From: Chloroflexota bacterium
Lineage (GTDB): Bacteria; Chloroflexota; Dehalococcoidia; SHYD01
Assembly: GCA_016190485.1 (NCBI GenBank)
Contig: JACPQN010000066.1
Span: 8,446 to 72,445, forward strand
Length of the DNA stretch: 64,000 nt
Direction of reading: 5' to 3'
A model generated the notes under the pieces. That model was not told the DNA's origin. It made no database searches and was given only the letters and a program-made list of their open reading frames with translations. This document shows positions 1 through 64,000 of the stretch, piece by piece. A program made the translations under genes and the position numbers. Each line of letters opens with the position of its first letter. Positions within the stretch are counted from its first letter, which is position 1.

Positions 1-708
1 CCACCGCGGCGAGACTACCTGGCCCGGAGCTACGGCGTCGCCTGCGCCGAGCAGGGCCACGACGCCCTGGGCGCCGCGGACACGGTGCTCCTGGCGATCA
101 AGCCCCAGAACCTGCCTGAGGTGCTGGCGGACCTGCGCCCTGCCCTGCGGCCCGGGCAACTGGTCCTGTCCATCGTCGCGGGGGCCAGCCTGGCGACCCT
201 GGTCCAAGGGCTGAAGCACTCCTCGGTGGTGCGGGTCATGCCCAACACCCCCGCGCAGATCGGGGAGGGCATCAGCGTGTGGACGGCCACGCCGGAGGTC
301 ACGGAGGAGCAGAAGACCGCGGCCCGGACTATTCTGTCCGCCATGGGAGCAGAGATCTACGTCACCGAGGAAAAGTACCTGGACATGGCCACGGCCCTGA
401 GCGGCAGTGGCCCCGGCTACGTCTTTCTCTTCGTTGAGGCCCTCATCGACGCCGGCGTGCACATCGGTCTGTCCCGGGAGATGGCGGAGCTCCTGGTGCT
501 CCAGACCGTCGCCGGCTCCGCGCAGTACGCCATCCAGAGCCGGCGTCACCCGGCCGAGCTGCGCAACATGGTCACCTCCCCCGGCGGCACCACCACTGAG
601 GGCCTGCTGCTCCTGGAGGAAGGGAGCCTGCGGGCGACCGTCATCCGGGCGGTGGAAGCGGCCCACGAGAAGGCCAAGGCCCTGGGGCGGCCGGTGAGTC
701 ACGAATGA
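1..708 (+). CDS. proC: pyrroline-5-carboxylate reductase, 5' end outside window
   Basis: frame-1 ORF is open from base 1; the product matches the ProC central and C-terminal regions (NADP-binding region, GTTTEGL dimerisation motif). Confidence 0.85.
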   Translation, partial: PPRRDYLARSYGVACAEQGHDALGAADTVLLAIKPQNLPEVLADLRPALRPGQLVLSIVAGASLATLVQGLKHSSVVRVMPNTPAQIGEGISVWTATPEVTEEQKTAARTILSAMGAEIYVTEEKYLDMATALSGSGPGYVFLFVEALIDAGVHIGLSREMAELLVLQTVAGSAQYAIQSRRHPAELRNMVTSPGGTTTEGLLLLEEGSLRATVIRAVEAAHEKAKALGRPVSHE

Positions 709-965
709 TCTTTTTTCTGCGCTTCGTGGACATCTTCACCCAGGTGCTGACCATAGCCATCGTCGCCCGGGCACTGCTCTCCTGGTTCCCGGTGTCCCGG
801 CACAACCCCTTGGTCGAGGCGCTCTTTCAGATTACGGAGCCGATGCTGGCGCCCCTGCGGCGCATCGTGCCCACCATAGGGATGATCGATATCACCCCTC
901 TGGTGGCCATGCTCCTGCTGCAAATGGTGAACTCGCTGGTCGCGCAGCTCGCCTATCCCTACTAG
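705..965 (+). CDS. yggT: YggT family membrane protein (Ycf19-like, cell-division associated)
   Basis: 86 aa, two hydrophobic helices, typical YggT N-terminus; 4-nt overlap with proC stop. Confidence 0.75.
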   Translation: MIFFLRFVDIFTQVLTIAIVARALLSWFPVSRHNPLVEALFQITEPMLAPLRRIVPTIGMIDITPLVAMLLLQMVNSLVAQLAYPY

Positions 966-1243
966 TTGCTGGCGCCGCTTGCGGCCAGACGCTCCCGCGC
1001 CTGCTCTCCGTCCAATCCTTGGACTTCCACCACTTTGAGCCTGCTGTTTGCCCCGCGCAGGATGGTCAGCCGGCCTCGGGCCACCCCCAGCGCCACGGCC
1101 AGGAGCTGAAGCGCCGCTTCATTGGCGCGACCCTCCACCGCCGGGGCGCGCACCCGCACCACCAGGGTCTCGCCGCGCCAGCCGACCAGCTCGCTGCGGC
1201 GGGCGCCGGGTTGCACCCGCACCGAGATCAGGGCATCAGCCAT
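962..1243 (-). CDS. DUF167 (YggU) family protein
   Basis: 93 aa, VRVxPxA...GxANxxL...GxSRxK pattern typical of DUF167; classical proC-yggT-yggU neighbourhood. Confidence 0.7.
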   Translation of the reverse strand: MADALISVRVQPGARRSELVGWRGETLVVRVRAPAVEGRANEAALQLLAVALGVARGRLTILRGANSRLKVVEVQGLDGEQARERLAASGASN

Positions 1244-1261
1244 TTCTGTACCGGCGGCGCG

Positions 1262-1290
1262 TTGTCCCGACCCCCGCCGATCTGTATAAT
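1262..1290 (+). promoter_or_regulatory. sigma70-like promoter TTGTCC-N17-TATAAT
   Basis: near-consensus -35/-10 with 17-nt spacer in an otherwise GC-rich intergenic region upstream of the 1374/1491 gene. Confidence 0.45.
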
Positions 1291-1373
1291 GCGGGTGTGG
1301 GCCTGCGCACCGCTACTCTACTCCAGGGGATGCTAGCAGGGCCTTCCTTCCCCGTCGCCTTCCTGCCGCCAGC

Positions 1374-3425
1374 GTGGGCGCCCGTTGCCCGCCGCGGCGC
1401 TCCGTGACGCGAGGCGCGCCAGTGCCGACACCTTCGTTCCTGCAGTTCAGCCGCCTGCAGGGCGCTGTCCAAGAGGACGGCCCCTACACCATGGCGCAGC
1501 GTCTGGACCAGGAGGGCGATGCCGGCTATCTCTTTCTCCTTATTGAGGCCCTGGGCTCCGTACCAGAGGAGACGGGGCGGGCCGCGGCCGAGACCTTTTG
1601 GGAGGCCTTCCAGGCCAGCCGCCTCTCCCTCACGGGGCGGCTCCAAGAGGCGCTGCGCGCGGTGCATCAGCGGCTGCTTCTGGAGGATCGGGACGCGCCG
1701 CCAGAGCATCGTAGCACGGTTGGGGCGGCCTGCGCCTGTCTGCGCCAGGGAGACCTCTATCTGGCCCACGCGGGGCCGACCCTGGCCTATCTGGTGGGAC
1801 CCGAGAGCACCCGCCGCCTCGCGCCGGCACCAGGCTCGCCTGCTTCTGGGCTGGGCGGCCTCGCGGAGCCACGGGTCTGGGTGCGCCACCACCACCTGGC
1901 CCAAGGCGAGGTGCTGCTCGTGGCTTCCTCCACGCTTGCCGAGGTTGGAGGTGAGCGGGAGCTCTTCGCGGCCTTCCGCCACGGCTGGGAAGAGGGAATG
2001 GTGGAGGTGTACCGCCGGTCTTCCGCCTACGCTACCTTCGCCGCGCTGGCCGTCAACCCCTGGGTGGCCCCCGAGCCCGCGCGGCCGGAGCGTTCGCCCC
2101 AGGAGGCCGCGGCGGAGACCGTCTCTTCAGGGGAGCCCTATGCCCATGGCCGGCGGGAGCCGTGGCGGACGGCGACCGGGCCGGTGCCCCTGCCGGAGCC
2201 CTACCTGATGCAGGACACCTCGCTGCCTCTTGGCTTGAACGTGGCGGGCCCCCGACGCTGGGTCAGCCGCTATGCCCGAGGGCTTCTGCCACCCCAGGTG
2301 TTGGCCGGCCTCCTGGGGGTGTTCATCCTGGGCGGTCTCCTGGTGGGCGTCACCAGCCTTCTACAGCGAGCGGAGCAGGCCGCCCGATCCGAGGCCGCGG
2401 CCCTGGTCCAGGCCGCCACGGACCTCCAGGGCCAGGCCCAGGGCGCCGCCACCAGAGACCTGAGCCGTCAGCTCCTCAACCAGGCGCTGTCCAAGCTCCA
2501 GACTGCCCTGCGCCAGGACTCGGCCAGCCGGGAGACCGCGGCGCTGGTGGCCCAGGTGCGAGAGGCACTGGCCCGCCTGGATGCGGTGCAGGAGCTGCGA
2601 GACTTCAGGACACCCCTGGACCTGACTGGTGCCGCCGCTGGCGCCCCGCTGCTCCGGGATATCGTGGCTCCGGGTGGGGCTATCTACCTCCTGGATAAGG
2701 TCGGTGACCAGGTGATCCAGGTGACGCCGGCCCTTCAAGGCGGTGGCGCGGGCGCCTCCCCGGTCTATCTGGTTCAGCCCTCCGGCAGCGCGCGCAGGAA
2801 CCTGGCGGGACTGTTGTGGCTGCCCCGAGGCGGCGCCTGGCCGAGGGACAGTCTCCTGGCGGTGGATGATGGCCGAGGCTTGCTGGAGTTTGACCCCAGC
2901 CAGGGGGTGCGCACCCTCCCCTTGCGGGGCACCGGGGAATGGGCGAGCTTTCAGGCCGCCGCGGGCTTCGCCGGCAGCCTCTATATCCTCGACCCGAAGG
3001 CCAGCCAGGTGTGGCGGTACCTCGCCACCGAGCGGGGCTTCGACAGCGAGCGCCGAGCCACCCTCCCTAGCATGGACCTGCGGGACGCGGTGGACCTGGG
3101 GGTGGACGGCGACACCTATCTGCTGCTGCGCACCGGCAAGGTGCTTAAGTTCTCCAACGGCCGGGCCCAGCCCTTCTCCCCGGACGGTCTGGACCGCCCG
3201 CTGCTAAACCCGGTGGCCCTCCACGCCAGCGCCGAGTCCATCTACGTCTCCGATGCGGGCAACAGACGTATCGTCGTCTTCGATAAGGCGGACGGCCGGT
3301 TCCTGCGCCAGTTCCCGGTGCCCCAGTTGCCCCAGATCCACCACCTCTGGGCCGATGAGGCGCGGAGCCTCCTCTATCTGGTGACCGACACCCGCCTCTA
3401 CTCCGCAGTCATGCCCCGCAGCTAG
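1374..3425 (+). CDS. membrane protein with degenerate PP2C-like N-domain, TM helix, coiled coil and C-terminal NHL/beta-propeller repeats (ATG at 1491 is a likely true start)
   Basis: [12 protein letters not shown] / [20 protein letters not shown] resemble PPM phosphatase motifs but the metal-binding Asp positions are substituted; hydrophobic segment [17 protein letters not shown]; NHL-like [14 protein letters not shown]. Confidence 0.5.
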
Positions 3426-3427
3426 CC

Positions 3428-4417
<990 letters not shown>

Positions 4418-5790
4418 CTCCTGCTCTCGGGCGTCTCGCAGGGGGCACCGGGCCTGGAGCGCCCGCAGGCAGTAGCGCCGGAAGAGGTGGTGCAGCCCCT
4501 GCTGCTGGCACGCGCTGAGGCGGATCCGCCGTAGCCCCAGCCCAGCGGCGAGCCGACGCACCACGGTGTCTGCCTCCAGGCCGGAATAGCGCTGGTAGAC
4601 CTCCTCCGCTCGCTGCGCGAGGAGCCCGTCCCCCTGGAGCAGCGCCCAGGCCCACAGCAGGGGCAGGGCCACGTTCACCGCCAGGACATCCGCCTTGCTC
4701 GGCCCGATGGGCGCCCAGGGGATCCCTCGACCCGCCTCTGCCGCAGGGACCGCGAGGTGGTGCCGCAGAGGCCCCGCCGGCCCCCCGGGATCCAGGCTGG
4801 CCGCCAGCTCCAGCAGGGGTTGCCAGGGCCCGCCGGCCAGCCAGCGGGCGCAGAGCGCGCCGACGCCGACCAGGCGCAGGGCGGGATGGGCCTGGGGCCG
4901 GATCCCCGCCAGGTTCCAGCAGTTCGGAGGCCACGGCGACCCGTAGCGCGGCTCGGGGCCCAGCGCGCGCAGGTCCCCCAGGAGGTCCGGCGGCAGGAGG
5001 ACCTGCTTCCAGCCATCGGACGCCTGCGACAGGAAGCCCGCCGCGCCCAGCAAGGCGGCCTGGAGCACGGGCGCCTGCTGGCGAGCAGGAAGGCTGGCGG
5101 CCAGCCGCCCCAGGGAGCGCCAGGGAAGGGCCTCCGCCAGGCGGCGGAAGGGGCGCCGGTTGTGGGGGTAGCCCAGGCCCTCCATCAGCTCCCGGTAGAG
5201 GAGTTGGTCGGGGTCTTCCCGCTGCAGTCGGCGCAGCAGCGCCCGCCCACGGCGGCGGAACCGAAGCAGCCCCTGCTCCTCCAGGGATCGGAGTAGCCGC
5301 CCCCTGTCCCCGGCCCCGCAACTCCCGCAGGGGTGCGCCACGGAGCCCGGCGACGGCTCCGGCTGGCCTGGGAGCACCAAGACCGGCGCCCGCCCGCCCC
5401 CCGGCAGCTCCGTGGTCCGCGCTCCGTCGTCCAGGGCCACCACATGGAGCACCACCCGGGCGTAGCGGGGGTCTTCTCCATGGCCGTGGCTCCGCCAGGC
5501 GCCGCTGGCCCGGTGCACCTCTACGTCGCCCCGCACCACTCGGCCCCGCTGGGTGCGGAGGATGGCCCGGCGAAAATCGGGGCCGGGTCCGGCGCCGGCC
5601 ACCCCGGGGGAGACCACCCCCAGCCGTTCCCCTTCTTGGGTCACCAGCTCCCGGCCGCTCCCCGCGAGGGCGCCCCAGGCCCGGGCCAGGGCCGCTTCCC
5701 GGGATGCTCTCCTTCTCTCAGCTCCTCCCATGGATGCGATTGTACACGGTTCCGTGTAAGATCGCAAGGGTTCTTCGAGGCAGGCTGTGG

Positions 5791-6057
5791 CTAGTCCGCC
5801 GGTGGCTCCTGGTCGGCGGCGGCTGATTGCGGGGCGTAGGGAAAGGCGGCCCGCTCCGCCACCAGGGTCAGCAGGGTGGCCGCGGCGCCCCTGGGCTGGT
5901 AGATCCCTCGCTCCCACTCGCTGATGGTCTGCTGGCGGGTGCCCAGCTCCTGGGCCAACTCCTCCTGGGTGAGGCCCAGGTGGTCCCGCAACGCCCGCAC
6001 CGTCGCGGCGCTCCAGCGGGGGCGGGGTCTTCTCCTCGACGGCTTCATGTCCAGCAT
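5791..6057 (-). CDS. XRE-family helix-turn-helix transcriptional regulator
   Basis: LGLTQEELAQELGTRQQTISEWERG HTH_XRE signature. Confidence 0.7.
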   Translation of the reverse strand: MLDMKPSRRRPRPRWSAATVRALRDHLGLTQEELAQELGTRQQTISEWERGIYQPRGAAATLLTLVAERAAFPYAPQSAAADQEPPAD

Positions 6058-6156
6058 GCTAGGCGCTCATCACCGCCCCGTCAAGGCGGCCCCGCCGGAC
6101 GGGATGCGCTATAATCGCTGCAAAGGGGCTCTGCCCCACCCTTCTCAGGAGGCTCC

Positions 6157-7482
6157 ATGGCCGCCACCCTCGTGACCTCGGGCGCCCTCTTCCCCCAGAC
6201 CGCCGGCGTCAACTCCCAGGATCACCTGGTGCTGGGCGGCTGCGACGTGGCCCACCTGGGGGCCTCCTTCGGCACGCCCCTTTATGTCTTTGACGAGGCC
6301 ACCCTGCGCAGCAAAGCCCGGGAGTATCGGGGCGAGTTCGGCGCGCGCTATCCCCAGGTGACGGTGCTGTATGCCGCCAAGGCCTTCATCAACCAGGCCC
6401 TGGCCCGGCTCTTCGCCCAGGAAGGGCTGGGCTTCGACGTGGTCTCGGGCGGTGAGATGGCCGTAGCTCGGGCCGCGGGTGCGCCCCCGGAGCGCCTCTA
6501 CTTCCACGGCAACAACAAAGATCCTCAGGAGCTGGAACAGGCCCTGGACTGGGGCATCGGTCGGGTGGTGGTGGACAACGCGTACGAGCTGGAGCTGCTG
6601 GAAGAGCTGTGCCGCCGCCGAAGCCTGGTCCAGCCCGTGCTGGTGCGGGTGACCCCCGGAGTGGACCCCCACACCCATGCCTACATCGCCACCGGCGCCA
6701 CAGACAGCAAGTTCGGCTTCACCCTGGTCAACGGCGCCGCGGAGGACGCGGTGGCCCGGGCCTTGGCCTCGCCCCACCTGCGGCTGGTGGGGCTCCATAT
6801 GCACCTAGGGTCCCAGCTCTTCCAGGTGGAGCCCTACGCCGACGCGCTGCGGGGTGTCCTGGCCTTTGCCGCGCAGATGCGGGACCGCCACGGCCTGGCT
6901 CTGGAGGAGTTCAGCCCCGGCGGTGGCTACGCGGTCCAGTACCTGGAGGAGCAGCCGGCTCCCCCCCTGTCCAGCTACGCCCAGGTTATCACGGAGCAAC
7001 TGCGTCAGGCCTGCCAGGAGCAGGGCCTGCCCCTGCCCCGGCTCATCCTGGAGCCGGGGCGCTCCCTGGTGGCCCGGGCCGGCGTGGCCCTCTACCGGGT
7101 GGGGGCCATCAAGGAGATCCCCGGTGTACGCACGTACGTCTCGGTGGACGGCGGCATGGCTGATAACATCCGCCCTGCCCTCTACCAGGCCCGCTACGAA
7201 GCCGTAGTGGCCAATCGCATGAGCGATCCGCCCCATGAGACCGTGACCATTGCGGGTAAGTACTGCGAGTCGGGCGACATCCTCATCGAGGGGATCCGGC
7301 TGCCCCGCCTCCGGCCGGGGGACCTGCTGGCCCTGCCCGCGGCCGGCGCCTACTGCCTGGCTATGGCCAGTAACTACAACGTCACGCCCCGGCCGGCCGT
7401 GGTGCTGGTGAAAGAGGGCGCCGCCCGCCTCATCCGGCGTCGGGAGACTTACGACGACCTCATGCAGTGGGACATTCCATGA
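6157..7482 (+). CDS. lysA: diaminopimelate decarboxylase
   Basis: full-length match to PLP-dependent LysA (fold-III decarboxylase); TATAAT at 6110-6115 and AGGAGG RBS upstream. Confidence 0.9.
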   Translation: MAATLVTSGALFPQTAGVNSQDHLVLGGCDVAHLGASFGTPLYVFDEATLRSKAREYRGEFGARYPQVTVLYAAKAFINQALARLFAQEGLGFDVVSGGEMAVARAAGAPPERLYFHGNNKDPQELEQALDWGIGRVVVDNAYELELLEELCRRRSLVQPVLVRVTPGVDPHTHAYIATGATDSKFGFTLVNGAAEDAVARALASPHLRLVGLHMHLGSQLFQVEPYADALRGVLAFAAQMRDRHGLALEEFSPGGGYAVQYLEEQPAPPLSSYAQVITEQLRQACQEQGLPLPRLILEPGRSLVARAGVALYRVGAIKEIPGVRTYVSVDGGMADNIRPALYQARYEAVVANRMSDPPHETVTIAGKYCESGDILIEGIRLPRLRPGDLLALPAAGAYCLAMASNYNVTPRPAVVLVKEGAARLIRRRETYDDLMQWDIP

Positions 7483-8489
7483 CCTGGGATATCCTGGGCC
7501 AGGAGGCCATCACCTCCCTCCTGGAGCGAAGTCTGGCCCGGGGTCGACTGTCCCAGGCCTACCTCCTGGTCGGGCCCGCCGGGGTGGGGAAGACCACCCT
7601 GGCCACCACGCTGGCGGCGGCCCTCAACTGCCAGGGGGAACATCCTCCCTGCCGGACCTGCCTCCAGTGCCGCCGGATCCTGGGCGGCCTCCATGCCGAT
7701 GTCGCGGTGCTGGCCCTCCAGGAGCCGGAACGGGAGCTGGGCATAGGGCGGATCCGGGAGCTGCAACGGAGCCTCAACCTCCAGCCCTTTGAGGGGCGCT
7801 GCCGGGTGGCCATCATCCGGGAAGCGGAGCGCCTGAGCCACGAGGCCGCCAACGCGCTGCTGAAGACCCTGGAAGAGCCGCCTCCCGAGGTGGTGCTGGT
7901 GCTGACCACCACCGCCGAGGAGGAGGTGCTGCCCACCATCCGCTCCCGCTGCCAGCGGCTGCTGCTGCACCCCGTGCCCCGGGCGGAGCTGCTGCGCTTC
8001 TTGCAGGAGGACCGGGGCGTGCCTGCCGCGACCGCGCAGCGGCTGGCAGCCTACAGCGGGGGATGCCCCGGACGGGCGCTGCGGGCCCTGGCGGAGCCGC
8101 AACTGCTGGAGGCCGATGTCCCGTTGCTGGAGCGCCTCACGGCCATCCTGGAGGGAGACACGGCGCTGCGTCTGACGGAGGGGGGCCGCATCACCGGGGG
8201 CTTCACCGGTCAGCGGGAGCGGGCCCTCCAGGCCCTGGAGTGCTGGCGGAACTGGTGGCGTGACCTGCTCCTGGTGCAGGCCGGGTGTCGGGAAGGGCTT
8301 GCCTACCCCCAGGAGGTGGCCAGCTATGCCCGCTACACGCAGCGGTGGGAAGCCTCTGCCACCCGGGAGGCGCTGGGGTGCCTCCAGCAGGCCATCCAGC
8401 ACCTGGAGCGCAATGCCAATCCCCGGCTGGTTATGGATGTCCTAGTCCTGCGGCTGCCTCACCCCCGCTCCACCAGCGCCCCGGGCTAG
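7479..8489 (+). CDS. holB: DNA polymerase III delta-prime subunit
   Basis: Walker A GPAGVGKTT, zinc module CxxC...CxxC, SRC motif (TIRSRCQ); ATGA overlap with lysA stop. Confidence 0.8.
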   Translation: MTWDILGQEAITSLLERSLARGRLSQAYLLVGPAGVGKTTLATTLAAALNCQGEHPPCRTCLQCRRILGGLHADVAVLALQEPERELGIGRIRELQRSLNLQPFEGRCRVAIIREAERLSHEAANALLKTLEEPPPEVVLVLTTTAEEEVLPTIRSRCQRLLLHPVPRAELLRFLQEDRGVPAATAQRLAAYSGGCPGRALRALAEPQLLEADVPLLERLTAILEGDTALRLTEGGRITGGFTGQRERALQALECWRNWWRDLLLVQAGCREGLAYPQEVASYARYTQRWEASATREALGCLQQAIQHLERNANPRLVMDVLVLRLPHPRSTSAPG

Positions 8490-8612
8490 CGCCCGCCGTA
8501 TCCTGCGGCCAGAACAGCGGCGCGGCGTGTCCGGTGAGCGTCAGCCTGGCGTGCTGTAACCTCTTCCGTATTAAGGCAAAGTACCCTGCATCACAACGGG
8601 AGAGGTGTCTTC

Positions 8613-9185
8613 ATGACCCCACGCCCGCGCCGCGCACGTGCTGGGTGCCTCCTGGCGCCCTTCGCCATCGTGCTCCTGGCCTGCACCGGCAGTGATGCGC
8701 CATCCGGCCTGGCAGCGGCCAGCCCCACTGGCTCCGGCGCCTCCTCCGCTACGGCCGGGGCGCCCATGGCAGCGGTGGTGCCGGAGATGCTTCCCACGGC
8801 CACCGCGACCCCCACCTCAATCCCCTTCGCAGCGCCTCCTCCCCCTACCCCTATCTTGGAACCGACTGCTGCGCCGCCAAGACCCACGGCGACTCCCCTT
8901 CCCCAGATTGCCGCTCCTCCGCCGGAGCCCGCGCCGCCACCGGCCGTAGCCATCGGTGATCCCGGGGCCGGGAGGACCCTCTTCCTGACGGTGGGTTGTT
9001 CCGGATGCCACGGCCCTGACGCCGGCGGCGATTTTGGCCCGCGTATCGCCAGCACTACTCTCGCGTTCCAGGAGGTGTTGAGCCAGGTCCGGCGGCCCAG
9101 AAACATGATGACTGCCTTCGACCCTTCGGTGCTGAGCGATCAGCAGGTGCGGGACATTTACGCCTTCCTCAAGGGTCTGCCGTGA
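8613..9185 (+). CDS. lipoprotein c-type cytochrome (monoheme)
   Basis: lipobox LLAC, Pro/Ala/Thr-rich linker, CSGCH heme-binding motif. Confidence 0.7.
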   Translation: MTPRPRRARAGCLLAPFAIVLLACTGSDAPSGLAAASPTGSGASSATAGAPMAAVVPEMLPTATATPTSIPFAAPPPPTPILEPTAAPPRPTATPLPQIAAPPPEPAPPPAVAIGDPGAGRTLFLTVGCSGCHGPDAGGDFGPRIASTTLAFQEVLSQVRRPRNMMTAFDPSVLSDQQVRDIYAFLKGLP

Positions 9186-9504
9186 CGCCCTTCTTCGGTA
9201 GCGCAGCGATCTCCGGACGACAAGGGAATACTTGAGCCGGCCGCTGTCGGCTGACCCCTTCGTGGCCCGTCTTCCTAGTGGGCCGGGTGCGTCACGCCGC
9301 GCCCCGTCCTTCGTAGGTTCACAGGATGCTGCCCTCAAAGGCTCCCCCAAATTACTACCCCTTGCGTAGAAACTACGAGTTTGATACTATGCCGTAATTT
9401 CCTGCGCCAGAGGGCTTCGTGCTGAAGGCGTTTGCTCAGAGGGACGTGTTCGCGCTGACCTCGGGGCCGTGGATAGAGGAAGAAAACGCGGGAAGGGAGA
9501 CAAG

Positions 9505-10548
9505 ATGTTGAAAAGAGCACTCCTTCTGGCCGCCCTGGGAGTCCTGGGGTTGACGGGGCTGGCGTTCCTGGCGGAGGCGGCGCCGCCACGGCAGGCCACG
9601 GCCGCGCCCCTGGCCGTGGGCGATCCGGCAAAGGGAGGCTATCTGGCCCGCCTGGGGGGCTGCGCGGGCTGCCACGGCCAGAACTACGCCGGCCAGCGTG
9701 CCGATGGCACCGCCGGCGCCCCCTTTGGTATTACCCTCACGGCGCCGGGAGGCGGCGGCACCGCGCCGGCGTCCAACATCACGCCTGATGCCGAGACCGG
9801 CATCGGCCGCTGGTCTGATGCCGAGCTGGTGCGCGCGATTCGGGACGGCATCCGGCCCGATGGCAAGGTCCTGTACCCGGGCATGCCCTACGCCAGATGG
9901 CACACCATTGCCGACGACGATATGGAGCACCTGGTGGCCTTCCTGCGCTCTAACCCGGCCGTGCAGAATAAGCCCCCGGCGCGCCAACTCCAGGTGGAGC
10001 CCGCCCAGCCCCGCTTTTCCGCGCCTTCGCCCAAGTCTTCTCCTGGAGAGAGCGCCGGACGCGGTGAAATCCTGATTACTGTGGCCAACTGCGCCAACTG
10101 CCACACGCCCCGGACAGCCGAGGGTACCCTGGATCCCAGCAAGTATCTGGCCGGGAATATCCTGGGCACTGGGGCAACCGCGCAGGCGGCGGCCAACATT
10201 ACGCCGGACCGCGCCACGGGCATCGGCGACTGGACGGTGGAGCAGATTGCCACCGCCATCAAGCTCGGACGGCGGCCCAACGGGACGGCGCTCAGTGGCG
10301 CTATGGCGACGCAGATCAACAATAGGTTCCAGTTCCTGAGCGATACCGACGCCCGCGCCGTCGCCCTCTACCTCAAGTCCATCCCGGCGGTGCAGAACCG
10401 GCCGGCCGCGCTCCTGCCGGCCCCTGCCGCCATGCCCCGCACGGGGGATGACGCGCCAGTGCTCCCCATGGCGGGTGCAGCGGGCCTGGGCGCCCTCGCC
10501 CTGGGCCTGGGCTGGCTGGGCCGTCGACGAGCCAGCTCCCCAGCCTGA
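9505..10548 (+). CDS. diheme c-type cytochrome with C-terminal hydrophobic/RRR tail
   Basis: signal peptide, two CxxCH motifs (CAGCH, CANCH), C-terminal Gly/Ala-rich hydrophobic stretch followed by RRR. Confidence 0.7.
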   Translation: MLKRALLLAALGVLGLTGLAFLAEAAPPRQATAAPLAVGDPAKGGYLARLGGCAGCHGQNYAGQRADGTAGAPFGITLTAPGGGGTAPASNITPDAETGIGRWSDAELVRAIRDGIRPDGKVLYPGMPYARWHTIADDDMEHLVAFLRSNPAVQNKPPARQLQVEPAQPRFSAPSPKSSPGESAGRGEILITVANCANCHTPRTAEGTLDPSKYLAGNILGTGATAQAAANITPDRATGIGDWTVEQIATAIKLGRRPNGTALSGAMATQINNRFQFLSDTDARAVALYLKSIPAVQNRPAALLPAPAAMPRTGDDAPVLPMAGAAGLGALALGLGWLGRRRASSPA

Positions 10549-10669
10549 GCGCGGAGACGGTGAGGTTGCCTGAGGTTCTCGAAGGCGCCTCGCCGCTTCC
10601 GTTCGAGAGACCGCGAGAGCACGAGGCCCCGCCGGGCGGCGGGGCCTCTTTTGCCTCACTGCGGTCTGC

Positions 10670-11476
10670 TTATCGCCCTTTGAACACGGGCTCCCGCTTC
10701 TCCATGAAGGCACGGACGCCCTCCGCGGCGTCTTCCGTCTGGAACAGGCGGCCGATGTAGAACCCCTCCAGCTCGTTGATGTCGTGGAGATCCGTCTCCA
10801 TGGCCCGATAGTGGAGGTGTTTGGCGATGCCCTGGGCCAGGGGCGGCCCCTTGACGAAGCGTTCCGCCAGGGACAGGGTCTCCTCCATCAGCCGGTCCGG
10901 GGGCACCACTCGCCACACCAGACCCATCTCCCTGGCCTGTTGGGCCGTGAAGGCCTCGCCGGTGTAGGTCATGAGGAAGGCGTTCTGGAGGCCGATGGCC
11001 CGGGGCAGCAGGAAGGAGAGGCTGCCATCGGGCACGATGGCCCGCTTGGTCTGGTACACGCCGAAACGGGCGTCCTCGCTGGCGATGCGGATGTCGCAGC
11101 TCAGGGCCAGGGAGATGCCGATGCCCACGCACCAGCCGTGGATGGCCGCGATGGTGGGCACCTCGGACTGGCGGATGGCCAGGATGTGCTGGGCCTCCGG
11201 ATGGGGCCGGCGCCAGGCTGGCCGCCGCACCGCGCCCTCCCGGCCCGCGACGGGGAAGTTGCTGACGTCGCCGCCGGAGCTGAAAGCCCGGCCCGCCCCG
11301 CGGATGACGAGGCAGCGCACCTGGGGATCGTCCCGCACTCGCTCCATGACCTGCGCCAGCCCCTTGCTGATCCCCTCACTGACGGAGTTGAGCTTGTCCG
11401 GACGGTTGAGGGTGACGATGCCGATGCCGTCCTTCCGCGCCTCGAAGAGCACGCTCTCAAAAGTCTCTTCCATCAT
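10670..11476 (-). CDS. enoyl-CoA hydratase/isomerase family protein
   Basis: crotonase fold motifs (GAGRAFSSGGD, oxyanion hole), C-terminal EKRxPxFxGR. Confidence 0.85.
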   Translation of the reverse strand: MMEETFESVLFEARKDGIGIVTLNRPDKLNSVSEGISKGLAQVMERVRDDPQVRCLVIRGAGRAFSSGGDVSNFPVAGREGAVRRPAWRRPHPEAQHILAIRQSEVPTIAAIHGWCVGIGISLALSCDIRIASEDARFGVYQTKRAIVPDGSLSFLLPRAIGLQNAFLMTYTGEAFTAQQAREMGLVWRVVPPDRLMEETLSLAERFVKGPPLAQGIAKHLHYRAMETDLHDINELEGFYIGRLFQTEDAAEGVRAFMEKREPVFKGR

Positions 11477-11488
11477 TGCGCTCCTTCT

Positions 11489-12280
11489 CTATCGCCCCTG
11501 GAACTGGGGCGCTCGCTTCTCCGTGTAAGCCCGGATCCCCTCCCGGAAGTCCTCCAGCTGGTAGAAGCGGTCCTGGGCCACAGACTCCAGCTCCGCGGCC
11601 TCCTCCAGGGTCTGGTGCAGGTGCTTGTAGACCATGCGCTTGTTCATGGCGTGCACCAGGGGTGGCCCCTCGCAGACCTTCTGGGCCAGCTCCATGGTCG
11701 CGGGCAGCAGCTCCTCCGGCGGCAGCACCCTGCTCACCAGGCCGATGCGCAGGGCCTCGTCGGCGCCGAAGAGATCGCCCCGGAAGAAGAGCTCCAGGGC
11801 CGTGGACATCCCCACCAGCCGGGGCAGAAACCAGGTGGCCGCGCCGTCGCCGGGCAGGCCCCGCTTGGTCCAGATGGCGGCGAAGCGGGCCTCGCTGGAG
11901 GCGTAGCGGATGTCGCACATCATGCTGAGGCCGAAACCCCAGCCCACGGCCACGCCGTTGATGGCCCCGATGACGGGTACGTCGCACTGCTGGATGAGCA
12001 CCGCCAGGTCCCGCTCCGGATGGGGCCGCCGCCAGGGCGCGGCCAAGGCCTCGTCGCCGCTCTCCGCCCGGCGGGCCTGGTTGCTGGTGTCGGCGCCGGA
12101 GCAGAAGCCCCGGCCGGCGCCGGTGACCACCACGCAGCGGGTCTCCCGGTCTTCTCGCAGGTCCAGGAAGGTCTGCGCCAGGGCCTGGCGCATCTCCGCG
12201 CTCAGGGCGTTCAGGCGCTCGGGGCGGTTCAGGGTGAGCTTGAGGACTGCGCCCTCGCGCTCCACCAGGACATCGGGCAT
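11489..12280 (-). CDS. enoyl-CoA hydratase/isomerase family protein (tandem paralog)
   Basis: crotonase fold motifs GAGRGFCSGAD; same C-terminal signature as neighbour. Confidence 0.85.
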   Translation of the reverse strand: MPDVLVEREGAVLKLTLNRPERLNALSAEMRQALAQTFLDLREDRETRCVVVTGAGRGFCSGADTSNQARRAESGDEALAAPWRRPHPERDLAVLIQQCDVPVIGAINGVAVGWGFGLSMMCDIRYASSEARFAAIWTKRGLPGDGAATWFLPRLVGMSTALELFFRGDLFGADEALRIGLVSRVLPPEELLPATMELAQKVCEGPPLVHAMNKRMVYKHLHQTLEEAAELESVAQDRFYQLEDFREGIRAYTEKRAPQFQGR

Positions 12281-12472
12281 CGCATCCGCCTTTCCGGGCC
12301 GCAGGCAGCGCTGCAGCCGCTATCACAGCTAGTGGGGCTATTGTAGCGCGAAAGGTGGAGGGGGTGAAGGGAGGGTCGTTCGCATCCCGCAGTGACACTG
12401 CCGGGGGAATCGGGGTACACTTAAGGTATCCAAGAGGGCCCTTCCCCGCCGGAGGGTGGCGCCCAAAGGTAT

Positions 12473-13828
12473 TTGAACATGGTAGCTCGGCTGGCCCAGC
12501 GGATGGGCCTTTTTTATGGGTGGTGCATCGTGGCGGCCGGCGGCATTCTGGCGGCCGTGGCTGGTGGCACCTTCTTCTTCGGCTTCAGCGCTCTCTTCGA
12601 GCCCATCATCCGGGAGTTTGGCTGGAGCCGCGCCGCCACCTCCGTTGCGTACTCGCTGCGGGCGGAGGTCGGCGGGTTGGAGGCGCCCGTCATCGGGGTG
12701 CTGCTGGACCGCTTCGGGCCGCGACGGGTGATGCGGGTGGGCCTGCTCCTCCTGAGCCTGGGCATGTTCATCATCGCGGCCACCCAGAACATCTGGATGT
12801 TCTACGGCGGCTTCATCGTGGCCACCGTGGGGATGGGGGCCTGCGGCGGCCTGGTGGGGATGATGGCCATCACCCGCTGGTTCCGGCGGCTGCGAGGCAG
12901 AGCCCTGGCGCTGATGACGGTGGGCAACGGCCTGGGCGGCCTGATGGTGCCGATCATCGCGCTGCTCATCCTCTCCTTCGACTGGCGCACGGCGGTGGTG
13001 GTAGCTGGGGTGTACATCCTGGCCGCCGGGCTTCCCCTCACCTACGTCATCGTGGATCAGCCGGCCCGCATGGGCCTGGCGCCCGACGGTGATCCGCCAG
13101 CCCAACACCCTGAAGCAGACCCTCCGGATGGTAGTGTGGCGCAAGGGGAGTACCTGATGCCGGGAGCGCCGGCTGAGCAATCTTTCAGCGGCCGGGAGGC
13201 GCTGAAGACTCGCTCCTTCTGGATGCTGGCCCTGGCGCTGGCCTTCATCGGCCTCTCCGGCAGCGCCGTCACCGTGCACCTGGTACCCTTCTTCACGCAC
13301 GTGGGGATGCCCGACCAAGTGGCGGCCCTGGGTATGACAGCCCTGGCCATCATCAGCCTGGTGGGCCGGCTGGGCTTCGGTTTTGCGGCGGACACCTACG
13401 ACAAGCGCTATGTCATGGCCGCAGCCATCGGTATGCAGGCCCTGGGGAGCATCGGGTTGGCGCTGGTGCAGAACGTCTGGTCCGCCGCTCTGGTGCTGGC
13501 CGTCCTGAGCCCGGGCTTCGGCGGGACCGTGCCGGTGCGCCCCGCGCTCCAGGCGGAGTATTTCGGCGTCCGGTCCTTCGGCGCCATCCAGGGGATGCTC
13601 ATGGCGGTGTCCACCTTCGGCGGCGCGGTGGGCCCGGTGCTGGCGGGATGGGTCTTTGACGTGACGGGCGGCTACCAGGTGGCCTGGGTATTCCTGGGCA
13701 CCCTTTCCCTCGGGGCGGTGCCTCTCCTGCTGGCCATGGGCCGTCCCCGGTCTCTCGCCGACGCCGGGGCTGTGGTGCTGTCGGGCCGGTCACCCGGCCT
13801 GCCCGACCGGCACGCGGGCCTGCACTGA
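12473..13828 (+). CDS. MFS transporter
   Basis: 12 predicted TM helices in 6+6 arrangement with a central loop. Confidence 0.85.
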   Translation: MNMVARLAQRMGLFYGWCIVAAGGILAAVAGGTFFFGFSALFEPIIREFGWSRAATSVAYSLRAEVGGLEAPVIGVLLDRFGPRRVMRVGLLLLSLGMFIIAATQNIWMFYGGFIVATVGMGACGGLVGMMAITRWFRRLRGRALALMTVGNGLGGLMVPIIALLILSFDWRTAVVVAGVYILAAGLPLTYVIVDQPARMGLAPDGDPPAQHPEADPPDGSVAQGEYLMPGAPAEQSFSGREALKTRSFWMLALALAFIGLSGSAVTVHLVPFFTHVGMPDQVAALGMTALAIISLVGRLGFGFAADTYDKRYVMAAAIGMQALGSIGLALVQNVWSAALVLAVLSPGFGGTVPVRPALQAEYFGVRSFGAIQGMLMAVSTFGGAVGPVLAGWVFDVTGGYQVAWVFLGTLSLGAVPLLLAMGRPRSLADAGAVVLSGRSPGLPDRHAGLH

Positions 13829-13830
13829 GG

Positions 13831-14490
13831 CTACTCCGCCCAGGCGCGGCCTAGGGCCATCTGCTCGCTGACCGGCTCCAAGGTCCAGGGCGAGAGGTGG
13901 ACGGCGGAGGCGCACCCCGGGCAGCCGTAGCGCCCCAGGAGGCGGTCAGTGTCCATGGCCTGGCGCACCAGGTGCAGCGCCGGCAGGGGCACAGAGAAGT
14001 GGCCCTGGCAGCTCGGACACTGCACGGAGAGCGCCCCGTCGAAGAGCTCGAAGTCCACCCGCAGCAGCCACAGCAGCCGTCCTATGGCCACCTCCGGATG
14101 CCGGGGCTCGTAGAGCACGGGCTGGCGCAGCTCAGCGAAGCCCGAGAGCTGCACACCGCTGCCCTGGATCACGGGCAGCAGGTACTTGCCCAGGGCCATG
14201 GCTGCCCCCAGCTCCTGGTGCACCCAGGCGGAGCCGTTGCCGGCCTCGGTGAGGAAGGCGACGATGTGGTGAGAGTCCCGCAGGGCCTGGAGCACCACTG
14301 CGCCCTGCGGCCGCCCCGGATGGGGGAAGTGCTCGTACATGTAGGCCCGCAGTCCCAGGCGGTCCAGCACCCGCCACACCCGGTCCACCAGCAGGAAGTC
14401 CTCGTGGGCGTGGGAGAGGTAGACGTGGAAGGGATAGGACTCTCCTTCCCCCTGGGGGAAGGAGAGGGTGGGGGCAGGCCCTCTCACCAC
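13831..14490 (-). CDS. TIR-like domain protein with C-terminal Cys-rich region (GTG start; true start uncertain)
   Basis: FHVYLSHAHEDF...IVAFLTEAGNGSAWVHQELGAAMALGKYLLPVI matches TIR_2/DUF1863 topology; CPSCQGH...CPGC at C-terminus; N-terminal 20 codons are encoded by a palindromic repeat. Confidence 0.6.
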   Translation of the reverse strand: MVRGPAPTLSFPQGEGESYPFHVYLSHAHEDFLLVDRVWRVLDRLGLRAYMYEHFPHPGRPQGAVVLQALRDSHHIVAFLTEAGNGSAWVHQELGAAMALGKYLLPVIQGSGVQLSGFAELRQPVLYEPRHPEVAIGRLLWLLRVDFELFDGALSVQCPSCQGHFSVPLPALHLVRQAMDTDRLLGRYGCPGCASAVHLSPWTLEPVSEQMALGRAWAE

Positions 14491-14530
14491 TGCCAGACCC
14501 TCACCCTAGCCCTCTCCCACAGGGAGAGGG
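14437..14530. repeat. hairpin repeats: CTCTCCTTCCCC/GGGGAAGGAGAG palindrome plus family copy 1 (CACCCT..CCCTCTCCC-aca-GGGAGAGGG)
   Basis: perfect inverted repeats read directly in sequence; same family recurs at 15135, 34093 and 37446. Confidence 0.8.
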
Positions 14531-14695
14531 AACCGTGTTGTCATTCTGAGCGAAGCGAAGAATCTGGGGCGGTGGAGTCCGTGTATCTGCATCGTCCTCA
14601 CGCCAGTCTCCCTAAGGGAGAGAGGAAGCGCTTGCTTTAGTTGTCACGCACCCAGTTTGCACCTCTCGCACGATGCCGTAGCCTCTGGCTCATGC

Positions 14696-14989
14696 TCACC
14701 GTGACTTACGAGTCGACCGCTTCACGATTCGTCCTCGGTAGTCCATGAGACCTGTCTTCAACCCTTGGAGTCGCTCTAGTGCGGTGGGAAGTTGTTGCGT
14801 AGGTAGGGCTACGTAAGCAGGTCCTGAGCCACCTCCCAATTGTCTCAAAGCTGTGGGTATTTCATCCGCAGTGCTTTTTACCTCGGCCCGACCCCTGGTT
14901 CCCTTCACATCCGGGCTTGAGGAGGGATCATACGTCCCCCCAAGCTTTTGCGCGATGATCCTGGCTGCACGATCATGAGCCTTTGCCAT
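14696..14989 (-). CDS. small (97 aa) Hjc/YraN-like PD-(D/E)XK mini-nuclease, hypothetical
   Basis: PDVKG-x5-AEVKST resembles the PD...(E)VK core of Hjc-type resolvases; own RBS AAGGGGG 7 nt upstream; local GC lower than the genome average. Confidence 0.4.
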   Translation of the reverse strand: MAKAHDRAARIIAQKLGGTYDPSSSPDVKGTRGRAEVKSTADEIPTALRQLGGGSGPAYVALPTQQLPTALERLQGLKTGLMDYRGRIVKRSTRKSR

Positions 14990-15045
14990 GTTGCTTACCC
15001 CCTTTCTGAGGCCGTTACAAGCCCACTCGTTCTGTCAGCTGTCTC

Positions 15046-15130
15046 CCTAGCACTGGCTCCAGCCACACTCCTGGTAGGTCATTCAGCGCTCGGCGTAGTA
15101 GACAGTAGCCTGGCCGCAGGCGCATTTGTT
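15046..15130 (-). pseudogene. degenerate duplicate of the nrdJ 3' end (zinc-ribbon coding segment)
   Basis: about 85% identical to 15178-15265; translates KCACGQATVYYAER*MTYQECGWSQC* versus the authentic ICPDCGQAAVYYAEGCMTCQECGWSQC*. Confidence 0.6.
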
Positions 15131-15134
15131 GTTC

Positions 15135-15178
15135 ACCCTCACCCTGTCCCTCTCCCCTCAAGGGAGAGGGAACGAAAT
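15135..15178. repeat. hairpin repeat family copy 2 (TCACCCTCACCCT-GT-CCCTCTCCC-ctcaa-GGGAGAGGG-AAC)
   Basis: read directly; sits between the authentic nrdJ stop and its degenerate duplicate. Confidence 0.8.
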
Positions 15179-15179
15179 C

Positions 15180-17810
15180 CTAGCACTGGCTCCAGCCGCA
15201 CTCCTGGCAGGTCATGCAGCCCTCGGCGTAATAGACGGCGGCCTGGCCGCAGTCGGGGCAGATGGCCCCCAGCGGGCGGGCGGATGGCTTCTCGATGGTG
15301 GCGGCCAGCCCTTCGACAGGCTCAGGACGCGGCTCGGCCAGGGCCTTGTGCTCCGTGGGCGGCGGCGTCTCGACCTCCACGCCCAGGTAGCGCCGCAGGG
15401 CCTTGGCGATGGCGTCGGGGATGGAGCGCACCCTCCCGTTGCCGAAGCCGAAGGTGGCGTAGCCGCCGATCCCCTCGAACTGCTCGATGATCAGGAGCAG
15501 CCGCTCCCGCCGGGGGAGGGGCGCGGAGAGGCGCAGGAGCTGGGAGATGGCCCGGCAGGCCGCCTCGGTCATGGCCTGGATGTCCGACCCCGCCTTGCCG
15601 ATGGTGGCGAAGACCTCGAAGGGCTCCCCCGGCGAGACCTCGCTCACCGTGACGTAGAGGTTGCCGAAGGGCGTGGGCTGCTTGATGGTCTTGGAGTCGA
15701 GCACGTCGGGCCGGGGCGCCACGGCCTCCTGCCAGTGGGCCACCGGCGCCGGAGCGGGCTGTGCCGGGGCGGGCGCGTTGCCCGCGGTGAGCACCTGGCC
15801 GGCCCGGCTGGAGTCCCGGTAGATGGTGATGCCCTTGCAGCCCTCCCGATAGGCCAGCATGTAGGCGTTCCACACGTCGTCCACCGTGGCGTGGGCCGGG
15901 AAGTTGATGGTCTTGCTCACCGCGTTGTCGGTGTAGCGCTGGAAGGCCGCCTGCATCCGCACGTGCCACTCCGGGGTGATGTCGTGGGCCGTCACGAAGA
16001 CCCGCTGCGCCTCCTCCGGCACGCCGGCCACGTCGTGGCAGCTCCCGTGGGCCGCCACCTCGTCCATCAGCTCCTCGGAGTAAAAGCCCTGCCCCCGGGC
16101 CGCGGCCTCGAAGAAGGGGTTGACGAAGCGCTCTTTGATGGCCCCCTCCAGGCCGTGGTGCATGAAGCTGAGGGCGAAGACCGGCTCCACGCCGCTGGAG
16201 GCCCCGGCGATGAGGGAGATGGTGCCGGTGGGCGCAATGGTAGTGCGAGTGGAGTTGCGGTACCGGGGGCCGCCGGGGTAGTCGTAGATGCTGCCCTCCC
16301 AGGTGGGGAAGACGCCCCGCTCCCCGGCCAGCTCAACGGAGGCCTCATTGGCTCCCCGGTTGATGAAGTCCATCACCGCCTCGGCCAGGCGCAGCGCCTC
16401 CTCGGAGTCGTAGGGCACGCCCAGTTGCAGCAGCAGGTCGGCCCAGCCCATGACCCCCAGGCCGATCTTGCGGGTGGCCTTGGTCATCACCTCGATCTCG
16501 GGCACCACGTACTTGTTCATGTCGATGACGTTGTCCAGGAAGCGGGTGGCCAGCCGGGTGACGGCCGCCAGGCGCTCCCAGTCCACACGGTCGGCGGGAC
16601 TTTGTCCGGCGCTATTGGAGCGCACCATCTTGGAGAGGTTCAGTGAGCCCAGGTTGCAGGACTCGTAGGGCATCAGGGGCTGCTCGCCGCAGGGGTTGGT
16701 GCTCTCCACGGGCGCGATGTGGGGGCAGGGATGGTCCCGGTTCACCCGGTCAATGAAGACGATGCCGGGGTCGCCGTTCTTCCAGGCGTTCTCCACCATC
16801 TGCTGAAAGACCTCTCGCGCCCGGAACTGCCCGGACACCTGCCCGGTGCGGGGGTTGGTGAGGTCGTAGGTGCGGTCTTCCTCCACCGCTCGCATGAACT
16901 CCTCGGTCACGGTCACGGAGATGTTGAAGTTGGTGACGGAGACCATGTCGGCCTTGCAGGTGATGAACTCCTGGATGTCCGGGTGGGTCACGGAGAGGAT
17001 GCCCATGTTGGCGCCCCGGCGCATGCCGCCCTGCTTGATGGCCTCGGTGGCGGCGTCGAAGACCTTCATGAAGGAGACGGGGCCGCTGGCCACCTGGCCG
17101 GTGGACTGGACGATGTCGTTGGCGGGGCGCAGCCGACCAAAGGCGAAGCCGGTGCCGCCGCCGGTTTTGTGGATGAGGGCCGCGTGCTTCACCGAGTCGA
17201 AGATCTTGTCCAGGGAGTCCTCCACCGGCAGCACGAAGCAGGCGGAGAGCTGCTGCAGCTCCCGGCCCGCGTTGGCCAGGGCGGGCGAGTTGGGAAGGAA
17301 CTCCAGGTTGGCCATGATCTGGTAGAACTCCTCGGCCCAGGCGGCCGCGTCGGCCTGGGGGTTGTAGAGGAGCTCCGCCTGGGCCAGGTTCCAGGCCACC
17401 CGGCGGAACATCTCGTCGGGTGTCTCCACCACCCGGCCGTGGAGGTCCTTTTTCATATAGCGCTTTTCCAGCACCGTCACCGCCTGGGGCGTGAGCCTCG
17501 GTATGCCCCTGAGCCGGGTGGGCGCCCTGGGGATGACAGTGCCTGGCACGCCCGTCGTGGCGGGCACAGGGGCGGCGCGGAAGGCGCGGCCCTCCCGCAG
17601 GGCGCCGATCTCCTCCTCCAGCCGGGCCACGGCCGAAGCGCCGAAGATGCTCAGGCGCGCTGCCACGTCGGCCACTGACCAGGTGGCGGGCGCCGCCGCC
17701 GGAGCGGGATCGCTCTGGGCGACGGGGGCCAGGCCTGCCTGCCGGACAGGCAGGTGGGCTGCTCGCACGGATGTATGTTTCCGGCCGTTGCCGTTAGCGT
17801 TGGTTGTCAA
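15180..17810 (-). CDS. nrdJ: adenosylcobalamin-dependent (class II) ribonucleotide reductase
   Basis: 876 aa, class II RNR catalytic core, C-terminal CxxC...CxxC zinc ribbon. Confidence 0.9.
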   Translation of the reverse strand: MTTNANGNGRKHTSVRAAHLPVRQAGLAPVAQSDPAPAAAPATWSVADVAARLSIFGASAVARLEEEIGALREGRAFRAAPVPATTGVPGTVIPRAPTRLRGIPRLTPQAVTVLEKRYMKKDLHGRVVETPDEMFRRVAWNLAQAELLYNPQADAAAWAEEFYQIMANLEFLPNSPALANAGRELQQLSACFVLPVEDSLDKIFDSVKHAALIHKTGGGTGFAFGRLRPANDIVQSTGQVASGPVSFMKVFDAATEAIKQGGMRRGANMGILSVTHPDIQEFITCKADMVSVTNFNISVTVTEEFMRAVEEDRTYDLTNPRTGQVSGQFRAREVFQQMVENAWKNGDPGIVFIDRVNRDHPCPHIAPVESTNPCGEQPLMPYESCNLGSLNLSKMVRSNSAGQSPADRVDWERLAAVTRLATRFLDNVIDMNKYVVPEIEVMTKATRKIGLGVMGWADLLLQLGVPYDSEEALRLAEAVMDFINRGANEASVELAGERGVFPTWEGSIYDYPGGPRYRNSTRTTIAPTGTISLIAGASSGVEPVFALSFMHHGLEGAIKERFVNPFFEAAARGQGFYSEELMDEVAAHGSCHDVAGVPEEAQRVFVTAHDITPEWHVRMQAAFQRYTDNAVSKTINFPAHATVDDVWNAYMLAYREGCKGITIYRDSSRAGQVLTAGNAPAPAQPAPAPVAHWQEAVAPRPDVLDSKTIKQPTPFGNLYVTVSEVSPGEPFEVFATIGKAGSDIQAMTEAACRAISQLLRLSAPLPRRERLLLIIEQFEGIGGYATFGFGNGRVRSIPDAIAKALRRYLGVEVETPPPTEHKALAEPRPEPVEGLAATIEKPSARPLGAICPDCGQAAVYYAEGCMTCQECGWSQC

Positions 17811-17917
17811 GGTCGTCCTCCCTCTGCCCGGGGGCGGGTTGATGCATAGTGAATGGGATCAGCGCAAGGGGACAAAAAGCCCCGTTGGGCCGGTAGCGCC
17901 GGCCCTCCGGGGCTGGC

Positions 17918-18313
17918 TTAGCCGAGCTCTAGCTCTAGCACCGCCCTTCTGGAGAGCGCGATATGCCGCTCCTGGCCGCTGACCACCTCGGTCAGGAAGC
18001 CCTCCTTTTCCCAGTATTGTACCCATTCCGTGTTGACCGAGAAGGCCAGCAGGAGCTGCTCCAGCTCCTGTGCGCTCTTACCGCCGCTGTTGAAGATGTC
18101 CCGGAACATCCGTTGGGAGCTCACGTGTGGCTCCGACCAGCGGGTGGCTTCCTGGGCTCGGGCCAGGGCGGCTTCCTGGGCCTGGGACGCGGCATCGGTT
18201 TCCTGGTGCGCGGTGGCCTCCGGCAGACCGGCGTCCCCGCGGCTCTCGGGGGCGGGCTCGTCCTGAGGTATGCCGCCCTGGGGGTTCTCTTCGTCAGCGT
18301 ATCGGGAGGGCAT
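17918..18313 (-). CDS. hypothetical protein (acidic N-terminus), in nrdR-nrdJ operon
   Basis: ORF with codon usage like its neighbours, co-oriented between nrdR and nrdJ; no recognisable domain. Confidence 0.35.
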   Translation of the reverse strand: MPSRYADEENPQGGIPQDEPAPESRGDAGLPEATAHQETDAASQAQEAALARAQEATRWSEPHVSSQRMFRDIFNSGGKSAQELEQLLLAFSVNTEWVQYWEKEGFLTEVVSGQERHIALSRRAVLELELG

Positions 18314-18322
18314 GGCAACCTC

Positions 18323-18559
18323 CTATGGAATTAGCTGGAAGGCGGGCGCCCGCCGGAGGACGAAATGGTCGGAGTCGGTAGCCACTTGGTCCAGTTTGCC
18401 GTCGGGGCCATGGTGGAAGTGGAGCTCCGCCACGCCATGGCAGCGGGGGCAACGCACCTTCCGGTCCTCTCGGGCATCCACCCGGGGCATGCGGAAGACG
18501 CGCCCATACTCGTCCCGGTTGCAGCCCAGAGTCAGGTCTACCTCGAAGTCTATCAGCAT
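18323..18559 (-). CDS. hypothetical small zinc-ribbon protein
   Basis: 78 aa, CxxxxxxxG...CPRCHG motif; co-oriented in the nrd operon. Confidence 0.35.
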   Translation of the reverse strand: MLIDFEVDLTLGCNRDEYGRVFRMPRVDAREDRKVRCPRCHGVAELHFHHGPDGKLDQVATDSDHFVLRRAPAFQLIP

Positions 18560-18711
18560 AACAAGTCCTCCTTAGGGCACCAGCTATGTGCTGGAAGGCT
18601 CGTCCGACATTCTAAGCCGTGGTGCCCAGTAGGGTCGGGCAACATCGCGCCTGCTCCGCCGTCCCTGGCGCTGCCTCAAGCTGAGCAGCTAGAGTGGTCA
18701 TCTGGTGTGCC

Positions 18712-19257
18712 TTAGCTCGTCTGGTTTCTAGGCCGCCTTCCCCGGCGCCCCCGACCCCTCGGCTCCTCGGGCAGCAGCGGGAGCTGGGTGGCCGGGGGTC
18801 TGCCGCTCTCCCGGCCCGCTGCCAGGGTCTCCACCTCCCGCCGTAGCGACTCCAGGTCCGTGAACTCCCGGTAGACGCTGGCGAAGCGCACGTAGGCGAT
18901 CTGATCCAGGGCTTTGAGCCGCTCCATCACCAGCTCTCCGATGAGCGCGCTGGCCACCTCTGCCCGCCCCAGGCGGTGCAGCTCGGCCTCCACCTCGTTG
19001 ACCAGCCGGTCCACTGTCCCTGTGGGCAGCGGACGCTTGGCGCAGGCTGTCCGTACCCCTGCCAGGAGCTTGCTGCGGTCGAACTCCTCCCGTCGGCCGT
19101 CCTTCTTGATGACGTAGAGCGCCTGCGCCTCGATGCGCTCGTAGGTGGTGAAGCGGGACTGGCAGTTGAGGCACTCCCGTCTCCGCCGGATGCCCGCTTC
19201 CACGTCCCGGGAGTCGATGACCTTGGAGTCGGGGTGCTGGCAGTAGGGGCACCTCAC
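18712..19257 (-). CDS. nrdR: transcriptional repressor NrdR
   Basis: MRCPYCQHPDSKVIDSRDVEAGIRRRRECLNCQSRFTTYE zinc ribbon + ATP-cone. Confidence 0.9.
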   Translation of the reverse strand: MRCPYCQHPDSKVIDSRDVEAGIRRRRECLNCQSRFTTYERIEAQALYVIKKDGRREEFDRSKLLAGVRTACAKRPLPTGTVDRLVNEVEAELHRLGRAEVASALIGELVMERLKALDQIAYVRFASVYREFTDLESLRREVETLAAGRESGRPPATQLPLLPEEPRGRGRRGRRPRNQTS

Positions 19258-19375
19258 CGCCGGTCTCCTCCTGCATCACGCTGCTCATGTCGGCTACCGC
19301 CGGGCGTTCCCGACAGCCCACGACGTAAGGACAGACCCCCCCTATGCCACATCTTGTGGCGTGGCAGTACCGTAA

Positions 19376-19392
19376 CACTATATTTGGGGATT
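19376..19392. promoter_or_regulatory. putative NrdR box in AT-rich promoter island
   Basis: aacactatatttgggg approximates the NrdR-box consensus acaCwAtATaTwGtgt; about 120 bp upstream of nrdR; a second weaker tATATgaaATATgt element lies at 19414-19434. Confidence 0.3.
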
Positions 19393-19719
19393 TGTCAAGA
19401 GCTTGTGGGCGCTATTCTATATGAAATATGTAAGATCAGGAGGAAAGCGAGGGGTGGCTCGAACCTCTGTAGAGCATCTCCAAACGAGAGGGAGGGCATG
19501 GTCGAACCACCCGTGGCTATGGGTCTGGAACGTCACCATGGTAAGGTATCCCGCAAACATCTTGCGGCTAAACCGTTCCCTACCTTGTACGTTATTACCA
19601 TGAGGCGGTGGGTGGGCTGCCCGCCGCAGCGGGGGCAATTCGATGTACACTGGTAGGGTTACTCCGCCAGCGCGCGGCGACCTCGGTCCAGACCCACAGC
19701 ACCACCCTGAAGCCCGACC

Positions 19720-22116
19720 TTGACAGACACCACAGCGACCCCGGGTTGGCAGAAGGCCCCTGCGGCGAGGCGAGAGCCCCGCGCCGGCCACGCCCTATGG
19801 GCGCTGGCCCTCGCGCTCCTGCTGTTGCCGTGCTCGCCCACCCAGGGCCCCCTCCCACCCGAGGAAGAGCCTCCCCCGCCCAGCGTTCCCGTGGACGCCT
19901 TGGGCGCACCAGGGCTGCCGGTCTCCGCCGTGCTGGGCCTGTCGGGCACGCCCGGCGTCCTCTCCCTTTGGGGCGAGGAGGGTCGCCGGCGCTTGGCCGA
20001 GGGCCTGCGCACCACCCTGCGCATGGTCGGGGGGAAGACCTATCAGTTCCCGGCGGACTTTCGCCTTGCTCCCGACAGCGTGCCGGCCAGTGAGCCGGCG
20101 GAGGACGAGGTCCTGGGCCTGGCGCAACAACTGCGCGCGGCCTTTGTCACCCTGGATGGGAGCATGGAGGTTACCCTGGAGGTCACGGTGGCCCAGGACG
20201 CTCCTGCGCTGCACTACCAGGTGCACACCCAGACCATCACTGGAGTGCTCGCCGTGGAGCGCTTTCTGCTCTCGCCTGTGGGCCAGGGCGGGTTCCCTGC
20301 CGATGGGCCGGTGGAGTACGTGAGTATCCAGAGCACCGGGCCTGTCCAGGGCGGCCTGCGCGCCGGCCAGGGCCCGCTGCTGCTGCCCCTGCCTCAGGGC
20401 ACGCCCCTGCTCCTCCGGGAGCAGGGTGGCGCCAGGGGCGTTATCCTCGGCGTCCTGGACGAAACGCCCGGCCGGGCGGAGGCACGGGTGTCCTTCCCTG
20501 GCCGGGGCGCCTTCCAGGTGGAGCTGACCGCCAGCCCCAGGCTGGGTAGCTACACCGTGTCCCCCCGCTTCTTTCTTGGCTTCACTGAGACGCGCGACCT
20601 CGCCGCTGCGTTCGCGCCCTATCGAGCTGCGCTGGACGTGGTGACGCCCGCTCCGCCGGTGCCTGCCGCCTTCCGCCACCAGTGGGGTTCCTGGTACGTC
20701 TACTACGGGGAGATTGACGAGGAGCTGATCCGCGCCCAGATCGACACCCTGGCCGGGCGCTATGGCGATCTGGGCCCCTGGCAGGTAGTGGTGGACGCCG
20801 GCTGGTACTACGCGGGCGCCCACCCCGATGGCGAGATGGGGCTGGTGGACGTGGAGAAGTTCCCCTCCGGCATGCGGGCCCTGGTGGACTACGCCCATGA
20901 ACGGGGCGTCGGCGTCGTGCTCTACGGCTCGGCGCCCTGGGTGGACACCAGGCCCTCTCAGGGAAACTGGTGGGTCGTGCTCCAGGGCTTCGTCCGGGAT
21001 CACCTGGACTGGCTGGTGCTCGTCGAGCAGGATGCCGAGGGGGCCAGCTACGTCTACGATTTCTCCCACCCGCAGCTACGTGAGTATCTGGCGGGCTTGA
21101 TCTACCGCTACCTGGTGGAGTTTGATGCGGACGGGATCCTCCTGGACATGGTGGGGCTTATCGGGCGGCGGGGCGCCCCACTGCTGGATGCTGCTACCGC
21201 CACGGACACCGATCGGCATCTGGTGGCCCAGACTATGGAGGTCTACCGCTTTGTCTGGGATGCCGCCACCTGGGTCAAGCCGGAGGTCTGGATCGAGGGC
21301 GCGTGGGCGGCTCCGCCCCTGGCGCGCCGATACGCCCATTCCTGGCGCTTCGGCGACGAGTTCCCTGCCTTCTCCAATCCCTACCCCTTCGGCGGCCTGG
21401 TGGAGCACATCACCTTCGCTATTCTGCAGGAGCAGCTCCTGGGCCGCCGGTCCCACGTGGGGTTTATCTACGGGGGTGACGAGGTGGTCTCCGAGCACCT
21501 CCGGTGGCTGGCGGCCGCGGTGGCCCTGCAGCGCCAGGTGGTCATGAGCGTGGACCTGTTCTTCACCCCCGACGACGTGGAACGACGCTACCGGGAATAC
21601 CTCAACGCGCTCACGCCCTTCGCTGGCACCTCCGTCTATGGCCCCGGCGTGCCGCCCAGGGAGTTCTCGACCACGGTGGACAGCACCATCTACCTGGGTC
21701 TCCTCAACACCAGCGGGCAGGCCCAGGCCATGATCGTGGACCTGGAAGCCCACGGTATGCCTCCCGTGTCCGAAGCCGTGGTGTTTGACCCGGAAACCCG
21801 CGTGGCACGGGGGATCAGCTCCAGGCTCAGCGCAACAGTGGCCCCTGGCTCCTTCAAGCTCCAGGTGGTCCGCTGGGAGCCCGGCGTACTCTGGGGAGAC
21901 CGGGCATGGTCTGCAGCCCTGGAGGAGGACGACCTGGTGATCACCCTGTTACCCGGCCCCGTGGACTACGGCCGGCTGTGGGTCTACGCGCCCAGGGCCT
22001 TCAGCGTGACCCTGGATGGGGAGCGGCTCCCCGCGTCAGCGGCGCTGCCAGGAAGCGAAGTCTACGTGATTGAGGTAGAGGACGGGAAGAGCCACGAGAT
22101 CCGGTTGAGGTTCTAA
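19720..22116 (+). CDS. secreted/lipoprotein putative glycoside hydrolase (TIM-barrel, alpha-galactosidase-like)
   Basis: signal/lipobox-like N-terminus; VVVDAGWYY and aromatic-rich barrel segments reminiscent of the melibiase-type GH clan. Confidence 0.4.
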   Translation: MTDTTATPGWQKAPAARREPRAGHALWALALALLLLPCSPTQGPLPPEEEPPPPSVPVDALGAPGLPVSAVLGLSGTPGVLSLWGEEGRRRLAEGLRTTLRMVGGKTYQFPADFRLAPDSVPASEPAEDEVLGLAQQLRAAFVTLDGSMEVTLEVTVAQDAPALHYQVHTQTITGVLAVERFLLSPVGQGGFPADGPVEYVSIQSTGPVQGGLRAGQGPLLLPLPQGTPLLLREQGGARGVILGVLDETPGRAEARVSFPGRGAFQVELTASPRLGSYTVSPRFFLGFTETRDLAAAFAPYRAALDVVTPAPPVPAAFRHQWGSWYVYYGEIDEELIRAQIDTLAGRYGDLGPWQVVVDAGWYYAGAHPDGEMGLVDVEKFPSGMRALVDYAHERGVGVVLYGSAPWVDTRPSQGNWWVVLQGFVRDHLDWLVLVEQDAEGASYVYDFSHPQLREYLAGLIYRYLVEFDADGILLDMVGLIGRRGAPLLDAATATDTDRHLVAQTMEVYRFVWDAATWVKPEVWIEGAWAAPPLARRYAHSWRFGDEFPAFSNPYPFGGLVEHITFAILQEQLLGRRSHVGFIYGGDEVVSEHLRWLAAAVALQRQVVMSVDLFFTPDDVERRYREYLNALTPFAGTSVYGPGVPPREFSTTVDSTIYLGLLNTSGQAQAMIVDLEAHGMPPVSEAVVFDPETRVARGISSRLSATVAPGSFKLQVVRWEPGVLWGDRAWSAALEEDDLVITLLPGPVDYGRLWVYAPRAFSVTLDGERLPASAALPGSEVYVIEVEDGKSHEIRLRF

Positions 22117-22129
22117 GGCGCCTTTGCAG

Positions 22130-22399
22130 CTATAGCTTTGCGCTACAGTGGCCGCAGTAGGCTTGGCCCACTGCGTTCAGACCGCCGCAGGTCGCGCAGA
22201 CGGCTCTGGGGCCTCCAGCCGCCCCGCTACCATCCATCTCAGCCGTGAAGTCCCGGGTCAGGTCTGCCGCCGTCTTCCGGAGGTCTCGCACCATGCCACC
22301 CAAGCTCCGGGCCAACTCCGGGAGACGCTCCGGCCCGAAGACCATGAGCACCACCACGAATACTACCAGGAGCTCGGGGATGCCGATATCAAAGGGCAT
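22130..22399 (-). CDS. tatA: twin-arginine translocase TatA/E with C-terminal CxxC...CxxC extension
   Basis: N-terminal TM + amphipathic helix FGPERLPELARSLG; C-terminal CATCGG...CGHCS. Confidence 0.75.
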   Translation of the reverse strand: MPFDIGIPELLVVFVVVLMVFGPERLPELARSLGGMVRDLRKTAADLTRDFTAEMDGSGAAGGPRAVCATCGGLNAVGQAYCGHCSAKL

Positions 22400-22562
22400 G
22401 GAGCACCTTTACCCCGGCCCGCCTACCGCGGGCCTGCTACTCATCTCCATCTTACCCCTCTGGTGGCCACGCCAGGGGCACGAGCCACCAGCGCGCCGTG
22501 CGCGGGCGCCCCGTCGCTTCGAGCTGGCAGCCTGCCTGCGGCGGGCAGGCCTGCCCCAATGC

Positions 22563-23654
22563 CTACCGGGTAATCGCCCCCACGCTGTTAATGGGCGGAA
22601 AGAGGGCCGGTATGGCCCGCCAGGTCTCGCCCTCGTCTGGGCTGTGGTAGAGCTGGCCGGTGTTGGCGCCGGCATAGACGCCCGGTGAATCAAGGGTATC
22701 TGCGGCCAGCCCCTCGCGCATGAGGTTCAGGTAGGCCTTGCGCTGAGGAAGCCCCTTGGTGAGGGCTTGCCAGCTCTGGCCGCCGTCCCGGGTGCGGTAC
22801 ACCGCCATCCGTGCCCTGGGCATCCAGTGCTGGTAGCCGCTGACGCCCAGGCAGACGTATACGGTATCCGGATCGAAGGGGTGGGCCACCATGGCGTGTC
22901 CCCAGTCCGAGGGCAGCTCTCCGGTGATCTCCCTCCAGCTCGCTCCGCCGTCGTCACTACGATAGACGCCGCAGTGGTTCTGCTGGTAGACCCGGTCCGG
23001 CTTACCCGCTGCCATAGCCACGTGGTGCACGCACTGGCCCACCTCCGGGTAGACCGGGGGCTGGTCCGGCATGAAGTTGGCCCGCACGCCCTTGTTAGCG
23101 GCATGCCAGGTCTTGGCTCCATCCAGGGTGCGGAAGTAGCCGCCCGCGGAGACGCCCGCGCCTATCTTCTTGGTGTCCAGGGGGTCCAGCACCACCGAGT
23201 GGAGGGCCAGGCCGCCGGCGCTGGGCTGCCACTCCTTACGTGATGGATGGCTGTGGAGGGACTCCACCAGTTGCCAGGTCTGGCCGTCGTCGGTGCTCTT
23301 GAAGAGCGCGGCGGGCTCTACGCCCGCGTAGACCACGCCCGGCTCCTGCGGCCGGCCTGGCTCCACGTGCCACACCTTTTCCAGCTTCTCGCCGGAGTCG
23401 GCAGGGAAGGCCGGGCCCGCGGCAGGCTCCTCCCATGTGCGGCCGAAGTCGGTGCTGCGGTACACCCTGGACCCGAACCACCAGTCCCAGGCCGCCGCAA
23501 AGAGGATCCCGGTGCGGGGATCGTAGCTCATGTGCATGACATTCTGCCCCGCCAGGTAGGGGCCCCGCACCTGCCAGCGGCGGCGGGCCGCGTCGCTCTC
23601 CGCTACAAAGGCGCCCTTCCTGGTGCCCACCAGCACCATAACCTGTATGTTCAT
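22563..23654 (-). CDS. BNR/Asp-box repeat beta-propeller protein (sialidase-like)
   Basis: six S-x-D-x-G-x-T-W Asp-boxes (STDFGRTW, STDDGQTW, TLDGAKTW, SDDGGASW, TRDGGQSW, SPDEGETW). Confidence 0.75.
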   Translation of the reverse strand: MNIQVMVLVGTRKGAFVAESDAARRRWQVRGPYLAGQNVMHMSYDPRTGILFAAAWDWWFGSRVYRSTDFGRTWEEPAAGPAFPADSGEKLEKVWHVEPGRPQEPGVVYAGVEPAALFKSTDDGQTWQLVESLHSHPSRKEWQPSAGGLALHSVVLDPLDTKKIGAGVSAGGYFRTLDGAKTWHAANKGVRANFMPDQPPVYPEVGQCVHHVAMAAGKPDRVYQQNHCGVYRSDDGGASWREITGELPSDWGHAMVAHPFDPDTVYVCLGVSGYQHWMPRARMAVYRTRDGGQSWQALTKGLPQRKAYLNLMREGLAADTLDSPGVYAGANTGQLYHSPDEGETWRAIPALFPPINSVGAITR

Positions 23655-23824
23655 GGCTTGCGCCTCCTGCTCTCAGAGCAACGAATACTTAGATGGGCAT
23701 TACTCTGCATCCTGAGAGGAGGGATGTCAAGCAGCTTCGGACGACGCCGCGTGATCCTGCGGCAGCCTGTATGGCGTCAACAAAAAGGGCCTCAGAAGCG
23801 AGGCCCCCTTTGCATCGCATCCTG

Positions 23825-25438
23825 CTACTGACTAAGCCACGCGTCCCGTTGCTTCTGGTTGGAATAGCTGCTGGGATGCTTGATGTAGTTGCGCACGAAA
23901 TTCCACTGGCCGTGCCGGATACGACTCCACTGGAGGACGATCTTGCCGGCCAGTGGCACCGCTTTCTTCTCCAGCTCCTGGACCAGCTTCTTGCGCTCCA
24001 CCGGGTCAACGGTCTGGGACTGCTTCAGGAAAAGCTCGTCCGCCTCTTTCGAGCAGATGCCGGAGTAGTTGCGCGCGGCATTGCAGGTGTAGAACTCGGC
24101 GTAGATGGCGTCCGGGTCATCCAGGGTTACCGCGTGGCCCCAGGGCAACATCAGGAAGTCTTTCTTGGCAGCAGCGTCGTAGGCCACGCTGGATTCCAGG
24201 ATTTTCACCTCGACCTTGATGCCGATCTTGCTGAGCTGGTCCACCACAAAGGTATCCAGGTCCTCGTGAGCGGCCTCCGAGGTGATGGTCACAGAGAAGC
24301 CGGCGCCATAGCCTGCCTCGTCCAGGAGCTTCTTGGCCTGGGCCAGTTCGGCCGCCTTGTCTTTGGCATAGCCTGGCAGCTTTATCAGGTCCGCCTCCGG
24401 TAGCGCCCACTGGCCTGAGGGGGGCAGATAGCCGCCGAGGTCCGCATCACCCTGGGACAGGATCTGGAGCGCAGCACGCCGGTCGATGGCCATCATTACC
24501 GCCTGGCGCACCTTGGCGTCGTCAAAAGGCTTGCGGGTCGAGTTCAGGTTGATGGTGCTGAAGCTAAACCCTCCCAGCCGCTGGATAGTGAGCTGGTTTG
24601 CCAGGTCCTTCTGGGCGTCGGCATCATCCGCAGAGAGGGCCAGCATATGGATTTGCCCGGAGCGAAGCGCCGCAACCCGAGTGCCCTTATCGGCGATGGT
24701 GAACTTCTTGACTCCATCCAGATAGGGCCGCTGCGGCATCCAGTAGTCGGGATTACGCTCAACCTCAGTCGCAATGCCGGGGGTGAAACTCTTGAGTTTG
24801 AAGGGCCCGGTGCCCATCACCTCTTTCTTGGGCGCGTCCTGCCCCTTGGACTCGACCCACTCTTTGTCATACATCCCCATCCAGCCCATGGCCAGGTTGG
24901 CAAGGAGAGAAGAATTGGGCCGCTTTAATTGGACTTTGACGGCGTAGTCGTCGACCATCTCGACCTTCTCCACGGCTTCAAACACGCCGCGGCGAGGGCT
25001 GCGCACGCCCTGGGGCGGGTCCCGCATCCTGTCCAGGCTGAACTTAACGTCCTGGGCCGTGAAGGGATTGCCGTTGTGGAACTTCACACCTTTGCGGAGG
25101 GAGAAGGTGTAGGTCCTGCCATCCGGCGTCAGCTCCCAGCGCTCTGCAAGGTCCGGCACGATGCTCTTGGGGTCCATAGGGTCGTACATCACCAGCCCAT
25201 CATAGGCAGGAGCGGTAATGTGCTGCATGCCTGTGGTGGACTCCTGGTGCAAGTCGAAGCTGGGCGGGTCGTTGTCGGTGGTGAGGGCGAGGACGCCACC
25301 CCGACGCGGCTGGTCCGTTGGCGGCGCGGCCCCGCCCGCCGAGGGGCTGGGCTGGGGCGCACAGGCCGCTCCTGCAAGGAGGCCACCTATGGCTATCCCC
25401 GCCAGGAGCGCTACACGCTGCGATAAGAGTCCGTTCAT
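23825..25438 (-). CDS. ABC transporter substrate-binding protein, family 5 (peptide/nickel/oligosaccharide type)
   Basis: 537 aa, signal peptide, SBP_bac_5 architecture. Confidence 0.85.
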   Translation of the reverse strand: MNGLLSQRVALLAGIAIGGLLAGAACAPQPSPSAGGAAPPTDQPRRGGVLALTTDNDPPSFDLHQESTTGMQHITAPAYDGLVMYDPMDPKSIVPDLAERWELTPDGRTYTFSLRKGVKFHNGNPFTAQDVKFSLDRMRDPPQGVRSPRRGVFEAVEKVEMVDDYAVKVQLKRPNSSLLANLAMGWMGMYDKEWVESKGQDAPKKEVMGTGPFKLKSFTPGIATEVERNPDYWMPQRPYLDGVKKFTIADKGTRVAALRSGQIHMLALSADDADAQKDLANQLTIQRLGGFSFSTINLNSTRKPFDDAKVRQAVMMAIDRRAALQILSQGDADLGGYLPPSGQWALPEADLIKLPGYAKDKAAELAQAKKLLDEAGYGAGFSVTITSEAAHEDLDTFVVDQLSKIGIKVEVKILESSVAYDAAAKKDFLMLPWGHAVTLDDPDAIYAEFYTCNAARNYSGICSKEADELFLKQSQTVDPVERKKLVQELEKKAVPLAGKIVLQWSRIRHGQWNFVRNYIKHPSSYSNQKQRDAWLSQ

Positions 25439-25520
25439 GCTGTACCTTCTCCCTCTTGAACGGCTGCGGCGCCGGAGCGCCGAGCACGGAGGCCTTGCTC
25501 ACCCCGGCGCCCACCTTGTG

Positions 25521-27239
25521 TTACCGATCCAGCCACAGGTCCCGATAGCGGTAGTTGTTGTCGGTGTTGGGATGACGCACCCAGTTCTTGATGTAGCTCC
25601 AGGAGACGTTACGGAACCTGCTCCAGTGGGTAATGATGCGGGAAGCGGTGGGGATGGCTTTCCGTTCCAACTCCAGCATCAGCGCCTTGCGCTTTACGGG
25701 GTCCACCTCCTGAGACTGCCTTTCGAAGAGCGCATCCACCTCGGCGCTGCACAGGCGGCCCCAGTTGCGGGGCGCACTGCACGTATAGAACTCGCCGTAG
25801 ATGGAGTCGGGGTCGTCCAGCCCGGCGCTGTGGGTCCAGGGAAGGAGATCAAAGTCGCCCTTCTCCGCCAGATCGTAGGCCTGGGCTGTCTCGTAAAACT
25901 TGGCGTCCACATTGAGCCCGACCTTCTTCAACTGGTCTATGAGGAACACGGAGAGGTCCACGTAGCCCTGGAGGTTGCGGGTGTTGATGCGGGCATCGAA
26001 GCCGGCGGCATAGCCCGCCTCCGCCAACAGCTTCTTCGCTCTCTCCAGGTCTGTAGCCTTGTCTTTGCCATAGCCGGACAGCTTCTGCAGCTCCTCCTGA
26101 GGCAGGCTCCAGATACCTCCGGGCATCATGTAGCCGCCGGCCTCGCCGTCACCCTGGGCCAGCACCTGGACGGCGCCGTGACGGTCAATGGCGATGTTGA
26201 CGGCCTCCCGCACCCGCGGGTCATCGAAGGGCTTTCTCTTGACGTTCACCGACAACGAGTTGAAGCCCAGATTAACTCCCCGCTGGATCGTGAGCTTGTC
26301 GCCCATCTCCTGCTCCAGGCTCCGCAGCTCGATGGCGCTTACGTCCAGCATCATGAGCTGGCCCGTGCGCAGGGCGGCGAGCCGGGTTCCGGCGTCCGGG
26401 ATGATCAGGAACTTGACGCCATCCAGGTAGGGCTTGCCCTCTACCCAATAGCTGGCGTTACGCTCCACCTCCACACTGGTGCCCCGGAGGTACTCCTTCA
26501 GCTTGTAGGGGCCTGTACCCATCGTCTCCTTCTTGGGCGCGTCCTGGCCCCTGGCCTCCACCCACTCCTTGTCGTAGATACCCATCCAGCCCTGGGCAAG
26601 GTTGATCAGTAGCGACGGGCTAGGGCGTTTGAGGTTCAGCTTGACGGTGTAATCGTTGGGGGTCTCGATGCTGGTCACGGCATCGAAAGCCGTGCGGCGG
26701 GGGCTGCGCACACCGGAAGGGGGGTCTTTCACTCGTTCCAGAGTAAACTTCACATCGGCGGCGGCGAGCGGGTTCCCGTTGTGGAACTTGACGTTCTTGT
26801 GGAGGGAGAAGGTGTAGGTCTTGCCGTCTGGCGAGAGTTCCCACCGCTCTGCGAGGTCCGGCACAATCTCGCTGGGTCTAAGGGGATCCAGGACGATGAG
26901 ATTGTCGTAGAGGGGGCCAGCGGTGGAGGAGGTGGCGGATGTGGACTCTTGGTGGAGATCGAAGCTGGGCGGGTCTGCCGCGGAGCCGATGGGGATTACG
27001 AGCACTCCACCCCGCTTGACTGCCTGCACAGCCTGGGGCTGCCCATCGGAAGGAGCAGGTTGCGCAGGCGTCCCGCAACCGACGGTCACAGCGAAGGTCA
27101 CGCCTGCAGCGAGTAACGCCAGCCCTGAGGGAAACTCCGTCTGTGCCTTCACAAACTTCTCCTTTGTCATACGGAAGGTCTCACTCTGCGAGGCCACTCC
27201 TCTGTTCAATCTGCTCCCTCTAGCACCTCCTGCTTGCAA
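25521..27239 (-). CDS. ABC transporter substrate-binding protein, family 5 (tandem paralog)
   Basis: 572 aa, co-linear similarity with the 23825..25438 product. Confidence 0.85.
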   Translation of the reverse strand: MQAGGARGSRLNRGVASQSETFRMTKEKFVKAQTEFPSGLALLAAGVTFAVTVGCGTPAQPAPSDGQPQAVQAVKRGGVLVIPIGSAADPPSFDLHQESTSATSSTAGPLYDNLIVLDPLRPSEIVPDLAERWELSPDGKTYTFSLHKNVKFHNGNPLAAADVKFTLERVKDPPSGVRSPRRTAFDAVTSIETPNDYTVKLNLKRPSPSLLINLAQGWMGIYDKEWVEARGQDAPKKETMGTGPYKLKEYLRGTSVEVERNASYWVEGKPYLDGVKFLIIPDAGTRLAALRTGQLMMLDVSAIELRSLEQEMGDKLTIQRGVNLGFNSLSVNVKRKPFDDPRVREAVNIAIDRHGAVQVLAQGDGEAGGYMMPGGIWSLPQEELQKLSGYGKDKATDLERAKKLLAEAGYAAGFDARINTRNLQGYVDLSVFLIDQLKKVGLNVDAKFYETAQAYDLAEKGDFDLLPWTHSAGLDDPDSIYGEFYTCSAPRNWGRLCSAEVDALFERQSQEVDPVKRKALMLELERKAIPTASRIITHWSRFRNVSWSYIKNWVRHPNTDNNYRYRDLWLDR

Positions 27240-27530
27240 TAGGCATTGCTTGGTCCGGCAACAGACTACAATAAACCGATGGCTGTCCTGTGACCTTAAA
27301 GCAAATCCTACAGGACATATCGGTGCCCACTATAGCACTGAGCCCCTGGGTGTCAAGGCGTTGGTGCGAGGAGAGGGTGTTTATCAAACCGCCACCTCAG
27401 GCTCAAACCTGAGGCATTCGGATCGGCTATGCTGCAGGCTTCAGCCTGCAGCGCGGAGTTACTAAACGGTCCCCGGGGGAGAGACCGCTGAACAACTCAC
27501 CACGGCGCTGCCTGAACGGTCGGAAACGCA

Positions 27531-27566
27531 GCCGCCGTTCCTAAGTTGAGCTCAAGGAACGGCGGC
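27531..27566. terminator. long inverted repeat (12-bp stem GCCGCCGTTCCT / AGGAACGGCGGC) downstream of the TPP-enzyme gene
   Basis: perfect inverted repeat with palindromic loop TTGAGCTCAA; no U-tract (common in high-GC genomes). Confidence 0.3.
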
Positions 27567-27650
27567 TGTCATGCTGCTGGCGTCAGCAGTCAGGACGCTC
27601 GCTGCTATGCAGCGCTCTCTGGGAAAGGAGAGGCTGCTCCGAGTCAGCAG

Positions 27651-29324
27651 CTAGGCCGTGGCGGCGGCTGCGACAGCGGGCCGTGCGCCGCGCCGCCGGC
27701 CGGGCGCGGCGGCGGGATCGGTGGCCACATTGACGCAGGCCGGTTTGCCCGAGGCGAAGGCCCGCTCCAGGGCGGGCCGGATGTCCTGCGGCCGCTCCAC
27801 GTACTCGCCGTAGCCACCCATGGCCTCCACCATCTTGTGGTAGTCCCGCACGCCCATGGTGCCCCCGATCATGCGCTCTTTGCCATACAGGGCCTCCTGG
27901 GGGTGGGTCTCCATGGCCCAGACGCCGTTGTCGCCCACCACGCAGACGAAGGGGACGTGGTGGCGAGCGGCGGTGTCGAACTCCATGGCGTTGAAGCCGA
28001 AGGCGCCGTCGCCGCTGAGGAGCAGCACCTGCTCCTGGGGCCTGGCCAGCTTGGCGGCGATGGCGAAGCTGGTGCCGGGGCCGAGGCAGCCGAAGGGGCC
28101 GTTATCCATCCAGTGGCCAGGCTGGTGCACCCGCAGGTACTGCGGCCCGAAGACGGTGATCTCGCCGCCGTCCATGATGACGTTAGCGTCCCGCCGTAGC
28201 ACGCCTGAGATCTCATTGCAGAGCCTGGCCGGATGGATGGGCACCGCGTCCGACGTGGCATCGGTTGCCATCTCCTCCCGGCGGCGGCGCATGTAGTCCT
28301 GACACTCTCTGATCCAGCCAGCGTGCTGGCCCTCGCGTGTGTTGCCCCGCAGCTCCTCGATGAGCTGGCCCAGCACCGCCTTTGCATCCCCCTGGATGCC
28401 CACGTCGATGTTGCGGTTGCGGCCGATCTCCTCGGGCTGGATGTCGATCTGGATGAACTTCGCCTGGGGGTTGAAGAGGGGCGGCTGGCCATAGTTCAGC
28501 ATGTAGTTGAGCCGGGTGCCAGCCAGGAGCACGACATCGGCCTCCCGCACGCCTGCTCGGTTGGGGCCGAAGCAGAGGGGATGGTCCTCAGGCACGACGC
28601 CCCGGCCCTGCCAGCCCAGCGCCAGGGGCGCCTCGACCAGCTCGATGAGCTGCTGGAGCTCCTGGCCCGCCTGCGCGTAGAAGATGCCGCTGCCGCCGAT
28701 GACCACGGGCCGCTCCGCCCGCAGCAGCAGCTCGGCGGCGGCCCGCACCTGCTCCGGGTCGCCCTTGGGGCGCGCCGCCGGGCGATAGCCCCTGGGGTAC
28801 CAGACTTCGTCCTCCTCCACCTTGGCGCTGAGCACCTCGCCGGTCACCTCCAGCACCGCGGGGCCAGGCCGGCCGGACATGGCGTGGCGCAGCGCGATGG
28901 CCACGTACTCCGGCAGCCGTTTGGTGTCGTGGCAGGTGCCGACCCACTTGGACACCGGCTTGAGCACCGCGTCCTGATCCATGTCGTGCATGGCGCCCCG
29001 CTGGTCAGCGGCGTGGCCGCCGCGAGTGACCAGCACCACGATGGGGCTGCCCGAATCCCTGGCGTTGGCGATGGCAGTGAGAGCGTTGGTGACACCGGGG
29101 CCCGAGATCACCGTGGCGAAGCCTGGCCTGCCGGTGGCCCGGGCCCATCCATCGGCCATGTGGACCGCCGCGGCCTCGTGGCGCACGTCGATGTTGCGGA
29201 TGCCCTCGTCCAGACAGGCGTCGTAGAGGGGCAGGATGGGCACCGCGACGATGCCGAAGAGATGGTCTATGCCCTCCTGCTTGAGGGCCTTCATGACGAG
29301 GCGGCCACCGTGTACCTGTGCCAT
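27651..29324 (-). CDS. thiamine pyrophosphate-dependent enzyme (acetolactate synthase large subunit / oxalyl-CoA decarboxylase family)
   Basis: N-terminal Pyr domain, central domain, C-terminal TPP-binding GDG-x24-N region; start set at MAQVHGG (ORF opens at 29345). Confidence 0.8.
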   Translation of the reverse strand: MAQVHGGRLVMKALKQEGIDHLFGIVAVPILPLYDACLDEGIRNIDVRHEAAAVHMADGWARATGRPGFATVISGPGVTNALTAIANARDSGSPIVVLVTRGGHAADQRGAMHDMDQDAVLKPVSKWVGTCHDTKRLPEYVAIALRHAMSGRPGPAVLEVTGEVLSAKVEEDEVWYPRGYRPAARPKGDPEQVRAAAELLLRAERPVVIGGSGIFYAQAGQELQQLIELVEAPLALGWQGRGVVPEDHPLCFGPNRAGVREADVVLLAGTRLNYMLNYGQPPLFNPQAKFIQIDIQPEEIGRNRNIDVGIQGDAKAVLGQLIEELRGNTREGQHAGWIRECQDYMRRRREEMATDATSDAVPIHPARLCNEISGVLRRDANVIMDGGEITVFGPQYLRVHQPGHWMDNGPFGCLGPGTSFAIAAKLARPQEQVLLLSGDGAFGFNAMEFDTAARHHVPFVCVVGDNGVWAMETHPQEALYGKERMIGGTMGVRDYHKMVEAMGGYGEYVERPQDIRPALERAFASGKPACVNVATDPAAAPGRRRGARPAVAAAATA

Positions 29325-29493
29325 GGCGTTCCTCCTTGCGAGCACAGTAGCAGCGAAAAAGGGGGGTTAGCGGAGTGAGCATAGAGCGGGGAGCGCAGGG
29401 TGTCAACCTGGCGCTGAACAGACGCGGCCGGCGCTGATTGACGCCTGAAGGGGCCCTCCGTATACTGGCACCAGTTTTTCCCAAGGAGCAGCT

Positions 29494-30258
29494 ATGAGAC
29501 TGGCGCGGTACCGCGGGCCCAACGGCGTGAAGTACGGGGTGATGGAGGGCGATCAGGTGCGGGAGATCCGCGGGAGCATCTTCCGGGCGTTCCAGACCAC
29601 CGGTGCCGTGCACCCGCTCTCCGCCGTGCGGCTGCTGGCGCCCTGCGAGCCCTCCAAGATGCTGGCGGTGGCGCTGAACTACCGCAGCCACCTGGGCGAG
29701 CAGCCCGCCACCAAAGTGCCCGAGATGTTCTTCAAGGCGCCGTCATCGGTCATCGGCCCGGAAGACAGCATTGTGATCCCCCGGCGGGCGGGCCGGGTGG
29801 ACTACGAGGGCGAGTTGGTGGTGGTGATGAAGCGCCGCTGCCGCAAGGTGACCCGGCGCACCGCCCTGAGCTACGTGCTGGGCTACACCTGCGGCAACGA
29901 CGTGAGCGCCAGGGTGTGGCAGCGCAACGATATGCAGTGGTGGCGGGCCAAGTCCAGCGATACCTTCTCCTCCTTCGGGCCGTGGATCGAGACCGAGGTG
30001 GCCCCCGGCAACCTGCGGCTGGTGACCCGGCTGAACGGGGAGACGGTGCAGGACACCAACACCAGCCTGCTGATCCACGACGTCGCCTCCATCATTGCGT
30101 TCACCAGCCAGGTGGTGACCCTGGAGCCGGGGGACGTGATCTACACCGGCACCTCGGGCGCCACCCGCCCCATGAACCCGGGCGACGTGGTGGAGGTGGA
30201 GCTGGAGCAGGTGGGGGTGCTGCGGAACCCGGTGGTGGCCCAGGGGCGGAAACGCTAG
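29494..30258 (+). CDS. fumarylacetoacetate hydrolase (FAH) family protein
   Basis: FAH C-terminal domain fold motifs (DYEGELVVVM, metal-binding acidic residues). Confidence 0.85.
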   Translation: MRLARYRGPNGVKYGVMEGDQVREIRGSIFRAFQTTGAVHPLSAVRLLAPCEPSKMLAVALNYRSHLGEQPATKVPEMFFKAPSSVIGPEDSIVIPRRAGRVDYEGELVVVMKRRCRKVTRRTALSYVLGYTCGNDVSARVWQRNDMQWWRAKSSDTFSSFGPWIETEVAPGNLRLVTRLNGETVQDTNTSLLIHDVASIIAFTSQVVTLEPGDVIYTGTSGATRPMNPGDVVEVELEQVGVLRNPVVAQGRKR

Positions 30259-30312
30259 CCGCGGCCTTAGGGCTGAGGACTGAGGACTGCTGGGCCGGCA
30301 AGCACGTGGCCG

Positions 30313-31107
30313 CTAACGCCCCGTAAACCGCGGAACCCTCTTCTCGCGGAACGCTTGCACCCCCTCGCGCCTGTCCTCTGATTCGGCCAGACCGGCGTTG
30401 AGCAGGCGCTCGTAGTCGGTGTAGGCGTCGAGTTCGAGGAGGACGGAACGGTTGACGCTGAGCTTCCATGCGGCGTAGTTCCTGGTCGGCCCTGAGGCGA
30501 GCTCGGCGACGAAGGAGGCCAGCTCGGATTCCCATGTCTCCGGCGGCCAGAGGCGGACAACGATTCCGAAGCGCTCCGCTTCGACCGCGTCGATCACCCG
30601 GCCGGTCATAAGCATGTCCATGGCGCGTGATTGTCCGATGAGCCGGGGGAGGAGGAGGCCGACGCCCTGATTCGCAAAGATGGCCTTCCCCGCCCTGATA
30701 TCGCCGATAAGGGCGTCGGAGCGCGCGACCCGGAAGTCGCAGGAGAGCGCCATGACCCAGCCGGCGCCATGGCAACGGCCGTTGAGGGCGGCGATGACCG
30801 GTTTGGGTGTGCTCAAGAGGGTCTTCACCATACGGTAGTGCGGACCGCGTTCGTTACTGGGGGTGGCAAGGGGAGGCCCAGGCCGCTCGCCCATGCCACC
30901 CACGATGTCGTCGCCCGAGCAGAAGGCCCGGCCGGCGCCAGTGATGACAATAACCCGGACGTCCGGGTCCCAACCGCACTCCTCTACGAAATCGGTGACG
31001 CCTTTGACCATCTTGAAGGTGAGGGCGTTGAGCTTATCCGGCCGATTCAGCGTGACCGTGGCGACGCCATCCTGTTTGTCGAACCTGAGGTCCGTGTAGT
31101 CCTCCAT
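30313..31107 (-). CDS. enoyl-CoA hydratase/isomerase family protein (ORF opens at 31326; ATG 31107 has a strong GAGGAGGAAGGGAG RBS)
   Basis: crotonase fold motifs GAGRAFCSGDD; C-terminal EKRxPxFxGR. Confidence 0.8.
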   Translation of the reverse strand: MEDYTDLRFDKQDGVATVTLNRPDKLNALTFKMVKGVTDFVEECGWDPDVRVIVITGAGRAFCSGDDIVGGMGERPGPPLATPSNERGPHYRMVKTLLSTPKPVIAALNGRCHGAGWVMALSCDFRVARSDALIGDIRAGKAIFANQGVGLLLPRLIGQSRAMDMLMTGRVIDAVEAERFGIVVRLWPPETWESELASFVAELASGPTRNYAAWKLSVNRSVLLELDAYTDYERLLNAGLAESEDRREGVQAFREKRVPRFTGR

Positions 31108-31369
31108 TGGCTGACTCCCTTCCTCCTCGCGCTGGCGCTCACTGGAGTTGAAGGCGACGGCCCGTCCCATGCTTTCGAATGACGATGGCGCCACTCGTGC
31201 CGCTGCAACTGGCAGGATCATAGCATAGGGGTAAAGTCCCATTCCAGCCACTAGCCGAGGACTGAGGACTGCTGGCCGTGGGGGTAGGGCAAGGGGTGGT
31301 GGCAGTGGGCGGTTGACAGGGGGCACTAGAACGCATATTCTTGCGGCAGCATAGGTTAGGAGGAGATGA

Positions 31370-32536
31370 GTGGCTTACAGCCCCGTTTACGATGCCCCTC
31401 CGTTCACTGATTTCGCTTCAGTAACGCCGGATACACGCCTAGAAGAGCTGAATCTGAACTGGCGGGAGCAGGACCTTCCAGAGGGATCCCGTACAAAGCA
31501 CGTCCATCGTCTCCATCCCTACCTGGGCAAATTCGTTCCTCAACTAGTCGAAATCTTCCTGAGGAAGTACCAACCAAGGGTTGTGTGTGACCCATTCTGT
31601 GGATCAGGAACGACGCTGGTTGAAGCCAACGCTATGGGCATAGATGCAATTGGGTGTGACATTTCTCCCTTCAATGTCTTACTTACGAAAGTCAAGACTG
31701 CCGAGTACAACATTGCCAAATTGGAAAAAGAAATCAAGGACATTGTTACGAGGATTACTCTTGCCTTGAAGCCAGGGCTTTTTGAAGGTGAGGTCGAAGA
31801 CACTGACAATGCATATTTGCGAAGCTGGTACGCGCAGCGAGCAAGGGTCCAGCTTCTTTTCTTTAAGTCCCTGATTCCACAGTACGAACATCAAGATCTT
31901 CTCAAAGTGATCCTTTCGAGAGCAGCACGGTCGGCTAGGCAAACCACCCATTTCGACTTGGATTTCCCAAAGCGGCCGCAGACAGAGGATTACTATTGCT
32001 ACAAACATGGGAGGACGTGCCAGCCCACGAGCGATGCGCTGGGCTTCTTGACTCGCTATTGCTGGGACACGCTTAGAAGGATACGCGCTTTCTCGGAACT
32101 GCGAACTCGTGCTGCTGTGCTCTATAAGTGTGACGACTCTCGTAACATGGAGTTCCCAGAAGTAGACATGATACTGACCTCCCCGCCGTATGTGGGACTC
32201 ATCGACTACCACGAACAACACCGCTATGCCTACGAGCTGCTTGAAATGCCCATGCAAGAGGAGCAAGAAATTGGCGCCGCAAAAAGAGGTGCCTCGGAAA
32301 CAGCTCAGCGTGCGTATATAGAGAATATAGGCACAGTGTTTCGGAACCTTCGCGAGGGACTGCCTGCAGATGGGGTAGCGGTTATAGTGGTGCATGACCG
32401 TCGCAGGCTCTATGAAGGATTGGCAGAACAACTTGGGTACCGACAAGAACTGGAGTTACGCCGGCATGTAAACCGACGTACAGGCCGGAGAGCGGGAGAT
32501 TTTTACGAAAGCGTGTTGGTGTGGCGGAAGACATAG
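31370..32536 (+). CDS. DNA amino-methyltransferase (N4-C or N6-A; motif I before TRD before motif IV = alpha-like order)
   Basis: motif I VVCDPFCGSGTT, motif IV TSPPY; GC clearly lower than flanks; AGGAGG RBS. Confidence 0.75.
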   Translation: MAYSPVYDAPPFTDFASVTPDTRLEELNLNWREQDLPEGSRTKHVHRLHPYLGKFVPQLVEIFLRKYQPRVVCDPFCGSGTTLVEANAMGIDAIGCDISPFNVLLTKVKTAEYNIAKLEKEIKDIVTRITLALKPGLFEGEVEDTDNAYLRSWYAQRARVQLLFFKSLIPQYEHQDLLKVILSRAARSARQTTHFDLDFPKRPQTEDYYCYKHGRTCQPTSDALGFLTRYCWDTLRRIRAFSELRTRAAVLYKCDDSRNMEFPEVDMILTSPPYVGLIDYHEQHRYAYELLEMPMQEEQEIGAAKRGASETAQRAYIENIGTVFRNLREGLPADGVAVIVVHDRRRLYEGLAEQLGYRQELELRRHVNRRTGRRAGDFYESVLVWRKT

Positions 32537-32663
32537 ACCCTGAGGCGCTCGCAACCAGCGTAGGTCAGTGTTTCAGCGCAGGACCAGACATAGGGAAGCG
32601 AATTGTCGAGGCATTCCAGCAGACCTTTGCCAACCTCTTGCACGCAGAGTGCAAGCAAAGCGG

Positions 32664-33269
32664 ATGCGAGAGATCATTAGGGACAAGAATCCTTATTTAT
32701 ATCGCGCCAGCGGCGTAAACACTTGCCAGGAAATAGTTCAGCGGGCGCTGCAAGACTACATTAGCGCTAGTGTGGAGAATAATTTTGGTGCCTTCTTTGA
32801 GGCGGTTGCTAGGATATTCTCAGGAGGGGTTAAGCCCGTTGGGGGTGGTGAGGTTGACCTGGATGTGCGGAAGGCTGATGTGGCTTTCCTCTATGCGATG
32901 AAGTCGGGATCGAAGGGCTTCAACTCGTCAAGCTACGACAAAGCCAGGCGCGACTTATTATCGGCAGAACGCAGGCTACGTCAGGACAAAGTGCGAACGG
33001 AGAAGCGGATTGCGTTTGCGTATGGCAAGAGACAGGAAACAGATAAAGATGGCATTATCCAGCTGACTAGTAAGGCTTTTTGGGGAGAAGTAAGTGGTGA
33101 TCCACTCTTCTATAAGAAGCTGTTAAATGCCTGCGCGCTGTTATCTCCTTTGTATACTGCTGATCTACAGGCACCCTATGACCGTCTATTGGAAGAAGCT
33201 CATTCGCTGTTTTGTGAAGAAGATGGAATTAACTGGGATAAAGTGCTGAAGTTAGTTTTTGGTGAGTAG
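32664..33269 (+). CDS. candidate Type II restriction endonuclease partner of the methyltransferase (start uncertain: ATG 32568 or 32664, or GTG 32521 in another frame with a frameshift)
   Basis: low-GC ORF immediately downstream of the MTase; GEVDLDV...AFLYAMKSG could be a D...(D/E)xK core; an overlapping frame-1 ORF 32521..32718 also reads protein-like, suggesting a possible frameshift. Confidence 0.35.
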   Translation: MREIIRDKNPYLYRASGVNTCQEIVQRALQDYISASVENNFGAFFEAVARIFSGGVKPVGGGEVDLDVRKADVAFLYAMKSGSKGFNSSSYDKARRDLLSAERRLRQDKVRTEKRIAFAYGKRQETDKDGIIQLTSKAFWGEVSGDPLFYKKLLNACALLSPLYTADLQAPYDRLLEEAHSLFCEEDGINWDKVLKLVFGE

Positions 33270-33271
33270 CT

Positions 33272-33298
33272 TCATGCGCATCCTGCACTTCGCTGACC
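33272..33298 (+). repeat. 27-bp direct repeat, copy 1 (tcATGCGCATCCTGCACTTCGCTGACC = duplicate of the sbcD start)
   Basis: identical 27 nt at 33272-33298 and 34143-34169. Confidence 0.9.
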
Positions 33299-33447
33299 CT
33301 CGTTCGTGGTCCGCCAGCCAGGTGCTCACTTCGTTCAGCATGACATACTAGGGCACCAGTTGAGGACGACCTGGATGTTATTACGTGGGGATATAAGCCT
33401 GCTCGTATGCAACTAGGACAACAGTAGCCAATGATAAAACGAAAGAG

Positions 33448-33714
33448 GTGGTAAAGATGGCCCGATGCATCGTTGACAGCTGCACGGACTTCGCGACCCA
33501 TAATATTGGTATTCGGCTACGGCGACTAAACACCTCGGCAGTATGGGCTCCCAATACCGACGCCTTTGTTTGCGATGCCCACGCGACTGCAGGATTCAGG
33601 ATTCAGATTTTACTCACACCAAACTCAACAGGAACAATCCGGACAGAAGTTAGTTCGGTTCCTCCAGGCAGGATAGTTCGACGAACGACTCCGATCATCC
33701 ATCCGGCGCAGTGA
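33448..33714 (+). CDS. hypothetical small Cys/His-containing protein
   Basis: 88 aa ORF in the low-GC segment, CIVDSC...CDAH; no confident family. Confidence 0.25.
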   Translation: MVKMARCIVDSCTDFATHNIGIRLRRLNTSAVWAPNTDAFVCDAHATAGFRIQILLTPNSTGTIRTEVSSVPPGRIVRRTTPIIHPAQ

Positions 33715-33851
33715 TTATTTGTGCAGGACGGATTATATATGCAAAGCCGGAAGCGCTTGCACTACCTATATGTGGTGGTGAAGGCGCTCGAGACCGATGC
33801 CTTTGTGCTGACCGCATACTTGACCGATAGAGTAAAGAGGGGAGTCCAGCT

Positions 33852-34055
33852 ATGGCCGGAAAACTCGTGAAGATCTGGTACGATCCCGAAGGTGACTATC
33901 TGGAGGTGATCTTCGAGCAAAAGGAGGGCTACTTCCGGGAGACGGCCAGCGACCAGGTGATGGAGAAGGTCGACGTGGAAGGTAATGTCCTCGGCTTCTC
34001 TATCTTGCGGGTGAGCGCTCTGAAACAGAAGCCGCTAGAAGTCGCCCTGTCCTGA
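33852..34055 (+). CDS. DUF2283 family small protein
   Basis: KIWYDPEGDYLEVIF pattern (YDxExDxLxI) typical of DUF2283; GGAG RBS. Confidence 0.55.
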   Translation: MAGKLVKIWYDPEGDYLEVIFEQKEGYFRETASDQVMEKVDVEGNVLGFSILRVSALKQKPLEVALS

Positions 34056-34092
34056 ACGGTAGATGCCGCATCCCGCCTTGGCCCGTCATTGA

Positions 34093-34139
34093 CAAGCCCT
34101 CACCCTTACCCTCTCCCAGAGGGAGAGGGAGGTAGCTAA
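34093..34139. repeat. hairpin repeat family copy 3 (CCTCACCCT-TA-CCCTCTCCC-aga-GGGAGAGGG)
   Basis: read directly; just upstream of sbcD. Confidence 0.8.
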
Positions 34140-34142
34140 GAG

Positions 34143-34169
34143 TCATGCGCATCCTGCACTTCGCTGACC
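34143..34169 (+). repeat. 27-bp direct repeat, copy 2 (authentic sbcD start)
   Basis: identical to 33272-33298. Confidence 0.9.
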
Positions 34170-35455
34170 TCCATATCGGGGTGGAGAACTACGGGCGGGT
34201 GGACCCTGCCACGGGCCTCTCCACCCGGCTGGGGGACTTCCTGCGGGCGCTGGACCAGGTGGTGGACTACGCGCTGGCCAACGAGGTGGACCTGGTGCTC
34301 TTCTGCGGCGACGCCTACAAGAGCCGGGATCCGTCCCAGACCCACCAGCGGGAGTTCGCCCGCCGCATCATGCGCCTGACGGGCGGGGGGGTGCCGGCCT
34401 TCCTGCTGGTGGGCAACCACGACCTTCCCTACGCGGCGGGGCGGGCCACGGCGCTGGACATCTACCAGACCCTGGGGGTGCCTGGCGTGACCGTGGGGCG
34501 GGAGCTGGGGACGCAGGTGGTGGAGAGCCGCCGCGGGGAGCGGCTCCAGATCGTGGCGGTGCCGTGGCTCAACCGGAGCTGGCTGCTGGCCCAGGAGGAG
34601 CACAAGAACCTGGCCGCCCGGCCCCTGAACGAGCTGATGGAGGAGAAGCTGCAGCGGGTGCTGCAGGTGGAGTTCTCCCGCCTGGATCCGGAGCTGCCGG
34701 CGGTGCTGGCGGGCCACCTGGCCCATGCCGAGGCGGTGCCGGGGTCGGAGCGCCGGATGACAGTGGGCAGCGACCCGGCGTTCCTCCTGAGCACCCTGAC
34801 GGACCCTGGCGGCCCTTCGACAAGCCCTTCGACAAGCTCAGGACACCGCTCAGGACGCGGCATGGTGGACTACGTGGCCCTGGGGCACATCCACAAGCAG
34901 CAGGCGCACCAGAGCCGGGGGGTGCCTGTGGTCTACGCCGGCAGCCTCCAGCGGGTGGACTTCGGCGAGGAGGAGGACCAGAAGGGCTTCTACGTGGTGG
35001 AGATCGATCCGGCGCGGCCCGCGGGGGAGAGGCTGCGCTCCTACGACTTCGTGCCAGTGGAGGCCCGGGCCTTTGTGACCATCCGGGTGCGGTCTCATAG
35101 TGGGAACCCCACGGAGGCGGCGCTGCGGGCCATCGCGCGGCGGGAGCGAGACATCCGGGACGCCATCGTCCAGGTGCAGGTGGAGCTGGCCGCAGGCCAG
35201 GAGGGCCTGCTGGACGACGCGGCCATCAGGCGCGCGCTGGCTTCAGCGCACTACATCGCAGGGATCAGCCGCGAGGCGCCGGACAGCCCGCGGCGGCGTC
35301 TGGGCGAGGTGAAGGTGGAGGAGCTGGCGCCGCTCCAGGCGCTGGAGCTGTACCTGCGGGCCCGGGAGACGCCGTCGGAGCGGACGCAGGCGCTGCTGGA
35401 GTACGGTCGCCGGCTTATTGAGTCGCCTGAGGCGGCCAGCGAGATGGCGCCCTGA
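34145..35455 (+). CDS. sbcD: exonuclease SbcD (Mre11-type phosphoesterase) carrying an in-frame minisatellite insertion
   Basis: MRILHFADLHIG, GDxYK, GNHD metallophosphoesterase motifs; insertion encodes GGPSTSPSTSSGHRSG at 34811-34857. Confidence 0.85.
   Translation: MRILHFADLHIGVENYGRVDPATGLSTRLGDFLRALDQVVDYALANEVDLVLFCGDAYKSRDPSQTHQREFARRIMRLTGGGVPAFLLVGNHDLPYAAGRATALDIYQTLGVPGVTVGRELGTQVVESRRGERLQIVAVPWLNRSWLLAQEEHKNLAARPLNELMEEKLQRVLQVEFSRLDPELPAVLAGHLAHAEAVPGSERRMTVGSDPAFLLSTLTDPGGPSTSPSTSSGHRSGRGMVDYVALGHIHKQQAHQSRGVPVVYAGSLQRVDFGEEEDQKGFYVVEIDPARPAGERLRSYDFVPVEARAFVTIRVRSHSGNPTEAALRAIARRERDIRDAIVQVQVELAAGQEGLLDDAAIRRALASAHYIAGISREAPDSPRRRLGEVKVEELAPLQALELYLRARETPSERTQALLEYGRRLIESPEAASEMAP
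34811..34857 (+). repeat. minisatellite (cccttcgacaag x2 + ctcaggacaccg units) inserted in frame in sbcD
   Basis: 12-bp units read directly; same units at 37001, 40461, 43512 and in reverse orientation intergenically. Confidence 0.85.
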
Positions 35456-36582
35456 TGCAGGGGGCCTTCCGCATCGCCCGCATCGCAGGGGTGGAGATCA
35501 GCGTCCACTACACCTGGCTCTTCGCCTTCTTTCTCATCACCTGGACCCTGGGGATCGGGTATTACCCCCATGAGCACCCTGGGTGGAGCCCGCTCCTCTA
35601 CTGGGTCGCGGGCGGGCTGTCGGCCCTGCTGCTTTTCGGGTCGGTGCTGCTGCACGAGCTGGCCCACTCCTTCATGGCCCTGGCCCGGGGACTGCCGGTG
35701 CAGGGCATCACCCTGTTCATCTTCGGTGGGGTCAGCTCCATCCAGATGGAGTCGCAGAGCGCGGGGGACGAGTTCATCATCTCTGCCGTGGGGCCGCTGA
35801 CCAGCCTGGCGCTGTCGGGCGGCTTCTGGACGCTGTCGTCGCTGCTGCCCAACGAGAGCGTGGCGGGGGCCATGCTCCAATACCTCACCTTCGTCAACGT
35901 GCTGCTAGCCGTGTTCAACCTGGTACCGGGGTTTCCGCTGGACGGCGGACGGCTGCTGCGGGCGGCGCTGTGGGGCATCACCGGCAGCCTGTCCAGGGCC
36001 ACCGGCATTGCGGCCCGGGTGGGCCAGATGGTGGCCTTCCTGCTCATCGTGTGGGGAGTCGTGCAGCTCTTCTCGGGCAACATCCTGGGTGGGCTGTGGA
36101 TCGCCTTCATCGGGTGGTTCCTCAACAGCGCGGCGGAGTCCAGCCGCCAGGAGGTGACCGCAGGCGAGCTGTTCCGCCGCTTGCGGGTGGGCGACCTGAT
36201 GGACCCGTCGCCGGAGACGGTACCCCCGGAGCTTTCGGTGGACGCCCTGGTGCGCGACTACATCCTGCGCCGGGGCTGGCGGGCCCTGCCGGTGTGCCAG
36301 GACCGGCGACTGCTAGGCATCGTGAGCTTGACAGACGTGCGGGAGGTGGAGGAGCCGCGCTGGCCCGCGACCCGCATCGAGGAGGTGATGACCCGCGCGC
36401 CGCTGTACACCGTGGCCCCCGGGACGGAGCTGATGGAGGCGCTGGATTTGCTGGCGGACCACCGCATCCATCAGGTGCTGGTGGTGGAGGACGGCCACCT
36501 GGTGGGGCTGCTGACCCGCAGCCACATCCTGGAGTACCTCCAGTTGCGGGAAGAGCTGGGCTTCCGGGGGGCGCGCCGCTAG
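35455..36582 (+). CDS. site-2 protease (M50) family zinc metalloprotease with tandem CBS domains
   Basis: HELAHSF (HExxH), LDGG motif, 6 TM segments, C-terminal CBS pair; start overlaps sbcD stop (TGATG). Confidence 0.8.
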   Translation: MQGAFRIARIAGVEISVHYTWLFAFFLITWTLGIGYYPHEHPGWSPLLYWVAGGLSALLLFGSVLLHELAHSFMALARGLPVQGITLFIFGGVSSIQMESQSAGDEFIISAVGPLTSLALSGGFWTLSSLLPNESVAGAMLQYLTFVNVLLAVFNLVPGFPLDGGRLLRAALWGITGSLSRATGIAARVGQMVAFLLIVWGVVQLFSGNILGGLWIAFIGWFLNSAAESSRQEVTAGELFRRLRVGDLMDPSPETVPPELSVDALVRDYILRRGWRALPVCQDRRLLGIVSLTDVREVEEPRWPATRIEEVMTRAPLYTVAPGTELMEALDLLADHRIHQVLVVEDGHLVGLLTRSHILEYLQLREELGFRGARR

Positions 36583-36605
36583 GGCGCAGGGCCGACGGGT
36601 CCGAC

Positions 36606-37406
36606 ATGGCTATGAAGGATGTCTCGCGGGCGCAGGCCGTGGTCTTCGACCTGGACGGCACCTTGGTGGACACCTATGCCATCAACCTGAAGGCCACGCA
36701 GCACGTCCTGCGGCAGTTCCTGGGGCGCCTGCCGCCGGAGGAGGAGGTGGCGCCCCACTACGGGGCGCCGCTGCGGGAGATCATGGCGCACTTCGCGCCG
36801 GGCCAGGAAGCGGCCATGGTGGCCGAGTTTGAGGCCTACTACCTGGAGCATCAGGAGGCGATGGTGCGGCCCTTTGCGGGCGTCTCCGAGATGCTGCGAG
36901 TGTTGCGGCAACGGGGTTATCCCCTGGCGATCCTCTCCAACAAGCGCAAAGAGCCGGGGCTGCGGGAGCTGCGGGCCTGCGGGCTGGCGGAGCACTTCCG
37001 CCCTTCGACAAGCCCTTCGACAAGCTCAGGACACCGCTCAGGACACCGCTCAGGACAGCGCTCAGGACGCAGCTCGGTGCTGTTCCTGGAGGACCTGCGG
37101 GCGCCCAAGCCGGCGCCGGAGGCGCTGCGGCAGTCCGCGGAGCTGCTGGGGGTAGACGTGCGGCGAGTGCTCTACGTGGGCGATAGCGTCCTGGACGTGC
37201 AGTGCGCCCGGAAGGCCGGCGCCCGGAGCGCGGCCGCGCTGTGGGCCGCCGGGGATGGTTCGGCTGGGCTCACCACAAGTGGTTCGGCTGGGCTCACCAC
37301 AAGCCGGGAGCGAGTGCTGGCCCAGGAGCCGGATCACGTGCTGACGTCGGTGGCGGAGCTGCTGGCGCTGTGCCCGCCACTGATCGGTGATCCGCGGGAG
37401 AGGTGA
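36606..37406 (+). CDS. HAD-superfamily hydrolase (phosphoglycolate-phosphatase-like) with two in-frame repeat insertions
   Basis: motif I FDLDGTLVDT, motif II ILSNK, motif IV GDSVLD; insert PSTSPSTSSGHRSGHRSGQRSG (37001-37070) and tandem 24-mer GSAGLTTS x2 (37256-37303). Confidence 0.75.
   Translation: MAMKDVSRAQAVVFDLDGTLVDTYAINLKATQHVLRQFLGRLPPEEEVAPHYGAPLREIMAHFAPGQEAAMVAEFEAYYLEHQEAMVRPFAGVSEMLRVLRQRGYPLAILSNKRKEPGLRELRACGLAEHFRPSTSPSTSSGHRSGHRSGQRSGRSSVLFLEDLRAPKPAPEALRQSAELLGVDVRRVLYVGDSVLDVQCARKAGARSAAALWAAGDGSAGLTTSGSAGLTTSRERVLAQEPDHVLTSVAELLALCPPLIGDPRER
37001..37070 (+). repeat. minisatellite insertion in HAD gene
   Basis: gcccttcgacaagcccttcgacaag + (ctcaggacaccg)x3-4. Confidence 0.85.
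37256..37303 (+). repeat. perfect 24-bp tandem duplication in HAD gene
   Basis: ggttcggctgggctcaccacaag(t/c) x2. Confidence 0.85.
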
Positions 37407-37445
37407 TGATATTCAGCCTAAGCCCGTCAGAAAGGCGAGCTGGGT

Positions 37446-37497
37446 AGATTTCACCCTCACCCTATCCCTCTCCCCTCGAGCCTCGAGGGCGAGGGAA
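37446..37497. repeat. hairpin repeat family copy 4 (TCACCCTCACCCT-AT-CCCTCTCCC-ctcgagcctcgag-GGCGAGGG-AAC)
   Basis: read directly; loop itself contains the palindrome CTCGAG..CTCGAG. Confidence 0.75.
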
Positions 37498-37735
37498 CCG
37501 CGAGGCGGCGTGCTAGCAACTCCCGCATTTGCCTACCCACCACGAGCACAGGGACGTTCATGGTGGGCTCATAATGCCACCACAAACTCAAGATTCTTAC
37601 GGCGGCGAGCCTAGCGAAAACAATTCCAACGAACTTTTGAAATTCGCCCAATTACGGAGCTAAGTCGATCCATAATGTGACGTGGGGTGATGATATCGGG
37701 ACAGGTGCATACAAAAGCGAACGAGGAGGGGAAAG

Positions 37736-38077
37736 ATGGAACCTCAGGAGTCTGGATTCAATGTTCAGCTTCAGTGGCGACAGAGGTGGCAATCCGGGCT
37801 TGGGCAAGCGGCTGAACAGGGTGAAAAATCGTCGACGCTTGGCATTTGCGGTAGGAAAGAACATCTCCAGTTGCGCTTCTATTCATCAGATTTTGCATCA
37901 GATTTTTCCGCCACCGCCCAGTTTTCTTGGCGACAAGTTATGCAAGCTTTGATTAACAATAACCCTGGCCTCTTTGGAGTTCTTGAAGAGCCACTCCATC
38001 ACGTCTTCGCCGATGCACTGATAGAAATGGGGTTTGAAGTGCCCGGCTTCCCACCGGAAGATGACGACGATTTCTAG
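37736..38077 (+). CDS. hypothetical small protein with acidic C-terminus (EDDDDF)
   Basis: 113 aa ORF in an AT-rich (about 50% GC) island, GGAGG RBS. Confidence 0.3.
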   Translation: MEPQESGFNVQLQWRQRWQSGLGQAAEQGEKSSTLGICGRKEHLQLRFYSSDFASDFSATAQFSWRQVMQALINNNPGLFGVLEEPLHHVFADALIEMGFEVPGFPPEDDDDF

Positions 38078-38186
38078 AAAGACGCGGCAACACCGTAGAA
38101 ATGCTCATAGCGCTTGAGGTCTCTTTTCAAGAAAGGCTCGCTCGAATATCTTTCTTGCAGGCCTCGCGCGGAAAGGGAGAACTACT

Positions 38187-39488
38187 ATGGCGAACATTGA
38201 TGATCACCTGATTCGAAATGTGTTCGACCAATACACTCAGTTGGAAAATCGCCTGACCAACGCCTTGTTTCAGGTCTTTCGCCACGAGCCTGACATAGCT
38301 AGGGAGTTCGTGGTGTGGGCAGGCGGGCCGCCGCACCAACGCGAGCTGCTGCAACTCGCATGCCAGATGACGCCCGCGTCAAATCTAAGTGAACTCGAGA
38401 AAGAGGACTTCCCACGGGCAAGGACCATCCCAGACGGATGGATATTTGATCCCGAAGGCGAGTGGGCTGTAGTGATCGAAAACAAGGTGACTGCAACGCT
38501 AGAGCGCAATCAGATAGAGGGTCACATAACGACAGCGAGGGCTCTCGGATTCAGGGCTATCTTTCCTGTAGTCCTCACCGCGGATCGGGAGGAACCCCCA
38601 GATTTGCGCCAGTGGGCGCCCGCCGGAGTCACTGTGCGGTGGCGGCCGTGGAGAGAGCTATACGTGGAGCTGAAGCCGAAGGATTCGAGCTGGTGGGTTA
38701 AAGAGTTCCTCGGCTACATGGAGGAATTGGAGTTCAGATTTCACGAAGGAGGCAATTCGGAAGTGGAGCTGACAGGCTTTTCTGGGATCCCCTTCGACAA
38801 GGAACACGGGTACAACGCACTCCAGGCGCGTGCCCAATTGCTGGGCCTCATGGCGGCATTGCGGAAACATCCAGGGCTGCTGACGTGCTACCCAAATGTC
38901 CAGCCAGAAGGAAAAAAGACACCGACGTCGGGCGCCATGTGGGACACGATAAAATTCTCCCCTGAGGTCCGCACAACAGCGCCTCACCTTACCCTCGTCA
39001 TCGACCGCGATGACGTGCGACTTCAAGTGATTTTGCCCAATGCGGACAAAACCAAAGGCTGGCAGCGCCTGGTCAGACGAAAAAGAGAAGCGGTCGAGGA
39101 GATTCTGGAGCTCGTCCATGGGCAGGTCCGGAATCTCAGGGGCAGGCCGAAGTGTTTTCTCGACCTGTATCAGCGTCATTTCCTTTACTTGGGGGCGGAG
39201 GGCGTTATAGACGCCAGATTGGAAGTTGACCTGGACGCCGTCTTGGACAAGCAGGACGCGAAGATAGACGGGAAGGTTAAAACGCGCAGAGAATGGTGGC
39301 CGGCTGTATCTGGTCTCATTGCTGCCCCAAAGACGGGGGCAAATCTTGAGCTTTCCCTGGTGTTAAGGTACCGTTACTCAGACAGTGCCACGACGAGTGT
39401 CTTAAACAGCCCAGACTTTGTCGAGGAGGCCGCCGCGGCCTTCATTGCCCTTCACCCCTGGTATGACTTCCTCACCCAAGAAGAGTAA
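38187..39488 (+). CDS. hypothetical protein with N-terminal PD-(D/E)XK nuclease-like core
   Basis: E(20)...IPDGWIF-x12-AVVIENKV matches the E/PD/ExK restriction-endonuclease-fold arrangement; ~300 aa C-terminal region without recognisable motifs; low GC. Confidence 0.45.
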   Translation: MANIDDHLIRNVFDQYTQLENRLTNALFQVFRHEPDIAREFVVWAGGPPHQRELLQLACQMTPASNLSELEKEDFPRARTIPDGWIFDPEGEWAVVIENKVTATLERNQIEGHITTARALGFRAIFPVVLTADREEPPDLRQWAPAGVTVRWRPWRELYVELKPKDSSWWVKEFLGYMEELEFRFHEGGNSEVELTGFSGIPFDKEHGYNALQARAQLLGLMAALRKHPGLLTCYPNVQPEGKKTPTSGAMWDTIKFSPEVRTTAPHLTLVIDRDDVRLQVILPNADKTKGWQRLVRRKREAVEEILELVHGQVRNLRGRPKCFLDLYQRHFLYLGAEGVIDARLEVDLDAVLDKQDAKIDGKVKTRREWWPAVSGLIAAPKTGANLELSLVLRYRYSDSATTSVLNSPDFVEEAAAAFIALHPWYDFLTQEE

Positions 39489-39580
39489 ATCGAGCAAAGG
39501 GGCCTTGACTAGCCGAATTGCGTGGCCTTCTGCTGCATTTGCACATTTGTGTGACCAAGCCATTTTCCTGGAGGAGTAGT

Positions 39581-41275
39581 ATGAAGATCACCTGCTACGG
39601 GGGGGTGGGGCAGATCGGCGGCAACAAGGTGCTGCTGGAGGACGGCCTTACTCGCCTCTTTTTCGATTTCGGCATCCCCTTCGGCGACCGGGCACGTTTC
39701 TTCGAAGAGTACCTGAACCCGCGCCCCGGCGCGGGGCTGCTGGACGTGATGGAGATGGGGCTGCTGCCGCCCCTGCGCGGCATCTACCGCAGCGACCTGG
39801 TGCCGGCCGGCCGGTTCTGGGAGCGGGTGGAGCGGTCGCAACACCTGAGGCCCCACCTGCGAGACCTGGAGCGCCTGGACGGGGTGCTGGTCTCCCATGC
39901 CCACGTGGACCACAACGGGTATCTCTCCTTTCTTGATCCCGGAATCCCCATCTACTCCTCGGCCATGACGGGGTTCATCGCCAAGGCCATGCAGGACAGC
40001 GGACAGACGGACTTCGAGCGGGAGTCGGTGTACGCCGTGCCCCGGAAGGAGAGCGGCGGCGTGCTCACTACGGTGACCTCCAGCAGGTCGAATCCCGCGC
40101 CAGCGCTGCAGCGGCCCTACTACTTCCCCGACCTGGCCGATCTCAGCGCCGAGGCCCTGGACTTCTGGCGTCAGACGCCCGCGGCCCGTCCCATGGATGC
40201 CGTGCTCCCCCGACAGGCGGAGGGCATCGGCGAGCTGCCGGTGCGCTTCTTTCCCGTGGACCACTCCATCTTCGGCAGCAGCGCCTGCGCGGTGGAGACC
40301 TCCGCCGGCTGGGTGGTGTACACCGGCGACCTGCGCTTCCAGGGTGGGACGGCGGCACTGACTCGGGACTTCATCCGGGAGGCGGCCCGGCTCCGCCCGC
40401 GGGTGCTCATCTGCGAAGGGACACGCCTGTCGCCGGAGGGGAACGCCGAGGCGCTCTTCGGCCCTTCGGCAAGCTCAGGACACCGCAGGCTCAGGACGGC
40501 GCCCTTCGGCAGGCTCAGGACGGCGCCGGTGACGGAGGAGCAGGTGCGGGCCAACGCGCTGCGGGCCATCGGGGGCGCCAGCGGCCTGGTGGTGGCCGAC
40601 TTCGGGCCCCGCAACATCGAGCGGCTGCGGGCCTTCCTGGAGATCGCCCGGGAGACCGGGCGGCAGCTCGTGGTGCTGGACAAGGACGCCTACCTGCTGG
40701 GCGCGATGCGCCTGGTGGACTCCGGTGTGCCGGGGGTGGAGGAGGCGCCCAACCTGCTGGTGTACCAGGACCTGCGCGCCACCCTGGCCCTGTGGCAGCG
40801 GGACCTGCGCGACCGGCTGGCCAGCAGGATCGTTGGCCCCAGCCAGGTGCAGGCGCACCTGGGGGAGTTCATCCTCTGCTTCAGCTTCTGGGACATCAAG
40901 AACCTCATTGACATCGATCCGGGGGAGGGCCTCTACCTCTACTCCTCCAGCGAGGCCTATAGCGAGGAGCAGGAGCTGGACCTGTGGCGGCTGCGCAACT
41001 GGCTGCAGCACTTCGGCCTGACGCCCCGGGGTCTTCCCCAGGAGAGCACCGACGAGCGGGGCAGGAAGGTCTACAGGACGCCCCCCGGCGAGGAGGGCTA
41101 CCACGCGTCGGGCCACGCCACGGGCGACGAGATCCTGGCCATGGTGCGGGAGATCAACCCAAAAACGGTGGTGCCGGTGCACACGGAGCACCCGGAGCTG
41201 TTCGTGGAGGGACTGAAGGGGTCCGGAATCGAGGTGCGGTTGCCGGCGTACGGCGAGGCGCTGGAGTTCGGGTAG
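39581..41275 (+). CDS. MBL-fold beta-CASP nuclease (RNase J / Artemis-type family) with in-frame repeat insertion
   Basis: SHAHVDHNG (HxHxDH), ...ASGHA and PVHTEHPE (beta-CASP motifs B/C), N-terminus ITCYGGVGQIGGN like RNase J; insert GPSASSGHRRLRTAPFGRLRTAP at 40461-40523; GGAGGAG RBS. Confidence 0.7.
   Translation: MKITCYGGVGQIGGNKVLLEDGLTRLFFDFGIPFGDRARFFEEYLNPRPGAGLLDVMEMGLLPPLRGIYRSDLVPAGRFWERVERSQHLRPHLRDLERLDGVLVSHAHVDHNGYLSFLDPGIPIYSSAMTGFIAKAMQDSGQTDFERESVYAVPRKESGGVLTTVTSSRSNPAPALQRPYYFPDLADLSAEALDFWRQTPAARPMDAVLPRQAEGIGELPVRFFPVDHSIFGSSACAVETSAGWVVYTGDLRFQGGTAALTRDFIREAARLRPRVLICEGTRLSPEGNAEALFGPSASSGHRRLRTAPFGRLRTAPVTEEQVRANALRAIGGASGLVVADFGPRNIERLRAFLEIARETGRQLVVLDKDAYLLGAMRLVDSGVPGVEEAPNLLVYQDLRATLALWQRDLRDRLASRIVGPSQVQAHLGEFILCFSFWDIKNLIDIDPGEGLYLYSSSEAYSEEQELDLWRLRNWLQHFGLTPRGLPQESTDERGRKVYRTPPGEEGYHASGHATGDEILAMVREINPKTVVPVHTEHPELFVEGLKGSGIEVRLPAYGEALEFG
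40461..40523 (+). repeat. minisatellite insertion in beta-CASP gene (variant units cccttcggcaag / ctcaggacggcg)
   Basis: read directly. Confidence 0.8.
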
Positions 41276-41285
41276 GCAGACTTGC

Positions 41286-43179
41286 GATGTTGCTCTCAGA
41301 AGTCGAACTTGAAAATTTCAAGGGTGTATTCACGAGACAGCGCATTGGCGGGTTGAGACGAGTCAATACGCTCATCGGCCGGAACAATGGTGGCAAGACA
41401 TCTTTGTTGGAAGCCTTGTGGGCTGTCCGAGACTCTCTGGTTGGTGGGCAAGTGGCAGAAGATATGACGACGTTGTTGCCATTTCGTGAGGCTGATAGGG
41501 TGATGAGAATAAGGCTGACATTTGAACTCGAGCAGGAAGAATACCAGCAACTACGCGACCACTTGGAAGTCGATCTCCAGCCTAATATCACTACGATCCC
41601 TGCGGCCTGCACCTGGGAATTTGTTTGGGAGCCAAGCCTGGGCACTGGAAACAGGCTACTTCCAACTTCATGTACATTACGGCTGAATGACCGAAACTTG
41701 ACGGTTTGGGTCGCAGATAGTGCGGGTGATTTGAGGGCTGCGCGCTGGGATGAGGCGCGATCGTTCTACGTCAGTAGAAGGCAGGGACTGGTGCTTCAGC
41801 TTCACAGCATCGGGAGCGTCCAATCGCGTCTACGAGTACAAGGTCCCAATGATGCAGCGCAGTTCGGGATGAATCTTGCGCTTGGCTTTGCCCAAAAGTT
41901 GAGGTTTCGCAGAACAGTCCGGGTGGCCGACGATCGGTCGCCAGCGTCACAGAACAGCGAGCTAGATGAGCAAAGCAAGAACATCTCTCAAGTGCTTCTC
42001 ACGCTGAAAAACAACGAAGCGCAGGTTTTCGAGAGGATCGAGAACACTCTGTGCAGAATTCTGCCTGAAGTACGGGGACTTAGTACGCCCTTAGAGGGTA
42101 CTGAAACGGCCCTAAAGCCAGCCCTCGAAGCTAGCAGACTTGAGAAGCATGCCTTTTACCTGTCTGAAATGGGTTTCGGCACACAGCAGGTACTTGCTCT
42201 CCTGACTACAATCTTTTGCTCTCCCAGTGGAAGCCTAGTCTTGATCGAGGAACCCGAGATATGTCTTCATGCGGATGCCCAAAGAAGTCTCGCAAGTTTT
42301 TTGGTGGAGTACTCAAAGAAAACCAACACGCAATTTATAATGACTACTCATAGCCCCATATTCGCTCCGCAAGGAAGCGAAGGGGCGACTTACCTTGTTA
42401 AGTGGGACCAAGAGAATGGGACTACTTATTCCCGCGTTCGCGAGGGAGAAGCATCGATAATCAAAAGAGAGTTGGGATGGCGAAACGCGGATCTTTTCAT
42501 GAAAGACGGGGTTGTCTTTTGGGAGGGGGAGAGTGAGGATGCTGCAATGCCTATCCTTATTGATGCACTCGGTTATGGAGAAAGGATGCCCGCCATCGCT
42601 TCCATCAGTTTGCGTGGCAGTGTAGCGGATAGGCTGAGAGTGCTACGTGAGTTCCTTCGCTATCTTCAGGGTTCAGACCTGAAACCCTTTGTTTTCTCTG
42701 ACGACGACGAGCACGTGGCGACAACTATTCAGAACTTAATCGCTGAAGGTCTTCTGCCGCAATTGAACTACCACATTTGGGGAAGGAGTCCTGGAAATCT
42801 TTCTGACGTATTGTCAGGGTTGGAATTTGAGGATAATTTCCAGGTTTCGCAACTTATTGAAGCTGCCAACGCCCAGGCAGCGGAATCGGGTCAAGCTGAG
42901 AGACTAACTACTGACGGATTCAGGAAAAGTCGACAGACCATTAAGACAAAGAAAAAGACAAGCAAAGCACTCAACGACTATTTTCACAATAAAGTTGGTC
43001 GAGGGTTGGATAAACCCACGCTGAATAAAGCGTTAGCTCTTATGGTCGCTCGTGAGCTTCGAAATGAAATGCCGAGGTCTGTTCAAACATATGAATTCAA
43101 GGGGGCGATAAAAGATCTGTTCGATGTCCTGTATCCCGTTCGTAAAGGAGAGGCCGAGCAACCCGAGGACCAGATGTAG
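41286..43179 (+). CDS. OLD-family ATP-dependent nuclease (ABC ATPase + TOPRIM), class 1 / orphan GajA-like
   Basis: Walker A GRNNGGKTSLLEAL, Walker B LVLIEEPEICLH, H-loop FIMTTHSP, TOPRIM-like VVFWEGESED and DxD FVFSDDDEH; GC about 50% versus about 68% in flanks. Confidence 0.65.
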
Positions 43180-43181
43180 TC

Positions 43182-45839
43182 ATGGTCCCTCTGAAGCTGG
43201 CGCTGCGCAACTTCATGGCCTACCGGCGGCTGGAGCCGCCGCTGGACTTCACGGGCATCCACGTGGCGTGCCTCTCCGGGCCGAACGGGGCCGGCAAGTC
43301 GGCCCTGCTGGATGCTATGACCTGGGCCCTGTGGGGCCAGGCCCGGGCCCGGTCCGACGACGACCTGATCACCCTGGGCGAGAGCGAGATGGAGGTGGAG
43401 CTGGAGTTCGGCCTGGGGGAGGAGCGCTACCGGGTGCTGCGGAAACGGACCCGGGGCGTCCTGCGGCGGCCCGGTCAGTCCATCCTGGAGCTCCAGATAT
43501 GGGGTGGGGATGGCCCTTCGACAAGCCCTTCGACAAGCTCAGGACACCGCTCAGGACACCGCTCAGGACAGGGCCCTTCGATAGGCTCAGGACAGAGCCT
43601 GTTCCGCCCGCTGACGGGGAACACGCTGCGGGAGACGCAGCGGCAGATCGAGGGGCTGCTGCGGCTGGACTACCAGACCTTCATCAACAGTGCGCTGCTT
43701 CTCCAGGGAAGGGCCGACGAGTTCACCCTGAAGGCGCCGGGCGAGCGCAAACGGGTGCTGGGGGAGGTGCTGGGCCTCTCCCGCTACGACGCCTATGAAG
43801 CCCTGGCCAGGGAGCAGGCCCGCCGCCGGGAGGGCGAGCTGCAGGGCCTGCGGGCCGAGATGACCTCCCTGGAAGAGCAGGTGAGCCACCGGGAGGAGTT
43901 TGAGTCGGAGCTGCAGGGGATCCGGCGGGCGCTTCAGGAGATGAGCATCCAGAGCAAAGCCCAGGAAGAGCGGCTGCGTGCGCTCCAGGAGGCGCAGCGG
44001 CTGCGGGCAGAGAAGCAGGCCCGCCTGGTCGAGGCGCGTGCTCGGACGCAACAGGCTGAGGTGGAGCTACAGGAGCAGCGGCAGCGAGAGGGGGCGCAGA
44101 TGGCGCGCCTCCAGCAGTTCCGGGAGATGCTGGACCAGCGGGAAGCCATCGAGCAGGGGCTGGAGCGCTATCGGAGGCTGGTCGCGGCCGACGATGCGCT
44201 GTCGGCCGGGCTGCAGCAACTGGTGGCGCTGCGGGAGCAGGCCACGGCGCTGGAGCGTACGGTGGAGGCGGCCAGGAGCCGGCTGGAAGCACAGGCCCTG
44301 GTCTTAGAGCGGGAGACCACCGGACTGCGAGAGGTGGCGGCGCGGCGGAGCGGCTTGGCCGAGGCGCAGCAGGCGGCGCGGCGGACGCTGGCGGCCCTGG
44401 CGGAGAAAGACGCAGAGCTCAAGAGCCAGCGGGAGGCGCTGGAGGCGCTGGCGGGGCGCATCGGCGTGCTGGAGCACAGCAATCAGGAGATCACCCGCCA
44501 GGGGCAGGAGATCCGGGCCAAGGCCGAGCAACTGGCCCACCCCGGCGTCCCGGGGGTGTGCCCCCTGTGCGGCACTGAGCTGGGGCCCGAGGGTCACCAG
44601 CGGATCCTGGAGGAGTACCAGGGGGAGCTGGAGCGCCAGCGGGAGCGCTATCGCGAGAACGACCGCGCCATCAAGGAGCTTCAGAAGGAGCAGCAACAGC
44701 GCCAGGCCGGCGCGGCGGCCCTGGAGGCGGCCACGAACCGAGAGCGGGCCGCGGCCCAGGCCCAGGCGGCCACTGCGGCGCAGGGGCTGGCGGAGGCGGA
44801 GAAGGCGGCCACATCCCTGGTCGAGGCCGAGGCCCGCCTGAAGACGATCCAGGAGGGCCTGAGGGCCAACGCCTATGCGCCGGCGGAGCAACAGGCGCTG
44901 GTGGAGGTGCAGCGCCAGATCGCCGGCCTGGGATATAACCAGGAGGAGCACCGGCGCGTGCGCGAGGAGCTGGCCGCCTCAGGCGAGTGGCTCGCCAAAG
45001 GCGAGCGCCTCCAGGAGGCCCTGCGCCGATTGCCCGCGGAGGAGACGGAGCTGGCCAGCGTGCGGGAGGCCGCGGCCCGCTGGGAACAGCGGGCCGCCCA
45101 GGAGGCGGCGCTGGGCGCGGCGCTGGCGGAGGAGCTGGCGGCCCTGCCCGATACCGCCCAGGAGACGGTGGCCGCCCAGCAGAACTTGGAGCAGACCCGC
45201 TCTCAGCTCATGCAGGCCAATGCCGAGCTGGGGCGGGTGCAGACCCTGGTGGACCGCTGCCGGGAGCTGGAGGGCAACATGCGGGAGCGGCGGCGGCAGA
45301 TGACCCAGACGGAGGTAGAGAAGGGAATTTATGAAGACCTCTCCCTGGCTTTCGGGCGTCGGGGGGTGCAGGCGTTGCTTATCGACGCGGCGCTGCCGGA
45401 GCTGGAGGAGGAGGCTAACAGACTCCTGGGTCGCATGACTGACAACTGCCTCAGCCTGCGCCTGGAGACCCAGCGCCAGACCCGCGGCGGCGGCATGGCG
45501 GAGACGCTTGACATAAGAATTGCGGACGAGCTGGGGACCCGGGCCTATGAGCTGTACAGCGGCGGCGAGGCCTTTCGGATCAACTTCGCGCTGCGCGTCG
45601 CCATCTCCAAGCTGCTGGCCCGGCGGGCAGGGGCGCCCTTGCCGACCCTGGTGATAGACGAGGGCTTCGGCACTCAGGACGCTGCGGGCCGGGAGAAGCT
45701 TATCGAGGCGGTGAACGCCATCGCGGGGGACTTCGAGCGGGTGCTGGTGATCACCCACATCGACGAACTGAAGGACGCCTTCCCGGTGCGGATCGAGGTG
45801 ACCAAGACGCCGGAGGGGTCACGGGTGGAGGTGGTGTGA
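43182..45839 (+). CDS. sbcC: exonuclease SbcC (Rad50/SMC-like ATPase) with in-frame minisatellite insertion
   Basis: N-terminal Walker A GPNGAGKSALLDA, long coiled coil, zinc hook CPLCG, C-terminal signature/Walker B; insert at 43512-43597. Confidence 0.85.
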   Translation: MVPLKLALRNFMAYRRLEPPLDFTGIHVACLSGPNGAGKSALLDAMTWALWGQARARSDDDLITLGESEMEVELEFGLGEERYRVLRKRTRGVLRRPGQSILELQIWGGDGPSTSPSTSSGHRSGHRSGQGPSIGSGQSLFRPLTGNTLRETQRQIEGLLRLDYQTFINSALLLQGRADEFTLKAPGERKRVLGEVLGLSRYDAYEALAREQARRREGELQGLRAEMTSLEEQVSHREEFESELQGIRRALQEMSIQSKAQEERLRALQEAQRLRAEKQARLVEARARTQQAEVELQEQRQREGAQMARLQQFREMLDQREAIEQGLERYRRLVAADDALSAGLQQLVALREQATALERTVEAARSRLEAQALVLERETTGLREVAARRSGLAEAQQAARRTLAALAEKDAELKSQREALEALAGRIGVLEHSNQEITRQGQEIRAKAEQLAHPGVPGVCPLCGTELGPEGHQRILEEYQGELERQRERYRENDRAIKELQKEQQQRQAGAAALEAATNRERAAAQAQAATAAQGLAEAEKAATSLVEAEARLKTIQEGLRANAYAPAEQQALVEVQRQIAGLGYNQEEHRRVREELAASGEWLAKGERLQEALRRLPAEETELASVREAAARWEQRAAQEAALGAALAEELAALPDTAQETVAAQQNLEQTRSQLMQANAELGRVQTLVDRCRELEGNMRERRRQMTQTEVEKGIYEDLSLAFGRRGVQALLIDAALPELEEEANRLLGRMTDNCLSLRLETQRQTRGGGMAETLDIRIADELGTRAYELYSGGEAFRINFALRVAISKLLARRAGAPLPTLVIDEGFGTQDAAGREKLIEAVNAIAGDFERVLVITHIDELKDAFPVRIEVTKTPEGSRVEVV
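43512..43597 (+). repeat. minisatellite insertion in sbcC
   Basis: gcccttcgacaag x2, ctcaggacaccg x3, gcccttcgataggctcaggacag. Confidence 0.85.
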
Positions 45840-45967
45840 GGGGACTCGTGTCCTGTCTTTGAAGCTCGTTGACAAACTCCGGCGGGACGGTCCTTGCGAG
45901 CCCGACGAAGGAGGGCGTGGCAATCTGGGGGCGGGAAGCCGGCCATACCCCCGCCCAGGTTGCTTAG

Positions 45968-46003
45968 CTTGTCCTGAGCACCGTCGAAGGGCTAGCCGAA
46001 GGG
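45968..46003 (-). repeat. intergenic copy of the minisatellite unit in reverse orientation
   Basis: cttgtcctgagcaccgtcgaagggctagccgaaggg = reverse complement of the cccttcg...ctcaggacaag units. Confidence 0.7.
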
Positions 46004-46055
46004 TCGCCTCTGGCTTCTCGCAATGACATTCGGGGCGTTCTTCAGGGACACCACA

Positions 46056-47294
46056 CTAGAAAAGGGCGATGGGGTTGACCGGACAGCCGGTCGCGTTGGC
46101 GAACTTCAGGGGCGCAATGACCAGCAGGAACTCCCACCTCCCCAGGCGCTGACATTCCAGCGCCAGGTCCTCAAGATACGCGTTGTCCATAAGCCAGAGA
46201 CCCAGGCCGGCCATCCCGACGCCGTGGAACGGCCCGGTGGTACGGGGGAACTCGACAGGCCGCACGTCGTTGGCCACATCGCCCCCCAATACCGCGATGT
46301 CCCGCTCACGGACCCAGGGCAGGCAGGCGGCTTGAGGGCCTGCGTGGACTGCGGCCCCTGGCTGCGGGCCCACCGTCCTGCGGCGTTTGTGGTGGCCTGT
46401 CCGGAACAGCAGGATATCGCCGGGCTCGACTCGCACACCTTCGGCCGCCTCTGTTGCTTCCAGGTCTTCGGGCCAGATCTCCGTGCCGGGCTCCAGCCAG
46501 TCCACTCCCTTGAGACGCGGTATGTCCAACAGGACTCCCCTACTGACGATGCCGCCGCCGGCCAGGTCGACGGAACCGGACAGGGCGCCCTGCTGGGTAG
46601 TGACGCGGTTAGCTGGGACGCCATTGAACATGGTGAGGGGCCCGCCGGGTGTCTGCCGCCACATGGTGTGCGAAGGGGCATCCATGTGGGTGATGGTGAA
46701 GCCGTGAGGCTGGAACTGGAAAAAGTCCCCTGGATTGACTCTGCCCACGTGGTCCGGCGCAGTGAAACGCTCGCCGCTGCTGAGCATAAAGTGTCGTGGG
46801 GGGAAGAGGTTATCAACTTCGCTCGCATAGGCGATAGGCAGGGCGCAGGAGATGCTGGTCCCCTCTCTGGCGAGGGCGCCCGCCTGGGCCCGTTTTTGGG
46901 GCGTGATCAGGTTCAGCGTCCCCAGCAACTCGTCTGTACCCCAGCGGCCCCAGTTGCTGAGGGTGTTGAACCAGTCGAAGATCTGGGCCTCCGTAGGGCG
47001 GTCCGCGCCTAGCGGCAACGGCGACTTCAGGGGGCCACCCATCGCTCGGGCCAGAGCTTCAGGGGCGGGTCCCGCGCCACCGCTCACGCTGGCTGCCGCG
47101 GCCCCACCCGAGGTCGCCACGAAGGCGGCAGCCCCGCCGGCCATAGCGCTCACCAGGAATGACCGGCGGTTCACCGGCGTATTCAGGACGCTGGAAGGAG
47201 CGGTTTCTCCATCGCTCCCCGCCGGCTTTTCTTCGCATGCAGTCAGGAAGGAACTTTCGTCCCCCGCCACATTCAGTCTCTTCTGCCTCGCCAT
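46056..47294 (-). CDS. cyclase family protein (kynurenine-formamidase-like) with Tat signal
   Basis: RRSFLVSAMAGGAAAF twin-arginine signal; HMDAPSH cyclase-family metal motif. Confidence 0.75.
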   Translation of the reverse strand: MARQKRLNVAGDESSFLTACEEKPAGSDGETAPSSVLNTPVNRRSFLVSAMAGGAAAFVATSGGAAAASVSGGAGPAPEALARAMGGPLKSPLPLGADRPTEAQIFDWFNTLSNWGRWGTDELLGTLNLITPQKRAQAGALAREGTSISCALPIAYASEVDNLFPPRHFMLSSGERFTAPDHVGRVNPGDFFQFQPHGFTITHMDAPSHTMWRQTPGGPLTMFNGVPANRVTTQQGALSGSVDLAGGGIVSRGVLLDIPRLKGVDWLEPGTEIWPEDLEATEAAEGVRVEPGDILLFRTGHHKRRRTVGPQPGAAVHAGPQAACLPWVRERDIAVLGGDVANDVRPVEFPRTTGPFHGVGMAGLGLWLMDNAYLEDLALECQRLGRWEFLLVIAPLKFANATGCPVNPIALF

Positions 47295-47487
47295 GGCATC
47301 CTCCCTCTGTGCGCGATGATCTTGCAGGTCCGCTGCGGAATATGGCAGACTCTAGCATCACAAGGAATGCATGTCAAGGGAAATCGTACAGGTTGGAAAG
47401 CTTACGGAGACCGTAAGAAGCGAGCGGATTCCATGCGCTTAAGGCTTCCGCTGAACTGGGGAAGCGTGAAAACTAAGGAGGTAAGAC

Positions 47488-47889
47488 ATGTCTCTCACCC
47501 TTACTGAGGCGAACCGGATTGTGCAGGGGGCCATTGCCAGGGCCCAGGAGTTGGACATCAGGATCAGCGTTGCGGTGTGCGACGCCGGCGGGCGGCTGAT
47601 GGCCTTCGCCCGCATGGACGGGGCCATCTGGGGGAGCGTGTACGGGTCCCAGGGCAAGGCGGTGGCCTCCGCGGCCTTCGGGCGCGCCAGCGGGCTGCTT
47701 CAGGAGCGGGCCGATACGCCCATCATCCGGGGGATTGCGGCCGCGGAAGGGGGGCACATGATCCCCAGCCAGGGAGCCGTGCCGGTGCTGAAAGACGGGG
47801 TGGTGGTGGGCGCCTGCGGCGTGGGCGGTGGGACGTCCCAGCAGGACGAAGACTGCGCCCAGGCGGGAGTGGCGGCCCTGGGAGCTTAG
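47488..47889 (+). CDS. GlcG/HbpS-like heme-binding (DUF336) protein
   Basis: 133 aa, LTLxxAxxIxxAAxxxAxELxxxVxIAVxDxGGxLxAF pattern. Confidence 0.8.
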   Translation: MSLTLTEANRIVQGAIARAQELDIRISVAVCDAGGRLMAFARMDGAIWGSVYGSQGKAVASAAFGRASGLLQERADTPIIRGIAAAEGGHMIPSQGAVPVLKDGVVVGACGVGGGTSQQDEDCAQAGVAALGA

Positions 47890-47912
47890 CGGCCTGCCCG
47901 CTCCGCTCGCCC

Positions 47913-50825
47913 CTACTTCCCGCCGGCGTGCTTGGCCAGGGCCTGCCGCAGGAACCCTCCGGTGGCGGAATCCTCCAGCAGGGCGATCTGCTCGGGCGTG
48001 CCGACGCCCAGGACTTCGCCACCGCGGTCGCCGCCGGCGGGTCCCAGGTCGATGATCCAGTCGGCGTTCTTGATCATGTCCAGGTGGTGCTCGATGAGGA
48101 CGACGGTGTTGCCGCCGTCCACCAGGCGCTGGAGCACCCGCAGCAGCGCGGCCACGTCCTCGAAGGAGAGGCCGGTGGTGGGCTCGTCCAGGATGTAGAG
48201 GGTGCGGCCGGTGGCGCGGCGAGCCAGCTCGGTAGAGAGCTTGACCCGCTGGGCCTCGCCGCCGGAGAGGGTGGTGGCCGGCTGGCCCAGGCGGATGTAG
48301 GAGAGGCCCACGGCGTTCAGGGTGTCTAGCTTGGACTTCACGTTGGAGAAGGCGTCGAAGAGCTCTGCCGCCTCCTCCACGGTCATGTCCAGCACCTCGG
48401 CGATGTTCTTGCCCTTGAAGTAGATCTCCAGGGCCTCCCGGTTGTAGCGCTTGCCCTTGCAGACCTCGCAGGGGACCTCGATGTCGGGGAGGAAGTGCAT
48501 CTCGATCTGGACGAAGCCCTCGCCGCGGCAGGCCTCGCAGCGACCGCCCTTGACGTTGAAGGAGAAGCGCCCCGGCGCGTAGCCCCGCACCCGCGCCTCC
48601 GGCACCGAGGCGAAGAGGTCTCGGATGGGGGTGAAGGCGCCGGTGTAGGTGGCCGGATTGCTGCGAGGCGTGCGGCCGATGGGCGACTGGTCGATGCTGA
48701 TGACCTTGTCGATATGCTCTACGCCCAGGATGGTGGCGCACTCTCCGGGCTTCTCCTTGGCCTTGTAGAGGAGTTGGGCCAGCTTCTTGTAGAGGATCTC
48801 GTAGACCAGGGTGCTCTTGCCGCTGCCGGAGACCCCGGTTATGCACACCAGCTTGGCCAGGGGGATCTCCACGTCCAGGTTCTTGAGGTTGTTCTCCCGG
48901 GCGCCCACGATGGTGATGCGCTTGCCGTTGCCGCCGCGGCGCTGGGCCGGCAGGGGGATGGTGCGGACGCCGGAGAGGTACTGCCCGGTGATGGAGCGGG
49001 GCTCCTCCATCACCTGCTTCAGGGCGCCGGTGGCCACCACGTGCCCGCCGTGCTCGCCGGCGCCGGGGCCCATGTCGATGATGTGGTCGGCGGCCCGCAT
49101 CATGGCCTCGTCGTGCTCCACGATGATGATGGTGTTGCCCAGGTCTCGGAGCTTGACCAGGGTGTCGATGAGGCGATAGTTGTCCACCGGGTGCAGGCCG
49201 ATGGAGGGCTCGTCGCAGACATAGAGCACGCCCATGAGGCCCGATCCGATCTGGGTGGCCAGGCGGATGCGCTGGGCCTCTCCGCCCGAGAGGGTGGCCG
49301 CGGTGCGGTCCAGGGTGATGTAGTCCAGGCCCACGTCCACCAGGAAGCTGAGGCGTCCCCGCAACTCCTTGAGGATCTGGTGGGCGATGGTCTCCTCCCT
49401 GGGGGTCAGGGGGCTGGGCTGGGGGCTGGCGCCCGCCAGGTAGTCCACCCAGCGGAGCGCCTCGGAGATGGACATGCCGGTGACGCCGGCGATGTTCCTG
49501 TCGGCCACCGTGACCGCCAGGGCCTCGGGCTTGAGCCGCTTGCCCAGGCAGGTGGGACAGGGGGTGGCGGCCATGTAGCGCTCGATCTCGCTGCGGATGT
49601 AGTCGGAGTCGGTCTCTCGGTAGCGGCGGGTGAGGTTGGGGATGACGCCTTCGAAGCTGGACTCCCACTCGTAGACGTGGCCCCGGCGGGTCTCGTGGCG
49701 CATGGTCAGGCCCTTGCCCTGGTCGCCGTAGAGGAGCACCTCCAGGTGTTCGGGGGAGAGCTGGCGCACCGGGACGTGGGTGGAGAAGCCGTAGCGCTGG
49801 GCCGCGGAGGCGAGCATGCTGCCGTACCAGGGGCTCATGGAGCCGGCCCGTTGCCAGGGTTGGATGGCCCCTTCCGCCAGGCTCAGCGCCTTGTTGGGGA
49901 TGACCAGGTCCGGGTCGACCTCCAGCTTGGCGCCCAGGCCGGTGCAATCGGAGCAGGCGCCGTGGGGGCTGTTGAAGCTGAAGGTGCGGGGCGCGAGCTC
50001 TCCCAGGCTGGTGCCGCAGTAGACGCAGGAGAAGTGCTCGGAGAAGAGGAGCTCTTCGCCGTCCACCACGCTGATGAGCGCCACGCCGCCGCCCAGACGC
50101 AGGGCGGTCTCGACAGAGTCGGTGATGCGGGTCCGATGGGGGTCGGGCTGCGCGCCATCACCGGCAGCCACGGCCCGCTCGTCCTGAGTGGGGATGACGA
50201 GGCGGTCCACCACCACCTGGATGGTGTGGCGGCGGTTGCGGTCCAGGGGGATGTTGTCGGTCAGCTCCCGGATGGCGCCGTCTACCCGCACCCGCACGTA
50301 GCCGGCCTTGCGCAGGTCTTCGAGGATCCCGGTGTGCTCGCCCTTGCGGTCCTGGATGAGGGGTGCCATGACCATGAAACGGGAGCCTTCCGGGAGGGAG
50401 GCCACGGCATCCACGATCTGCTGGACGGTCTGGCGCTGCACCGGGCGGCCGCAGGAAGGGCAGTGGGGGTGGCCCGCCCGGGCGAAGAGGAGGCGCAGGT
50501 AGTCGTAGACCTCCGTCACCGTGGCCACGGTGGAGCGGGGATTGCGGCTGCCGCTCTTCTGATCGATGGAGATGGCGGGGCTCAGCCCTTCGATGTAATC
50601 CACGTCGGGCTTCTCCATCTGGCCCAGGAACTGGCGGGCGTAGGCCGAGAGGGATTCCACGTAGCGGCGCTGCCCCTCGGCGTAGATGGTGTCGAAGGCC
50701 AGGGAAGACTTGCCCGAGCCGGAGAGGCCGGTGATGACCACCAGCCGGTCCCGAGGGATGACCACGTCAATGTTCTTGAGGTTGTGCTCCCGCGCCCCGC
50801 GGACGTAGATGGCATCCAGCGGCAT
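47913..50825 (-). CDS. uvrA: excinuclease ABC subunit A
   Basis: two ABC ATPase modules, zinc fingers; start set at [18 protein letters not shown] (ORF opens at 51026). Confidence 0.9.
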
Positions 50826-50867
50826 AGACACCTCTTGTGCGAGACTGTTTAGTAAGACCCCCAAATC

Positions 50868-50980
50868 CCTTGCAAGGGGCCCTTCGGCTGCGCTCAGGAC
50901 AAGGTTCACGGAACCCCTTCGGGGTTTGACATATTCGGGGGCACATCCCCCGAACCCCCTGGCAAAGCATGCCCTGAGCC
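50868..50980. repeat. structured repeat cluster upstream of uvrA: inverted pair of minisatellite units plus nested small hairpins
   Basis: cccttcggctgcgctcaggacaagg ... gccctgagcctgccgaaggg (inverted), AACCCCttcGGGGTT, TTCGGGGGcacaTCCCCCGAA. Confidence 0.7.
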
Positions 50981-51243
50981 TGCCGAAGGGAGGCTGCGCC
51001 TCTCTGCACGCTCCCTTGTTAAACACTCTCCTTGTGCTCCGGTTGACCGATGCTTATGCCCCCTGTGGGGCGCCTGTTATAGGGCGTACGGGGAGCGCCG
51101 GCCGGAGCTATCGTTGGTCTGAATAGGGAATTGTAGCACTAAATGGGGAACTTGTGCGACTTGGGGAATTGGGGAGTTGCCGTAACCCGCGCGGCGTTGC
51201 TCGGTTATACTGGGTGTATACTGGCTACTGAGGACACTGCGGC

Positions 51244-51981
51244 GTGGCGATTGCTCAGGAAGAGAAGGCGGCCCTGCGGGGGCATCCCAGCTACGTCTGG
51301 CGGTTCGGACAGGAGCGCCGCCTGGCGCTGGTGCGCCGCTACGTGCCTCTGGAGGGCAGGCGTGTGCTGGACATTGGCTGCGGCCTGGGGATATATGTCC
51401 GCAAGTTCCAGGAGCTGAGCGAGGGGGCCTGCGGCATCGACGTGGAGTTCGACCGGGTGCGGGAGGGCGCCAAGTTCGTCCCGAATCTGATGGTGGCCCG
51501 GGGAGAGGACCTGCCCTACCGGGATGGTAGCTTCGATGTGGTGTTTCTGAACGAGGTGCTGGAGCACGTGGAGGACGACCGCCAAACGCTGCGGGAGGCC
51601 AGCCGGGTGCTGAGGCCCGGCGGCCATGTGGTGATCTTTGCGCCCAACCGGCTCTACTTCTTCGAGACCCACGGCTTCTACCTGGGCAAACGGTTCGTCT
51701 TCCGGCTGCTGCCCCTGGTCAACTGGCTGCCCGATGCCCTGCGCCGCATCTTCGTCCCCCAGGTACGGGCCTATCTCGCCGGGGACCTGGAGCGGCTGTG
51801 GCGCGGGCTCCCCCTGCGGCAGGTGGCGCACAGCTACGTCTATCCTGGCTTCGATAACATTGTGCACCGCCGGCCGCAGCTAGGGGGGCTGCTGCGACGG
51901 GTCTTCTATCTGTGCGAGGCCACGCCCCTGCGGGTGTTCGGCCTCTCCCATTTTCTGGTGCTCCAGAAGACGCAGGGGTAA
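51244..51981 (+). CDS. class I SAM-dependent methyltransferase
   Basis: VLDIGCGLGIY motif I, acidic motif II, post-I D/E. Confidence 0.8.
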   Translation: MAIAQEEKAALRGHPSYVWRFGQERRLALVRRYVPLEGRRVLDIGCGLGIYVRKFQELSEGACGIDVEFDRVREGAKFVPNLMVARGEDLPYRDGSFDVVFLNEVLEHVEDDRQTLREASRVLRPGGHVVIFAPNRLYFFETHGFYLGKRFVFRLLPLVNWLPDALRRIFVPQVRAYLAGDLERLWRGLPLRQVAHSYVYPGFDNIVHRRPQLGGLLRRVFYLCEATPLRVFGLSHFLVLQKTQG

Positions 51982-51986
51982 CGGCC

Positions 51987-54890
51987 ATGGCCCACCGCTT
52001 TCTCTACCGGAAGCACCTGAAAGGCCAGGGAAACAAGGGATCGGGCTTCTTTCAGGTGCTGGCCGCCTCGGGAGGCGTGGCGCTGGCAGGGGCCCTGCTG
52101 CTCCTAGTGGCGTCCGTGGGTGGCGCACTGGGCCTCTATGCGCTGATCGCACAGGACCTACCCTCGCCGGACACCCTGGCCACGCGGGAGGTGGCCCGCA
52201 GCACCAAGATCCTGGACCGCAAGGGCCGGCTGCTCTATGAGATGTTTGACCCGCAGTTGGGCCGACGCACCACGGTGCCCCTGAAGGACATCTCTCCCTA
52301 TCTCATTCAGGCCACCATAGCCACGGAGGATGCCGACTTCTTCGAGAACCAGGGGGTCAACCTGCGGGGTATCCTGCGGGCCGTGTGGAGCAATATCACA
52401 CAGCAACGGGGTCTCCAGGGGGGCAGCTCTATCACCCAGCAGCTCGTGAAGAACGTGCTGATCGCGGAGGAGGAGCGCACGCAGCTCAGCCTGCTACGCA
52501 AGGTGAAGGAGGTCATGCTCTCCCTGGAGTTGACCCGGCGCTACACCAAAGAGCAGATCCTTGAGTATTACCTGAACGAGATCTACTACGGCAACGTGAG
52601 CTATGGCGTGGAGTCTGCTGCCCAGAGCTACTTTGCCAAGTCGGCCAGGGAGTTGGATCTGGCCGAGGCCGCGATGCTGGCCGGGCTGCCTCAGGCGCCG
52701 GCCCTCTACTCTCCCCTGGTAGACCGAGAGCGGGCGGAGCAGCGGCAGCACGCCGTGCTGGACCTGCTAGTGCGCCAGGGCTTCATCACCCAGAGCGAGG
52801 CCAATGTGGCCAAGGGGAAGAAGCTGGAGTACAAGTCGGCCAGCTTCCCCATCAAGGCGCCCCATTTCGTCATGTACGTCCAGGAGCTGCTGACGGAGAA
52901 GTACGGCGCTCGGGCCCTCTATCGCACGGGCTACGAGGTGACCACCGCCCTGGACCTGGATCTGCAGGAGCTGGGCGAGGAGCTGGTGCGAGACCAGGTA
53001 GAGAAGACGAGGAACACCATCAACGGCCACAATGCGGCCCTGGTGGCCATCGATCCCCGTACGGGGGAAATCCTGGCCATGGTGGGCAGCGTGGACTACT
53101 TCGACTCCTCCATTGACGGGCAGGTGAACATCGCGACGGCGGAGCGGCAGCCCGGCTCCACCTTCAAGCCCTTCAACTACGCGACGGCCTTCATGAAGGG
53201 CTACACGCCGGCCACCATGCTGCTAGATGTGCCCACCACCATCCGGGACAACATCAACCCGCCGTACCGCCCGGAGAACTTCAACAAGCGGTTCAGCGGG
53301 CCGGTCTCTGTCCGGGAGGCCCTGGCCAACTCCATGAACGTGCCCGCCATCAAGACCATCGAGGCGGTGAGCATCGAGGCGGTGCTGGATACAGCGCATG
53401 CTATGGGGATCACCACCCTCAACCGCAAGGGCTGGTACGGGCTGTCGCTCACCCTGGGTGGCGGCGAGGTGAAGCTGCTGGACCTGACCTACGCCTTCGG
53501 CACCTTTGCCAACATGGGCGTGATGAAGGGGACGCCTACGCCCACCGAGCGGCAGCGTCCCGGCCTGCGGACCGTGGACCCCGTGGCCATCCTCAAGATC
53601 GTGGATTCCAGCGGCAAGGTGCTAGAGGAGTACAAGGAGCCGCAGGAGCGCCGAGCGCTCCAGGCGGAGTATGCCTACCTCATCACCCATATCCTGTCGG
53701 ACAACGAGGCCCGGGTGCCGGTGTTCGGGAGCGCCCTGCGGCTCCCCGGCGGGCGGCCGGCCGGCGTCAAGACCGGCACCACAGAGGACTTGCGGGACTT
53801 CTGGACCGTGGGCTACACGCCGGGCCTGGTGACGGGGGTGTGGATGGGCAACGCCAACAACGCCAAGCTGACCAGCGGGTTCAGCGGCACCACCACCGCG
53901 CCGATCTGGGAGAAGTTCATGGCCCAGGCGCTGGAGGGAACGCCCATCATCCCCTTCCAGGCCCCGCCTGGCATCGTGACGGCGCGGGTGTGCGTGCCCT
54001 CGGGCCTGCTGCCCAGCCCCATCTGCCCGAAGACCCGCCAGGAGCTCTTTGTGCGGGGGCAGGCGCCTACTCAGGAGGACAACCTTTACAAGGCCTACCG
54101 TATAGACAAGACCACCGGCAAGCTGGCCACCAGCAGGACGCCCCCCGAGAACGTGGAGGAGCGGGTGTACCTGGCGCTACCGGAGGACGCGAAGGAGTGG
54201 GCGAAACAGAACGGCATTGAGCAGCCGCCGGAGGAAGCGCCCGCGCTGCCTGTCCAGGCGGGGCAACCCGCCCGGTCCCCCGATGGCGGGGCTGCAGCCC
54301 CAGGCCGGACGGCCATCACCGCGCCGGCGCCCGGCGCGCTGGTGCGGGGTATCGTGCCGGTGAAGGGCACGATAGGGGGCCAGGGGCTGGAGCAGTACAC
54401 GTTGGAGATCGGGCAGGGCCAGGCGCCCAGGGAGTGGACAGTGCTGGCCGGGCCCCGCAAAGAGGCGATGGAGGAGGGGCTCCTGGCCGCCCTGGACACC
54501 GCCCGCTTTGAGAGCGGCCCCTATACCCTGCGCCTGACGGTGGTGCGCAGCGGCGGTTCCACGGAGCAGATGGGGATGGCTCTCACGATTGATAACGTCA
54601 GACCCACCGTACGGATTGTGACGCCAGGGACCAACGCGCTGCTGGTGATGGACGGGGTGAACATCAAGGACGTGTATGGGCTTCAGGCCGTCGCCTCAGA
54701 CGCCTTTGGCGTCGCCAGGGTGGAGTTCTACGTGGACGGGGCGCGCATTGGATCGGTGGGGGGCGCGCCCTACGACTTCCAGTGGCGGCTGAGCCCCGGC
54801 AGCCACAGTATCTTCGCCGTTGCCGTGGACAGGGCGGGCAACTCGTCCCAGAGCGAGATGGTGACGGTGCAGGTGCGGGCCAGCGGGTAG
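51987..54890 (+). CDS. class A penicillin-binding protein (transglycosylase/transpeptidase) with C-terminal Ig-like domain
   Basis: GT51 motifs EDxxF, RGGSTITQQ; transpeptidase STFKP (SxxK), SMN, KTG. Confidence 0.85.
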   Translation: MAHRFLYRKHLKGQGNKGSGFFQVLAASGGVALAGALLLLVASVGGALGLYALIAQDLPSPDTLATREVARSTKILDRKGRLLYEMFDPQLGRRTTVPLKDISPYLIQATIATEDADFFENQGVNLRGILRAVWSNITQQRGLQGGSSITQQLVKNVLIAEEERTQLSLLRKVKEVMLSLELTRRYTKEQILEYYLNEIYYGNVSYGVESAAQSYFAKSARELDLAEAAMLAGLPQAPALYSPLVDRERAEQRQHAVLDLLVRQGFITQSEANVAKGKKLEYKSASFPIKAPHFVMYVQELLTEKYGARALYRTGYEVTTALDLDLQELGEELVRDQVEKTRNTINGHNAALVAIDPRTGEILAMVGSVDYFDSSIDGQVNIATAERQPGSTFKPFNYATAFMKGYTPATMLLDVPTTIRDNINPPYRPENFNKRFSGPVSVREALANSMNVPAIKTIEAVSIEAVLDTAHAMGITTLNRKGWYGLSLTLGGGEVKLLDLTYAFGTFANMGVMKGTPTPTERQRPGLRTVDPVAILKIVDSSGKVLEEYKEPQERRALQAEYAYLITHILSDNEARVPVFGSALRLPGGRPAGVKTGTTEDLRDFWTVGYTPGLVTGVWMGNANNAKLTSGFSGTTTAPIWEKFMAQALEGTPIIPFQAPPGIVTARVCVPSGLLPSPICPKTRQELFVRGQAPTQEDNLYKAYRIDKTTGKLATSRTPPENVEERVYLALPEDAKEWAKQNGIEQPPEEAPALPVQAGQPARSPDGGAAAPGRTAITAPAPGALVRGIVPVKGTIGGQGLEQYTLEIGQGQAPREWTVLAGPRKEAMEEGLLAALDTARFESGPYTLRLTVVRSGGSTEQMGMALTIDNVRPTVRIVTPGTNALLVMDGVNIKDVYGLQAVASDAFGVARVEFYVDGARIGSVGGAPYDFQWRLSPGSHSIFAVAVDRAGNSSQSEMVTVQVRASG

Positions 54891-54948
54891 CATCCTTGTC
54901 CGAGGAGTTCGGCATGAGGGTAGTCTTGAGTTCTTCATGGAGGGTAGG

Positions 54949-54982
54949 GGCCTGTCCTGAGCAACGTCGAAGGGCTTGTCCC
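54949..54982 (-). repeat. intergenic minisatellite-unit copy (reverse orientation)
   Basis: ggcctgtcctgagcaacgtcgaagggcttgtcc. Confidence 0.7.
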
Positions 54983-55079
54983 CCACCCTCGGGCGGGCCA
55001 CAAGGCCCCGCCCTACAAGAAAGGTTCTCGGTTTTTCCGCCAGCGCTGCGCGTAGAGCCGGCGTTACGCTGCTGAGAAG

Positions 55080-55126
55080 GTACAGAGAGAGGCCGGTCGC
55101 AGGATGCGACCGGCCTCTCTCTGTAC
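55080..55126. terminator. bidirectional terminator hairpin (21-bp perfect stem) between the PBP gene and groEL
   Basis: GTACAGAGAGAGGCCGGTCGC-aggat-GCGACCGGCCTCTCTCTGTAC. Confidence 0.6.
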
Positions 55127-55143
55127 GGGTTCTCTAGCGGGAG

Positions 55144-56841
<1,698 letters not shown>

Positions 56842-57150
56842 CTAGGACGTTTTCGCCAGGACGTCGGACTCCCGCAAGATAAGGTACTCCACGTCCTCCA
56901 GCTTGACCTCTGTGCCGGAGTACTTGGAGAAGATCACCTTGTCGCCCTTTTTCAGGTCCATGGCGATGCGCTTGCCGTCGTCGGTCATGCGGCCCGGCCC
57001 CACGGCGATCACCTCGCCCTCCTGGGGCTTTTCCTTGGCGGTGTCGGGCAGCACGATGCCGCTCTTGGTCACCTCTTCCCGCTCCAGCGGACGCACCACG
57101 ACGCGGTCTCCCAGGGGAACGAGACTGGTTGCGGATACGGTAGTCATCAA
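56842..57150 (-). CDS. groES: co-chaperonin GroES
   Basis: 102 aa, mobile loop and roof hairpin motifs. Confidence 0.95.
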
Positions 57151-57189
57151 CTCCTCCTCTCCTGTACTGGTCGCTCAGTTCCGATGTGC

Positions 57190-57216
57190 TGGCACTCGCC
57201 ATTAGAGAGTGCTAAT
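57190..57216. promoter_or_regulatory. CIRCE element (HrcA operator) upstream of groES
   Basis: TGGCACTC-N9-GAGTGCTAA versus consensus TTAGCACTC-N9-GAGTGCTAA. Confidence 0.7.
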
Positions 57217-57363
57217 CTCGGCGCCAAAAAAAGGATCTTCCTCTGTGGGACCTCCTTTTGAAAGAAACCCACCTGCGGCGGGCCGGAGCGGTAGGCAGGT
57301 CTGCCCGTGGTAGGCAGGCGCGTGCTCAGGATTGAGCGGGCACGCTGAGCGCCTATGGAGGCG

Positions 57364-57564
57364 CTAGAAGTCCCACTGGATCTCTTCCGGTTTGGCGCCC
57401 AGCCCCTTTTTCTTCGCCTCATCCCGGATGGCCAGCAGGCCGGCGTTGGGGTCGTCGGTAATCTTGACCCATTCCTGCCCGCCAGGCGCGTTCACGCCGA
57501 CGCCGACGCGCCGCACTTTGTTGGACTGGGTGTTGAGGTAGATCCCTGCTTTCTGCTCTGCCAT
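57364..57564 (-). CDS. hypothetical small protein (66 aa from MAEQK; ORF opens at 57627) between two CIRCE elements
   Basis: ORF with GC3-rich codon usage; GIYLNTQSNKVRRVGVGVNAPGGQEWVKITDDP; no confident family. Confidence 0.35.
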   Translation of the reverse strand: MAEQKAGIYLNTQSNKVRRVGVGVNAPGGQEWVKITDDPNAGLLAIRDEAKKKGLGAKPEEIQWDF

Positions 57565-57653
57565 GACTCTCTCCGTGGGCTGCGCTGAACATGGGACCAG
57601 AGGCATTGTCGGCCCTATTTTAGGCAAGGGGGGCGCGCCTTGTCAAGAGGAAA

Positions 57654-57680
57654 TTAGCACTTTGGCGACAAGAGTGCTAA
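57654..57680. promoter_or_regulatory. second CIRCE element
   Basis: TTAGCACTT-N9-GAGTGCTAA, near-perfect consensus. Confidence 0.75.
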
Positions 57681-57909
57681 CTACGCCCATCTGTAGACCA
57701 CCAGTGGTTCTGTCCGCCATAGCAAGGGCTGTGAGAGTGTTCAATAAGCCCGTTCTTCGAGCCCGCCGGCAGGCGGGCAGGCCTGGTCGAGAGGACACAC
57801 ACGCTCGACCAACGCCCTTGATAAACACCCTCGGGGCCGTCCACATCGGGGTCGTCAACCTTGACGGGAAGCGCCACCCCCTGCTAAGATACCCTTTAGT
57901 CCAACAGAG

Positions 57910-58233
57910 GTGAGAGCGATTTACGCGATCGTGGAGAGCGGCGGCAAGCAGTATCGGGTGACCGAGGGGCAGACCTTGGACCTGGAGTTGCTGCATGCGC
58001 CGGAGGGCGAGACCGTCGAGCTGGACAAGGTGCTGTTGCTAGAGCAGGACGGCGCGGTGGCGCTGGGCAAGCCCTATGTGGCGGGTGCCAGGGTGCTGGC
58101 CGAGGTGGTGGGCGAGGTGAAGGGCGATAAGCTCATCGTCTTCAAGTACAAGCCCAAGGTGCGGTACCGTCGCAAGACGGGGCACCGCCAGCATTACACC
58201 AGGGTCCAGGTCAAGACTATTCAGTCGCCCTAG
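57910..58233 (+). CDS. rplU: 50S ribosomal protein L21
   Basis: [15 protein letters not shown]-terminus typical of bL21. Confidence 0.85.
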
Positions 58234-58265
58234 CGGGGGCGCTTCAGAGAAGGGGCAGAGGGTTC

Positions 58266-58526
58266 ATGGCGCACAAGAAGGGCGGCGGGAGCTCCCGGAA
58301 CGGGCGTGACAGCCAGCCAAAGCGGCTGGGCGTGAAGCGGTTCGATGGCCAGCAGGTGCTGGCAGGCACCATCATCGTGCGGCAGCGGGGGACCCGCATC
58401 TTCCCCGGCACTAACGTGGGTCTGGGGCGGGATTTCACCCTCTACTCCCTGGTGCACGGTCGCGTCAAGTTCGAGCCGGCGGGGCGGGACCGCCGACAGG
58501 TGAGCGTCTACCCCGTGGAGGCATAG
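58266..58526 (+). CDS. rpmA: 50S ribosomal protein L27
   Basis: [24 protein letters not shown]. Confidence 0.9.
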
Positions 58527-58532
58527 CCAGCG

Positions 58533-58736
58533 GTGAAGGCCAAAATCCACCCCCAGTACGTCGAGGCCACGGTGCACTGCATCTGCGGCAACACCTTCCA
58601 GGTGGGGTCCACCAAGCCCATGCTGCGGGTGGAGGTGTGCAGCCGGTGCCATCCCTTCTTCACCGGCGAGCAGCGCATCATGGACAGGGGTGGCCGGGTC
58701 GAGCGCTTCAAGCGCCGCTTCAATATCAAAGACTGA
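58533..58736 (+). CDS. rpmE: 50S ribosomal protein L31 (zinc-binding type)
   Basis: MKAKIHPQY...CxCG...[10 protein letters not shown]. Confidence 0.9.
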
Positions 58737-58804
58737 AGCTACCTGCTGCGACCCCGGGCTGAGCGGAGCATCCCTCAGCCCTTTCTTTTTACGGAGACGC
58801 AGCC

Positions 58805-59719
58805 TTGCCTCCAACCCCCTCCTACGGCGGACAGGCAGTGCTGGAAGGCGTGCTGATGCGCGGCCGCACGTTGCTGGCGGTGGCCGTCCGCAAGCCCGAC
58901 GGCGCAATCATCACCAAAGTAGAGCCCACGGGCTTCTGGGGCCGCACGCCGCTGCGGCGGGTCCCCTTACTGCGGGGCGTGCTCATCCTGGGAGAGTCCC
59001 TTGCTCAGGGCATGGCGGCCCTACAGTGGTCCGCCAACGTGGCCCTGGGCGAGGAGGGCGAGGAGCTGACGGGCCGGCAGATGGCCCTGGTTTTAGCCGG
59101 GGCTCTGGTGGTCACTGCAGTGGTCTTCTTTGCGACGCCGGCCCTGGCCGCGGGTTGGACCGAGGGCTTTCTGCCGCCGCCCCTGGTGCACCTGGTGGAG
59201 GGCGGCATCCGGATCGGGCTGCTGCTGGCCTACCTGTGGCTCATAGGCCGGATGCCGGACATCCAGCGGGTCTTTGCGTATCACGGCGCGGAGCACAAGA
59301 CCATTCACGCTTTCGAGGCGAGTGTACCCCTGACCATTGCGGAGGTACAGCGCTTCAGTCCGGCGCACCCCCGGTGTGGCACCAGTTTCATTCTGACGGT
59401 GATGGTGGTGGCGGTGCTGGTCTTTGCGCTCCTGGGCCAGCCGCCACTGGAATGGCGTGTCCTCTCCCGGATCCTGCTGCTGCCCCTGGTAGCGGGCGCG
59501 AGCTACGAGGCGCTGCGCTTCGGCGCGAGTCACCTGGGCAGTGGGATTGTGCGTGCCACGGTAGGCCCCGGGCTGGCGCTCCAGCGGTTGACCACCCGCG
59601 AGCCTGACGACGCCCAGGTGGAGGTGGCCCTGGCCTCCTTCAACGCACTGAGAGCGGCCGAGGCCCAGGGCGAACCGGTGGCGGCTGCTCGGGCGGATGA
59701 GGCTGAGATCAACGCGTGA
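58805..59719 (+). CDS. DUF1385 domain membrane protein (YqhQ-like)
   Basis: AYHGAEHKTI motif, multiple TM helices. Confidence 0.75.
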   Translation: MPPTPSYGGQAVLEGVLMRGRTLLAVAVRKPDGAIITKVEPTGFWGRTPLRRVPLLRGVLILGESLAQGMAALQWSANVALGEEGEELTGRQMALVLAGALVVTAVVFFATPALAAGWTEGFLPPPLVHLVEGGIRIGLLLAYLWLIGRMPDIQRVFAYHGAEHKTIHAFEASVPLTIAEVQRFSPAHPRCGTSFILTVMVVAVLVFALLGQPPLEWRVLSRILLLPLVAGASYEALRFGASHLGSGIVRATVGPGLALQRLTTREPDDAQVEVALASFNALRAAEAQGEPVAAARADEAEINA

Positions 59720-59787
59720 GTGGTGAGAGACGCTGGTTCTCTGGCGCCCAGGCGCCTGCCTGCGTCTTCACGGGGCATCGGTCTCAC

Positions 59788-60510
59788 CTAGGTTGGTCGC
59801 AGCAGGCGAAAAGCCTCGGCCAGCTCCACTCCGGCGCGCTGACCGTTCTCCCTGGCAATGCGCTCCATCTCCCTGTCGTTCTCTGGTGTGTGGCGACCCT
59901 GGCTGCGATGCATCTGGATAGCCCGCAACTTTACGGGCCACTGGGCGGTGATGTCGACAAAGAAGTCGGGATGGGCGCTCATGGTCAGGTAGATGAGGGA
60001 AGGCTTGAAGGGCTCAAGCCCGGCCCGCAGGTGTTCGGGGTAGAAGAGGGGGCCGGGGGCGCAGAGGTACGCGGCTTGGAAGGTGGCGCCGCCGACCGTG
60101 AGGTGGTCCGGATAAATGGAGCAACTGTCCTGTCCGCCGTCTCCAGGGTAAGGATCGTGGGTGATGATGGTGGGGGGGCGCACCTCTCTGATAAGCCTTA
60201 CCAGCTCCTCCCGTAGCAGTGGCGCCACGAAGGCCAGGTCACCATCGTCGTGCCGGAGAAAGCGGATGTCGGTGACGCCCAGGACCTCGGCGGCGGCTCG
60301 CTGCTCCTGTTCCCGAAGGGTCCCCAGTTGCTCCGAGGTCATTTCCGGGTCGCTGGTACCGCGGTTCCCGCTGGTGCACAGCACGCAGGTAACGGCCACC
60401 CCCTGAGCCACGAGCGTCGCCACAGTGCCCCCGCAATGTACCTCGATATCGTCCGGGTGGGCGGCTACCACCAGGACCGGCCCCGGCATGTCTCGGACGC
60501 TCGCCGTCAT
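59788..60510 (-). CDS. PIG-L/LmbE family N-acetylglucosaminyl deacetylase (MshB/BshB-like)
   Basis: VVAAHPDDIE zinc-binding motif. Confidence 0.8.
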   Translation of the reverse strand: MTASVRDMPGPVLVVAAHPDDIEVHCGGTVATLVAQGVAVTCVLCTSGNRGTSDPEMTSEQLGTLREQEQRAAAEVLGVTDIRFLRHDDGDLAFVAPLLREELVRLIREVRPPTIITHDPYPGDGGQDSCSIYPDHLTVGGATFQAAYLCAPGPLFYPEHLRAGLEPFKPSLIYLTMSAHPDFFVDITAQWPVKLRAIQMHRSQGRHTPENDREMERIARENGQRAGVELAEAFRLLRPT

Positions 60511-60613
60511 TGCTGCCTTCTCCTTGGGCTACCTGCCAGCGGTCTTTTGCCAGCGTGTTTGACGGTAGTCCTCGCTGGCTTCTCCGGCACGAGCGGCGTC
60601 GCTCTCTAGGCGG

Positions 60614-61363
60614 CTATATCCCAGCCCCCAGGCCGAAGAAGTCGAAGTAGGCGTTGATGGTGACCAGGCGGTTGGTGAAGATCAGCACGCCCATGGCCAC
60701 CAGCAACAGGCCGCTGACCAGGGAGATGGCCCGGAAGTAGGGGTAGAGCCGCTTGAGCCAGGCGGTGGTCTTCTCCAGGGTCACTCCCATGACCAGAAAG
60801 GGCGCCGCCAGCCCCAGGGAGTAGGCCACCAGGAGCGCCGCGCCCTGGGCAACGGTGGCGGAGGCGGCCGCCAGCCCCAGAATGCCCCCCAGGATGGGGC
60901 CGACGCAGGGCACCCACCCCACGGAGAAGGCGGCGCCCACCACGAAGGAGCGGAGGTACCCCGCCTTGCCGGCAGCCGGGTGGATAAGCCGCCGCTCTTG
61001 CAGCAGAAAGGGTATCTCCAGGATGCCCGCGACGTGCAGCCCTAGGATGATGAGGAGGACGCCGGCGATCTTGCTGAAGAGGGGCATGTAGGACCGGAAA
61101 ACGAATCCCACCAGGCCCACGGACACCCCGAGCGCGATGAAGACCAGCGAGAACCCCAGGACAAAGAGGACCGTGTGGACGAGGGTGTTCTGACGGACCT
61201 GGGTGAGGGTGGCAACGCCACCAGAAGCCGTCGCCGTGGTCTGGACGGAGGCGCCCAGGAGCTGCGCGAAGTAGAGGGGCACCACGGGCAGCACGCAGGG
61301 CGACAGGAACGAGAGGAGCCCGGCGCCGAAGGCCACCAGCAGGGTGAGGTTTTCCGGCTCCAT
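60614..61363 (-). CDS. ccdA: cytochrome c-type biogenesis protein CcdA (DsbD core)
   Basis: six TM helices, SFLSPCVLP and GPILGG..L motifs; start set at MEPENL (ORF opens at 61588). Confidence 0.8.
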   Translation of the reverse strand: MEPENLTLLVAFGAGLLSFLSPCVLPVVPLYFAQLLGASVQTTATASGGVATLTQVRQNTLVHTVLFVLGFSLVFIALGVSVGLVGFVFRSYMPLFSKIAGVLLIILGLHVAGILEIPFLLQERRLIHPAAGKAGYLRSFVVGAAFSVGWVPCVGPILGGILGLAAASATVAQGAALLVAYSLGLAAPFLVMGVTLEKTTAWLKRLYPYFRAISLVSGLLLVAMGVLIFTNRLVTINAYFDFFGLGAGI

Positions 61364-61368
61364 GGGCG

Positions 61369-61977
61369 CTAGGGCGCTCCCTGCCTCGCCAGTGTCTGCT
61401 GCTGCTCCCGCACCTGGCGGCCCAACAGCAGCATCAGCAGCTCCAGGTGGGGGAAGACATACCACACCACCGTCAGCCCGAAGAGGGCGCCGGTCACCAG
61501 CCGCAGCTCCCAGGCGCTCTCTCGCCAGCCGAAGAGCTGGGTGAACCCGTCCACGGCCATGGGGAGGCTGTAGGCCACCACGAGCCAATCGGGCAGCGAC
61601 TTGAGCCGCCGCCGGAAGAGGATGTAGACTACCCCGAACAGGAAGAAGGCCCCGAAGATGGCGGTGTTCCGCTGGCAGAAGGCCATCTGCTGGCCGAAGA
61701 CGAAGAAGGAGCGGGAGGCCATCTGGTGGCAGATGCTGCTGTAGGCCCAGAAGATGAGCTGAGCGGGAGCGGTCCAGCCAAGGGCCAGCAGCGCTGGCGC
61801 GATGACGGTAGGTAGGATCAGCAGCACGAAACTGGCGCTGTTGATGAGGAGCAGCCAGTGGCTGGTCGCTATCTCAAGCCCGCGGAACAGCAGTCGCTGC
61901 ATGGCCTGGTCGAAGGCCTGGCGCCGGGGCGAGAGGGCTACCCAGTAGGCGGCGGGATCCGGGTGTTGGTCCATCAA
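61369..61977 (-). CDS. DUF2085 family membrane protein
   Basis: CHQMASRSF...FCQRNTAIFGAF motif pattern of DUF2085. Confidence 0.6.
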   Translation of the reverse strand: MMDQHPDPAAYWVALSPRRQAFDQAMQRLLFRGLEIATSHWLLLINSASFVLLILPTVIAPALLALGWTAPAQLIFWAYSSICHQMASRSFFVFGQQMAFCQRNTAIFGAFFLFGVVYILFRRRLKSLPDWLVVAYSLPMAVDGFTQLFGWRESAWELRLVTGALFGLTVVWYVFPHLELLMLLLGRQVREQQQTLARQGAP

Positions 61978-62228
61978 GGGGTGCTCCTCAGCAGCCGCTC
62001 CAGGGCTTTGCGGGCGCTGGCCTCCCCGAAGGGCGCCGCCAGCAGGGGTCTGCCGGAGACCTCTACCACGGGGATGATATCTCCGTACTCTTCACGCAGG
62101 GCCGGGTCCCGGTTGATGTCGACCTCCTGGAAGGAGAAGGCGTAGTCCCGCTGCAGGCGTCGCAGCAACGCCGCCGCCTCCTGGCAGAGGTGGCAGCCCG
62201 GCTTGACGAAAAGCTCTAGCTCCAGCAT
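61974..62228 (-). CDS. glutaredoxin-like (DUF836/thioredoxin-fold) protein
   Basis: 84 aa, CHLC active-site motif near the N-terminus. Confidence 0.65.
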   Translation of the reverse strand: MLELELFVKPGCHLCQEAAALLRRLQRDYAFSFQEVDINRDPALREEYGDIIPVVEVSGRPLLAAPFGEASARKALERLLRSTP

Positions 62229-62311
62229 AGCGCTAACTCAACGGAAGGTAGGGGGCCATGGCAAGGAGAGTTACTTGACACGCTCATGGCGAGGCGGCAT
62301 GGGGTGGCCGG

Positions 62312-63088
62312 CTAGAGCCACACCACGCCGAGTTGCTGCTGGAGCCAGGTGCGCAGCAGCGCGAGGAGGGAAAGCTCTGCCAGGGCCAGCAGCAGCGCCA
62401 GGGGCAGCACCGCGTCCAGCCGGACGGGGGGCCGCAGGTGGCGCAGGGCCCATCCCAGGCAGATGCCGTTGGTGACCCAGAAGAGCCCCAGGATGCCGGC
62501 GCTGGCTACAGCCTGGGCCAGAATGGCCAGCGGGGCCAGGCCGCTGAGGACGGAGGCCACGAAGGCGGCCTCCAGGCCCACCAGCCAGGCCAGGAGGGGC
62601 TTCATGCCCGCCGGCGCGCCGCGAGCGGGAGCTGCCGCCAGCAGCCCGATGAAGGGGAGCGACAGCGCCCCCACGCTGACGCCTGCCATAGCGCCGGTGA
62701 GAAAGCGGAGCTGGTTCATGGGCTGGTAGGGATGGGGCATACCCATGTCCGAGAGGAAGGCGTTGCCGCCATCCAGGCCCGTTACCAGCAGGCCCAGGGG
62801 AATGACGCCGAAGAAGCTCCGGGGCAGACCCCGGACCTCCACCCGATCCCGGAAGGCCATGAGGCAGGCGAAGGCGATGGTGAACCCGCCGTAGATGCCC
62901 AGCATCCGGGCCTCCAAGGGCATGGGCTCAGCGCCGATGTAGAAAGAGTGGCTGGGCCGCTGGGGGCAGATGCCGGAGAGCAGGAAGCTCAGGGCAGGTG
63001 ACAGCACAGGCCACCCCAGGGACAGGAAGGCCACCAGCCCCACCGGAATGACCAGGCGGGAGGGGAAGCTGAGGCTGAGGCGAGACAC
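62312..63088 (-). CDS. DUF2085-like membrane protein (second paralog)
   Basis: CPQRPSHSF motif, multiple TM helices. Confidence 0.5.
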   Translation of the reverse strand: MSRLSLSFPSRLVIPVGLVAFLSLGWPVLSPALSFLLSGICPQRPSHSFYIGAEPMPLEARMLGIYGGFTIAFACLMAFRDRVEVRGLPRSFFGVIPLGLLVTGLDGGNAFLSDMGMPHPYQPMNQLRFLTGAMAGVSVGALSLPFIGLLAAAPARGAPAGMKPLLAWLVGLEAAFVASVLSGLAPLAILAQAVASAGILGLFWVTNGICLGWALRHLRPPVRLDAVLPLALLLALAELSLLALLRTWLQQQLGVVWL

Positions 63089-63090
63089 GG

Positions 63091-64000
63091 CTACCCCGCG
63101 GCCTCGGCGAGGACCAGCGGTCGCTCCGTGCCGAGGGGCATCCTGTCCGGCGGGCCGTCCTCGGACTCCACCGGGTGGCCCACGGCCGACACCAGCTCGG
63201 CGATCTCCCGCCCCAGGTCCACAAAGCGATCGGCCATGCCGGCCAGGCGCACCTCATCACCCGCCACTTGCAGCCAGAGCCGGCGGCGGGCGAACCAGAA
63301 GGTGGTCCACACCGCAGGCACGAAGAGCGCGGCGCCCAGCCAGACAAAGGTGGCACCGGGGTCCTTGCGCGCGACCACGCCGGAGAAGAAGCCGGTGCCC
63401 TGGAAGGTGACCCGCAGCCCCGCGCGCTCCTGGGTCTCGCCTGGGCGCAGCCGCAGGGTGAAGGCGGGCTGGCCCGGCGTGTCGCCTGCGAACCCCATGA
63501 CGGCCAGGGCAGGCTCCTGGCCGCCCCGGATGAAGGCGCCGCCCCGGATGTCGGTCGTTGTGTTGCCCTCCACCAGGGCCACCACCGCGTTGATCTCCGT
63601 GGTGGGGATGGTCACCAGGTCAAAGGGCACGTTGCCGAAGGCCTGGCCCAGCACCATGTTTTCGGAAAGGAGGCGCTGCCCGCTGGTGGTGGCGATGTCC
63701 AGCTTGACCGTGGGACCGAAGGAGTTCTGGTGGAAGCGGAAGTCGCCGAAGTCCATGGGCTGGTTCACCCGGATCTGGCCTCGGGCGGCCTCTTTGCCGT
63801 CCTTGTAGATCACCAGGTTGCTGTAGTAGTCCTTGGGGCGCCCGTCCTCGTAGTACTCCACGGTGAAGCCTTCGTTGAGGACCTGCATCTGCTCCGCGTG
63901 AAAGACGGGATAGATGGGCTGGGAGTGGTCGTCGGGGATGATGAGAAAGCGCTGGTACCCGAAGGCGTTGGTCAGGAAACCGGCGGTGAGGAAGAGGATC
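63091..64000 (-). CDS. resB: cytochrome c biogenesis protein ResB/Ccs1 (C-terminal part; N-terminus beyond window end)
   Basis: reading frame stays open to base 64000 upstream of the listed ATG; ResB-type large periplasmic domain plus C-terminal TM. Confidence 0.7.
   Translation of the reverse strand, partial: ILFLTAGFLTNAFGYQRFLIIPDDHSQPIYPVFHAEQMQVLNEGFTVEYYEDGRPKDYYSNLVIYKDGKEAARGQIRVNQPMDFGDFRFHQNSFGPTVKLDIATTSGQRLLSENMVLGQAFGNVPFDLVTIPTTEINAVVALVEGNTTTDIRGGAFIRGGQEPALAVMGFAGDTPGQPAFTLRLRPGETQERAGLRVTFQGTGFFSGVVARKDPGATFVWLGAALFVPAVWTTFWFARRRLWLQVAGDEVRLAGMADRFVDLGREIAELVSAVGHPVESEDGPPDRMPLGTERPLVLAEAAG

Follow-up and report, generated by a model that had tools for sequence, protein, structure and literature searches.

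A dispersed 24-nucleotide hairpin repeat makes up in-frame tandem arrays inside genes of the sbcD-sbcC interval of a Chloroflexota bacterium

Short palindromic repeats have entered bacterial coding sequences in several lineages. The RPEs (palindromic elements) of Rickettsia reportedly are selfish repeats that lie in frame in many protein-coding genes, at places that the protein fold can accommodate, and whose host proteins are still expressed. RPE-1 is 100-150 bp long and is confined to Rickettsia. Members of the IS200/IS605 family, which move by 'peel-and-paste', have hairpin ends, insert at specific sites without target-site duplications or terminal inverted repeats, and are excised precisely. 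The GTAG- and CGTC-tagged REP superfamilies are short palindromic repeats that are mainly intergenic and often arranged as inverted dimers (Di Nocera, De Gregorio and Rocco, 2013; PMC3733652). A subset of these REPs is translated in frame, with 7-8 residues per unit and 15-25 per dimer, and more than 60 ORFs of Opitutus terrae contain in-frame copies (Additional file 3 of PMC3733652). Many intragenic REPs are found in replication and repair genes (uvrA, uvrB, recB, dnaE2, ligase), REPs located inside other palindromes have also been remarked, and for the CGTC class no dedicated transposase is known (PMC3733652). REPINs, mobilised by the REP-associated tyrosine transposase RAYT, are non-autonomous, and their presumed active form is a hairpin of single-stranded DNA (Bertels and Rainey, 2011; PMC3116915). 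In-frame insertion of a palindromic repeat is a known kind of event (Rickettsia RPEs; Di Nocera et al., 2013; PMC3733652); what is new here is the repeat family, its nesting signature and the module of 8 codons, and we found no earlier description of this family.

Here, we analyse a 64-kb stretch of Chloroflexota DNA (the window), for which an original prediction had proposed a minisatellite of 12-bp units inside four genes. This minisatellite is real, but its building block is a 24-base hairpin repeat. The two 12-mers used for array notation, A (CCCTTCGACAAG) and B (CTCAGGACnnnG), together form one unit of 24 nt, equal to 8 codons. The predicted tandem arrays in sbcD, the HAD gene, the beta-CASP gene and sbcC are present essentially where they had been placed, and their lengths (48, 72, 72, and 84 nt) are all multiples of 3 that keep the frame, as had been claimed; the HAD gene also has its perfect 24-bp tandem duplication, and the reverse or inverted intergenic copies were likewise recovered (Table 1). 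In the gene frame the arrays read GPSTSPSTSSGHRSG..., with an internal change of frame in the MBL array, where one 24-nt unit lies inside another (8 | 24 | 16) and a third follows in tandem. HAD site 2 (2.0 copies, 100% match in Tandem Repeats Finder) has the minus-strand hairpin units gtggtGAGCCCAGCCGAacca. The unit in the ribonucleotide reductase (RNR) gene, which like the isolated A 12-mer was not in the original list of copies, is read in antisense relative to the other arrays and encodes PEPVEG; it occupies the hypervariable linker that joins the TSCPD domain to the C-terminal zinc ribbon. The SbcD of the window is 100% identical to the NCBI entry 'exonuclease SbcCD subunit D [Chloroflexi bacterium]', the true start of the MBL/beta-CASP gene is probably near 39581, and the isolated A 12-mer may be a decayed copy or a chance match.

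Table 1. Repeat copies and host genes in the window.
Feature	Coordinates	Strand	Description
sbcD insert	34813-34860	+	A A B B, 48 nt, in frame; ~PSTSPSTSSGHRSGRG, SbcD residues ~223-239
HAD site 1 insert	37001-37072	+	A A B B B B, 72 nt, in frame; encodes RPSTSPSTSSGHRSGHRSGQRSGRS
HAD site 2	37256-37303	+	two tandem 24-nt units (48 nt), variant subfamily TGGTTCGGCTGGGCTCACCACAAG; GSAGLTTS x2
MBL/beta-CASP insert	40454-40525	+	72 nt, in frame: CTCTTCGG, A B, CAGG B, A B; encodes ALFGPSASSGHRRLRTAPFGRLRT
sbcC insert	43514-43597	+	A A B B B then A B, 84 nt, in frame, 28 residues
Class II ribonucleotide reductase unit	15309-15332	+	single 24-nt unit inside a gene on the minus strand
Isolated exact A 12-mer	38790-38801	+	within a hypothetical gene; no B half after it
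Unit plus extra half-unit	45971-46003	-	downstream of sbcC, between convergent genes
Inverted pair	50880-50990	50880-50900 (+), 50971-50990 (-)	70-nt spacer
Single unit	54954-54974	-	between the 3' ends of PBP1 and groEL
sbcD (Mre11-type nuclease)	34145-35455	+	Pfam Metallophos; PDB Mre11/SbcD matches
HAD-IA phosphatase (phosphoglycolate phosphatase/PpaX-like)	36606-37406	+	
Metallo-beta-lactamase/RMMBL (beta-CASP-type)	39518-41275	+	
sbcC (Rad50-type, zinc hook)	43182-45839	+	
Class II ribonucleotide reductase	15180-17810	-	

On the strand opposite to the one originally quoted, the unit is a hairpin with a variable but covarying 5-bp stem and a conserved 11-nt loop, GAGCYTGTCGA; the version in the window is GTCCT-GAGCTTGTCGA-AGGGC. 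Among 107 copies, none of them chosen by the search pattern, 80.7% of the stem cells are paired, compared to 55.6% after shuffling, and the covariation score of 0.644 (shuffled, 0.223) was reached by none of 500 shuffles and by none of the slid controls (at most 0.22). Taken alone, a hairpin of this size is thermodynamically weak in folding calculations. The window contains 12 complete hairpin units (shuffles: mean 0.1, maximum 2) and eight 20-mers with zero mismatches, where shuffles give a mean of 2.3 even with three mismatches permitted. The label 'genome-specific' that had been given to the repeat did not hold: its 20-nt core occurs at at least 120 loci in species genomes of many phyla (among the matches listed, Actinomycetota, Pseudomonadota, Cyanobacteria, Chloroflexota, Acidobacteriota, CPR, Bacteroidota, Planctomycetota, and others) and at at least 120 loci in the viral contigs of IMG/VR, and the A-A-B form is found in at least 120 metagenome contigs.

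This distribution bears directly on the idea of a purely local minisatellite, in which replication slippage created 12-nt units on the spot and expanded them, perhaps because of a defective SbcCD locus, without any mobile or copied element. Such a process would account for arrays that are tandem and perfect and for B copies that differ in 12-nt steps between samples and orthologues, but not for the identical 44-nt A2B2 core that sbcD, the HAD gene and sbcC have in common, for the same composite in at least 120 unrelated metagenome contigs and genes, or for single units across many phyla; moreover, the host genes are intact, and A and B periods that sum to one unit are not predicted by independent slippage. 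We regard this explanation as very improbable, and the distribution has already largely refuted it.

Comparison with relatives indicates, as the original prediction had supposed, that the arrays are insertions and not ancestral sequence, because they are missing from 22 SbcD orthologues, from the MBL and SbcC proteins of a syntenic relative (L121) and, for HAD site 1, from most orthologues (P0121, P0123, P0125-P0127). The alignments to L121 have a gap of 20 residues at the MBL array (~24 including adjacent substitutions) and of 28 residues at the SbcC array, the window HAD protein has ~24 residues more at site 1 than PDB 2nyv, and the RNR unit motif is missing from the closest orthologues. The boundaries of the insertions are ambiguous by ~1 nt, and no target-site duplication or terminal inverted repeat is visible at the inserts. 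A single 24-nt unit is present in L367 at the same nucleotide position as HAD site 1 of the window; P0122 also has a single unit at this nucleotide site, while P0123, 96.4% identical, has none. Slippage appears to contribute to the change in copy number, since the B half is present in 2, 3 and 5 copies at one orthologous gene in three samples, i.e. in 12-nt steps, and the units of HAD site 2, which are common to the orthologue P0121/L366, number 3 there and 2 in the window. Local slippage or repair deficiency is not supported as the origin of the arrays, since the A2B2 composite recurs in unrelated genes and unrelated samples. The allelic series in the B half speaks against an artefact of short-read assembly, in which repeats would have been joined chimerically, collapsed or expanded. 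The DNA comes from a metagenome-assembled genome, and short tandem repeats can be mis-assembled; however, the arrays span 24-84 nt, assumed to be shorter than a typical read, every one of them keeps a long conserved ORF in frame, the same architectures recur in assemblies that were made independently in many projects and that include complete chromosomes, and the 12-nt series at orthologous loci from different samples is clean. An artefact is hardly conceivable.

The numbers and periods of A and B are coupled. The probability of two or more B copies is 4% at A = 1 and rises at A >= 2 to 33% in the genome set and 73% in the metagenome set. An A period of 8 goes together with a B period of 15-18 in all six cases as well as in the MBL array of the window, and this 8+16 architecture is also found in L021, L027 and L042. 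An A period of 11-12 goes together with a B period of 11-12 in all four such cases from the genome set and the window, and in 74 of 76 metagenome cases; the metagenome set was chosen for an A period of 12, so there the B period alone is informative. As the periods are coupled (12+12 or 8+16), they sum to ~24, or one unit. This is the pattern expected from a unit nested in another unit, and nesting, which is read solely from the repeat periods, would account for it, although two coordinated duplications may also lie behind it. Units are found inside the loops of other palindromes as well (L121, positions 480 and 8213).

We consider it likely that a short interspersed hairpin repeat of 24 nt was inserted in frame to give the arrays, which then grew by nesting, tandem addition and slippage and were filtered by selection. 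Units would have been copied into coding DNA in the present Chloroflexota lineage, presumably in a copy-and-paste manner. Arrays could then grow when a whole unit enters the loop of one already in place (giving A A B B and periods of 12+12 or 8+16), when a unit is added in tandem (A B A B), or when replication slippage gains or loses 12-nt steps in the B half, and purifying selection would retain flexible peptides, rich in Ser/Thr/Gly or Pro/Glu/Gly, in variable surface loops and linkers. The suggestion of a MITE-like element with a coding-neutral design is the one that best fits the data: the unit has 8 codons, is free of stop codons in five of its six frames, is present on both strands, and forms inverted pairs between genes. 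With 8 codons and five stop-free frames, most insertions of a unit leave the gene unbroken.

The intergenic copies are single or form REPIN-like inverted pairs. The pair at 50880-50990, upstream of uvrA and between divergent genes, forms a long hairpin, and as single-stranded DNA it folds better than any of 200 shuffles (z = -4.3 and -3.7), in contrast to the intragenic arrays, whose single strands show no structure (z from +1.8 to -0.3). It resembles REPINs in being an inverted doublet of hairpin repeats, but the present unit has a loop that is almost invariant across phyla and lacks the GTAG tag, and a RAYT gene was not found in the window; among the ~45 ORFs of the window, no Y1 (RAYT) or DDE transposase was detected. 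That presence/absence alleles are clean and that one nucleotide site was used repeatedly would agree with the traits of IS200/IS605 elements. TnpA or TnpB was not found in the window, no conserved target tetranucleotide could be defined, and 24 nt is far below the size of any IS200/IS605 member known to us.

The copying could also be attributed to templated repair or gene conversion: at breaks or stalled forks, template switching of the polymerase or microhomology-mediated repair would copy in nearby units, which would spread locally within a few kb. The variant GACAAG...GGACACCG is common to sbcD, the HAD gene and sbcC within 9 kb while the intergenic copies are other variants, the rare variant TCGAGAGCCTC is present three times within one gene of L121, unit-like flanks are found at HAD site 1 (TTCC^GCTCGG) and to the right of the RNR unit (GCTCGG), and a transposase, target-site duplication and terminal inverted repeat are all absent. 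Sharp ends and whole units of 23-24 nt at many unrelated sites are more typical of an excised or cleaved element, however, and the fact that two lineages used precisely one nucleotide site suggests target recognition. We think templated repair rather unlikely; it is compatible with the hairpin-repeat explanation, for which it would be an alternative copying mechanism of the same element.

The unit is similar to intragenic REPs in several respects (short palindromes, inverted dimers, an in-frame subset, repair-gene hosts, sites inside palindromes), and a TGTC-tagged REP-type element at 14537-14565 in the window has the core CTGAGC...CGAAG in common with it. It differs in having no terminal GTAG or CGTC tag and in that the loop, not the stem, is conserved; A(n)B(n) nesting and 12-nt variation of coding copy number are not in PMC3733652, and the signatures of the present unit, whether peptide or DNA, are found neither in the text of that paper nor in its text-format supplementary files. 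Like RPEs, it is a palindromic repeat in frame in many protein genes, but it is only 24 nt long, occurs across phyla, and no sequence relationship was seen. As in coding minisatellites (VNTRs), its units are in tandem and in frame and vary in number between strains, but VNTRs are locus-specific, whereas the present unit recurs at many loci, on both strands, and in many genomes.

At the protein level, the inserts seem to be associated with variable loops. For the SbcD insert, AlphaFold2 predicts a disordered loop, with a pLDDT below 50 at residues 225-237, in a coil between H215-219 and E243-246 that varies in length among orthologues. The alignment puts the sbcC insert at a D-G position of the N-terminal ATPase lobe, likely a beta-hairpin turn. 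In metagenome contigs, 18 of 20 long ORFs spanning A-A-B arrays are recognisable genes, and the arrays are read in the PSTSSG frame in 10 of 12 sense-oriented cases and in the PEPVEG frame in all six antisense cases. Frames rich in Ser/Thr/Gly seem to be retained by selection where loops are variable, and with flexible peptides selected in such loops and linkers, the host proteins probably still work, judging from intact frames and loop positions. It might be argued from the strong bias towards the Ser/Thr/Gly-rich frame, and from the persistence of at least one insert (HAD site 2) across ~71% identical orthologues, that the peptides are themselves selected functional modules, such as flexible or phospho-regulated Ser/Thr linkers, and that the likeness of the DNA follows from peptide selection or exon-shuffling-like recruitment. 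Yet the same DNA also lies between genes, occurs on both strands and is read in other frames (PFDKLR, LRQAQ, PEPVEG), its nucleotide identity is far above what peptide selection needs, close orthologues fare well without inserts, and the SbcD insert is predicted to be disordered. We give this explanation little credence.

Five of the six intragenic sites of the 64-kb window, and four of the five affected genes, lie in the sbcD-sbcC interval; the fifth gene encodes the class II RNR. The predicted clustering in a DNA-repair locus is real in the window and recurs in a relative, whose 11.5-kb contig has six units at other sites of the same operon, although the numbers are small (one window and one contig). 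Restriction to repair genes, in contrast, is not seen, as arrays elsewhere lie inside MurB, FtsH, Lon, IDH, glycoside hydrolases, and other genes.

Re-examination of the sequence located the four intragenic arrays where the original prediction had placed them, and likewise recovered the perfect tandem duplication in the HAD phosphatase gene and the reverse or inverted copies in intergenic DNA, all of which are listed in the table together with a further copy in the gene for a class II ribonucleotide reductase (RNR). The arrays are composed of two 12-nt halves, A (CCCTTCGACAAG) and B (CTCAGGACnnnG), which together make up a 24-nt unit, equivalent to 8 codons. The lengths of the four main arrays are all multiples of three and the frame is preserved in all four genes, as had been claimed. 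Three of these arrays read as GPSTSPSTSSGHRSG... over their full length; the MBL array contains an internal frame change because one repeat step measures 16 nt, yet its total length keeps the gene in frame. The RNR gene lies on the other strand and therefore its unit reads PEPVEG. In total, the unit is spread over nine sites in the window; complete hairpin units number 12, where shuffled sequence gives 0.1 on average. An isolated exact A 12-mer is found at 38790, inside the larger of two lower-GC ORFs without Pfam or PADLOC match between HAD and MBL (38187-39488 and 37736-38077, both on the plus strand).

Copies of the 24-nt unit and of its halves A and B in the window
Feature	Position	Strand or location	Composition
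sbcD array	34813-34860	coding strand	A A B B, 48 nt
HAD array (site 1)	37001-37072	coding strand	A A B B B B, 72 nt
MBL/beta-CASP array	40454-40525	coding strand	72 nt; CTCTTCGG, CCCTTCGGCAAGCTCAGGACACCG, CAGGCTCAGGAC...
sbcC array	43514-43597	coding strand	A A B B B then A B, 84 nt
HAD site 2	37256-37303		perfect 24-bp tandem duplication
Intergenic copies	45971-46003; 50880-50990; 54954-54974		reverse or inverted pair
RNR single unit	15309-15332	inside class II ribonucleotide reductase gene (gene on other strand)	24 nt

Pfam and PDB matches identify the host genes as encoding SbcD/Mre11, a HAD-IA phosphatase, an MBL/RMMBL protein and SbcC/Rad50 with a zinc hook, and an NCBI protein from a 'Chloroflexi bacterium' MAG matches the SbcD of the window at 100% identity. 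Orthologues were examined for the same peptides, and the view that the arrays are insertions and not ancestral features held up. None of 22 aligned SbcD orthologues (54-71% identity) carries the sbcD array, which is located in a stretch of variable length among orthologues, directly before the DYVALGHIH motif. The syntenic relative L121, with the operon order sbcD-M50/CBS-...-MBL-sbcC, lacks both the MBL array (a gap of 20 residues) and the SbcC array (a gap of 28 residues). In the alignment with PDB sequences, the segment from the 'HF' to the 'PKP' motif is longer by about 24 residues at HAD site 1, which is empty in most orthologues. The RNR unit lies within a hypervariable linker ahead of the C-terminal zinc ribbon and is missing from the closest orthologues. 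An intact ORF, absence of the array from orthologues and a preserved frame, which together mark the in-frame insertion of palindromic repeats, were found for sbcD, HAD, MBL and sbcC.

On the opposite strand, the sequence of the unit takes the form of a hairpin with a 5-bp stem and a nearly invariant loop, GAGCYTGTCGA. The stem shows compensatory substitutions (GCCCT/AGGGC, GGGCT/AGCCC, GTGCT/AGCAC, GTGGT/ACCAT, and ATCCT/AGGAT), and G-T wobbles are frequent on the hairpin strand. Among 107 copies picked by the loop alone, with matches to the search pattern left out, 80.7% of the stem cells pair compared to 55.6% after shuffling, and the covariation score of 0.644 (0.223 when shuffled) was reached by none of 500 shuffles; in slid controls, with the 3' partner moved by 1-3 columns, the score did not exceed 0.22. 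Copies in the window have the form GTCCT-GAGCTTGTCGA-AGGGC, and the duplication at HAD site 2 consists of two units of a variant subfamily, GTGGT-GAGCCCAGCCGA-ACCA.

The repeat had been presented as genome-specific, which does not hold. A scan with CCCTTCGRCARGCTCAGGRC of one genome per species yielded at least 120 loci, in Actinomycetota, Pseudomonadota (including cultured isolates and complete genomes), Cyanobacteria, Chloroflexota, NC10, Acidobacteriota, Armatimonadota, CPR groups, Bacteroidota, Myxococcota and Planctomycetota, and the same core is present in at least 120 loci on IMG/VR viral contigs as well as on metagenome contigs. Chance is estimated to produce roughly 10-35 matches in the whole collection of species genomes, and the matches in these genomes have conserved flanks in common. 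Rfam gave no match at the gathering score for the window and eight further loci, and at a permissive threshold it gave generic hairpin (miRNA-model) matches alone. Full-text literature searches with the peptides and DNA strings of the unit returned just primers and chance matches, no description of the 24-nt unit was found in the literature on REPINs, RAYTs and intragenic repeats, and in annotated plasmid records with the proteobacterial form of the element no feature covers it. A protein search with a longer repeat-peptide query, which is of low complexity, gave no scored matches. The family with its invariant loop and its distribution across phyla and phages appears to be undescribed, as do the 8-codon module, the A^nB^n nesting rule set out below and the VNTR behavior in coding DNA.

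The A-A-B form occurs in at least 120 loci of the metagenome scan, which makes doubled halves a widespread arrangement rather than an accident of this locus. Most units of the unbiased genome set (133 of 151) are A1B1, and two or more copies of B accompany 4% of the units with a single A compared to 33% of those with two or more; in the metagenome set, A2B2 accounts for 60 of 91 A2 arrays. A 44-nt A2B2 core is common to sbcD, HAD and sbcC. The periods of the two halves are coupled: an A period of 11-12 nt goes with a B period of 11-12 nt (74 of 76 metagenome cases, and 4 of 4 in the genome set plus the window), and an A period of 8 nt goes with a B period of 15-18 nt (6 of 6 cases, plus the MBL array of the window), thus the sum is about one unit, either as 12+12 or as 8+16. 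Such a sum would be the expected outcome if a whole unit sits within another that is split after CCCTTCGA or CCCTTCGACAAG, and the MBL array can be read in the same way, as a unit nested in a unit. Simple tandem duplication was rejected as the source, as it cannot convert A B into A A B B, and two independent slippages do not predict a constant sum of the A and B periods. The period-sum rule is a concrete and testable signature of insertion into hairpin loops. Units are also found in the loops of other palindromes, for example in sbcD of L121 (GTAGGGGCGCAGCA[unit]TGCTGCGCCCCTAC). In L121, positions 469-520 and 8199-8250 each hold a GTAG-type palindrome with a unit placed exactly in its loop, and one of these composites lies in frame in sbcD and encodes VGAQHPSRASGHSAAPLQ. 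In several metagenome loci (L142, L150, L190, L200, and similar ones) reverse units such as CCGTGAGCGGAGTCGAACGG are interleaved between forward B halves, and these mosaic arrays suggest repeated nesting in both orientations. The insert sizes of single units match the unit itself (24 nt in HAD of the related locus L367 and in RNR of the window, 8 residues in MBL of L121).

Units are also added in tandem as A B A B, at HAD site 2, in sbcC and in SbcD of L367, where two units occupy one site compared to one in L121. Slippage is seen directly in one orthologous DUF362 gene, in which A2 is followed by B2, B3 or B5 in three samples with nearly identical flanks (L167, L187 and L223), and at HAD site 2, which holds two copies in the window and three in locus L366. 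The HAD gene further shows how sites are reused and turned over. At HAD site 1, A2B4 in the window corresponds to a single unit at the same nucleotide position in L367, with a protein that is about 68% identical, and the site is empty in orthologue P0123 (96.4% identity to the L367 protein) and in P0121, the closest orthologue of the window protein. Either repeated hits or precise loss of units may account for this pattern. The insert at HAD site 2 is common to the window and P0121, so some inserts persist across long divergence. Another HAD orthologue, P0124, has an insert of its own elsewhere (14 residues, RLADLPTGQAGGQT; alignment columns ~63-76), which probably stems from yet another short repeat family.

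The explanation best supported by these data is that a defined 24-nt hairpin unit would be copied and pasted into DNA, including the loops of hairpins, and that slippage and then selection would follow. The distribution data contradict slippage alone, an adaptive peptide module and assembly error, and an origin from repair deficiency, which had been offered as one possibility, is not supported. The copying activity might be a repair-based one, and template switching from nearby copies is a viable form of it that would account for the local sharing of variants and for the missing target-site duplications, but the sharply defined ends of the unit and the reuse of one nucleotide site lean toward an activity specific for the element. 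No transposase is encoded among the about 45 ORFs of the 64-kb window, and neither is a RAYT (Y1). A G^C junction considered as defined target motif turned out to be an artefact that came from the choice of register, and the search for a consistent target found none. More tentatively, and with some doubt on our side, the unit could be an undescribed minimal mobile element of 23-24 nt, consisting of one hairpin with an almost invariant loop, crossing phyla and carried by phages, which a trans-acting enzyme or repair pathway copies into exposed single-stranded loops, both those of its own copies, giving nested A^nB^n, and those of other REP hairpins; its stop-poor design of 8 codons would let essential genes be colonized, maybe with a preference for sbcCD, replication and repair genes.

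The alternative of a 'MITE-like' element with a coding-neutral design, also raised in the original prediction, gained support from the in-frame 8-codon unit, which lacks a stop codon in five of its six frames. In high-GC DNA a test for stop-free stretches is uninformative about intragenic status, and 20 long ORFs across A-A-B arrays on metagenome contigs were validated with Pfam instead. Of these, 18 have a strong match (GH94, GH38, RadA, DnaE, MurB, ParB, Lon, FtsH, FtsX, IDH, HemC, DHODH, GT4, and others), and in at least 12 of the 18 the array lies within or between matched domains. Ten of 12 sense-oriented arrays are in the Ser/Thr/Gly frame, where one third is expected, and all six antisense arrays are in the Pro/Glu/Gly frame; the same bias is seen in the window and in L121. 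As far as sequence can tell, this bias would fit purifying selection on the translated product. In the predicted SbcD model (mean pLDDT 80.5, pTM 0.76), helix 215-219 and strand 243-246 enclose a coil at residues 225-237, where pLDDT is below 50, and for SbcD only the model places the insert at a permissive surface position. The SbcC array lies at a D-G position in the N-terminal ATPase lobe in the alignment with L121, and the MBL and HAD arrays adjoin conserved blocks and do not lie within them; we infer that all three sites are probably turns or loops. As single strands the intragenic arrays are unstructured (z +1.8 to -0.3), and the intergenic inverted pair (50880-50900 on the plus strand, 50971-50990 on the minus strand) is strongly structured (z = -4.3 and -3.7). 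Nested hairpin folding of each intragenic array was rejected, as the arrays fold no better than shuffles.

Selfish palindromic repeats that sit in frame at permissive positions are already known, for example the RPEs of Rickettsia. Like REPs and REPINs, which are short imperfect palindromes forming a stem-loop, the unit has a (covarying) stem, and like them it occurs as inverted doublets with a short spacer, in the window and numerously in proteobacterial loci. However, REPs carry a terminal unpaired GTAG or CGTC tag, whereas the flanks of the unit are variable (CGGT, GAAC, AGGC) and TGTC occurs inside the loop only. REPs mobilized by a RAYT usually flank the cognate RAYT gene, and no such gene is among the about 45 ORFs of the window. 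MITEs have a target-site duplication and inverted repeats at their ends; apart from its stem the unit lacks such repeats, and comparison of empty and filled sites revealed no target-site duplication. Coding minisatellites (VNTRs) share with the unit the copy-number polymorphism at one locus, but they are confined to one locus or genome, whereas the unit is found in hundreds of unrelated contigs. Because the tests for the GTAG/CGTC tag and for a MITE failed, we file the unit as working like an intragenic REP without being a member of the RPE or GTAG/CGTC REP families. Intragenic GTAG/CGTC REPs have been tabulated, with more than 60 Opitutus ORFs containing inserts of 7-8 residues, and they are often located in replication and repair genes (Di Nocera et al., 2013, PMC3733652). 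A text search of the supplementary tables of that study found none of the signatures of the unit (Di Nocera et al., 2013). The feature itself is real, and it appears to represent a new family of an already known type of in-frame palindromic-repeat insertion. The intergenic region upstream of the RNR gene (14440-15200) is dense with other REP-like palindromes, among them a TGTC-tagged element (tgtcATTCTGAGCGAAGCGAAGAATctg, 14537-14565) that has the core CTGAGC...CGAAG in common with the 24-nt unit, and several palindromes of the form ccctctccc...gggagaggg. A TIR-domain protein (13831-14490, minus strand; Pfam TIR_2, with a weak ThsB-like PADLOC match) adjoins this repeat-rich region.

Peptides such as PSTSSGH/Q, PFDKLR, LRQAQ, PEPVEG or LSLSKG occur in many predicted proteins of environmental bacteria and are explained as footprints of one 24-nt repeat, and recognizing these footprints marks the insert positions as permissive loops and avoids spurious ORFs being mis-called. 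The inserts amount to a naturally repeated experiment of 8-codon loop insertion and 4-codon expansion in SbcD, SbcC, DnaE, RadA, MurB, Lon and FtsH. The near-invariance of the loop across phyla and phage contigs requires that a conserved partner recognizes it or that the unit often spreads horizontally.

Five of the six intragenic sites in the window fall in the sbcD-sbcC interval, which comprises 11.7 kb, four genes and about 22% of the coding DNA of the window (post-hoc binomial p ~0.003). The remaining gene hit is RNR, and the intergenic inverted pair lies upstream of uvrA. The orthologous operon of L121 has six units at other sites (four in sbcD, one at the C-terminus of M50/CBS and one in MBL), sbcD of L367 has several, and the more distant relatives L122-L125 have no intragenic units. 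The clustering may result from short-range copying, from the tolerance of large multidomain proteins or from an interaction with hairpin processing. SbcCD is a nuclease that cleaves hairpins. Restriction of the unit to replication and repair genes was rejected, as the metagenome sample shows other host genes too. If an enrichment in sbcCD and repair genes is true genome-wide, it would extend the observation on other REP families and raise the question whether palindromic repeats are in conflict with the enzymes attacking them.

The cumulative GC skew of the window is lowest near 10-12 kb and then increases steadily, and all intragenic units lie right of this minimum in one absolute orientation, whatever the strand of the gene. 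This uniformity, which concerns only nine units at six sites, might reflect the direction of replication. The ORF between MBL and sbcC (40984-43179, plus strand) encodes an OLD/GajA/AriA-like ABC ATPase (PADLOC GajA, AriA, and Old; E to 3e-26); it is located in DNA of lower GC content, has no counterpart in the syntenic operon of L121 and looks like a defense-type gene inserted into the sbcCD operon. Just upstream of sbcD, a low-GC island (31600-34100; GC ~0.52 compared to ~0.67 elsewhere) contains a gene for an EcoO109I-type restriction endonuclease (32568-33269) and an ORF without family match (31679-32446), and was probably acquired horizontally.

Follow-up and report, generated by a model that had tools for sequence, protein, structure and literature searches.

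Type IV restriction enzymes, such as Mrr or those of the PvuRts1I type, are modification-dependent. Shedu (SduA) and its kin are found in defense islands and consist of a single protein in which a PD-(D/E)XK effector is combined with a variable or sensing domain. The curated profile model nearest to the protein described here is PDDEXK_4 (PF14281), and PADLOC contains a single-gene candidate defense protein, PDC-S26, which is itself only a computational candidate. No functional information was found in the literature on PDDEXK_4, PDC-S26, YktB, DUF1054, or DUF2461.

In this report, we describe a 433-aa protein that is encoded at 38187..39488 on the plus strand of the window, the whole 64,000-nucleotide stretch of Chloroflexota DNA that was analyzed. 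The protein is a candidate stand-alone defense nuclease of a new architecture, with a function that is proposed from its genomic context. It belongs to a family of about 400 clusters at 50% identity, with a fixed architecture and a length of roughly 400–450 aa, that is absent from Pfam and PADLOC.

Relationship to Described Nucleases

The catalytic motif E...PD...ExK and the core fold are common to PDDEXK_4 and the 433-aa protein. The weak match (16 bits, E 0.012) lies on the ExK strand and the next helix, residues 86–121. Sub-threshold matches to this model were obtained for 15 of 37 family members, the best with an E value of 0.0033. Since the scores of at most 16 bits fall below the gathering cutoff of 22.3, the family is placed outside of PDDEXK_4. 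Unlike PDDEXK_4, the family has its own N-terminal R-N-[VI]-F-D-Q-Y...E-N motif and the residue pair Q109/H113. PDC-S26 resembles the protein in size (400–415 model positions versus 433 aa), in being a single-gene candidate, and in the similar placement of the nuclease core at profile positions ~110–177. The match is sub-threshold (11–13 bits, E ~0.006–0.04, ~50 residues), was found for 5 of the 37 members (each at E ~0.006–0.009), and does not extend beyond the nuclease core. The sub-threshold matches to these two models were the only ones obtained, in agreement with the first-pass annotation, in which the protein could not be placed in any named system.

Like the type IV enzymes, members of the family stand alone, with no conserved cognate methyltransferase across 76 loci, and carry, fused to their PD-(D/E)XK cleavage domain, a second domain as a potential source of specificity. 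The type IV enzyme Mrr also occurs in the same islands: it lies immediately upstream of the family gene in 5 of the 76 loci, and a sixth locus contains it as well. Unlike the type IV enzymes, the C-terminal domain has no winged-helix, SRA, EVE, or YTH reader among its Foldseek matches, and the mREase_IV models of PADLOC are not matched by the family. The concept of one protein with a PD-(D/E)XK effector and a second domain is that of Shedu, but the domain order is reversed, with the nuclease at the N-terminus of the 433-aa protein, and the family matches neither SduA nor any other named PADLOC model. The lack of a match to any validated defense family was counted against a defense function.

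Position and Composition of the Islet

The gene is found in a small islet with the following parts and right-hand neighbor.

37407–39577, islet of ~2 kb between two core genes, containing the 113-aa and 433-aa open reading frames
37407..37735, no strand, left arm: non-coding spacer from the stop codon of the HAD gene to the 113-aa open reading frame
37736..38077, plus strand, small acidic open reading frame: 113 aa, pI 4.45, C-terminus PPEDDDDF, GGAGG 8 nt upstream
38078..38186, no strand, intergenic spacer of 109 nt between the 113-aa open reading frame and the nuclease gene
39489..39577, no strand, right junction: spacer from the nuclease stop codon to the RNase J-like gene
39578..41275, RNase J-like MBL/beta-CASP gene flanking the islet on the right, GC 0.69, host-like

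Both open reading frames of the first-pass annotation were recovered at their positions, and each is preceded by a ribosome-binding site (GGAGG/GGGAG) 7–9 nt upstream. The GC content of the islet is 0.544, versus 0.70 and 0.69 in the flanking genes, and the windowed GC dips to 0.49–0.58 from ~37400 to ~39600. The drop that had been described as a segment of about 50% GC is therefore real, but this value applies only to the 113-aa open reading frame and its upstream spacer, and the nuclease gene itself has a GC content of 56%.

The same islet occupies the same syntenic HAD/MBL site in a relative (L085/L098). It is common to the two at 80–90% nucleotide identity, whereas identity drops to 34% in the flanking MBL protein. 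The left arm is 84–92% identical, with homology that extends into the final codons of the HAD gene, and the MBL gene is ~85% identical to that of L085 in nucleotides from the ribosome-binding site through the first ~19 codons. At the right junction, 88 nt that cover the 3' end of the nuclease gene and most of the spacer are missing in L085. The composition and the sharing with the relative support the earlier proposal that the segment is foreign DNA. The islet appears to have passed between Chloroflexi that are only distantly related, at a single syntenic hotspot, with breakpoints just within the flanking genes. Its source may have been a relative of ~54% GC that had the islet at the same HAD/MBL site, with the receiving Chloroflexi genome at 70% GC.

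The left arm is presumably the site of the islet promoter. No sigma-70 consensus was matched there, and a promoter and terminator scan of the islet gave nothing beyond the shuffled expectation. The arm contains a GC-rich palindromic, hairpin-like element at ~37462–37497 (CCCTCTCCCCTCGAG/CCTCGAGGGCGAGGG). A non-coding RNA or riboswitch in the conserved 220–330 nt upstream was considered and rejected: an Rfam search of the left arm gave no match at E ≤ 1 and there was no RNA-structure signal (z = 0.12), with covariation out of reach for two sequences only. No att-like, direct, or terminal inverted repeats were found at the islet ends, where the matches were short and at chance level (e.g., 13 nt at 37520/39530), and there is no recombinase gene in the islet.

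The first-pass annotation had placed the gene within a nuclease-rich locus, and the window contains as further defense genes an EcoO109I-type restriction–modification pair and an OLD/GajA-like ATPase. The MBL/RNase J-like gene was rejected as a partner in the module: it is a neighbor of the family gene in no locus other than those of the window and L085, its GC content of 0.69 is host-like, and no homolog of it lies near other members of the family.

The N-Terminal Nuclease Domain

The features of the first domain of the 433-aa protein are as follows.

38187..38747, plus strand, predicted N-terminal PD-(D/E)XK nuclease domain, aa 1–187
38244, 38433, 38478, and 38484, plus strand, codon starts of the putative catalytic residues E20, P82-D83, E98, and K100
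38511 and 38523, plus strand, codon starts of Q109 and H113 in the helix that follows ExK

The motifs quoted in the first-pass annotation were found in the translation as Q18-LENRL, I81-PDGWIF, and A94-VVIENKV. The constellation E20, P82-D83, and E98-x-K100 was already invariant in a smaller set of 37 homologs. In the larger set of 253 distinct homologs of full length, P82, D83, and E98 are present without exception, and K100, Q109, and H113 are each present in 252; E20 was found in every homolog of this set whose N-terminus is present. The pair Q109-xxx-H113 resembles QxxxY, a motif of nucleases of the RecB/Cas4-like type.

The AF2 model of the domain (pLDDT 86) has helices at 19–33 and 107–119 and strands at 56–59, 84–87, 93–100, and 124–131. 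This is the canonical alpha-beta-beta-beta-alpha-beta order, in which D83 lies on one strand and E98/K100 on the next. The Foldseek matches included a phage PD-(D/E)XK nuclease (E 4.5e-4, TMt 0.55), FAN1/VRR-NUC, McrC, SdaI, Hjc, Mrr-like proteins, Cas4, and a restriction endonuclease. One member of the family is named "PD-(D/E)XK nuclease family protein" by NCBI. The conserved residues, the strand order of the model, and the Foldseek matches support the predicted PD-(D/E)XK core with an intact active site (E20, D83, E98-x-K100); across 253 homologs the motif that prompted this assignment is not due to chance.

The C-Terminal Domain

38769..39488 including the stop codon, plus strand, predicted C-terminal conserved domain, aa 195–433, six-stranded sheet plus helices

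The remaining residues had been reported to match nothing recognizable. This holds for sequence searches, since a Pfam scan of 15 isolated C-domains gave no match even at E ≤ 10 and a PDB profile search gave no sequence match, but the region is not featureless. From its conservation and its model, the ~240 C-terminal residues are predicted to form a second conserved domain with near-invariant polar residues of its own. The near-invariant positions are G200, W252, H267, P284, Q329, R330, D342, D348, W370, and N386, with a conservation of the key residues of at least 96% across the 253 homologs. The model of the stand-alone domain is confident (pLDDT 85, pTM 0.86). In a profile search with the C-domain, the best 120 of 274 matches were all from the same family, with the C-domain fused to this nuclease domain. 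The whole nuclease gene is under purifying selection, with omega values of 0.09–0.29.

The only meaningful, globally superposable fold matches to the C-domain were the YktB/DUF1054 (UPF0637) structures 2a8e and 3mqz. These are borderline, with a probability of 0.98–1.0, TM scores of 0.35–0.54 over ~210–230 columns, and an rmsd of 7–11 Å, and the likeness is structural, with no sequence similarity in the Pfam or PDB profile searches. Since DUF1054 has no known function, the match supplies no mechanism. Other candidates, such as Cas7f/Csy3 and ARPC2, were rejected because a TM score of ~0.2 and an rmsd of ~15 Å do not constitute a fold match. There was no recognizable DNA-reader or ligand-sensor fold among the Foldseek matches of the C-domain.

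The Small Acidic Open Reading Frame

The copy of the small open reading frame in L085 also encodes 113 aa, with 90% protein identity. The differences between the two copies are distributed as 6/4/18 over the three codon positions, and dN/dS was determined to be 0.19 in frame versus 1.4–2.0 in the shifted frames. This substitution pattern indicates that the open reading frame is a real coding gene. A search of 5.8 billion proteins and of 80 family loci gave no homologs beyond the window and L085/L098, and Pfam and PHROG gave no match; by these comparisons, the gene is private to the lineage of the window. The question of whether it is always encoded together with the nuclease was thus answered in the negative. 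In the intergenic spacer, 50 nt (~38108–38157) are missing in L085, and this part is therefore dispensable. No terminator-like site was predicted in the spacer, which is compatible with co-transcription of the two genes. The acidic protein may be a local addition, perhaps with a regulatory or inhibitory role in this lineage, and would lie outside of the core mechanism.

Distribution of the Family and Gene Neighborhoods

A total of 155 relatives were found in 185,579 species genomes; they are spread across many phyla, which include Planctomycetota, Proteobacteria, Acidobacteriota, Chloroflexota, and Nitrospinota. The family genes lie below the GC content of their flanks in 30 of 47 loci, with a median difference of –0.039. 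In Bradyrhizobium, the same prophage-edge block with the family gene is found at two different chromosomal sites. Using tblastn, no family match was found in 72,556 plasmids and 50,697 phages, and four family loci were found in 2.9 million viral contigs; the proteins of the window gave no match to PHROG. No neighboring gene, including any family of small upstream open reading frames, is conserved across 76 loci. The 433-aa gene is accessory and moves on its own, as one gene.

The suspicion that homologs might prove uniformly housekeeping was not borne out. Many are found beside Mrr, restriction–modification, OLD, recombinase, or prophage genes, and some stand alone among housekeeping genes, for example in a sugar-nucleotide operon, beside AddAB, or beside fumarase. 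The genes within 10 kb in other loci include methylases, type IV REases, ResIII, PbeA, TOTE primase, Cas7, and SspG as well as DISARM, IetS, retron, BrxH, and Dpd genes. Other neighbors are integrases or resolvases, Prim-Pol, a TumE TA pair, Fic, and an OLD nuclease. When near (<3.5 kb) and far (>6 kb) neighbors were compared using crude, longest-ORF greedy calls, defense genes were found in both sets; there is consequently no enrichment statistic, and the association with defense is qualitative. The solitary members and the near absence from the plasmid, phage, and viral sets were counted against a defense function.

Functional Assignment

We estimate a probability of about 0.5 that the 433-aa protein is an endonuclease of the defense type that was acquired horizontally and stands alone, a candidate anti-phage or anti-plasmid enzyme as judged from its genomic context. 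The N-domain would cleave DNA in a metal-dependent manner. Since there is no conserved methyltransferase or other partner, the discrimination between self and nonself would have to lie within the protein. The C-domain could set when or what to cut via its polar patch (H267, Q329, R330, D342, D348, and N386), either by reading a feature of foreign DNA, as in type IV restriction, or by responding to a ligand that arises from infection and whose binding would free the nuclease, as in abortive infection. Because no DNA-reader or ligand-sensor fold is recognizable, we infer this role rather than assign it. It is a tentative suggestion, possible rather than probable, that the C-domain is a new specificity or sensor module that reads either a feature of foreign DNA or a small molecule arising from infection, that it gates a RecB-like PD-(D/E)XK nuclease, and that the family is a new single-gene immune family in many phyla; in that case, a functional context would be available for the YktB/DUF1054 fold for the first time.

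The first-pass annotation had raised the possibility of a two-gene toxin/immunity module, in which the nuclease would be the toxin and the acidic 113-aa protein the antitoxin or inhibitor. The acidity of this protein (pI 4.45), its evolution as a coding gene (18 of 28 changes at third positions), its location 109 nt upstream on the same strand with no predicted terminator between, and its preservation alongside the nuclease in the single close relative all agree with such a pair. However, an antitoxin-dependent nuclease should not stand alone in most genomes, there is no further homolog of the 113-aa protein and no conserved small upstream open reading frame in the family loci, and a 42%-identical relative carries unrelated small open reading frames upstream. 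On this evidence the 113-aa open reading frame is at best a lineage-specific accessory; the pairing does not hold for the family, and a toxin/immunity module is quite improbable. A somewhat better case can be made for a selfish function, in which the nuclease would help itself to spread or help its carrier element to persist, either in a homing-like manner or as a prophage or integrative accessory in exclusion or recombination. Single-gene insertions are found precisely between or inside housekeeping operons, in the window as elsewhere, the islet is much less diverged than the flanks of the syntenic site that two genomes share, and integrases, resolvases, and Prim-Pol are among the neighbors. 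The prophage-edge location in Bradyrhizobium fits as well, but it does not discriminate, since a prophage edge is also a typical place for defense cargo. Against a selfish function are an islet that lacks flanking repeats and a recombinase, the near absence of the family from phage and plasmid collections, and a size of ~420 aa that includes a second conserved domain, which is unlike known free-standing homing endonucleases. We regard this explanation as unlikely.

The SbcD-like and RNase J-like genes that neighbor the islet in the window, a homolog that adjoins AddAB-like genes, and the Q..H helix after ExK, which recalls RecB-like repair nucleases, could be taken to indicate a housekeeping nuclease of DNA repair, recombination, or RNA processing, which would be near the SbcD-like and RNase J-like genes by chance. 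A rare and patchy distribution, a foreign composition between core genes at host GC, the lack of conserved synteny, and movement with mobile elements make this explanation very improbable. It is also highly unlikely that the PD-(D/E)XK core is a catalytically irrelevant binding scaffold, with the activity residing in an H/R/D/D/N site of the C-domain. The polar residues of the C-domain are almost as conserved as the nuclease motif, and its closest fold, YktB/DUF1054, is without known function; but E20, D83, E98, and K100 are kept across the 253 sequences (K100 in 252), and such conservation of metal-binding and catalytic residues is characteristic of an active enzyme and not of a degenerate scaffold.

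Conclusions

Stand-alone PD-(D/E)XK defense candidates are common and no known principle is broken by this one, so that its value is incremental until there is a phenotype. If the family is a defense nuclease, it would constitute a small system of one gene (~420 aa), present in many phyla, whose combination of domains has no precedent. It would also open a way to the function of the orphan YktB/DUF1054-like fold, and the conserved second site would offer clear targets for mutation. In this high-GC member of the Chloroflexi, the window presents small defense islets (the restriction–modification pair, the 433-aa gene, and the OLD-like ATPase) that are interleaved singly among core genes.

The islet and its genes

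Both ORFs were found where the first-pass annotation had placed them, and the motifs that it quoted were recovered in the translation:

37736..38077, + strand, 113-aa ORF with the C-terminus PPEDDDDF
38187..39488, + strand, 433-aa ORF with QLENRL (residues 18–23), IPDGWIF (81–87), and AVVIENKV (94–101)

Each is preceded by a GGAGG/GGGAG site 7–9 nt upstream. The GC content of the window falls from ~0.70 to 0.49–0.58 across approximately 37400–39600. The islet (37407–39577), which lies between a HAD gene and an MBL/β-CASP gene, has a GC content of 0.544 versus 0.701 and 0.693 in its flanks, and the proposed AT-rich island is essentially right. The database entry for the 433-aa protein is "hypothetical protein HYY02_06520 [Chloroflexi bacterium]", derived from a MAG.

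Two more low-GC islets flank the nuclease region and contain the following genes:

31370..32536, N6_N4 DNA methylase (E 3.5e-13)
32568..33269, EcoO109I-family restriction endonuclease (E 6.5e-30)
41296..43179, OLD/GajA/AriA-like ATPase, 627 aa (AAA_21 and AAA_15, E ~1e-24 to 1e-25; AriA, 2e-25; GajA, 1e-23)

The first two form a type II R-M pair in a separate islet (31370–33269, GC 0.47–0.54), and the ATPase has a weak match to the OLD TOPRIM domain (E 0.14). The core genes between the islets have the GC content of the host and encode SbcD-like, M50 protease, HAD, and RNase J-like MBL proteins. The MBL/β-CASP protein (39578–41275), situated between two islets, resembles RNase J only remotely (TIGR00649, 55 bits versus a cutoff of 400).

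Several repeats were also noted. The 20-nt motif CCCTTCGACAAGCTCAGGAC occurs eight times in the window (15309, 34825, 37013, 40462, 40502, 43526, 43574, and 50971) versus 0.02 expected, often adjoined by the 12-nt tandem units GCCCTTCGACAA and GCTCAGGACACC. Four copies (34825, 37013, 40462, and 40502) fall within the ORFs for the SbcD-like, HAD, and MBL proteins and encode STSPSTSSGHRSG-like stretches in frame; the motif may be a repeat dispersed within genes. In its 3' part, the HAD-like gene carries a perfect 24-nt tandem duplication (37256–37303, TGGTTCGGCTGGGCTCACCACAAG twice) that doubles the 8-aa peptide SAGLTTSG.

The nuclease family and its N-terminal domain

A word-indexed search returned 37 homologues of the 433-aa protein, and an exhaustive HMMER scan gave 404 clusters at 50% identity (E ≤ 1e-3). 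Nearly all members are 400–450 aa in length and align end to end; the protein belongs to a real family of fixed architecture. No member has a precomputed Pfam domain. In the alignment of the 37 sequences, F41, Q60, P63, P82, D83, E98, K100, Q109, H113, W155, and Y159 are invariant in the N-terminal half, as are G200, W252, H267, P284, R330, D342, D348, and L349 in the C-terminal half. Among 253 distinct full-length members, P82, D83, and E98 are kept in all 253 and K100, Q109, and H113 in 252, with E20 and N21 in every member whose N-terminus is present. In the C-terminal half, G200, W252, H267, P284, Q329, R330, D342, W370, and N386 are at least 96% conserved. Relative to a 75%-identical homologue, ω was determined to be 0.19 for the N-domain (residues 1–187) and 0.24 for the C-domain (residues ~195–433); judged from these ratios, purifying selection acts along the entire gene.

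A confident AlphaFold2 model of the 433-aa protein was built from the family alignment (pLDDT 86, pTM 0.82). E20 belongs to the first long helix and D83 is located at strand 84–87, with E98 and K100 on strand 93–100 and Q109 and H113 on helix 107–119; the elements follow the canonical αβββαβ order. With Foldseek, the best match among viral models was a phage "PD-(D/E)XK nuclease superfamily protein" (E 4.5e-4, TMt 0.55), with numerous VRR-NUC, Mrr-like, restriction-endonuclease, and Cas4 proteins ranked after it, and the PDB matches were FAN1, McrC, SdaI, Hjc, and Rpb5, all with weak E-values. The matches to PDDEXK_4 (E 0.012; 16 bits versus a cutoff of 22.3; weakly matched by 15 of the 37 family members) and to PADLOC PDC-S26 (E ~0.006–0.04 over ~50 residues only) are below threshold, and NCBIfam, PHROGs, and PDB sequence searches with the 433-aa protein gave no match. 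The N-domain is a member of the PD-(D/E)XK superfamily but of no curated family, because the sequence matches are sub-threshold or absent while the model and Foldseek agree. The nuclease call of the first-pass annotation is essentially upheld by the invariant E/PD/ExK residues, the fold order, and these structural matches. Q109 and H113, one helical turn apart after the ExK, presumably recall the RecB/Cas4-like QxxxY motif, which provides a lead.

The C-terminal domain

The C-domain is modeled as a six-stranded sheet with flanking helices, confidently in the full-length prediction and also when modeled alone (pLDDT 85, pTM 0.86). Fifteen isolated C-domains had no Pfam match even at E ≤ 10, and none was found among PDB sequences. 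The sole structural matches with meaningful TM-scores were two DUF1054/YktB structures, 2a8e (TMt 0.54 and 0.48, probability 0.98–1.0) and 3mqz (TMt 0.39–0.40); no function of DUF1054/YktB is reported in the searchable literature. Cas7f and ARPC2 were discounted as fold relatives (TM ~0.2, rmsd ~15 Å). A profile search with the C-domain gave 274 matches, and the nuclease-plus-domain architecture was present in all 120 of those listed. The C-domain is conserved but orphan. The earlier remark that the further residues match nothing recognizable holds for Pfam and PDB sequences; it had missed a conserved, confidently modeled second domain. In the model the near-invariant polar residues H267, Q329, R330, D342, D348, and N386 are located on strands of one sheet, an arrangement that would suit a binding surface or a second catalytic one.

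The small acidic ORF and the origin of the islet

The closest relative of the islet is locus L085 (= L098), which encodes P0002, the 75%-identical nuclease homologue, and has a 113-aa gene at the equivalent place (90% protein identity). The two small ORFs differ at 28 nucleotides, distributed 6/4/18 by codon position, and dN/dS is 0.19 in frame, whereas the two shifted frames give 1.4 and 2.0; the small ORF is therefore a real gene under purifying selection. The pI of its product is 4.45. No homologue was found elsewhere in 5.8 billion proteins or in the other fetched family loci, nor was a second metagenome copy. The small ORFs upstream of a 42%-identical nuclease relative are unrelated to the 113-aa gene, and the other loci share no small same-strand upstream ORF, these being mutually dissimilar except in one pair of related genomes. 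The 113-aa gene is outside the core of the family, and its product may modulate the nuclease locally. Of the original proposal, the nuclease and the island stand; a general two-gene module, with the small ORF always co-encoded, is not borne out.

Homology between the window and L085 begins within the final codons of HAD, with the stop codons aligned. Identity is 84–95% over the spacer and small ORF; in the nuclease gene it is ~84% for the initial 700 nt and 60–84% thereafter. An 88-nt deletion at L085 1880–1932 (window 39443–39530) has removed the native C-terminal helix of the nuclease, the stop codon, and most of the spacer; read-through extends the protein by 16 new residues, the ORF closing 1 nt short of the MBL start codon, and this copy may be impaired. 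DNA identity of ~85% resumes at the RBS and first ~19 codons of the MBL gene. Since this start is so similar though the MBL proteins are only 34% identical overall, a recombination breakpoint inside the MBL gene is suggested. The GC content of L085 is 50–56% throughout, MBL gene included, and the composition of the islet is compatible with an L085-like donor. The islet occupies the same HAD/MBL site in both genomes, and the similar segment stops just inside the flanking genes. Given this common site, the composition, and the extent of similarity, the two genomes would fit transfer by recombination at a syntenic site.

Between these two sequences, dS is 0.76 in the nuclease gene and 0.25 in the small ORF. 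The left-hand segment of the islet (37451–38100, spacer and small ORF) has stayed closer to L085 than has the nuclease gene (38187–39442), which could reflect mosaic history or extra constraint. A GC-rich palindromic element at the left boundary (37462–37497, CCCTCTCCCCTCGAG / CCTCGAGGGCGAGGG) looks like a REP-like intergenic hairpin; in L098 a CACCCT repeat tract precedes its counterpart.

Distribution and genomic neighborhoods

When 185,579 species, each represented by one genome, were scanned by pattern, 155 relatives were found, spread patchily across Planctomycetota, Alpha-, Beta-, Gamma-, and Deltaproteobacteria, Acidobacteriota, Chloroflexota, Nitrospinota/Nitrospirota, and others. In most loci the GC content of the gene is below that of its surroundings (median −0.039; below −0.03 in 30 of 47 loci). 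When all ORFs of 76 loci were clustered, no conserved neighbor gene was found. The commonest neighbor, an Mrr-type (Mrr_N + Mrr_cat) type IV restriction gene of ~300–350 aa, is directly upstream in only 5 of the 76 loci (L009, L011, L019, L030, and L045), on either strand, and is present in a sixth (L005, 12996–13928). DNA methylases, Mrr_cat, ResIII, ParB/RepB, TOTE primase, a Cas7, PbeA, and PDC-S02 occur within 3.5 kb of family genes; SspG, DISARM DrmA/D, IetS, a type I methylase, a retron PRTase, BrxH, DpdE, and SoFic are more than 6 kb away. Association with defense and mobile genes is frequent, not universal, with defense genes in the near and far sets alike.

Contexts of individual family members (from the gene-call index)
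P0003: ARPP-1, 1163-aa RNase_H_2/SF1 helicase, resolvase
Bradyrhizobium: edge of a RecT/DUF3799/GcrA/GapR prophage-like block, at two chromosomal sites in two strains
P0019: phage integrase ~1.1 kb downstream
P0026: TumE/HVO_A0114 pair upstream
P0256: Prim-Pol/AAA_25, Mrr_cat-NA-iREase1 protein, resolvase
Viral contigs L091–L093: Mrr_cat_2-ResIII, Fic, serine and tyrosine recombinases, OLD nuclease
P0005: solitary, within a sugar-nucleotide operon
P0018: solitary, beside AddAB-like genes
P0292: solitary, housekeeping genes around

In Bradyrhizobium japonicum (L086/L087, 8001–9251) the prophage-like block, which also contains a DnaA_C-like gene, terminates in a family gene and an unannotated gene for 255 aa. 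The left flanks of the block differ between the two strains, and the family gene there is therefore mobile-element cargo.

Discussion

An intact, invariant PD-(D/E)XK site, a second conserved domain attached in every member listed, and foreign composition are observed without an obligate partner. We give about an even chance (roughly 0.5) to the 433-aa protein being a stand-alone defense-type nuclease that recognizes its target or trigger through the C-domain.

A selfish or mobile-element function, to which the cargo gene of B. japonicum and the recombinase-rich contexts would point, is unlikely; no family member was found in the plasmid and phage collections. It is improbable that the nuclease and the 113-aa protein are a lineage-specific toxin/inhibitor pair; the purifying selection on the small gene would speak for it, whereas the nuclease occurs elsewhere with no such partner. 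The conserved polar sheet would accommodate an activity residing in the C-domain, which is a distinctly improbable reading beside the nuclease residues kept in nearly every member. Housekeeping repair, for which the copy beside AddAB-like genes would speak, is given the least weight; the distribution of the family is scattered and its genes are mostly lower in GC content than their surroundings.

The gene for this candidate defense-type nuclease is accessory and travels alone. Within its product, the predicted N-domain nuclease would act together with a C-domain that recognizes the target or the trigger.

Follow-up and report, generated by a model that had tools for sequence, protein, structure and literature searches.

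The window (the whole 64-kb stretch of DNA analysed) contains a gene for an OLD-family protein, placed between sbcC and the gene for a beta-CASP nuclease. We propose, with a probability of roughly 60%, that this protein works in defence as a single-chain OLD nuclease of Class-1-like type, its gene being an accessory cassette at the beta-CASP/sbcC junction that is co-expressed with SbcC. OLD nucleases are among the commonest building blocks of bacterial immunity. OLD proteins act as defence nucleases (PMC10568477, PMC12392090), and Class 1 members are each described as encoded by one gene, in surroundings that vary (PMC10568477, PMC12796447). The gene and its immediate surroundings are arranged as follows.

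39578..41275, + strand: native gene for a beta-CASP/MBL + RMMBL nuclease, upstream flank (GC3 0.92)
41276..41286, + strand: 11-nt spacer from the beta-CASP stop to the OLD ATG
41287..43179, + strand: OLD-family gene, 630 aa (NCBI accession MBI2886847.1), with an ABC ATPase at about residues 1-395 and a Toprim/helical nuclease domain at about residues 396-615
43177..43184, + strand: OLD stop TAG, then TC and the sbcC ATG (2-nt gap)
43182..45839, + strand: sbcC, Rad50-like with a zinc hook, downstream flank (GC3 0.89)

An OLD-family ATPase-Toprim protein

The initial annotation had recognized a real ORF, and its start was moved here from 41286 to the ATG at 41287, from which homologues align at M1. 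A longer, GTG-initiated ORF (40984-43179) was rejected, as it overlaps the beta-CASP gene out of frame and homologues begin at the ATG. The last bases of the beta-CASP and OLD stop codons are 41275 and 43179, and the sbcC ATG lies at 43182; of the spacing first described, the 2-nt gap to sbcC therefore stands, while the gap to the beta-CASP gene is 11 nt and not 10. A Logan assembly made independently (L110) contains both OLD junctions at 99.96% identity, and the architecture recurs in two further assemblies, which rules out a MAG chimera or assembly artefact.

Analysis of the protein confirmed that the ORF product is an OLD-family ABC-ATPase + Toprim protein. Its N-terminal ABC-type ATPase has Walker A, signature/Q motifs, Walker B, D-loop and H-loop, and its C-terminal Toprim domain has the conserved glutamate and DxD. 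Conservation of the motifs was assessed over an alignment of 13 subfamily members, and motifs were also aligned to TsOLD (Thermus scotoductus OLD, 6P74) and GajA.

41377..41400, + strand: Walker A / P-loop G31-R-N-N-G-G-K37-T38, read from the sequence
42235..42270, + strand: Walker B and D-loop L317-V-L-I-E-E-P-E-I-C-L-H328
42343..42354, + strand: H-loop T353-T-H355-S356, aligned to 'THSP' of TsOLD and GajA
42523..42537, + strand: Toprim acidic motif E413-G-E-S-E417, aligned to 'EG..E' of TsOLD and GajA
42700..42708, + strand: Toprim DxD motif D472-D-D474, with D472 and D474 invariant
42823..42834, + strand: E513-F-E-D516 motif of the C-terminal domain, with F514 and E515 invariant and E513 and D516 nearly so
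43012..43014, + strand: K576 in the C-terminal helical region, invariant

Within this alignment G31, N33, G36 and K37 of Walker A are invariant, as are E321, E322, P323, E324, L327 and H328 of the Walker B/D-loop segment, which aligns with 'IEEPEMYLH' of TsOLD. In the Toprim acidic motif E417 is nearly invariant, and 12 of the 13 members have E or D at position 413. All of the motifs quoted in the initial annotation were thus found and are conserved across the subfamily; to them we add EFED (513-516), which may have a catalytic role, and K576. Schiltz et al. (2019/2020) reportedly described a conserved lysine of OLD nucleases, to which K576 is taken as analogous. The catalytic residues are also invariant across three alleles (from the window and two related loci, L001 and L009) whose mutual identity is only 44-46%, pointing to purifying selection.

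The assignment to the OLD family, made at the outset from motifs, was borne out by profile and fold comparisons. The protein matches Pfam AAA_15 (9e-26) and AAA_21 (9e-25), and the subfamily profile matches TsOLD with an E-value of 1e-27. A check for a Toprim profile gave a divided answer: OLD-like_TOPRIM (PF20469) did not reach its cutoff of 23.2 bits with the single protein (15.3 bits, E 0.03), but it was matched by 7 of the 13 subfamily C-termini, at best with E 3.9e-11. Among PADLOC models, AriA scored highest, over the ATPase domain (1.7e-26), the GajA model PDLC00067 aligned to residues 316-588 (4e-24) and the Old model matched as well, these scores being at the level of a generic ATPase and common to AriA, HEC-01A and NsnB models too. 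A full-length structure model (pLDDT 80) had GajA, TsOLD and retron-Eco8 OLD as its top Foldseek matches, and an AF2 model of the last 235 aa (pLDDT 88, pTM 0.84) best matched the OLD C-terminal regions 6NK8, 6NJX and 6NJV (TM 0.55-0.64, probability 1.0). The nearest characterised proteins are only ~15-21% identical to the OLD protein.

Composition and occupancy of the beta-CASP/sbcC junction

The OLD ORF has a GC of 0.50 against 0.68 for the window, of which it is the lowest-GC 1.9-kb stretch (z = -6.3). Its GC3 is 0.52, against 0.89-0.93 in the adjoining genes, and its composition is strongly foreign at all three codon positions. Within 100 nt, GC falls from 0.67 to 0.49 at one end of the ORF and rises from 0.48 to 0.68 at the other, in agreement with the sharp drop noted originally. 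The gene had also been described as embedded between SbcD, the beta-CASP protein and SbcC. Its flanks are indeed the beta-CASP gene and sbcC, but sbcD lies 5.8 kb upstream, with genes for an S2P/CBS protease and a HAD protein, another low-GC island and the beta-CASP gene between it and OLD. Altogether this genome has three low-GC islands at gene boundaries of the same operon.

31.1-34.2 kb: low-GC island 1, type II R-M, upstream of sbcD
34145..35455, + strand: sbcD, first gene of the syntenic block (TIGR00619, 5e-40; synteny with L004)
37.4-39.5 kb: low-GC island 2, orf433, a PD-(D/E)XK-like gene, upstream of the beta-CASP gene
41.3-43.2 kb: low-GC island 3, OLD

Every ORF from 29.5 to 52 kb was identified. 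As the initial annotation had stated, neither a GajB-like helicase nor a separate AriB accompanies OLD: no UvrD/PcrA-like GajB adjoins it or lies within 10 kb on either side, and neither a reverse transcriptase ORF nor a separate AriB/DUF4435 gene is present among the ORFs of the 29.5-52 kb interval. The Rfam search of 30-47.5 kb gave no family at gathering score and a tRNA scan found nothing, so there is neither a tRNA integration site nor a retron ncRNA. Around the OLD ORF there is no integrase, target-site duplication or terminal inverted repeat, only short repeats at chance level, and an inverted repeat spanning the OLD-sbcC junction (43135-43289) was not significant on folding (z = -1.64). 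Promoter and terminator scanning of 33-47 kb gave chance-level counts, and no internal terminator separates OLD from beta-CASP or sbcC.

We compared this junction with those of related loci, chiefly L001 (SRR22388051), L009 (SRR22388016), L010 (GCA_035288425.1) and L004 (ERZ27247831). The beta-CASP gene joins sbcC directly, without OLD, in L004/L005, L010, L007, L095, L096 and L099, and in L004 and L010 the beta-CASP stop overlaps the sbcC start (TAGTG). This empty junction indicates that the ancestral operon had no gene here and that OLD was inserted into it; the 2-nt OLD/sbcC gap is a tight junction of the kind that the overlap in relatives represents. Atypical composition together with a vacant orthologous site in relatives marks the gene as a horizontally acquired island. 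The locus L004 shares synteny with the window all the way from sbcD to uvrA, and L010 is the closest sampled relative (beta-CASP 70% identical); neither has OLD. The junction is occupied, however, in two other loci. In L001, whose beta-CASP is 65% identical to that of the window, the gene order is beta-CASP-OLD-RmuC-SbcC, and in L009 OLD lies between the beta-CASP C-terminus and the SbcC N-terminus. The beta-CASP-OLD spacer is 9 nt in L001 and 18 nt in L009, its sequence not being conserved.

Within the clade OLD is present in 3 of 5 sampled lineages and absent from the equally close L010 and L004, which makes at least three lineages that have retained the cassette and at least two without it. 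The three alleles form one clade (bootstrap 100/100), and all are low in GC (GC3 0.45-0.52). The annotation we began from had allowed for an ancestral gene at native GC in every relative; what we found is a patchy gene that is low-GC in 3 of 3 carriers. Since the cassette is common to three lineages, a recent or strain-specific acquisition is not supported. Of the 'precise recent insertion' first claimed, insertion against an ancestral junction holds, whereas its recency, and the strain-specificity that it implied, do not fit 44-46%-identical alleles sharing one site in the window, L001 and L009. We conclude that the OLD cassette is a long-standing optional part of the beta-CASP/sbcC operon. 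A GC3 that has stayed at 0.45-0.52 in three hosts is at odds both with simple vertical descent and with independent capture.

The case for a recent, strain-specific horizontal insertion from a low-GC donor, to which the neighbourhood would be incidental, draws on the sharp GC edges of this lowest-GC stretch and on the lack of OLD in L010 and the syntenic L004. If synonymous sites are neutral, incomplete amelioration would mean that the gene has not been long in any of its high-GC hosts. There is also a case of recent transfer into this operon, as the orf113-orf433 island is 80% identical in nucleotide sequence to a contig of unrelated background. Independent recent captures, however, are unlikely to have placed monophyletic, 44-46%-identical alleles at one junction, no integrase, target-site duplication or terminal repeat marks the OLD gene, and no close donor homologue emerged from phage and plasmid collections, GTDB representatives or JGI metagenomes. 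We consider such a recent insertion quite improbable.

The immediate OLD clade comprises only three known sequences in ~5.8 billion clusters, so that its conserved context rests on n = 3. GTDB species representatives, scanned with the three-allele alignment (the 13-sequence subfamily alignment being too diverse as a query), yielded no OLD relatives. JGI metagenomes gave only generic matches to the N-terminal ATPase, none of them adjoining sbcC, beta-CASP or sbcD. In phage and plasmid collections there was no close homologue, with coverage at best ≤70% at ~25-30% identity; the exception is a 76-residue stretch of phage P2-EC5 that is 41% identical to the OLD protein. More distant OLD relatives (≤34% identity) occupy variable, mobile or defence contexts: in the wider subfamily, P0004 lies in a type I R-M island, P0129 adjoins an integrase and P0128 stands alone. 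A match to the phage family phrog_4747 (4e-32) points to the same mobile and defence affinity.

Given the two other low-GC islands of the operon, the OLD site could simply be a permissive hotspot, and OLD a functional defence gene in an insertion-tolerant or deletion-shielded place, with no interplay with SbcCD or beta-CASP. All three islands lie at gene boundaries of one operon, and RmuC, too, is a variable occupant of the beta-CASP 3' junction (L001, L006). Yet OLD alone of the three is common to diverged lineages at one junction, the R-M and orf433 islands being absent from L001 and L004, and an interplay of OLD and SbcCD has been found experimentally in E. coli (bioRxiv 10.64898/2026.07.10.737580). 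A mere passenger of this kind is conceivable, though we think it somewhat unlikely. A dedicated two-gene system of OLD and beta-CASP was rejected as a general rule: beta-CASP has >1,700 homologues, and at 8 loci it leads into sbcC or rmuC without OLD.

Relation to known OLD systems

The lack of a dedicated partner gene makes the OLD described here Class-1-like, as P2 Old, TsOLD and Vc OLD are likewise single genes without one. There are also differences from Class 1. Its neighbourhood is not variable, the three closest alleles all lying with operon-tight spacing between beta-CASP and sbcC or rmuC-sbcC, and its isolated C-terminal domain superposes better on the Class 2 regions 6NK8 and 6NJX than on 6P74. 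Gabija GajA (Class 2) has the same two-domain architecture and supplies the top full-length Foldseek matches, but Gabija requires a GajB neighbour, whereas the flanks in the window, L001 and L009 are beta-CASP and sbcC. Systems of the retron Eco8 type (Class 3) have an adjacent RT and msr/msd ncRNA, neither of which was found here, and PARIS (Class 4) encodes the ATPase AriA and the Toprim protein AriB as two genes, here fused in one 630-aa ORF.

Cran1, of the archaeal OLD Class 5, is not a defence protein (PMC12796447). Like the OLD gene of the window it has a conserved operon context, and its role is likely chromosomal and not mobile (PMC12796447); unlike this bacterial, patchy gene of foreign composition, it is an essential archaeal factor whose partner is a membrane protein. 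With this precedent of a non-defence OLD class (PMC12796447), OLD might no longer serve immunity but have been domesticated as a subunit or accessory of beta-CASP/SbcCD(/RmuC) end-processing, with a housekeeping role comparable to that of Cran1. Its fixed position, tight spacing and intact frame in three lineages are in keeping with this, as are neighbours that are all DNA-metabolism genes (beta-CASP, SbcC and, in L001, RmuC). Divergence of the alleles also resembles that of SbcC (51% identity between the window and L001) and is compatible with co-divergence with the host. Against such a repair factor, OLD is absent from L010, L004 and all more distant beta-CASP-sbcC operons examined, its composition is foreign at every codon position and its wider subfamily is found in integrase and R-M contexts; we regard domestication as improbable.

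Possible function beside sbcC

Family membership and the literature make anti-phage or anti-foreign-DNA defence the most likely role of OLD. The cassette would have entered the beta-CASP/sbcC junction in an ancestor of a small high-GC Chloroflexota clade, or by exchange within it. It would be transcribed with the beta-CASP-sbcC operon, to which it is probably also coupled translationally. The ABC ATPase may serve as a sensor or switch for the two-metal Toprim nuclease to which it is fused, so that ATP-dependent recognition of aberrant DNA would be followed by Toprim cleavage of DNA or tRNA. Toprim cleavage of tRNA has been reported for P2 OLD.

In the current picture from E. coli, RecBCD and SbcCD, through end and hairpin processing, mask the DNA structures that activate OLD. 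For P2 OLD the activating signals are DNA ends and hairpins; its activation is counteracted by SbcCD, and deletion of sbcD potentiates defence (2026 preprint, bioRxiv 10.64898/2026.07.10.737580). In E. coli these hairpins and ends are cleared by SbcCD. The activity of P2 OLD is tied to host end and hairpin processing, and the OLD gene of the window sits inside the sbcC transcription unit. The E. coli link is nevertheless genetic and in trans, with old on a prophage far from sbcCD, while the link here is purely positional, and the two proteins are only distantly related. Vc OLD, moreover, acts independently of RecBCD (PMC12392090), so dependence on end-processing is not general in the OLD family. 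That SbcCD counteracts activation of P2 OLD makes a functional link between OLD and its place beside sbcC plausible, and we offer it tentatively, as doubtful at present. Co-expression with SbcC would then silence OLD until a phage blocks or overloads end-processing; both the substrate of OLD and its coupling to SbcCD are points that we infer.

A stronger form of this proposal, which we consider unlikely, is that the OLD clade forms a new context class, hard-wired into the SbcC/beta-CASP operon as its guard, with an AT-rich, rare-codon sequence that is selectively maintained. OLD would be kept inactive as long as SbcCD and beta-CASP deal with ends and hairpins, and would fire when a phage inhibits them. 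Rare codons might throttle translation of a toxic nuclease in high-GC hosts, and selection for them would explain why three 44-46%-identical alleles have failed to ameliorate.

Should the site be only a permissive hotspot, the finding amounts to no more than an uncommon member of the OLD subfamily in an odd location. An OLD gene built into the sbcC unit and retained there over deep divergence would lend independent comparative support to a connection between SbcCD and OLD, and sister lineages with and without OLD in the same operon would offer a simple test system. In evolutionary terms, OLD has kept its foreign composition in three hosts while its protein diverged by more than half, which makes it well suited to the question of whether a defence gene is low in GC through recent transfer or through selection.

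An OLD-family gene between the beta-CASP gene and sbcC

Window 34–46 kb holds a single co-directional gene string:

34145–35455, +, sbcD
35455–36582, +, S2P/CBS protease gene
about 36.65–37.41 kb, +, HAD hydrolase gene
37736–38077, +, low-GC block, 113-aa ORF (orf113)
38187–39488, +, low-GC block, 433-aa ORF (orf433)
39578–41275, +, beta-CASP/MBL and RMMBL nuclease gene
41287–43179, +, OLD ORF
43182–45839, +, sbcC, with zinc hook

The initial annotation began OLD one base early: its ATG lies at 41287, and this methionine is where the alignments of homologues begin. The gap after the beta-CASP stop is thus 11 nt rather than 10, while the 2 nt between the OLD end and the sbcC ATG were read as described from the window sequence. 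sbcD, also named as a neighbour, lies 5.8 kb upstream and is not adjacent.

The product is predicted to be an OLD-family ATPase–Toprim nuclease, an assignment upheld by Pfam, PADLOC, a subfamily profile, AlphaFold2/Foldseek and motif conservation. It matched Pfam AAA_15 (9e-26) and AAA_21 (9e-25) and the PADLOC models AriA, HEC-01A, GajA and Old, of which GajA (PDLC00067) spans residues 316–588, extending into the C-terminal domain. Pfam OLD-like_TOPRIM was sub-threshold for the window protein alone (E 0.03; 15.3 bits, cutoff 23.2) and matched 7 of the 13 subfamily members (best E 3.9e-11). The subfamily profile found Thermus scotoductus OLD (6P74; E 1e-27) and GajA (E about 1e-19), its alignment passing through the Toprim 'EG..E' strand. 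For the whole-protein AlphaFold2 model (pLDDT 80, pTM 0.66), the best Foldseek matches were GajA, TsOLD and the retron-Eco8 OLD. The C-terminal 235 residues modelled alone (pLDDT 88, pTM 0.84) came closest to the crystallised B. pseudomallei and X. campestris OLD C-terminal regions (TM 0.55–0.64, prob 1.0), with the nearest non-OLD fold scoring far lower. Across 13 homologues at 27–46% identity to the window protein, Walker A (G31..G36K37), Walker B/D-loop (E321EPE324..LH328), the H-loop, E417, D472xD474, the EFED motif (513–516) and K576 are all kept, so the gene is intact and under purifying selection.

The reported drop in GC over OLD is real (0.50 versus 0.69–0.71 in its neighbours), and the steps fall at the ORF ends. 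Per codon position OLD has a GC of 0.57/0.41/0.52, with neighbouring genes at a GC3 of 0.89–0.93, and no other 1.9-kb stretch of the window is as low in GC (z = −6.3 versus the non-island background). Both OLD junctions were recovered in an independent Logan assembly at 99.96% identity, so a binning or assembly chimera is ruled out.

The junction with and without OLD

The beta-CASP gene is native and widespread in Chloroflexota/Dehalococcoidia (1,769 homologues at E<1e-20). Related contigs L004 and L005 (beta-CASP 65% identical) share the window's gene order between sbcD and uvrA, but there sbcC follows beta-CASP immediately and OLD is absent, as in L010 (70%), L007 and L008 (52%) and L095, L096 and L099 (46–50%); the two genes overlap in L004 and L010, with beta-CASP stop and sbcC start forming TAGTG. 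OLD was therefore added to an older beta-CASP–sbcC unit, bearing out the proposed insertion into an existing operon.

That this insertion was recent or strain-specific was not borne out. Only three proteins among about 5.8 billion clusters share >40% mutual identity in the OLD group, and all three sit at the beta-CASP|sbcC junction: the window's and those of contigs L001 and L009. These alleles are mutually 44–46% identical and form one clade (NJ bootstrap 100/100) against next relatives at 34% or less. The order in L001 is beta-CASP–OLD–RmuC–SbcC, where the RmuC stop restores the TAGTG overlap; in L009 the last 13 beta-CASP codons and the first 32 of sbcC surround OLD, and TAGTG is again present. 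When the four lineages with data are compared, beta-CASP identity gives a star-like pattern (65–71%), so lineages with OLD are interleaved with those that lack it. Farther out in the subfamily, members occur on their own, P0004 within a type I R-M island, P0129 adjoining an integrase and P0128 after a sugar-transferase-like gene; the phage protein family phrog_4747 also matches the subfamily (4e-32).

In the simplest history, OLD entered the beta-CASP|sbcC junction once, at or close to the common ancestor of a small group of high-GC Chloroflexota; afterwards some lineages would have lost it, or alleles with and without OLD would have been exchanged inside that group. Window–L001 identities of 44% for OLD and 51% for SbcC are compatible with co-divergence with the host. 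This history leaves the unameliorated composition unexplained: all three alleles are low in GC (GC3 0.45 in L001 versus 0.75–0.82 for its neighbours; 0.51 in L009, with flanks at GC 0.66–0.68), and although substitution at synonymous sites of the hosts has reached saturation at this depth, OLD GC3 is near 0.5 in every host. Repeated recent capture would account for the composition; it would not account for why the alleles are monophyletic and share one site, nor for the lack of any mobility signature, none being found around the OLD ORF. One possibility is that AT-rich or rare codons are favoured by selection in a nuclease that could be toxic.

A native-GC RmuC-family gene lies between OLD and sbcC in L001 (4145–5176) and directly after beta-CASP in contig L006 (11628–12659); the beta-CASP 3′ junction is therefore a recurrent gain/loss site for DNA-recombination genes. 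The beta-CASP/RMMBL gene itself is kept immediately 5′ of sbcC across Dehalococcoidia/Chloroflexota (the window and the eight OLD-free contigs). Its product scores far under the RNase J cutoff (54.6 bits versus 400), and we found no literature on the pairing. sbcD is several genes away in the window and L004, and in L007 it is absent from the 10 kb that precede beta-CASP.

Repeats and low-GC islands of the operon

Further window features are:

15308–15329, further copy of a GC-rich 12-nt-period repeat
31370–32536, N6/N4 methyltransferase of a type II R-M pair (PF01555)
32568–33269, EcoO109I-like endonuclease of the pair (PF14511, 6.5e-30)
33852–34055, DUF2283 gene in the low-GC island 5′ of sbcD
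34800–34873, 36988–37073, 40461–40530 and 43501–43602, GC-rich 12-nt-period repeat
near 45983–46008, reverse-complement copy of the repeat

The repeat (GCCCTTCGACAA / GCTCAGGACACC units) lies in frame in four genes of the operon, adding peptides such as GPSTSPSTSSGHRSGHRSGQ to SbcD, HAD, beta-CASP and SbcC; its 22-nt core has 7 matches in the window versus 0 expected by chance, and it was not found in the low-GC OLD and orf433 genes. The window beta-CASP protein has 565 aa, and orthologues in relatives are 25–33 aa shorter. The HAD gene also carries an exact 24-nt tandem duplication (37256–37303; TGGTTCGGCTGGGCTCACCACAAG, two copies), adding a repeated SAGLTTSG peptide.

A third low-GC island (31340–34142) lies directly 5′ of sbcD. 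The sbcD 5′ end (TCATGCGCATCCTGCACTTCGCTGACC) has an exact 27-nt copy at 33272–33298, which lies 871 nt before the true one (34143–34169) and suggests successive insertions at the sbcD start. The orf113–orf433 block falls in a PD-(D/E)XK-like family of 37 homologues, one annotated as a PD-(D/E)XK nuclease. Window 37513–39442 is 80% identical in nucleotides to 1–1882 of ENA contig L107, where a different beta-CASP gene, low in GC like its two-gene block, starts 1 nt after the block; its product is 35% identical to the window's and 45% to Thermoplasmatales-labelled contigs. The same block thus stands 5′ of two very different beta-CASP genes.

Besides OLD, the same operon in this genome thus holds a further pair of low-GC islands at boundaries between genes, one being the type II R-M system before sbcD and the other orf113–orf433 before beta-CASP. 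A permissive hotspot, at which the position of OLD would be incidental to SbcCD, is therefore a serious rival to a functional link with SbcC.

Classification and possible role

Gene neighbourhood is the main criterion by which OLD classes are told apart (PMC10568477, PMC12796447). The window OLD lacks the GajB of Class 2 and the RT/ncRNA of Class 3 beside it, and its ATPase and nuclease are not split as in Class 4; it is a single gene like Class 1, but without that class's characteristic variable neighbourhood. Because only three members are known, we do not rate it a new class.

A domesticated, non-defence role, for which Cran1 is the comparison case (PMC12796447), is a less likely reading and would weigh against a functional link with SbcC. 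OLD-family nucleases act in conflict with phages or foreign DNA (PMC10568477, PMC12392090), and because of this family membership the window OLD is likely an ATP-dependent Toprim nuclease in such conflict. According to a 2026 preprint (bioRxiv 10.64898/2026.07.10.737580), what switches P2 OLD on is DNA ends and hairpins at replication origins; SbcCD is reported to counteract this activation, and sbcD deletion to potentiate defence. Gabija has likewise been linked to phages antagonising RecBCD (PMC12407980). The position beside sbcC is thus suggestive: an OLD co-expressed with SbcC could be restrained by its neighbours and could fire when end-processing is blocked.
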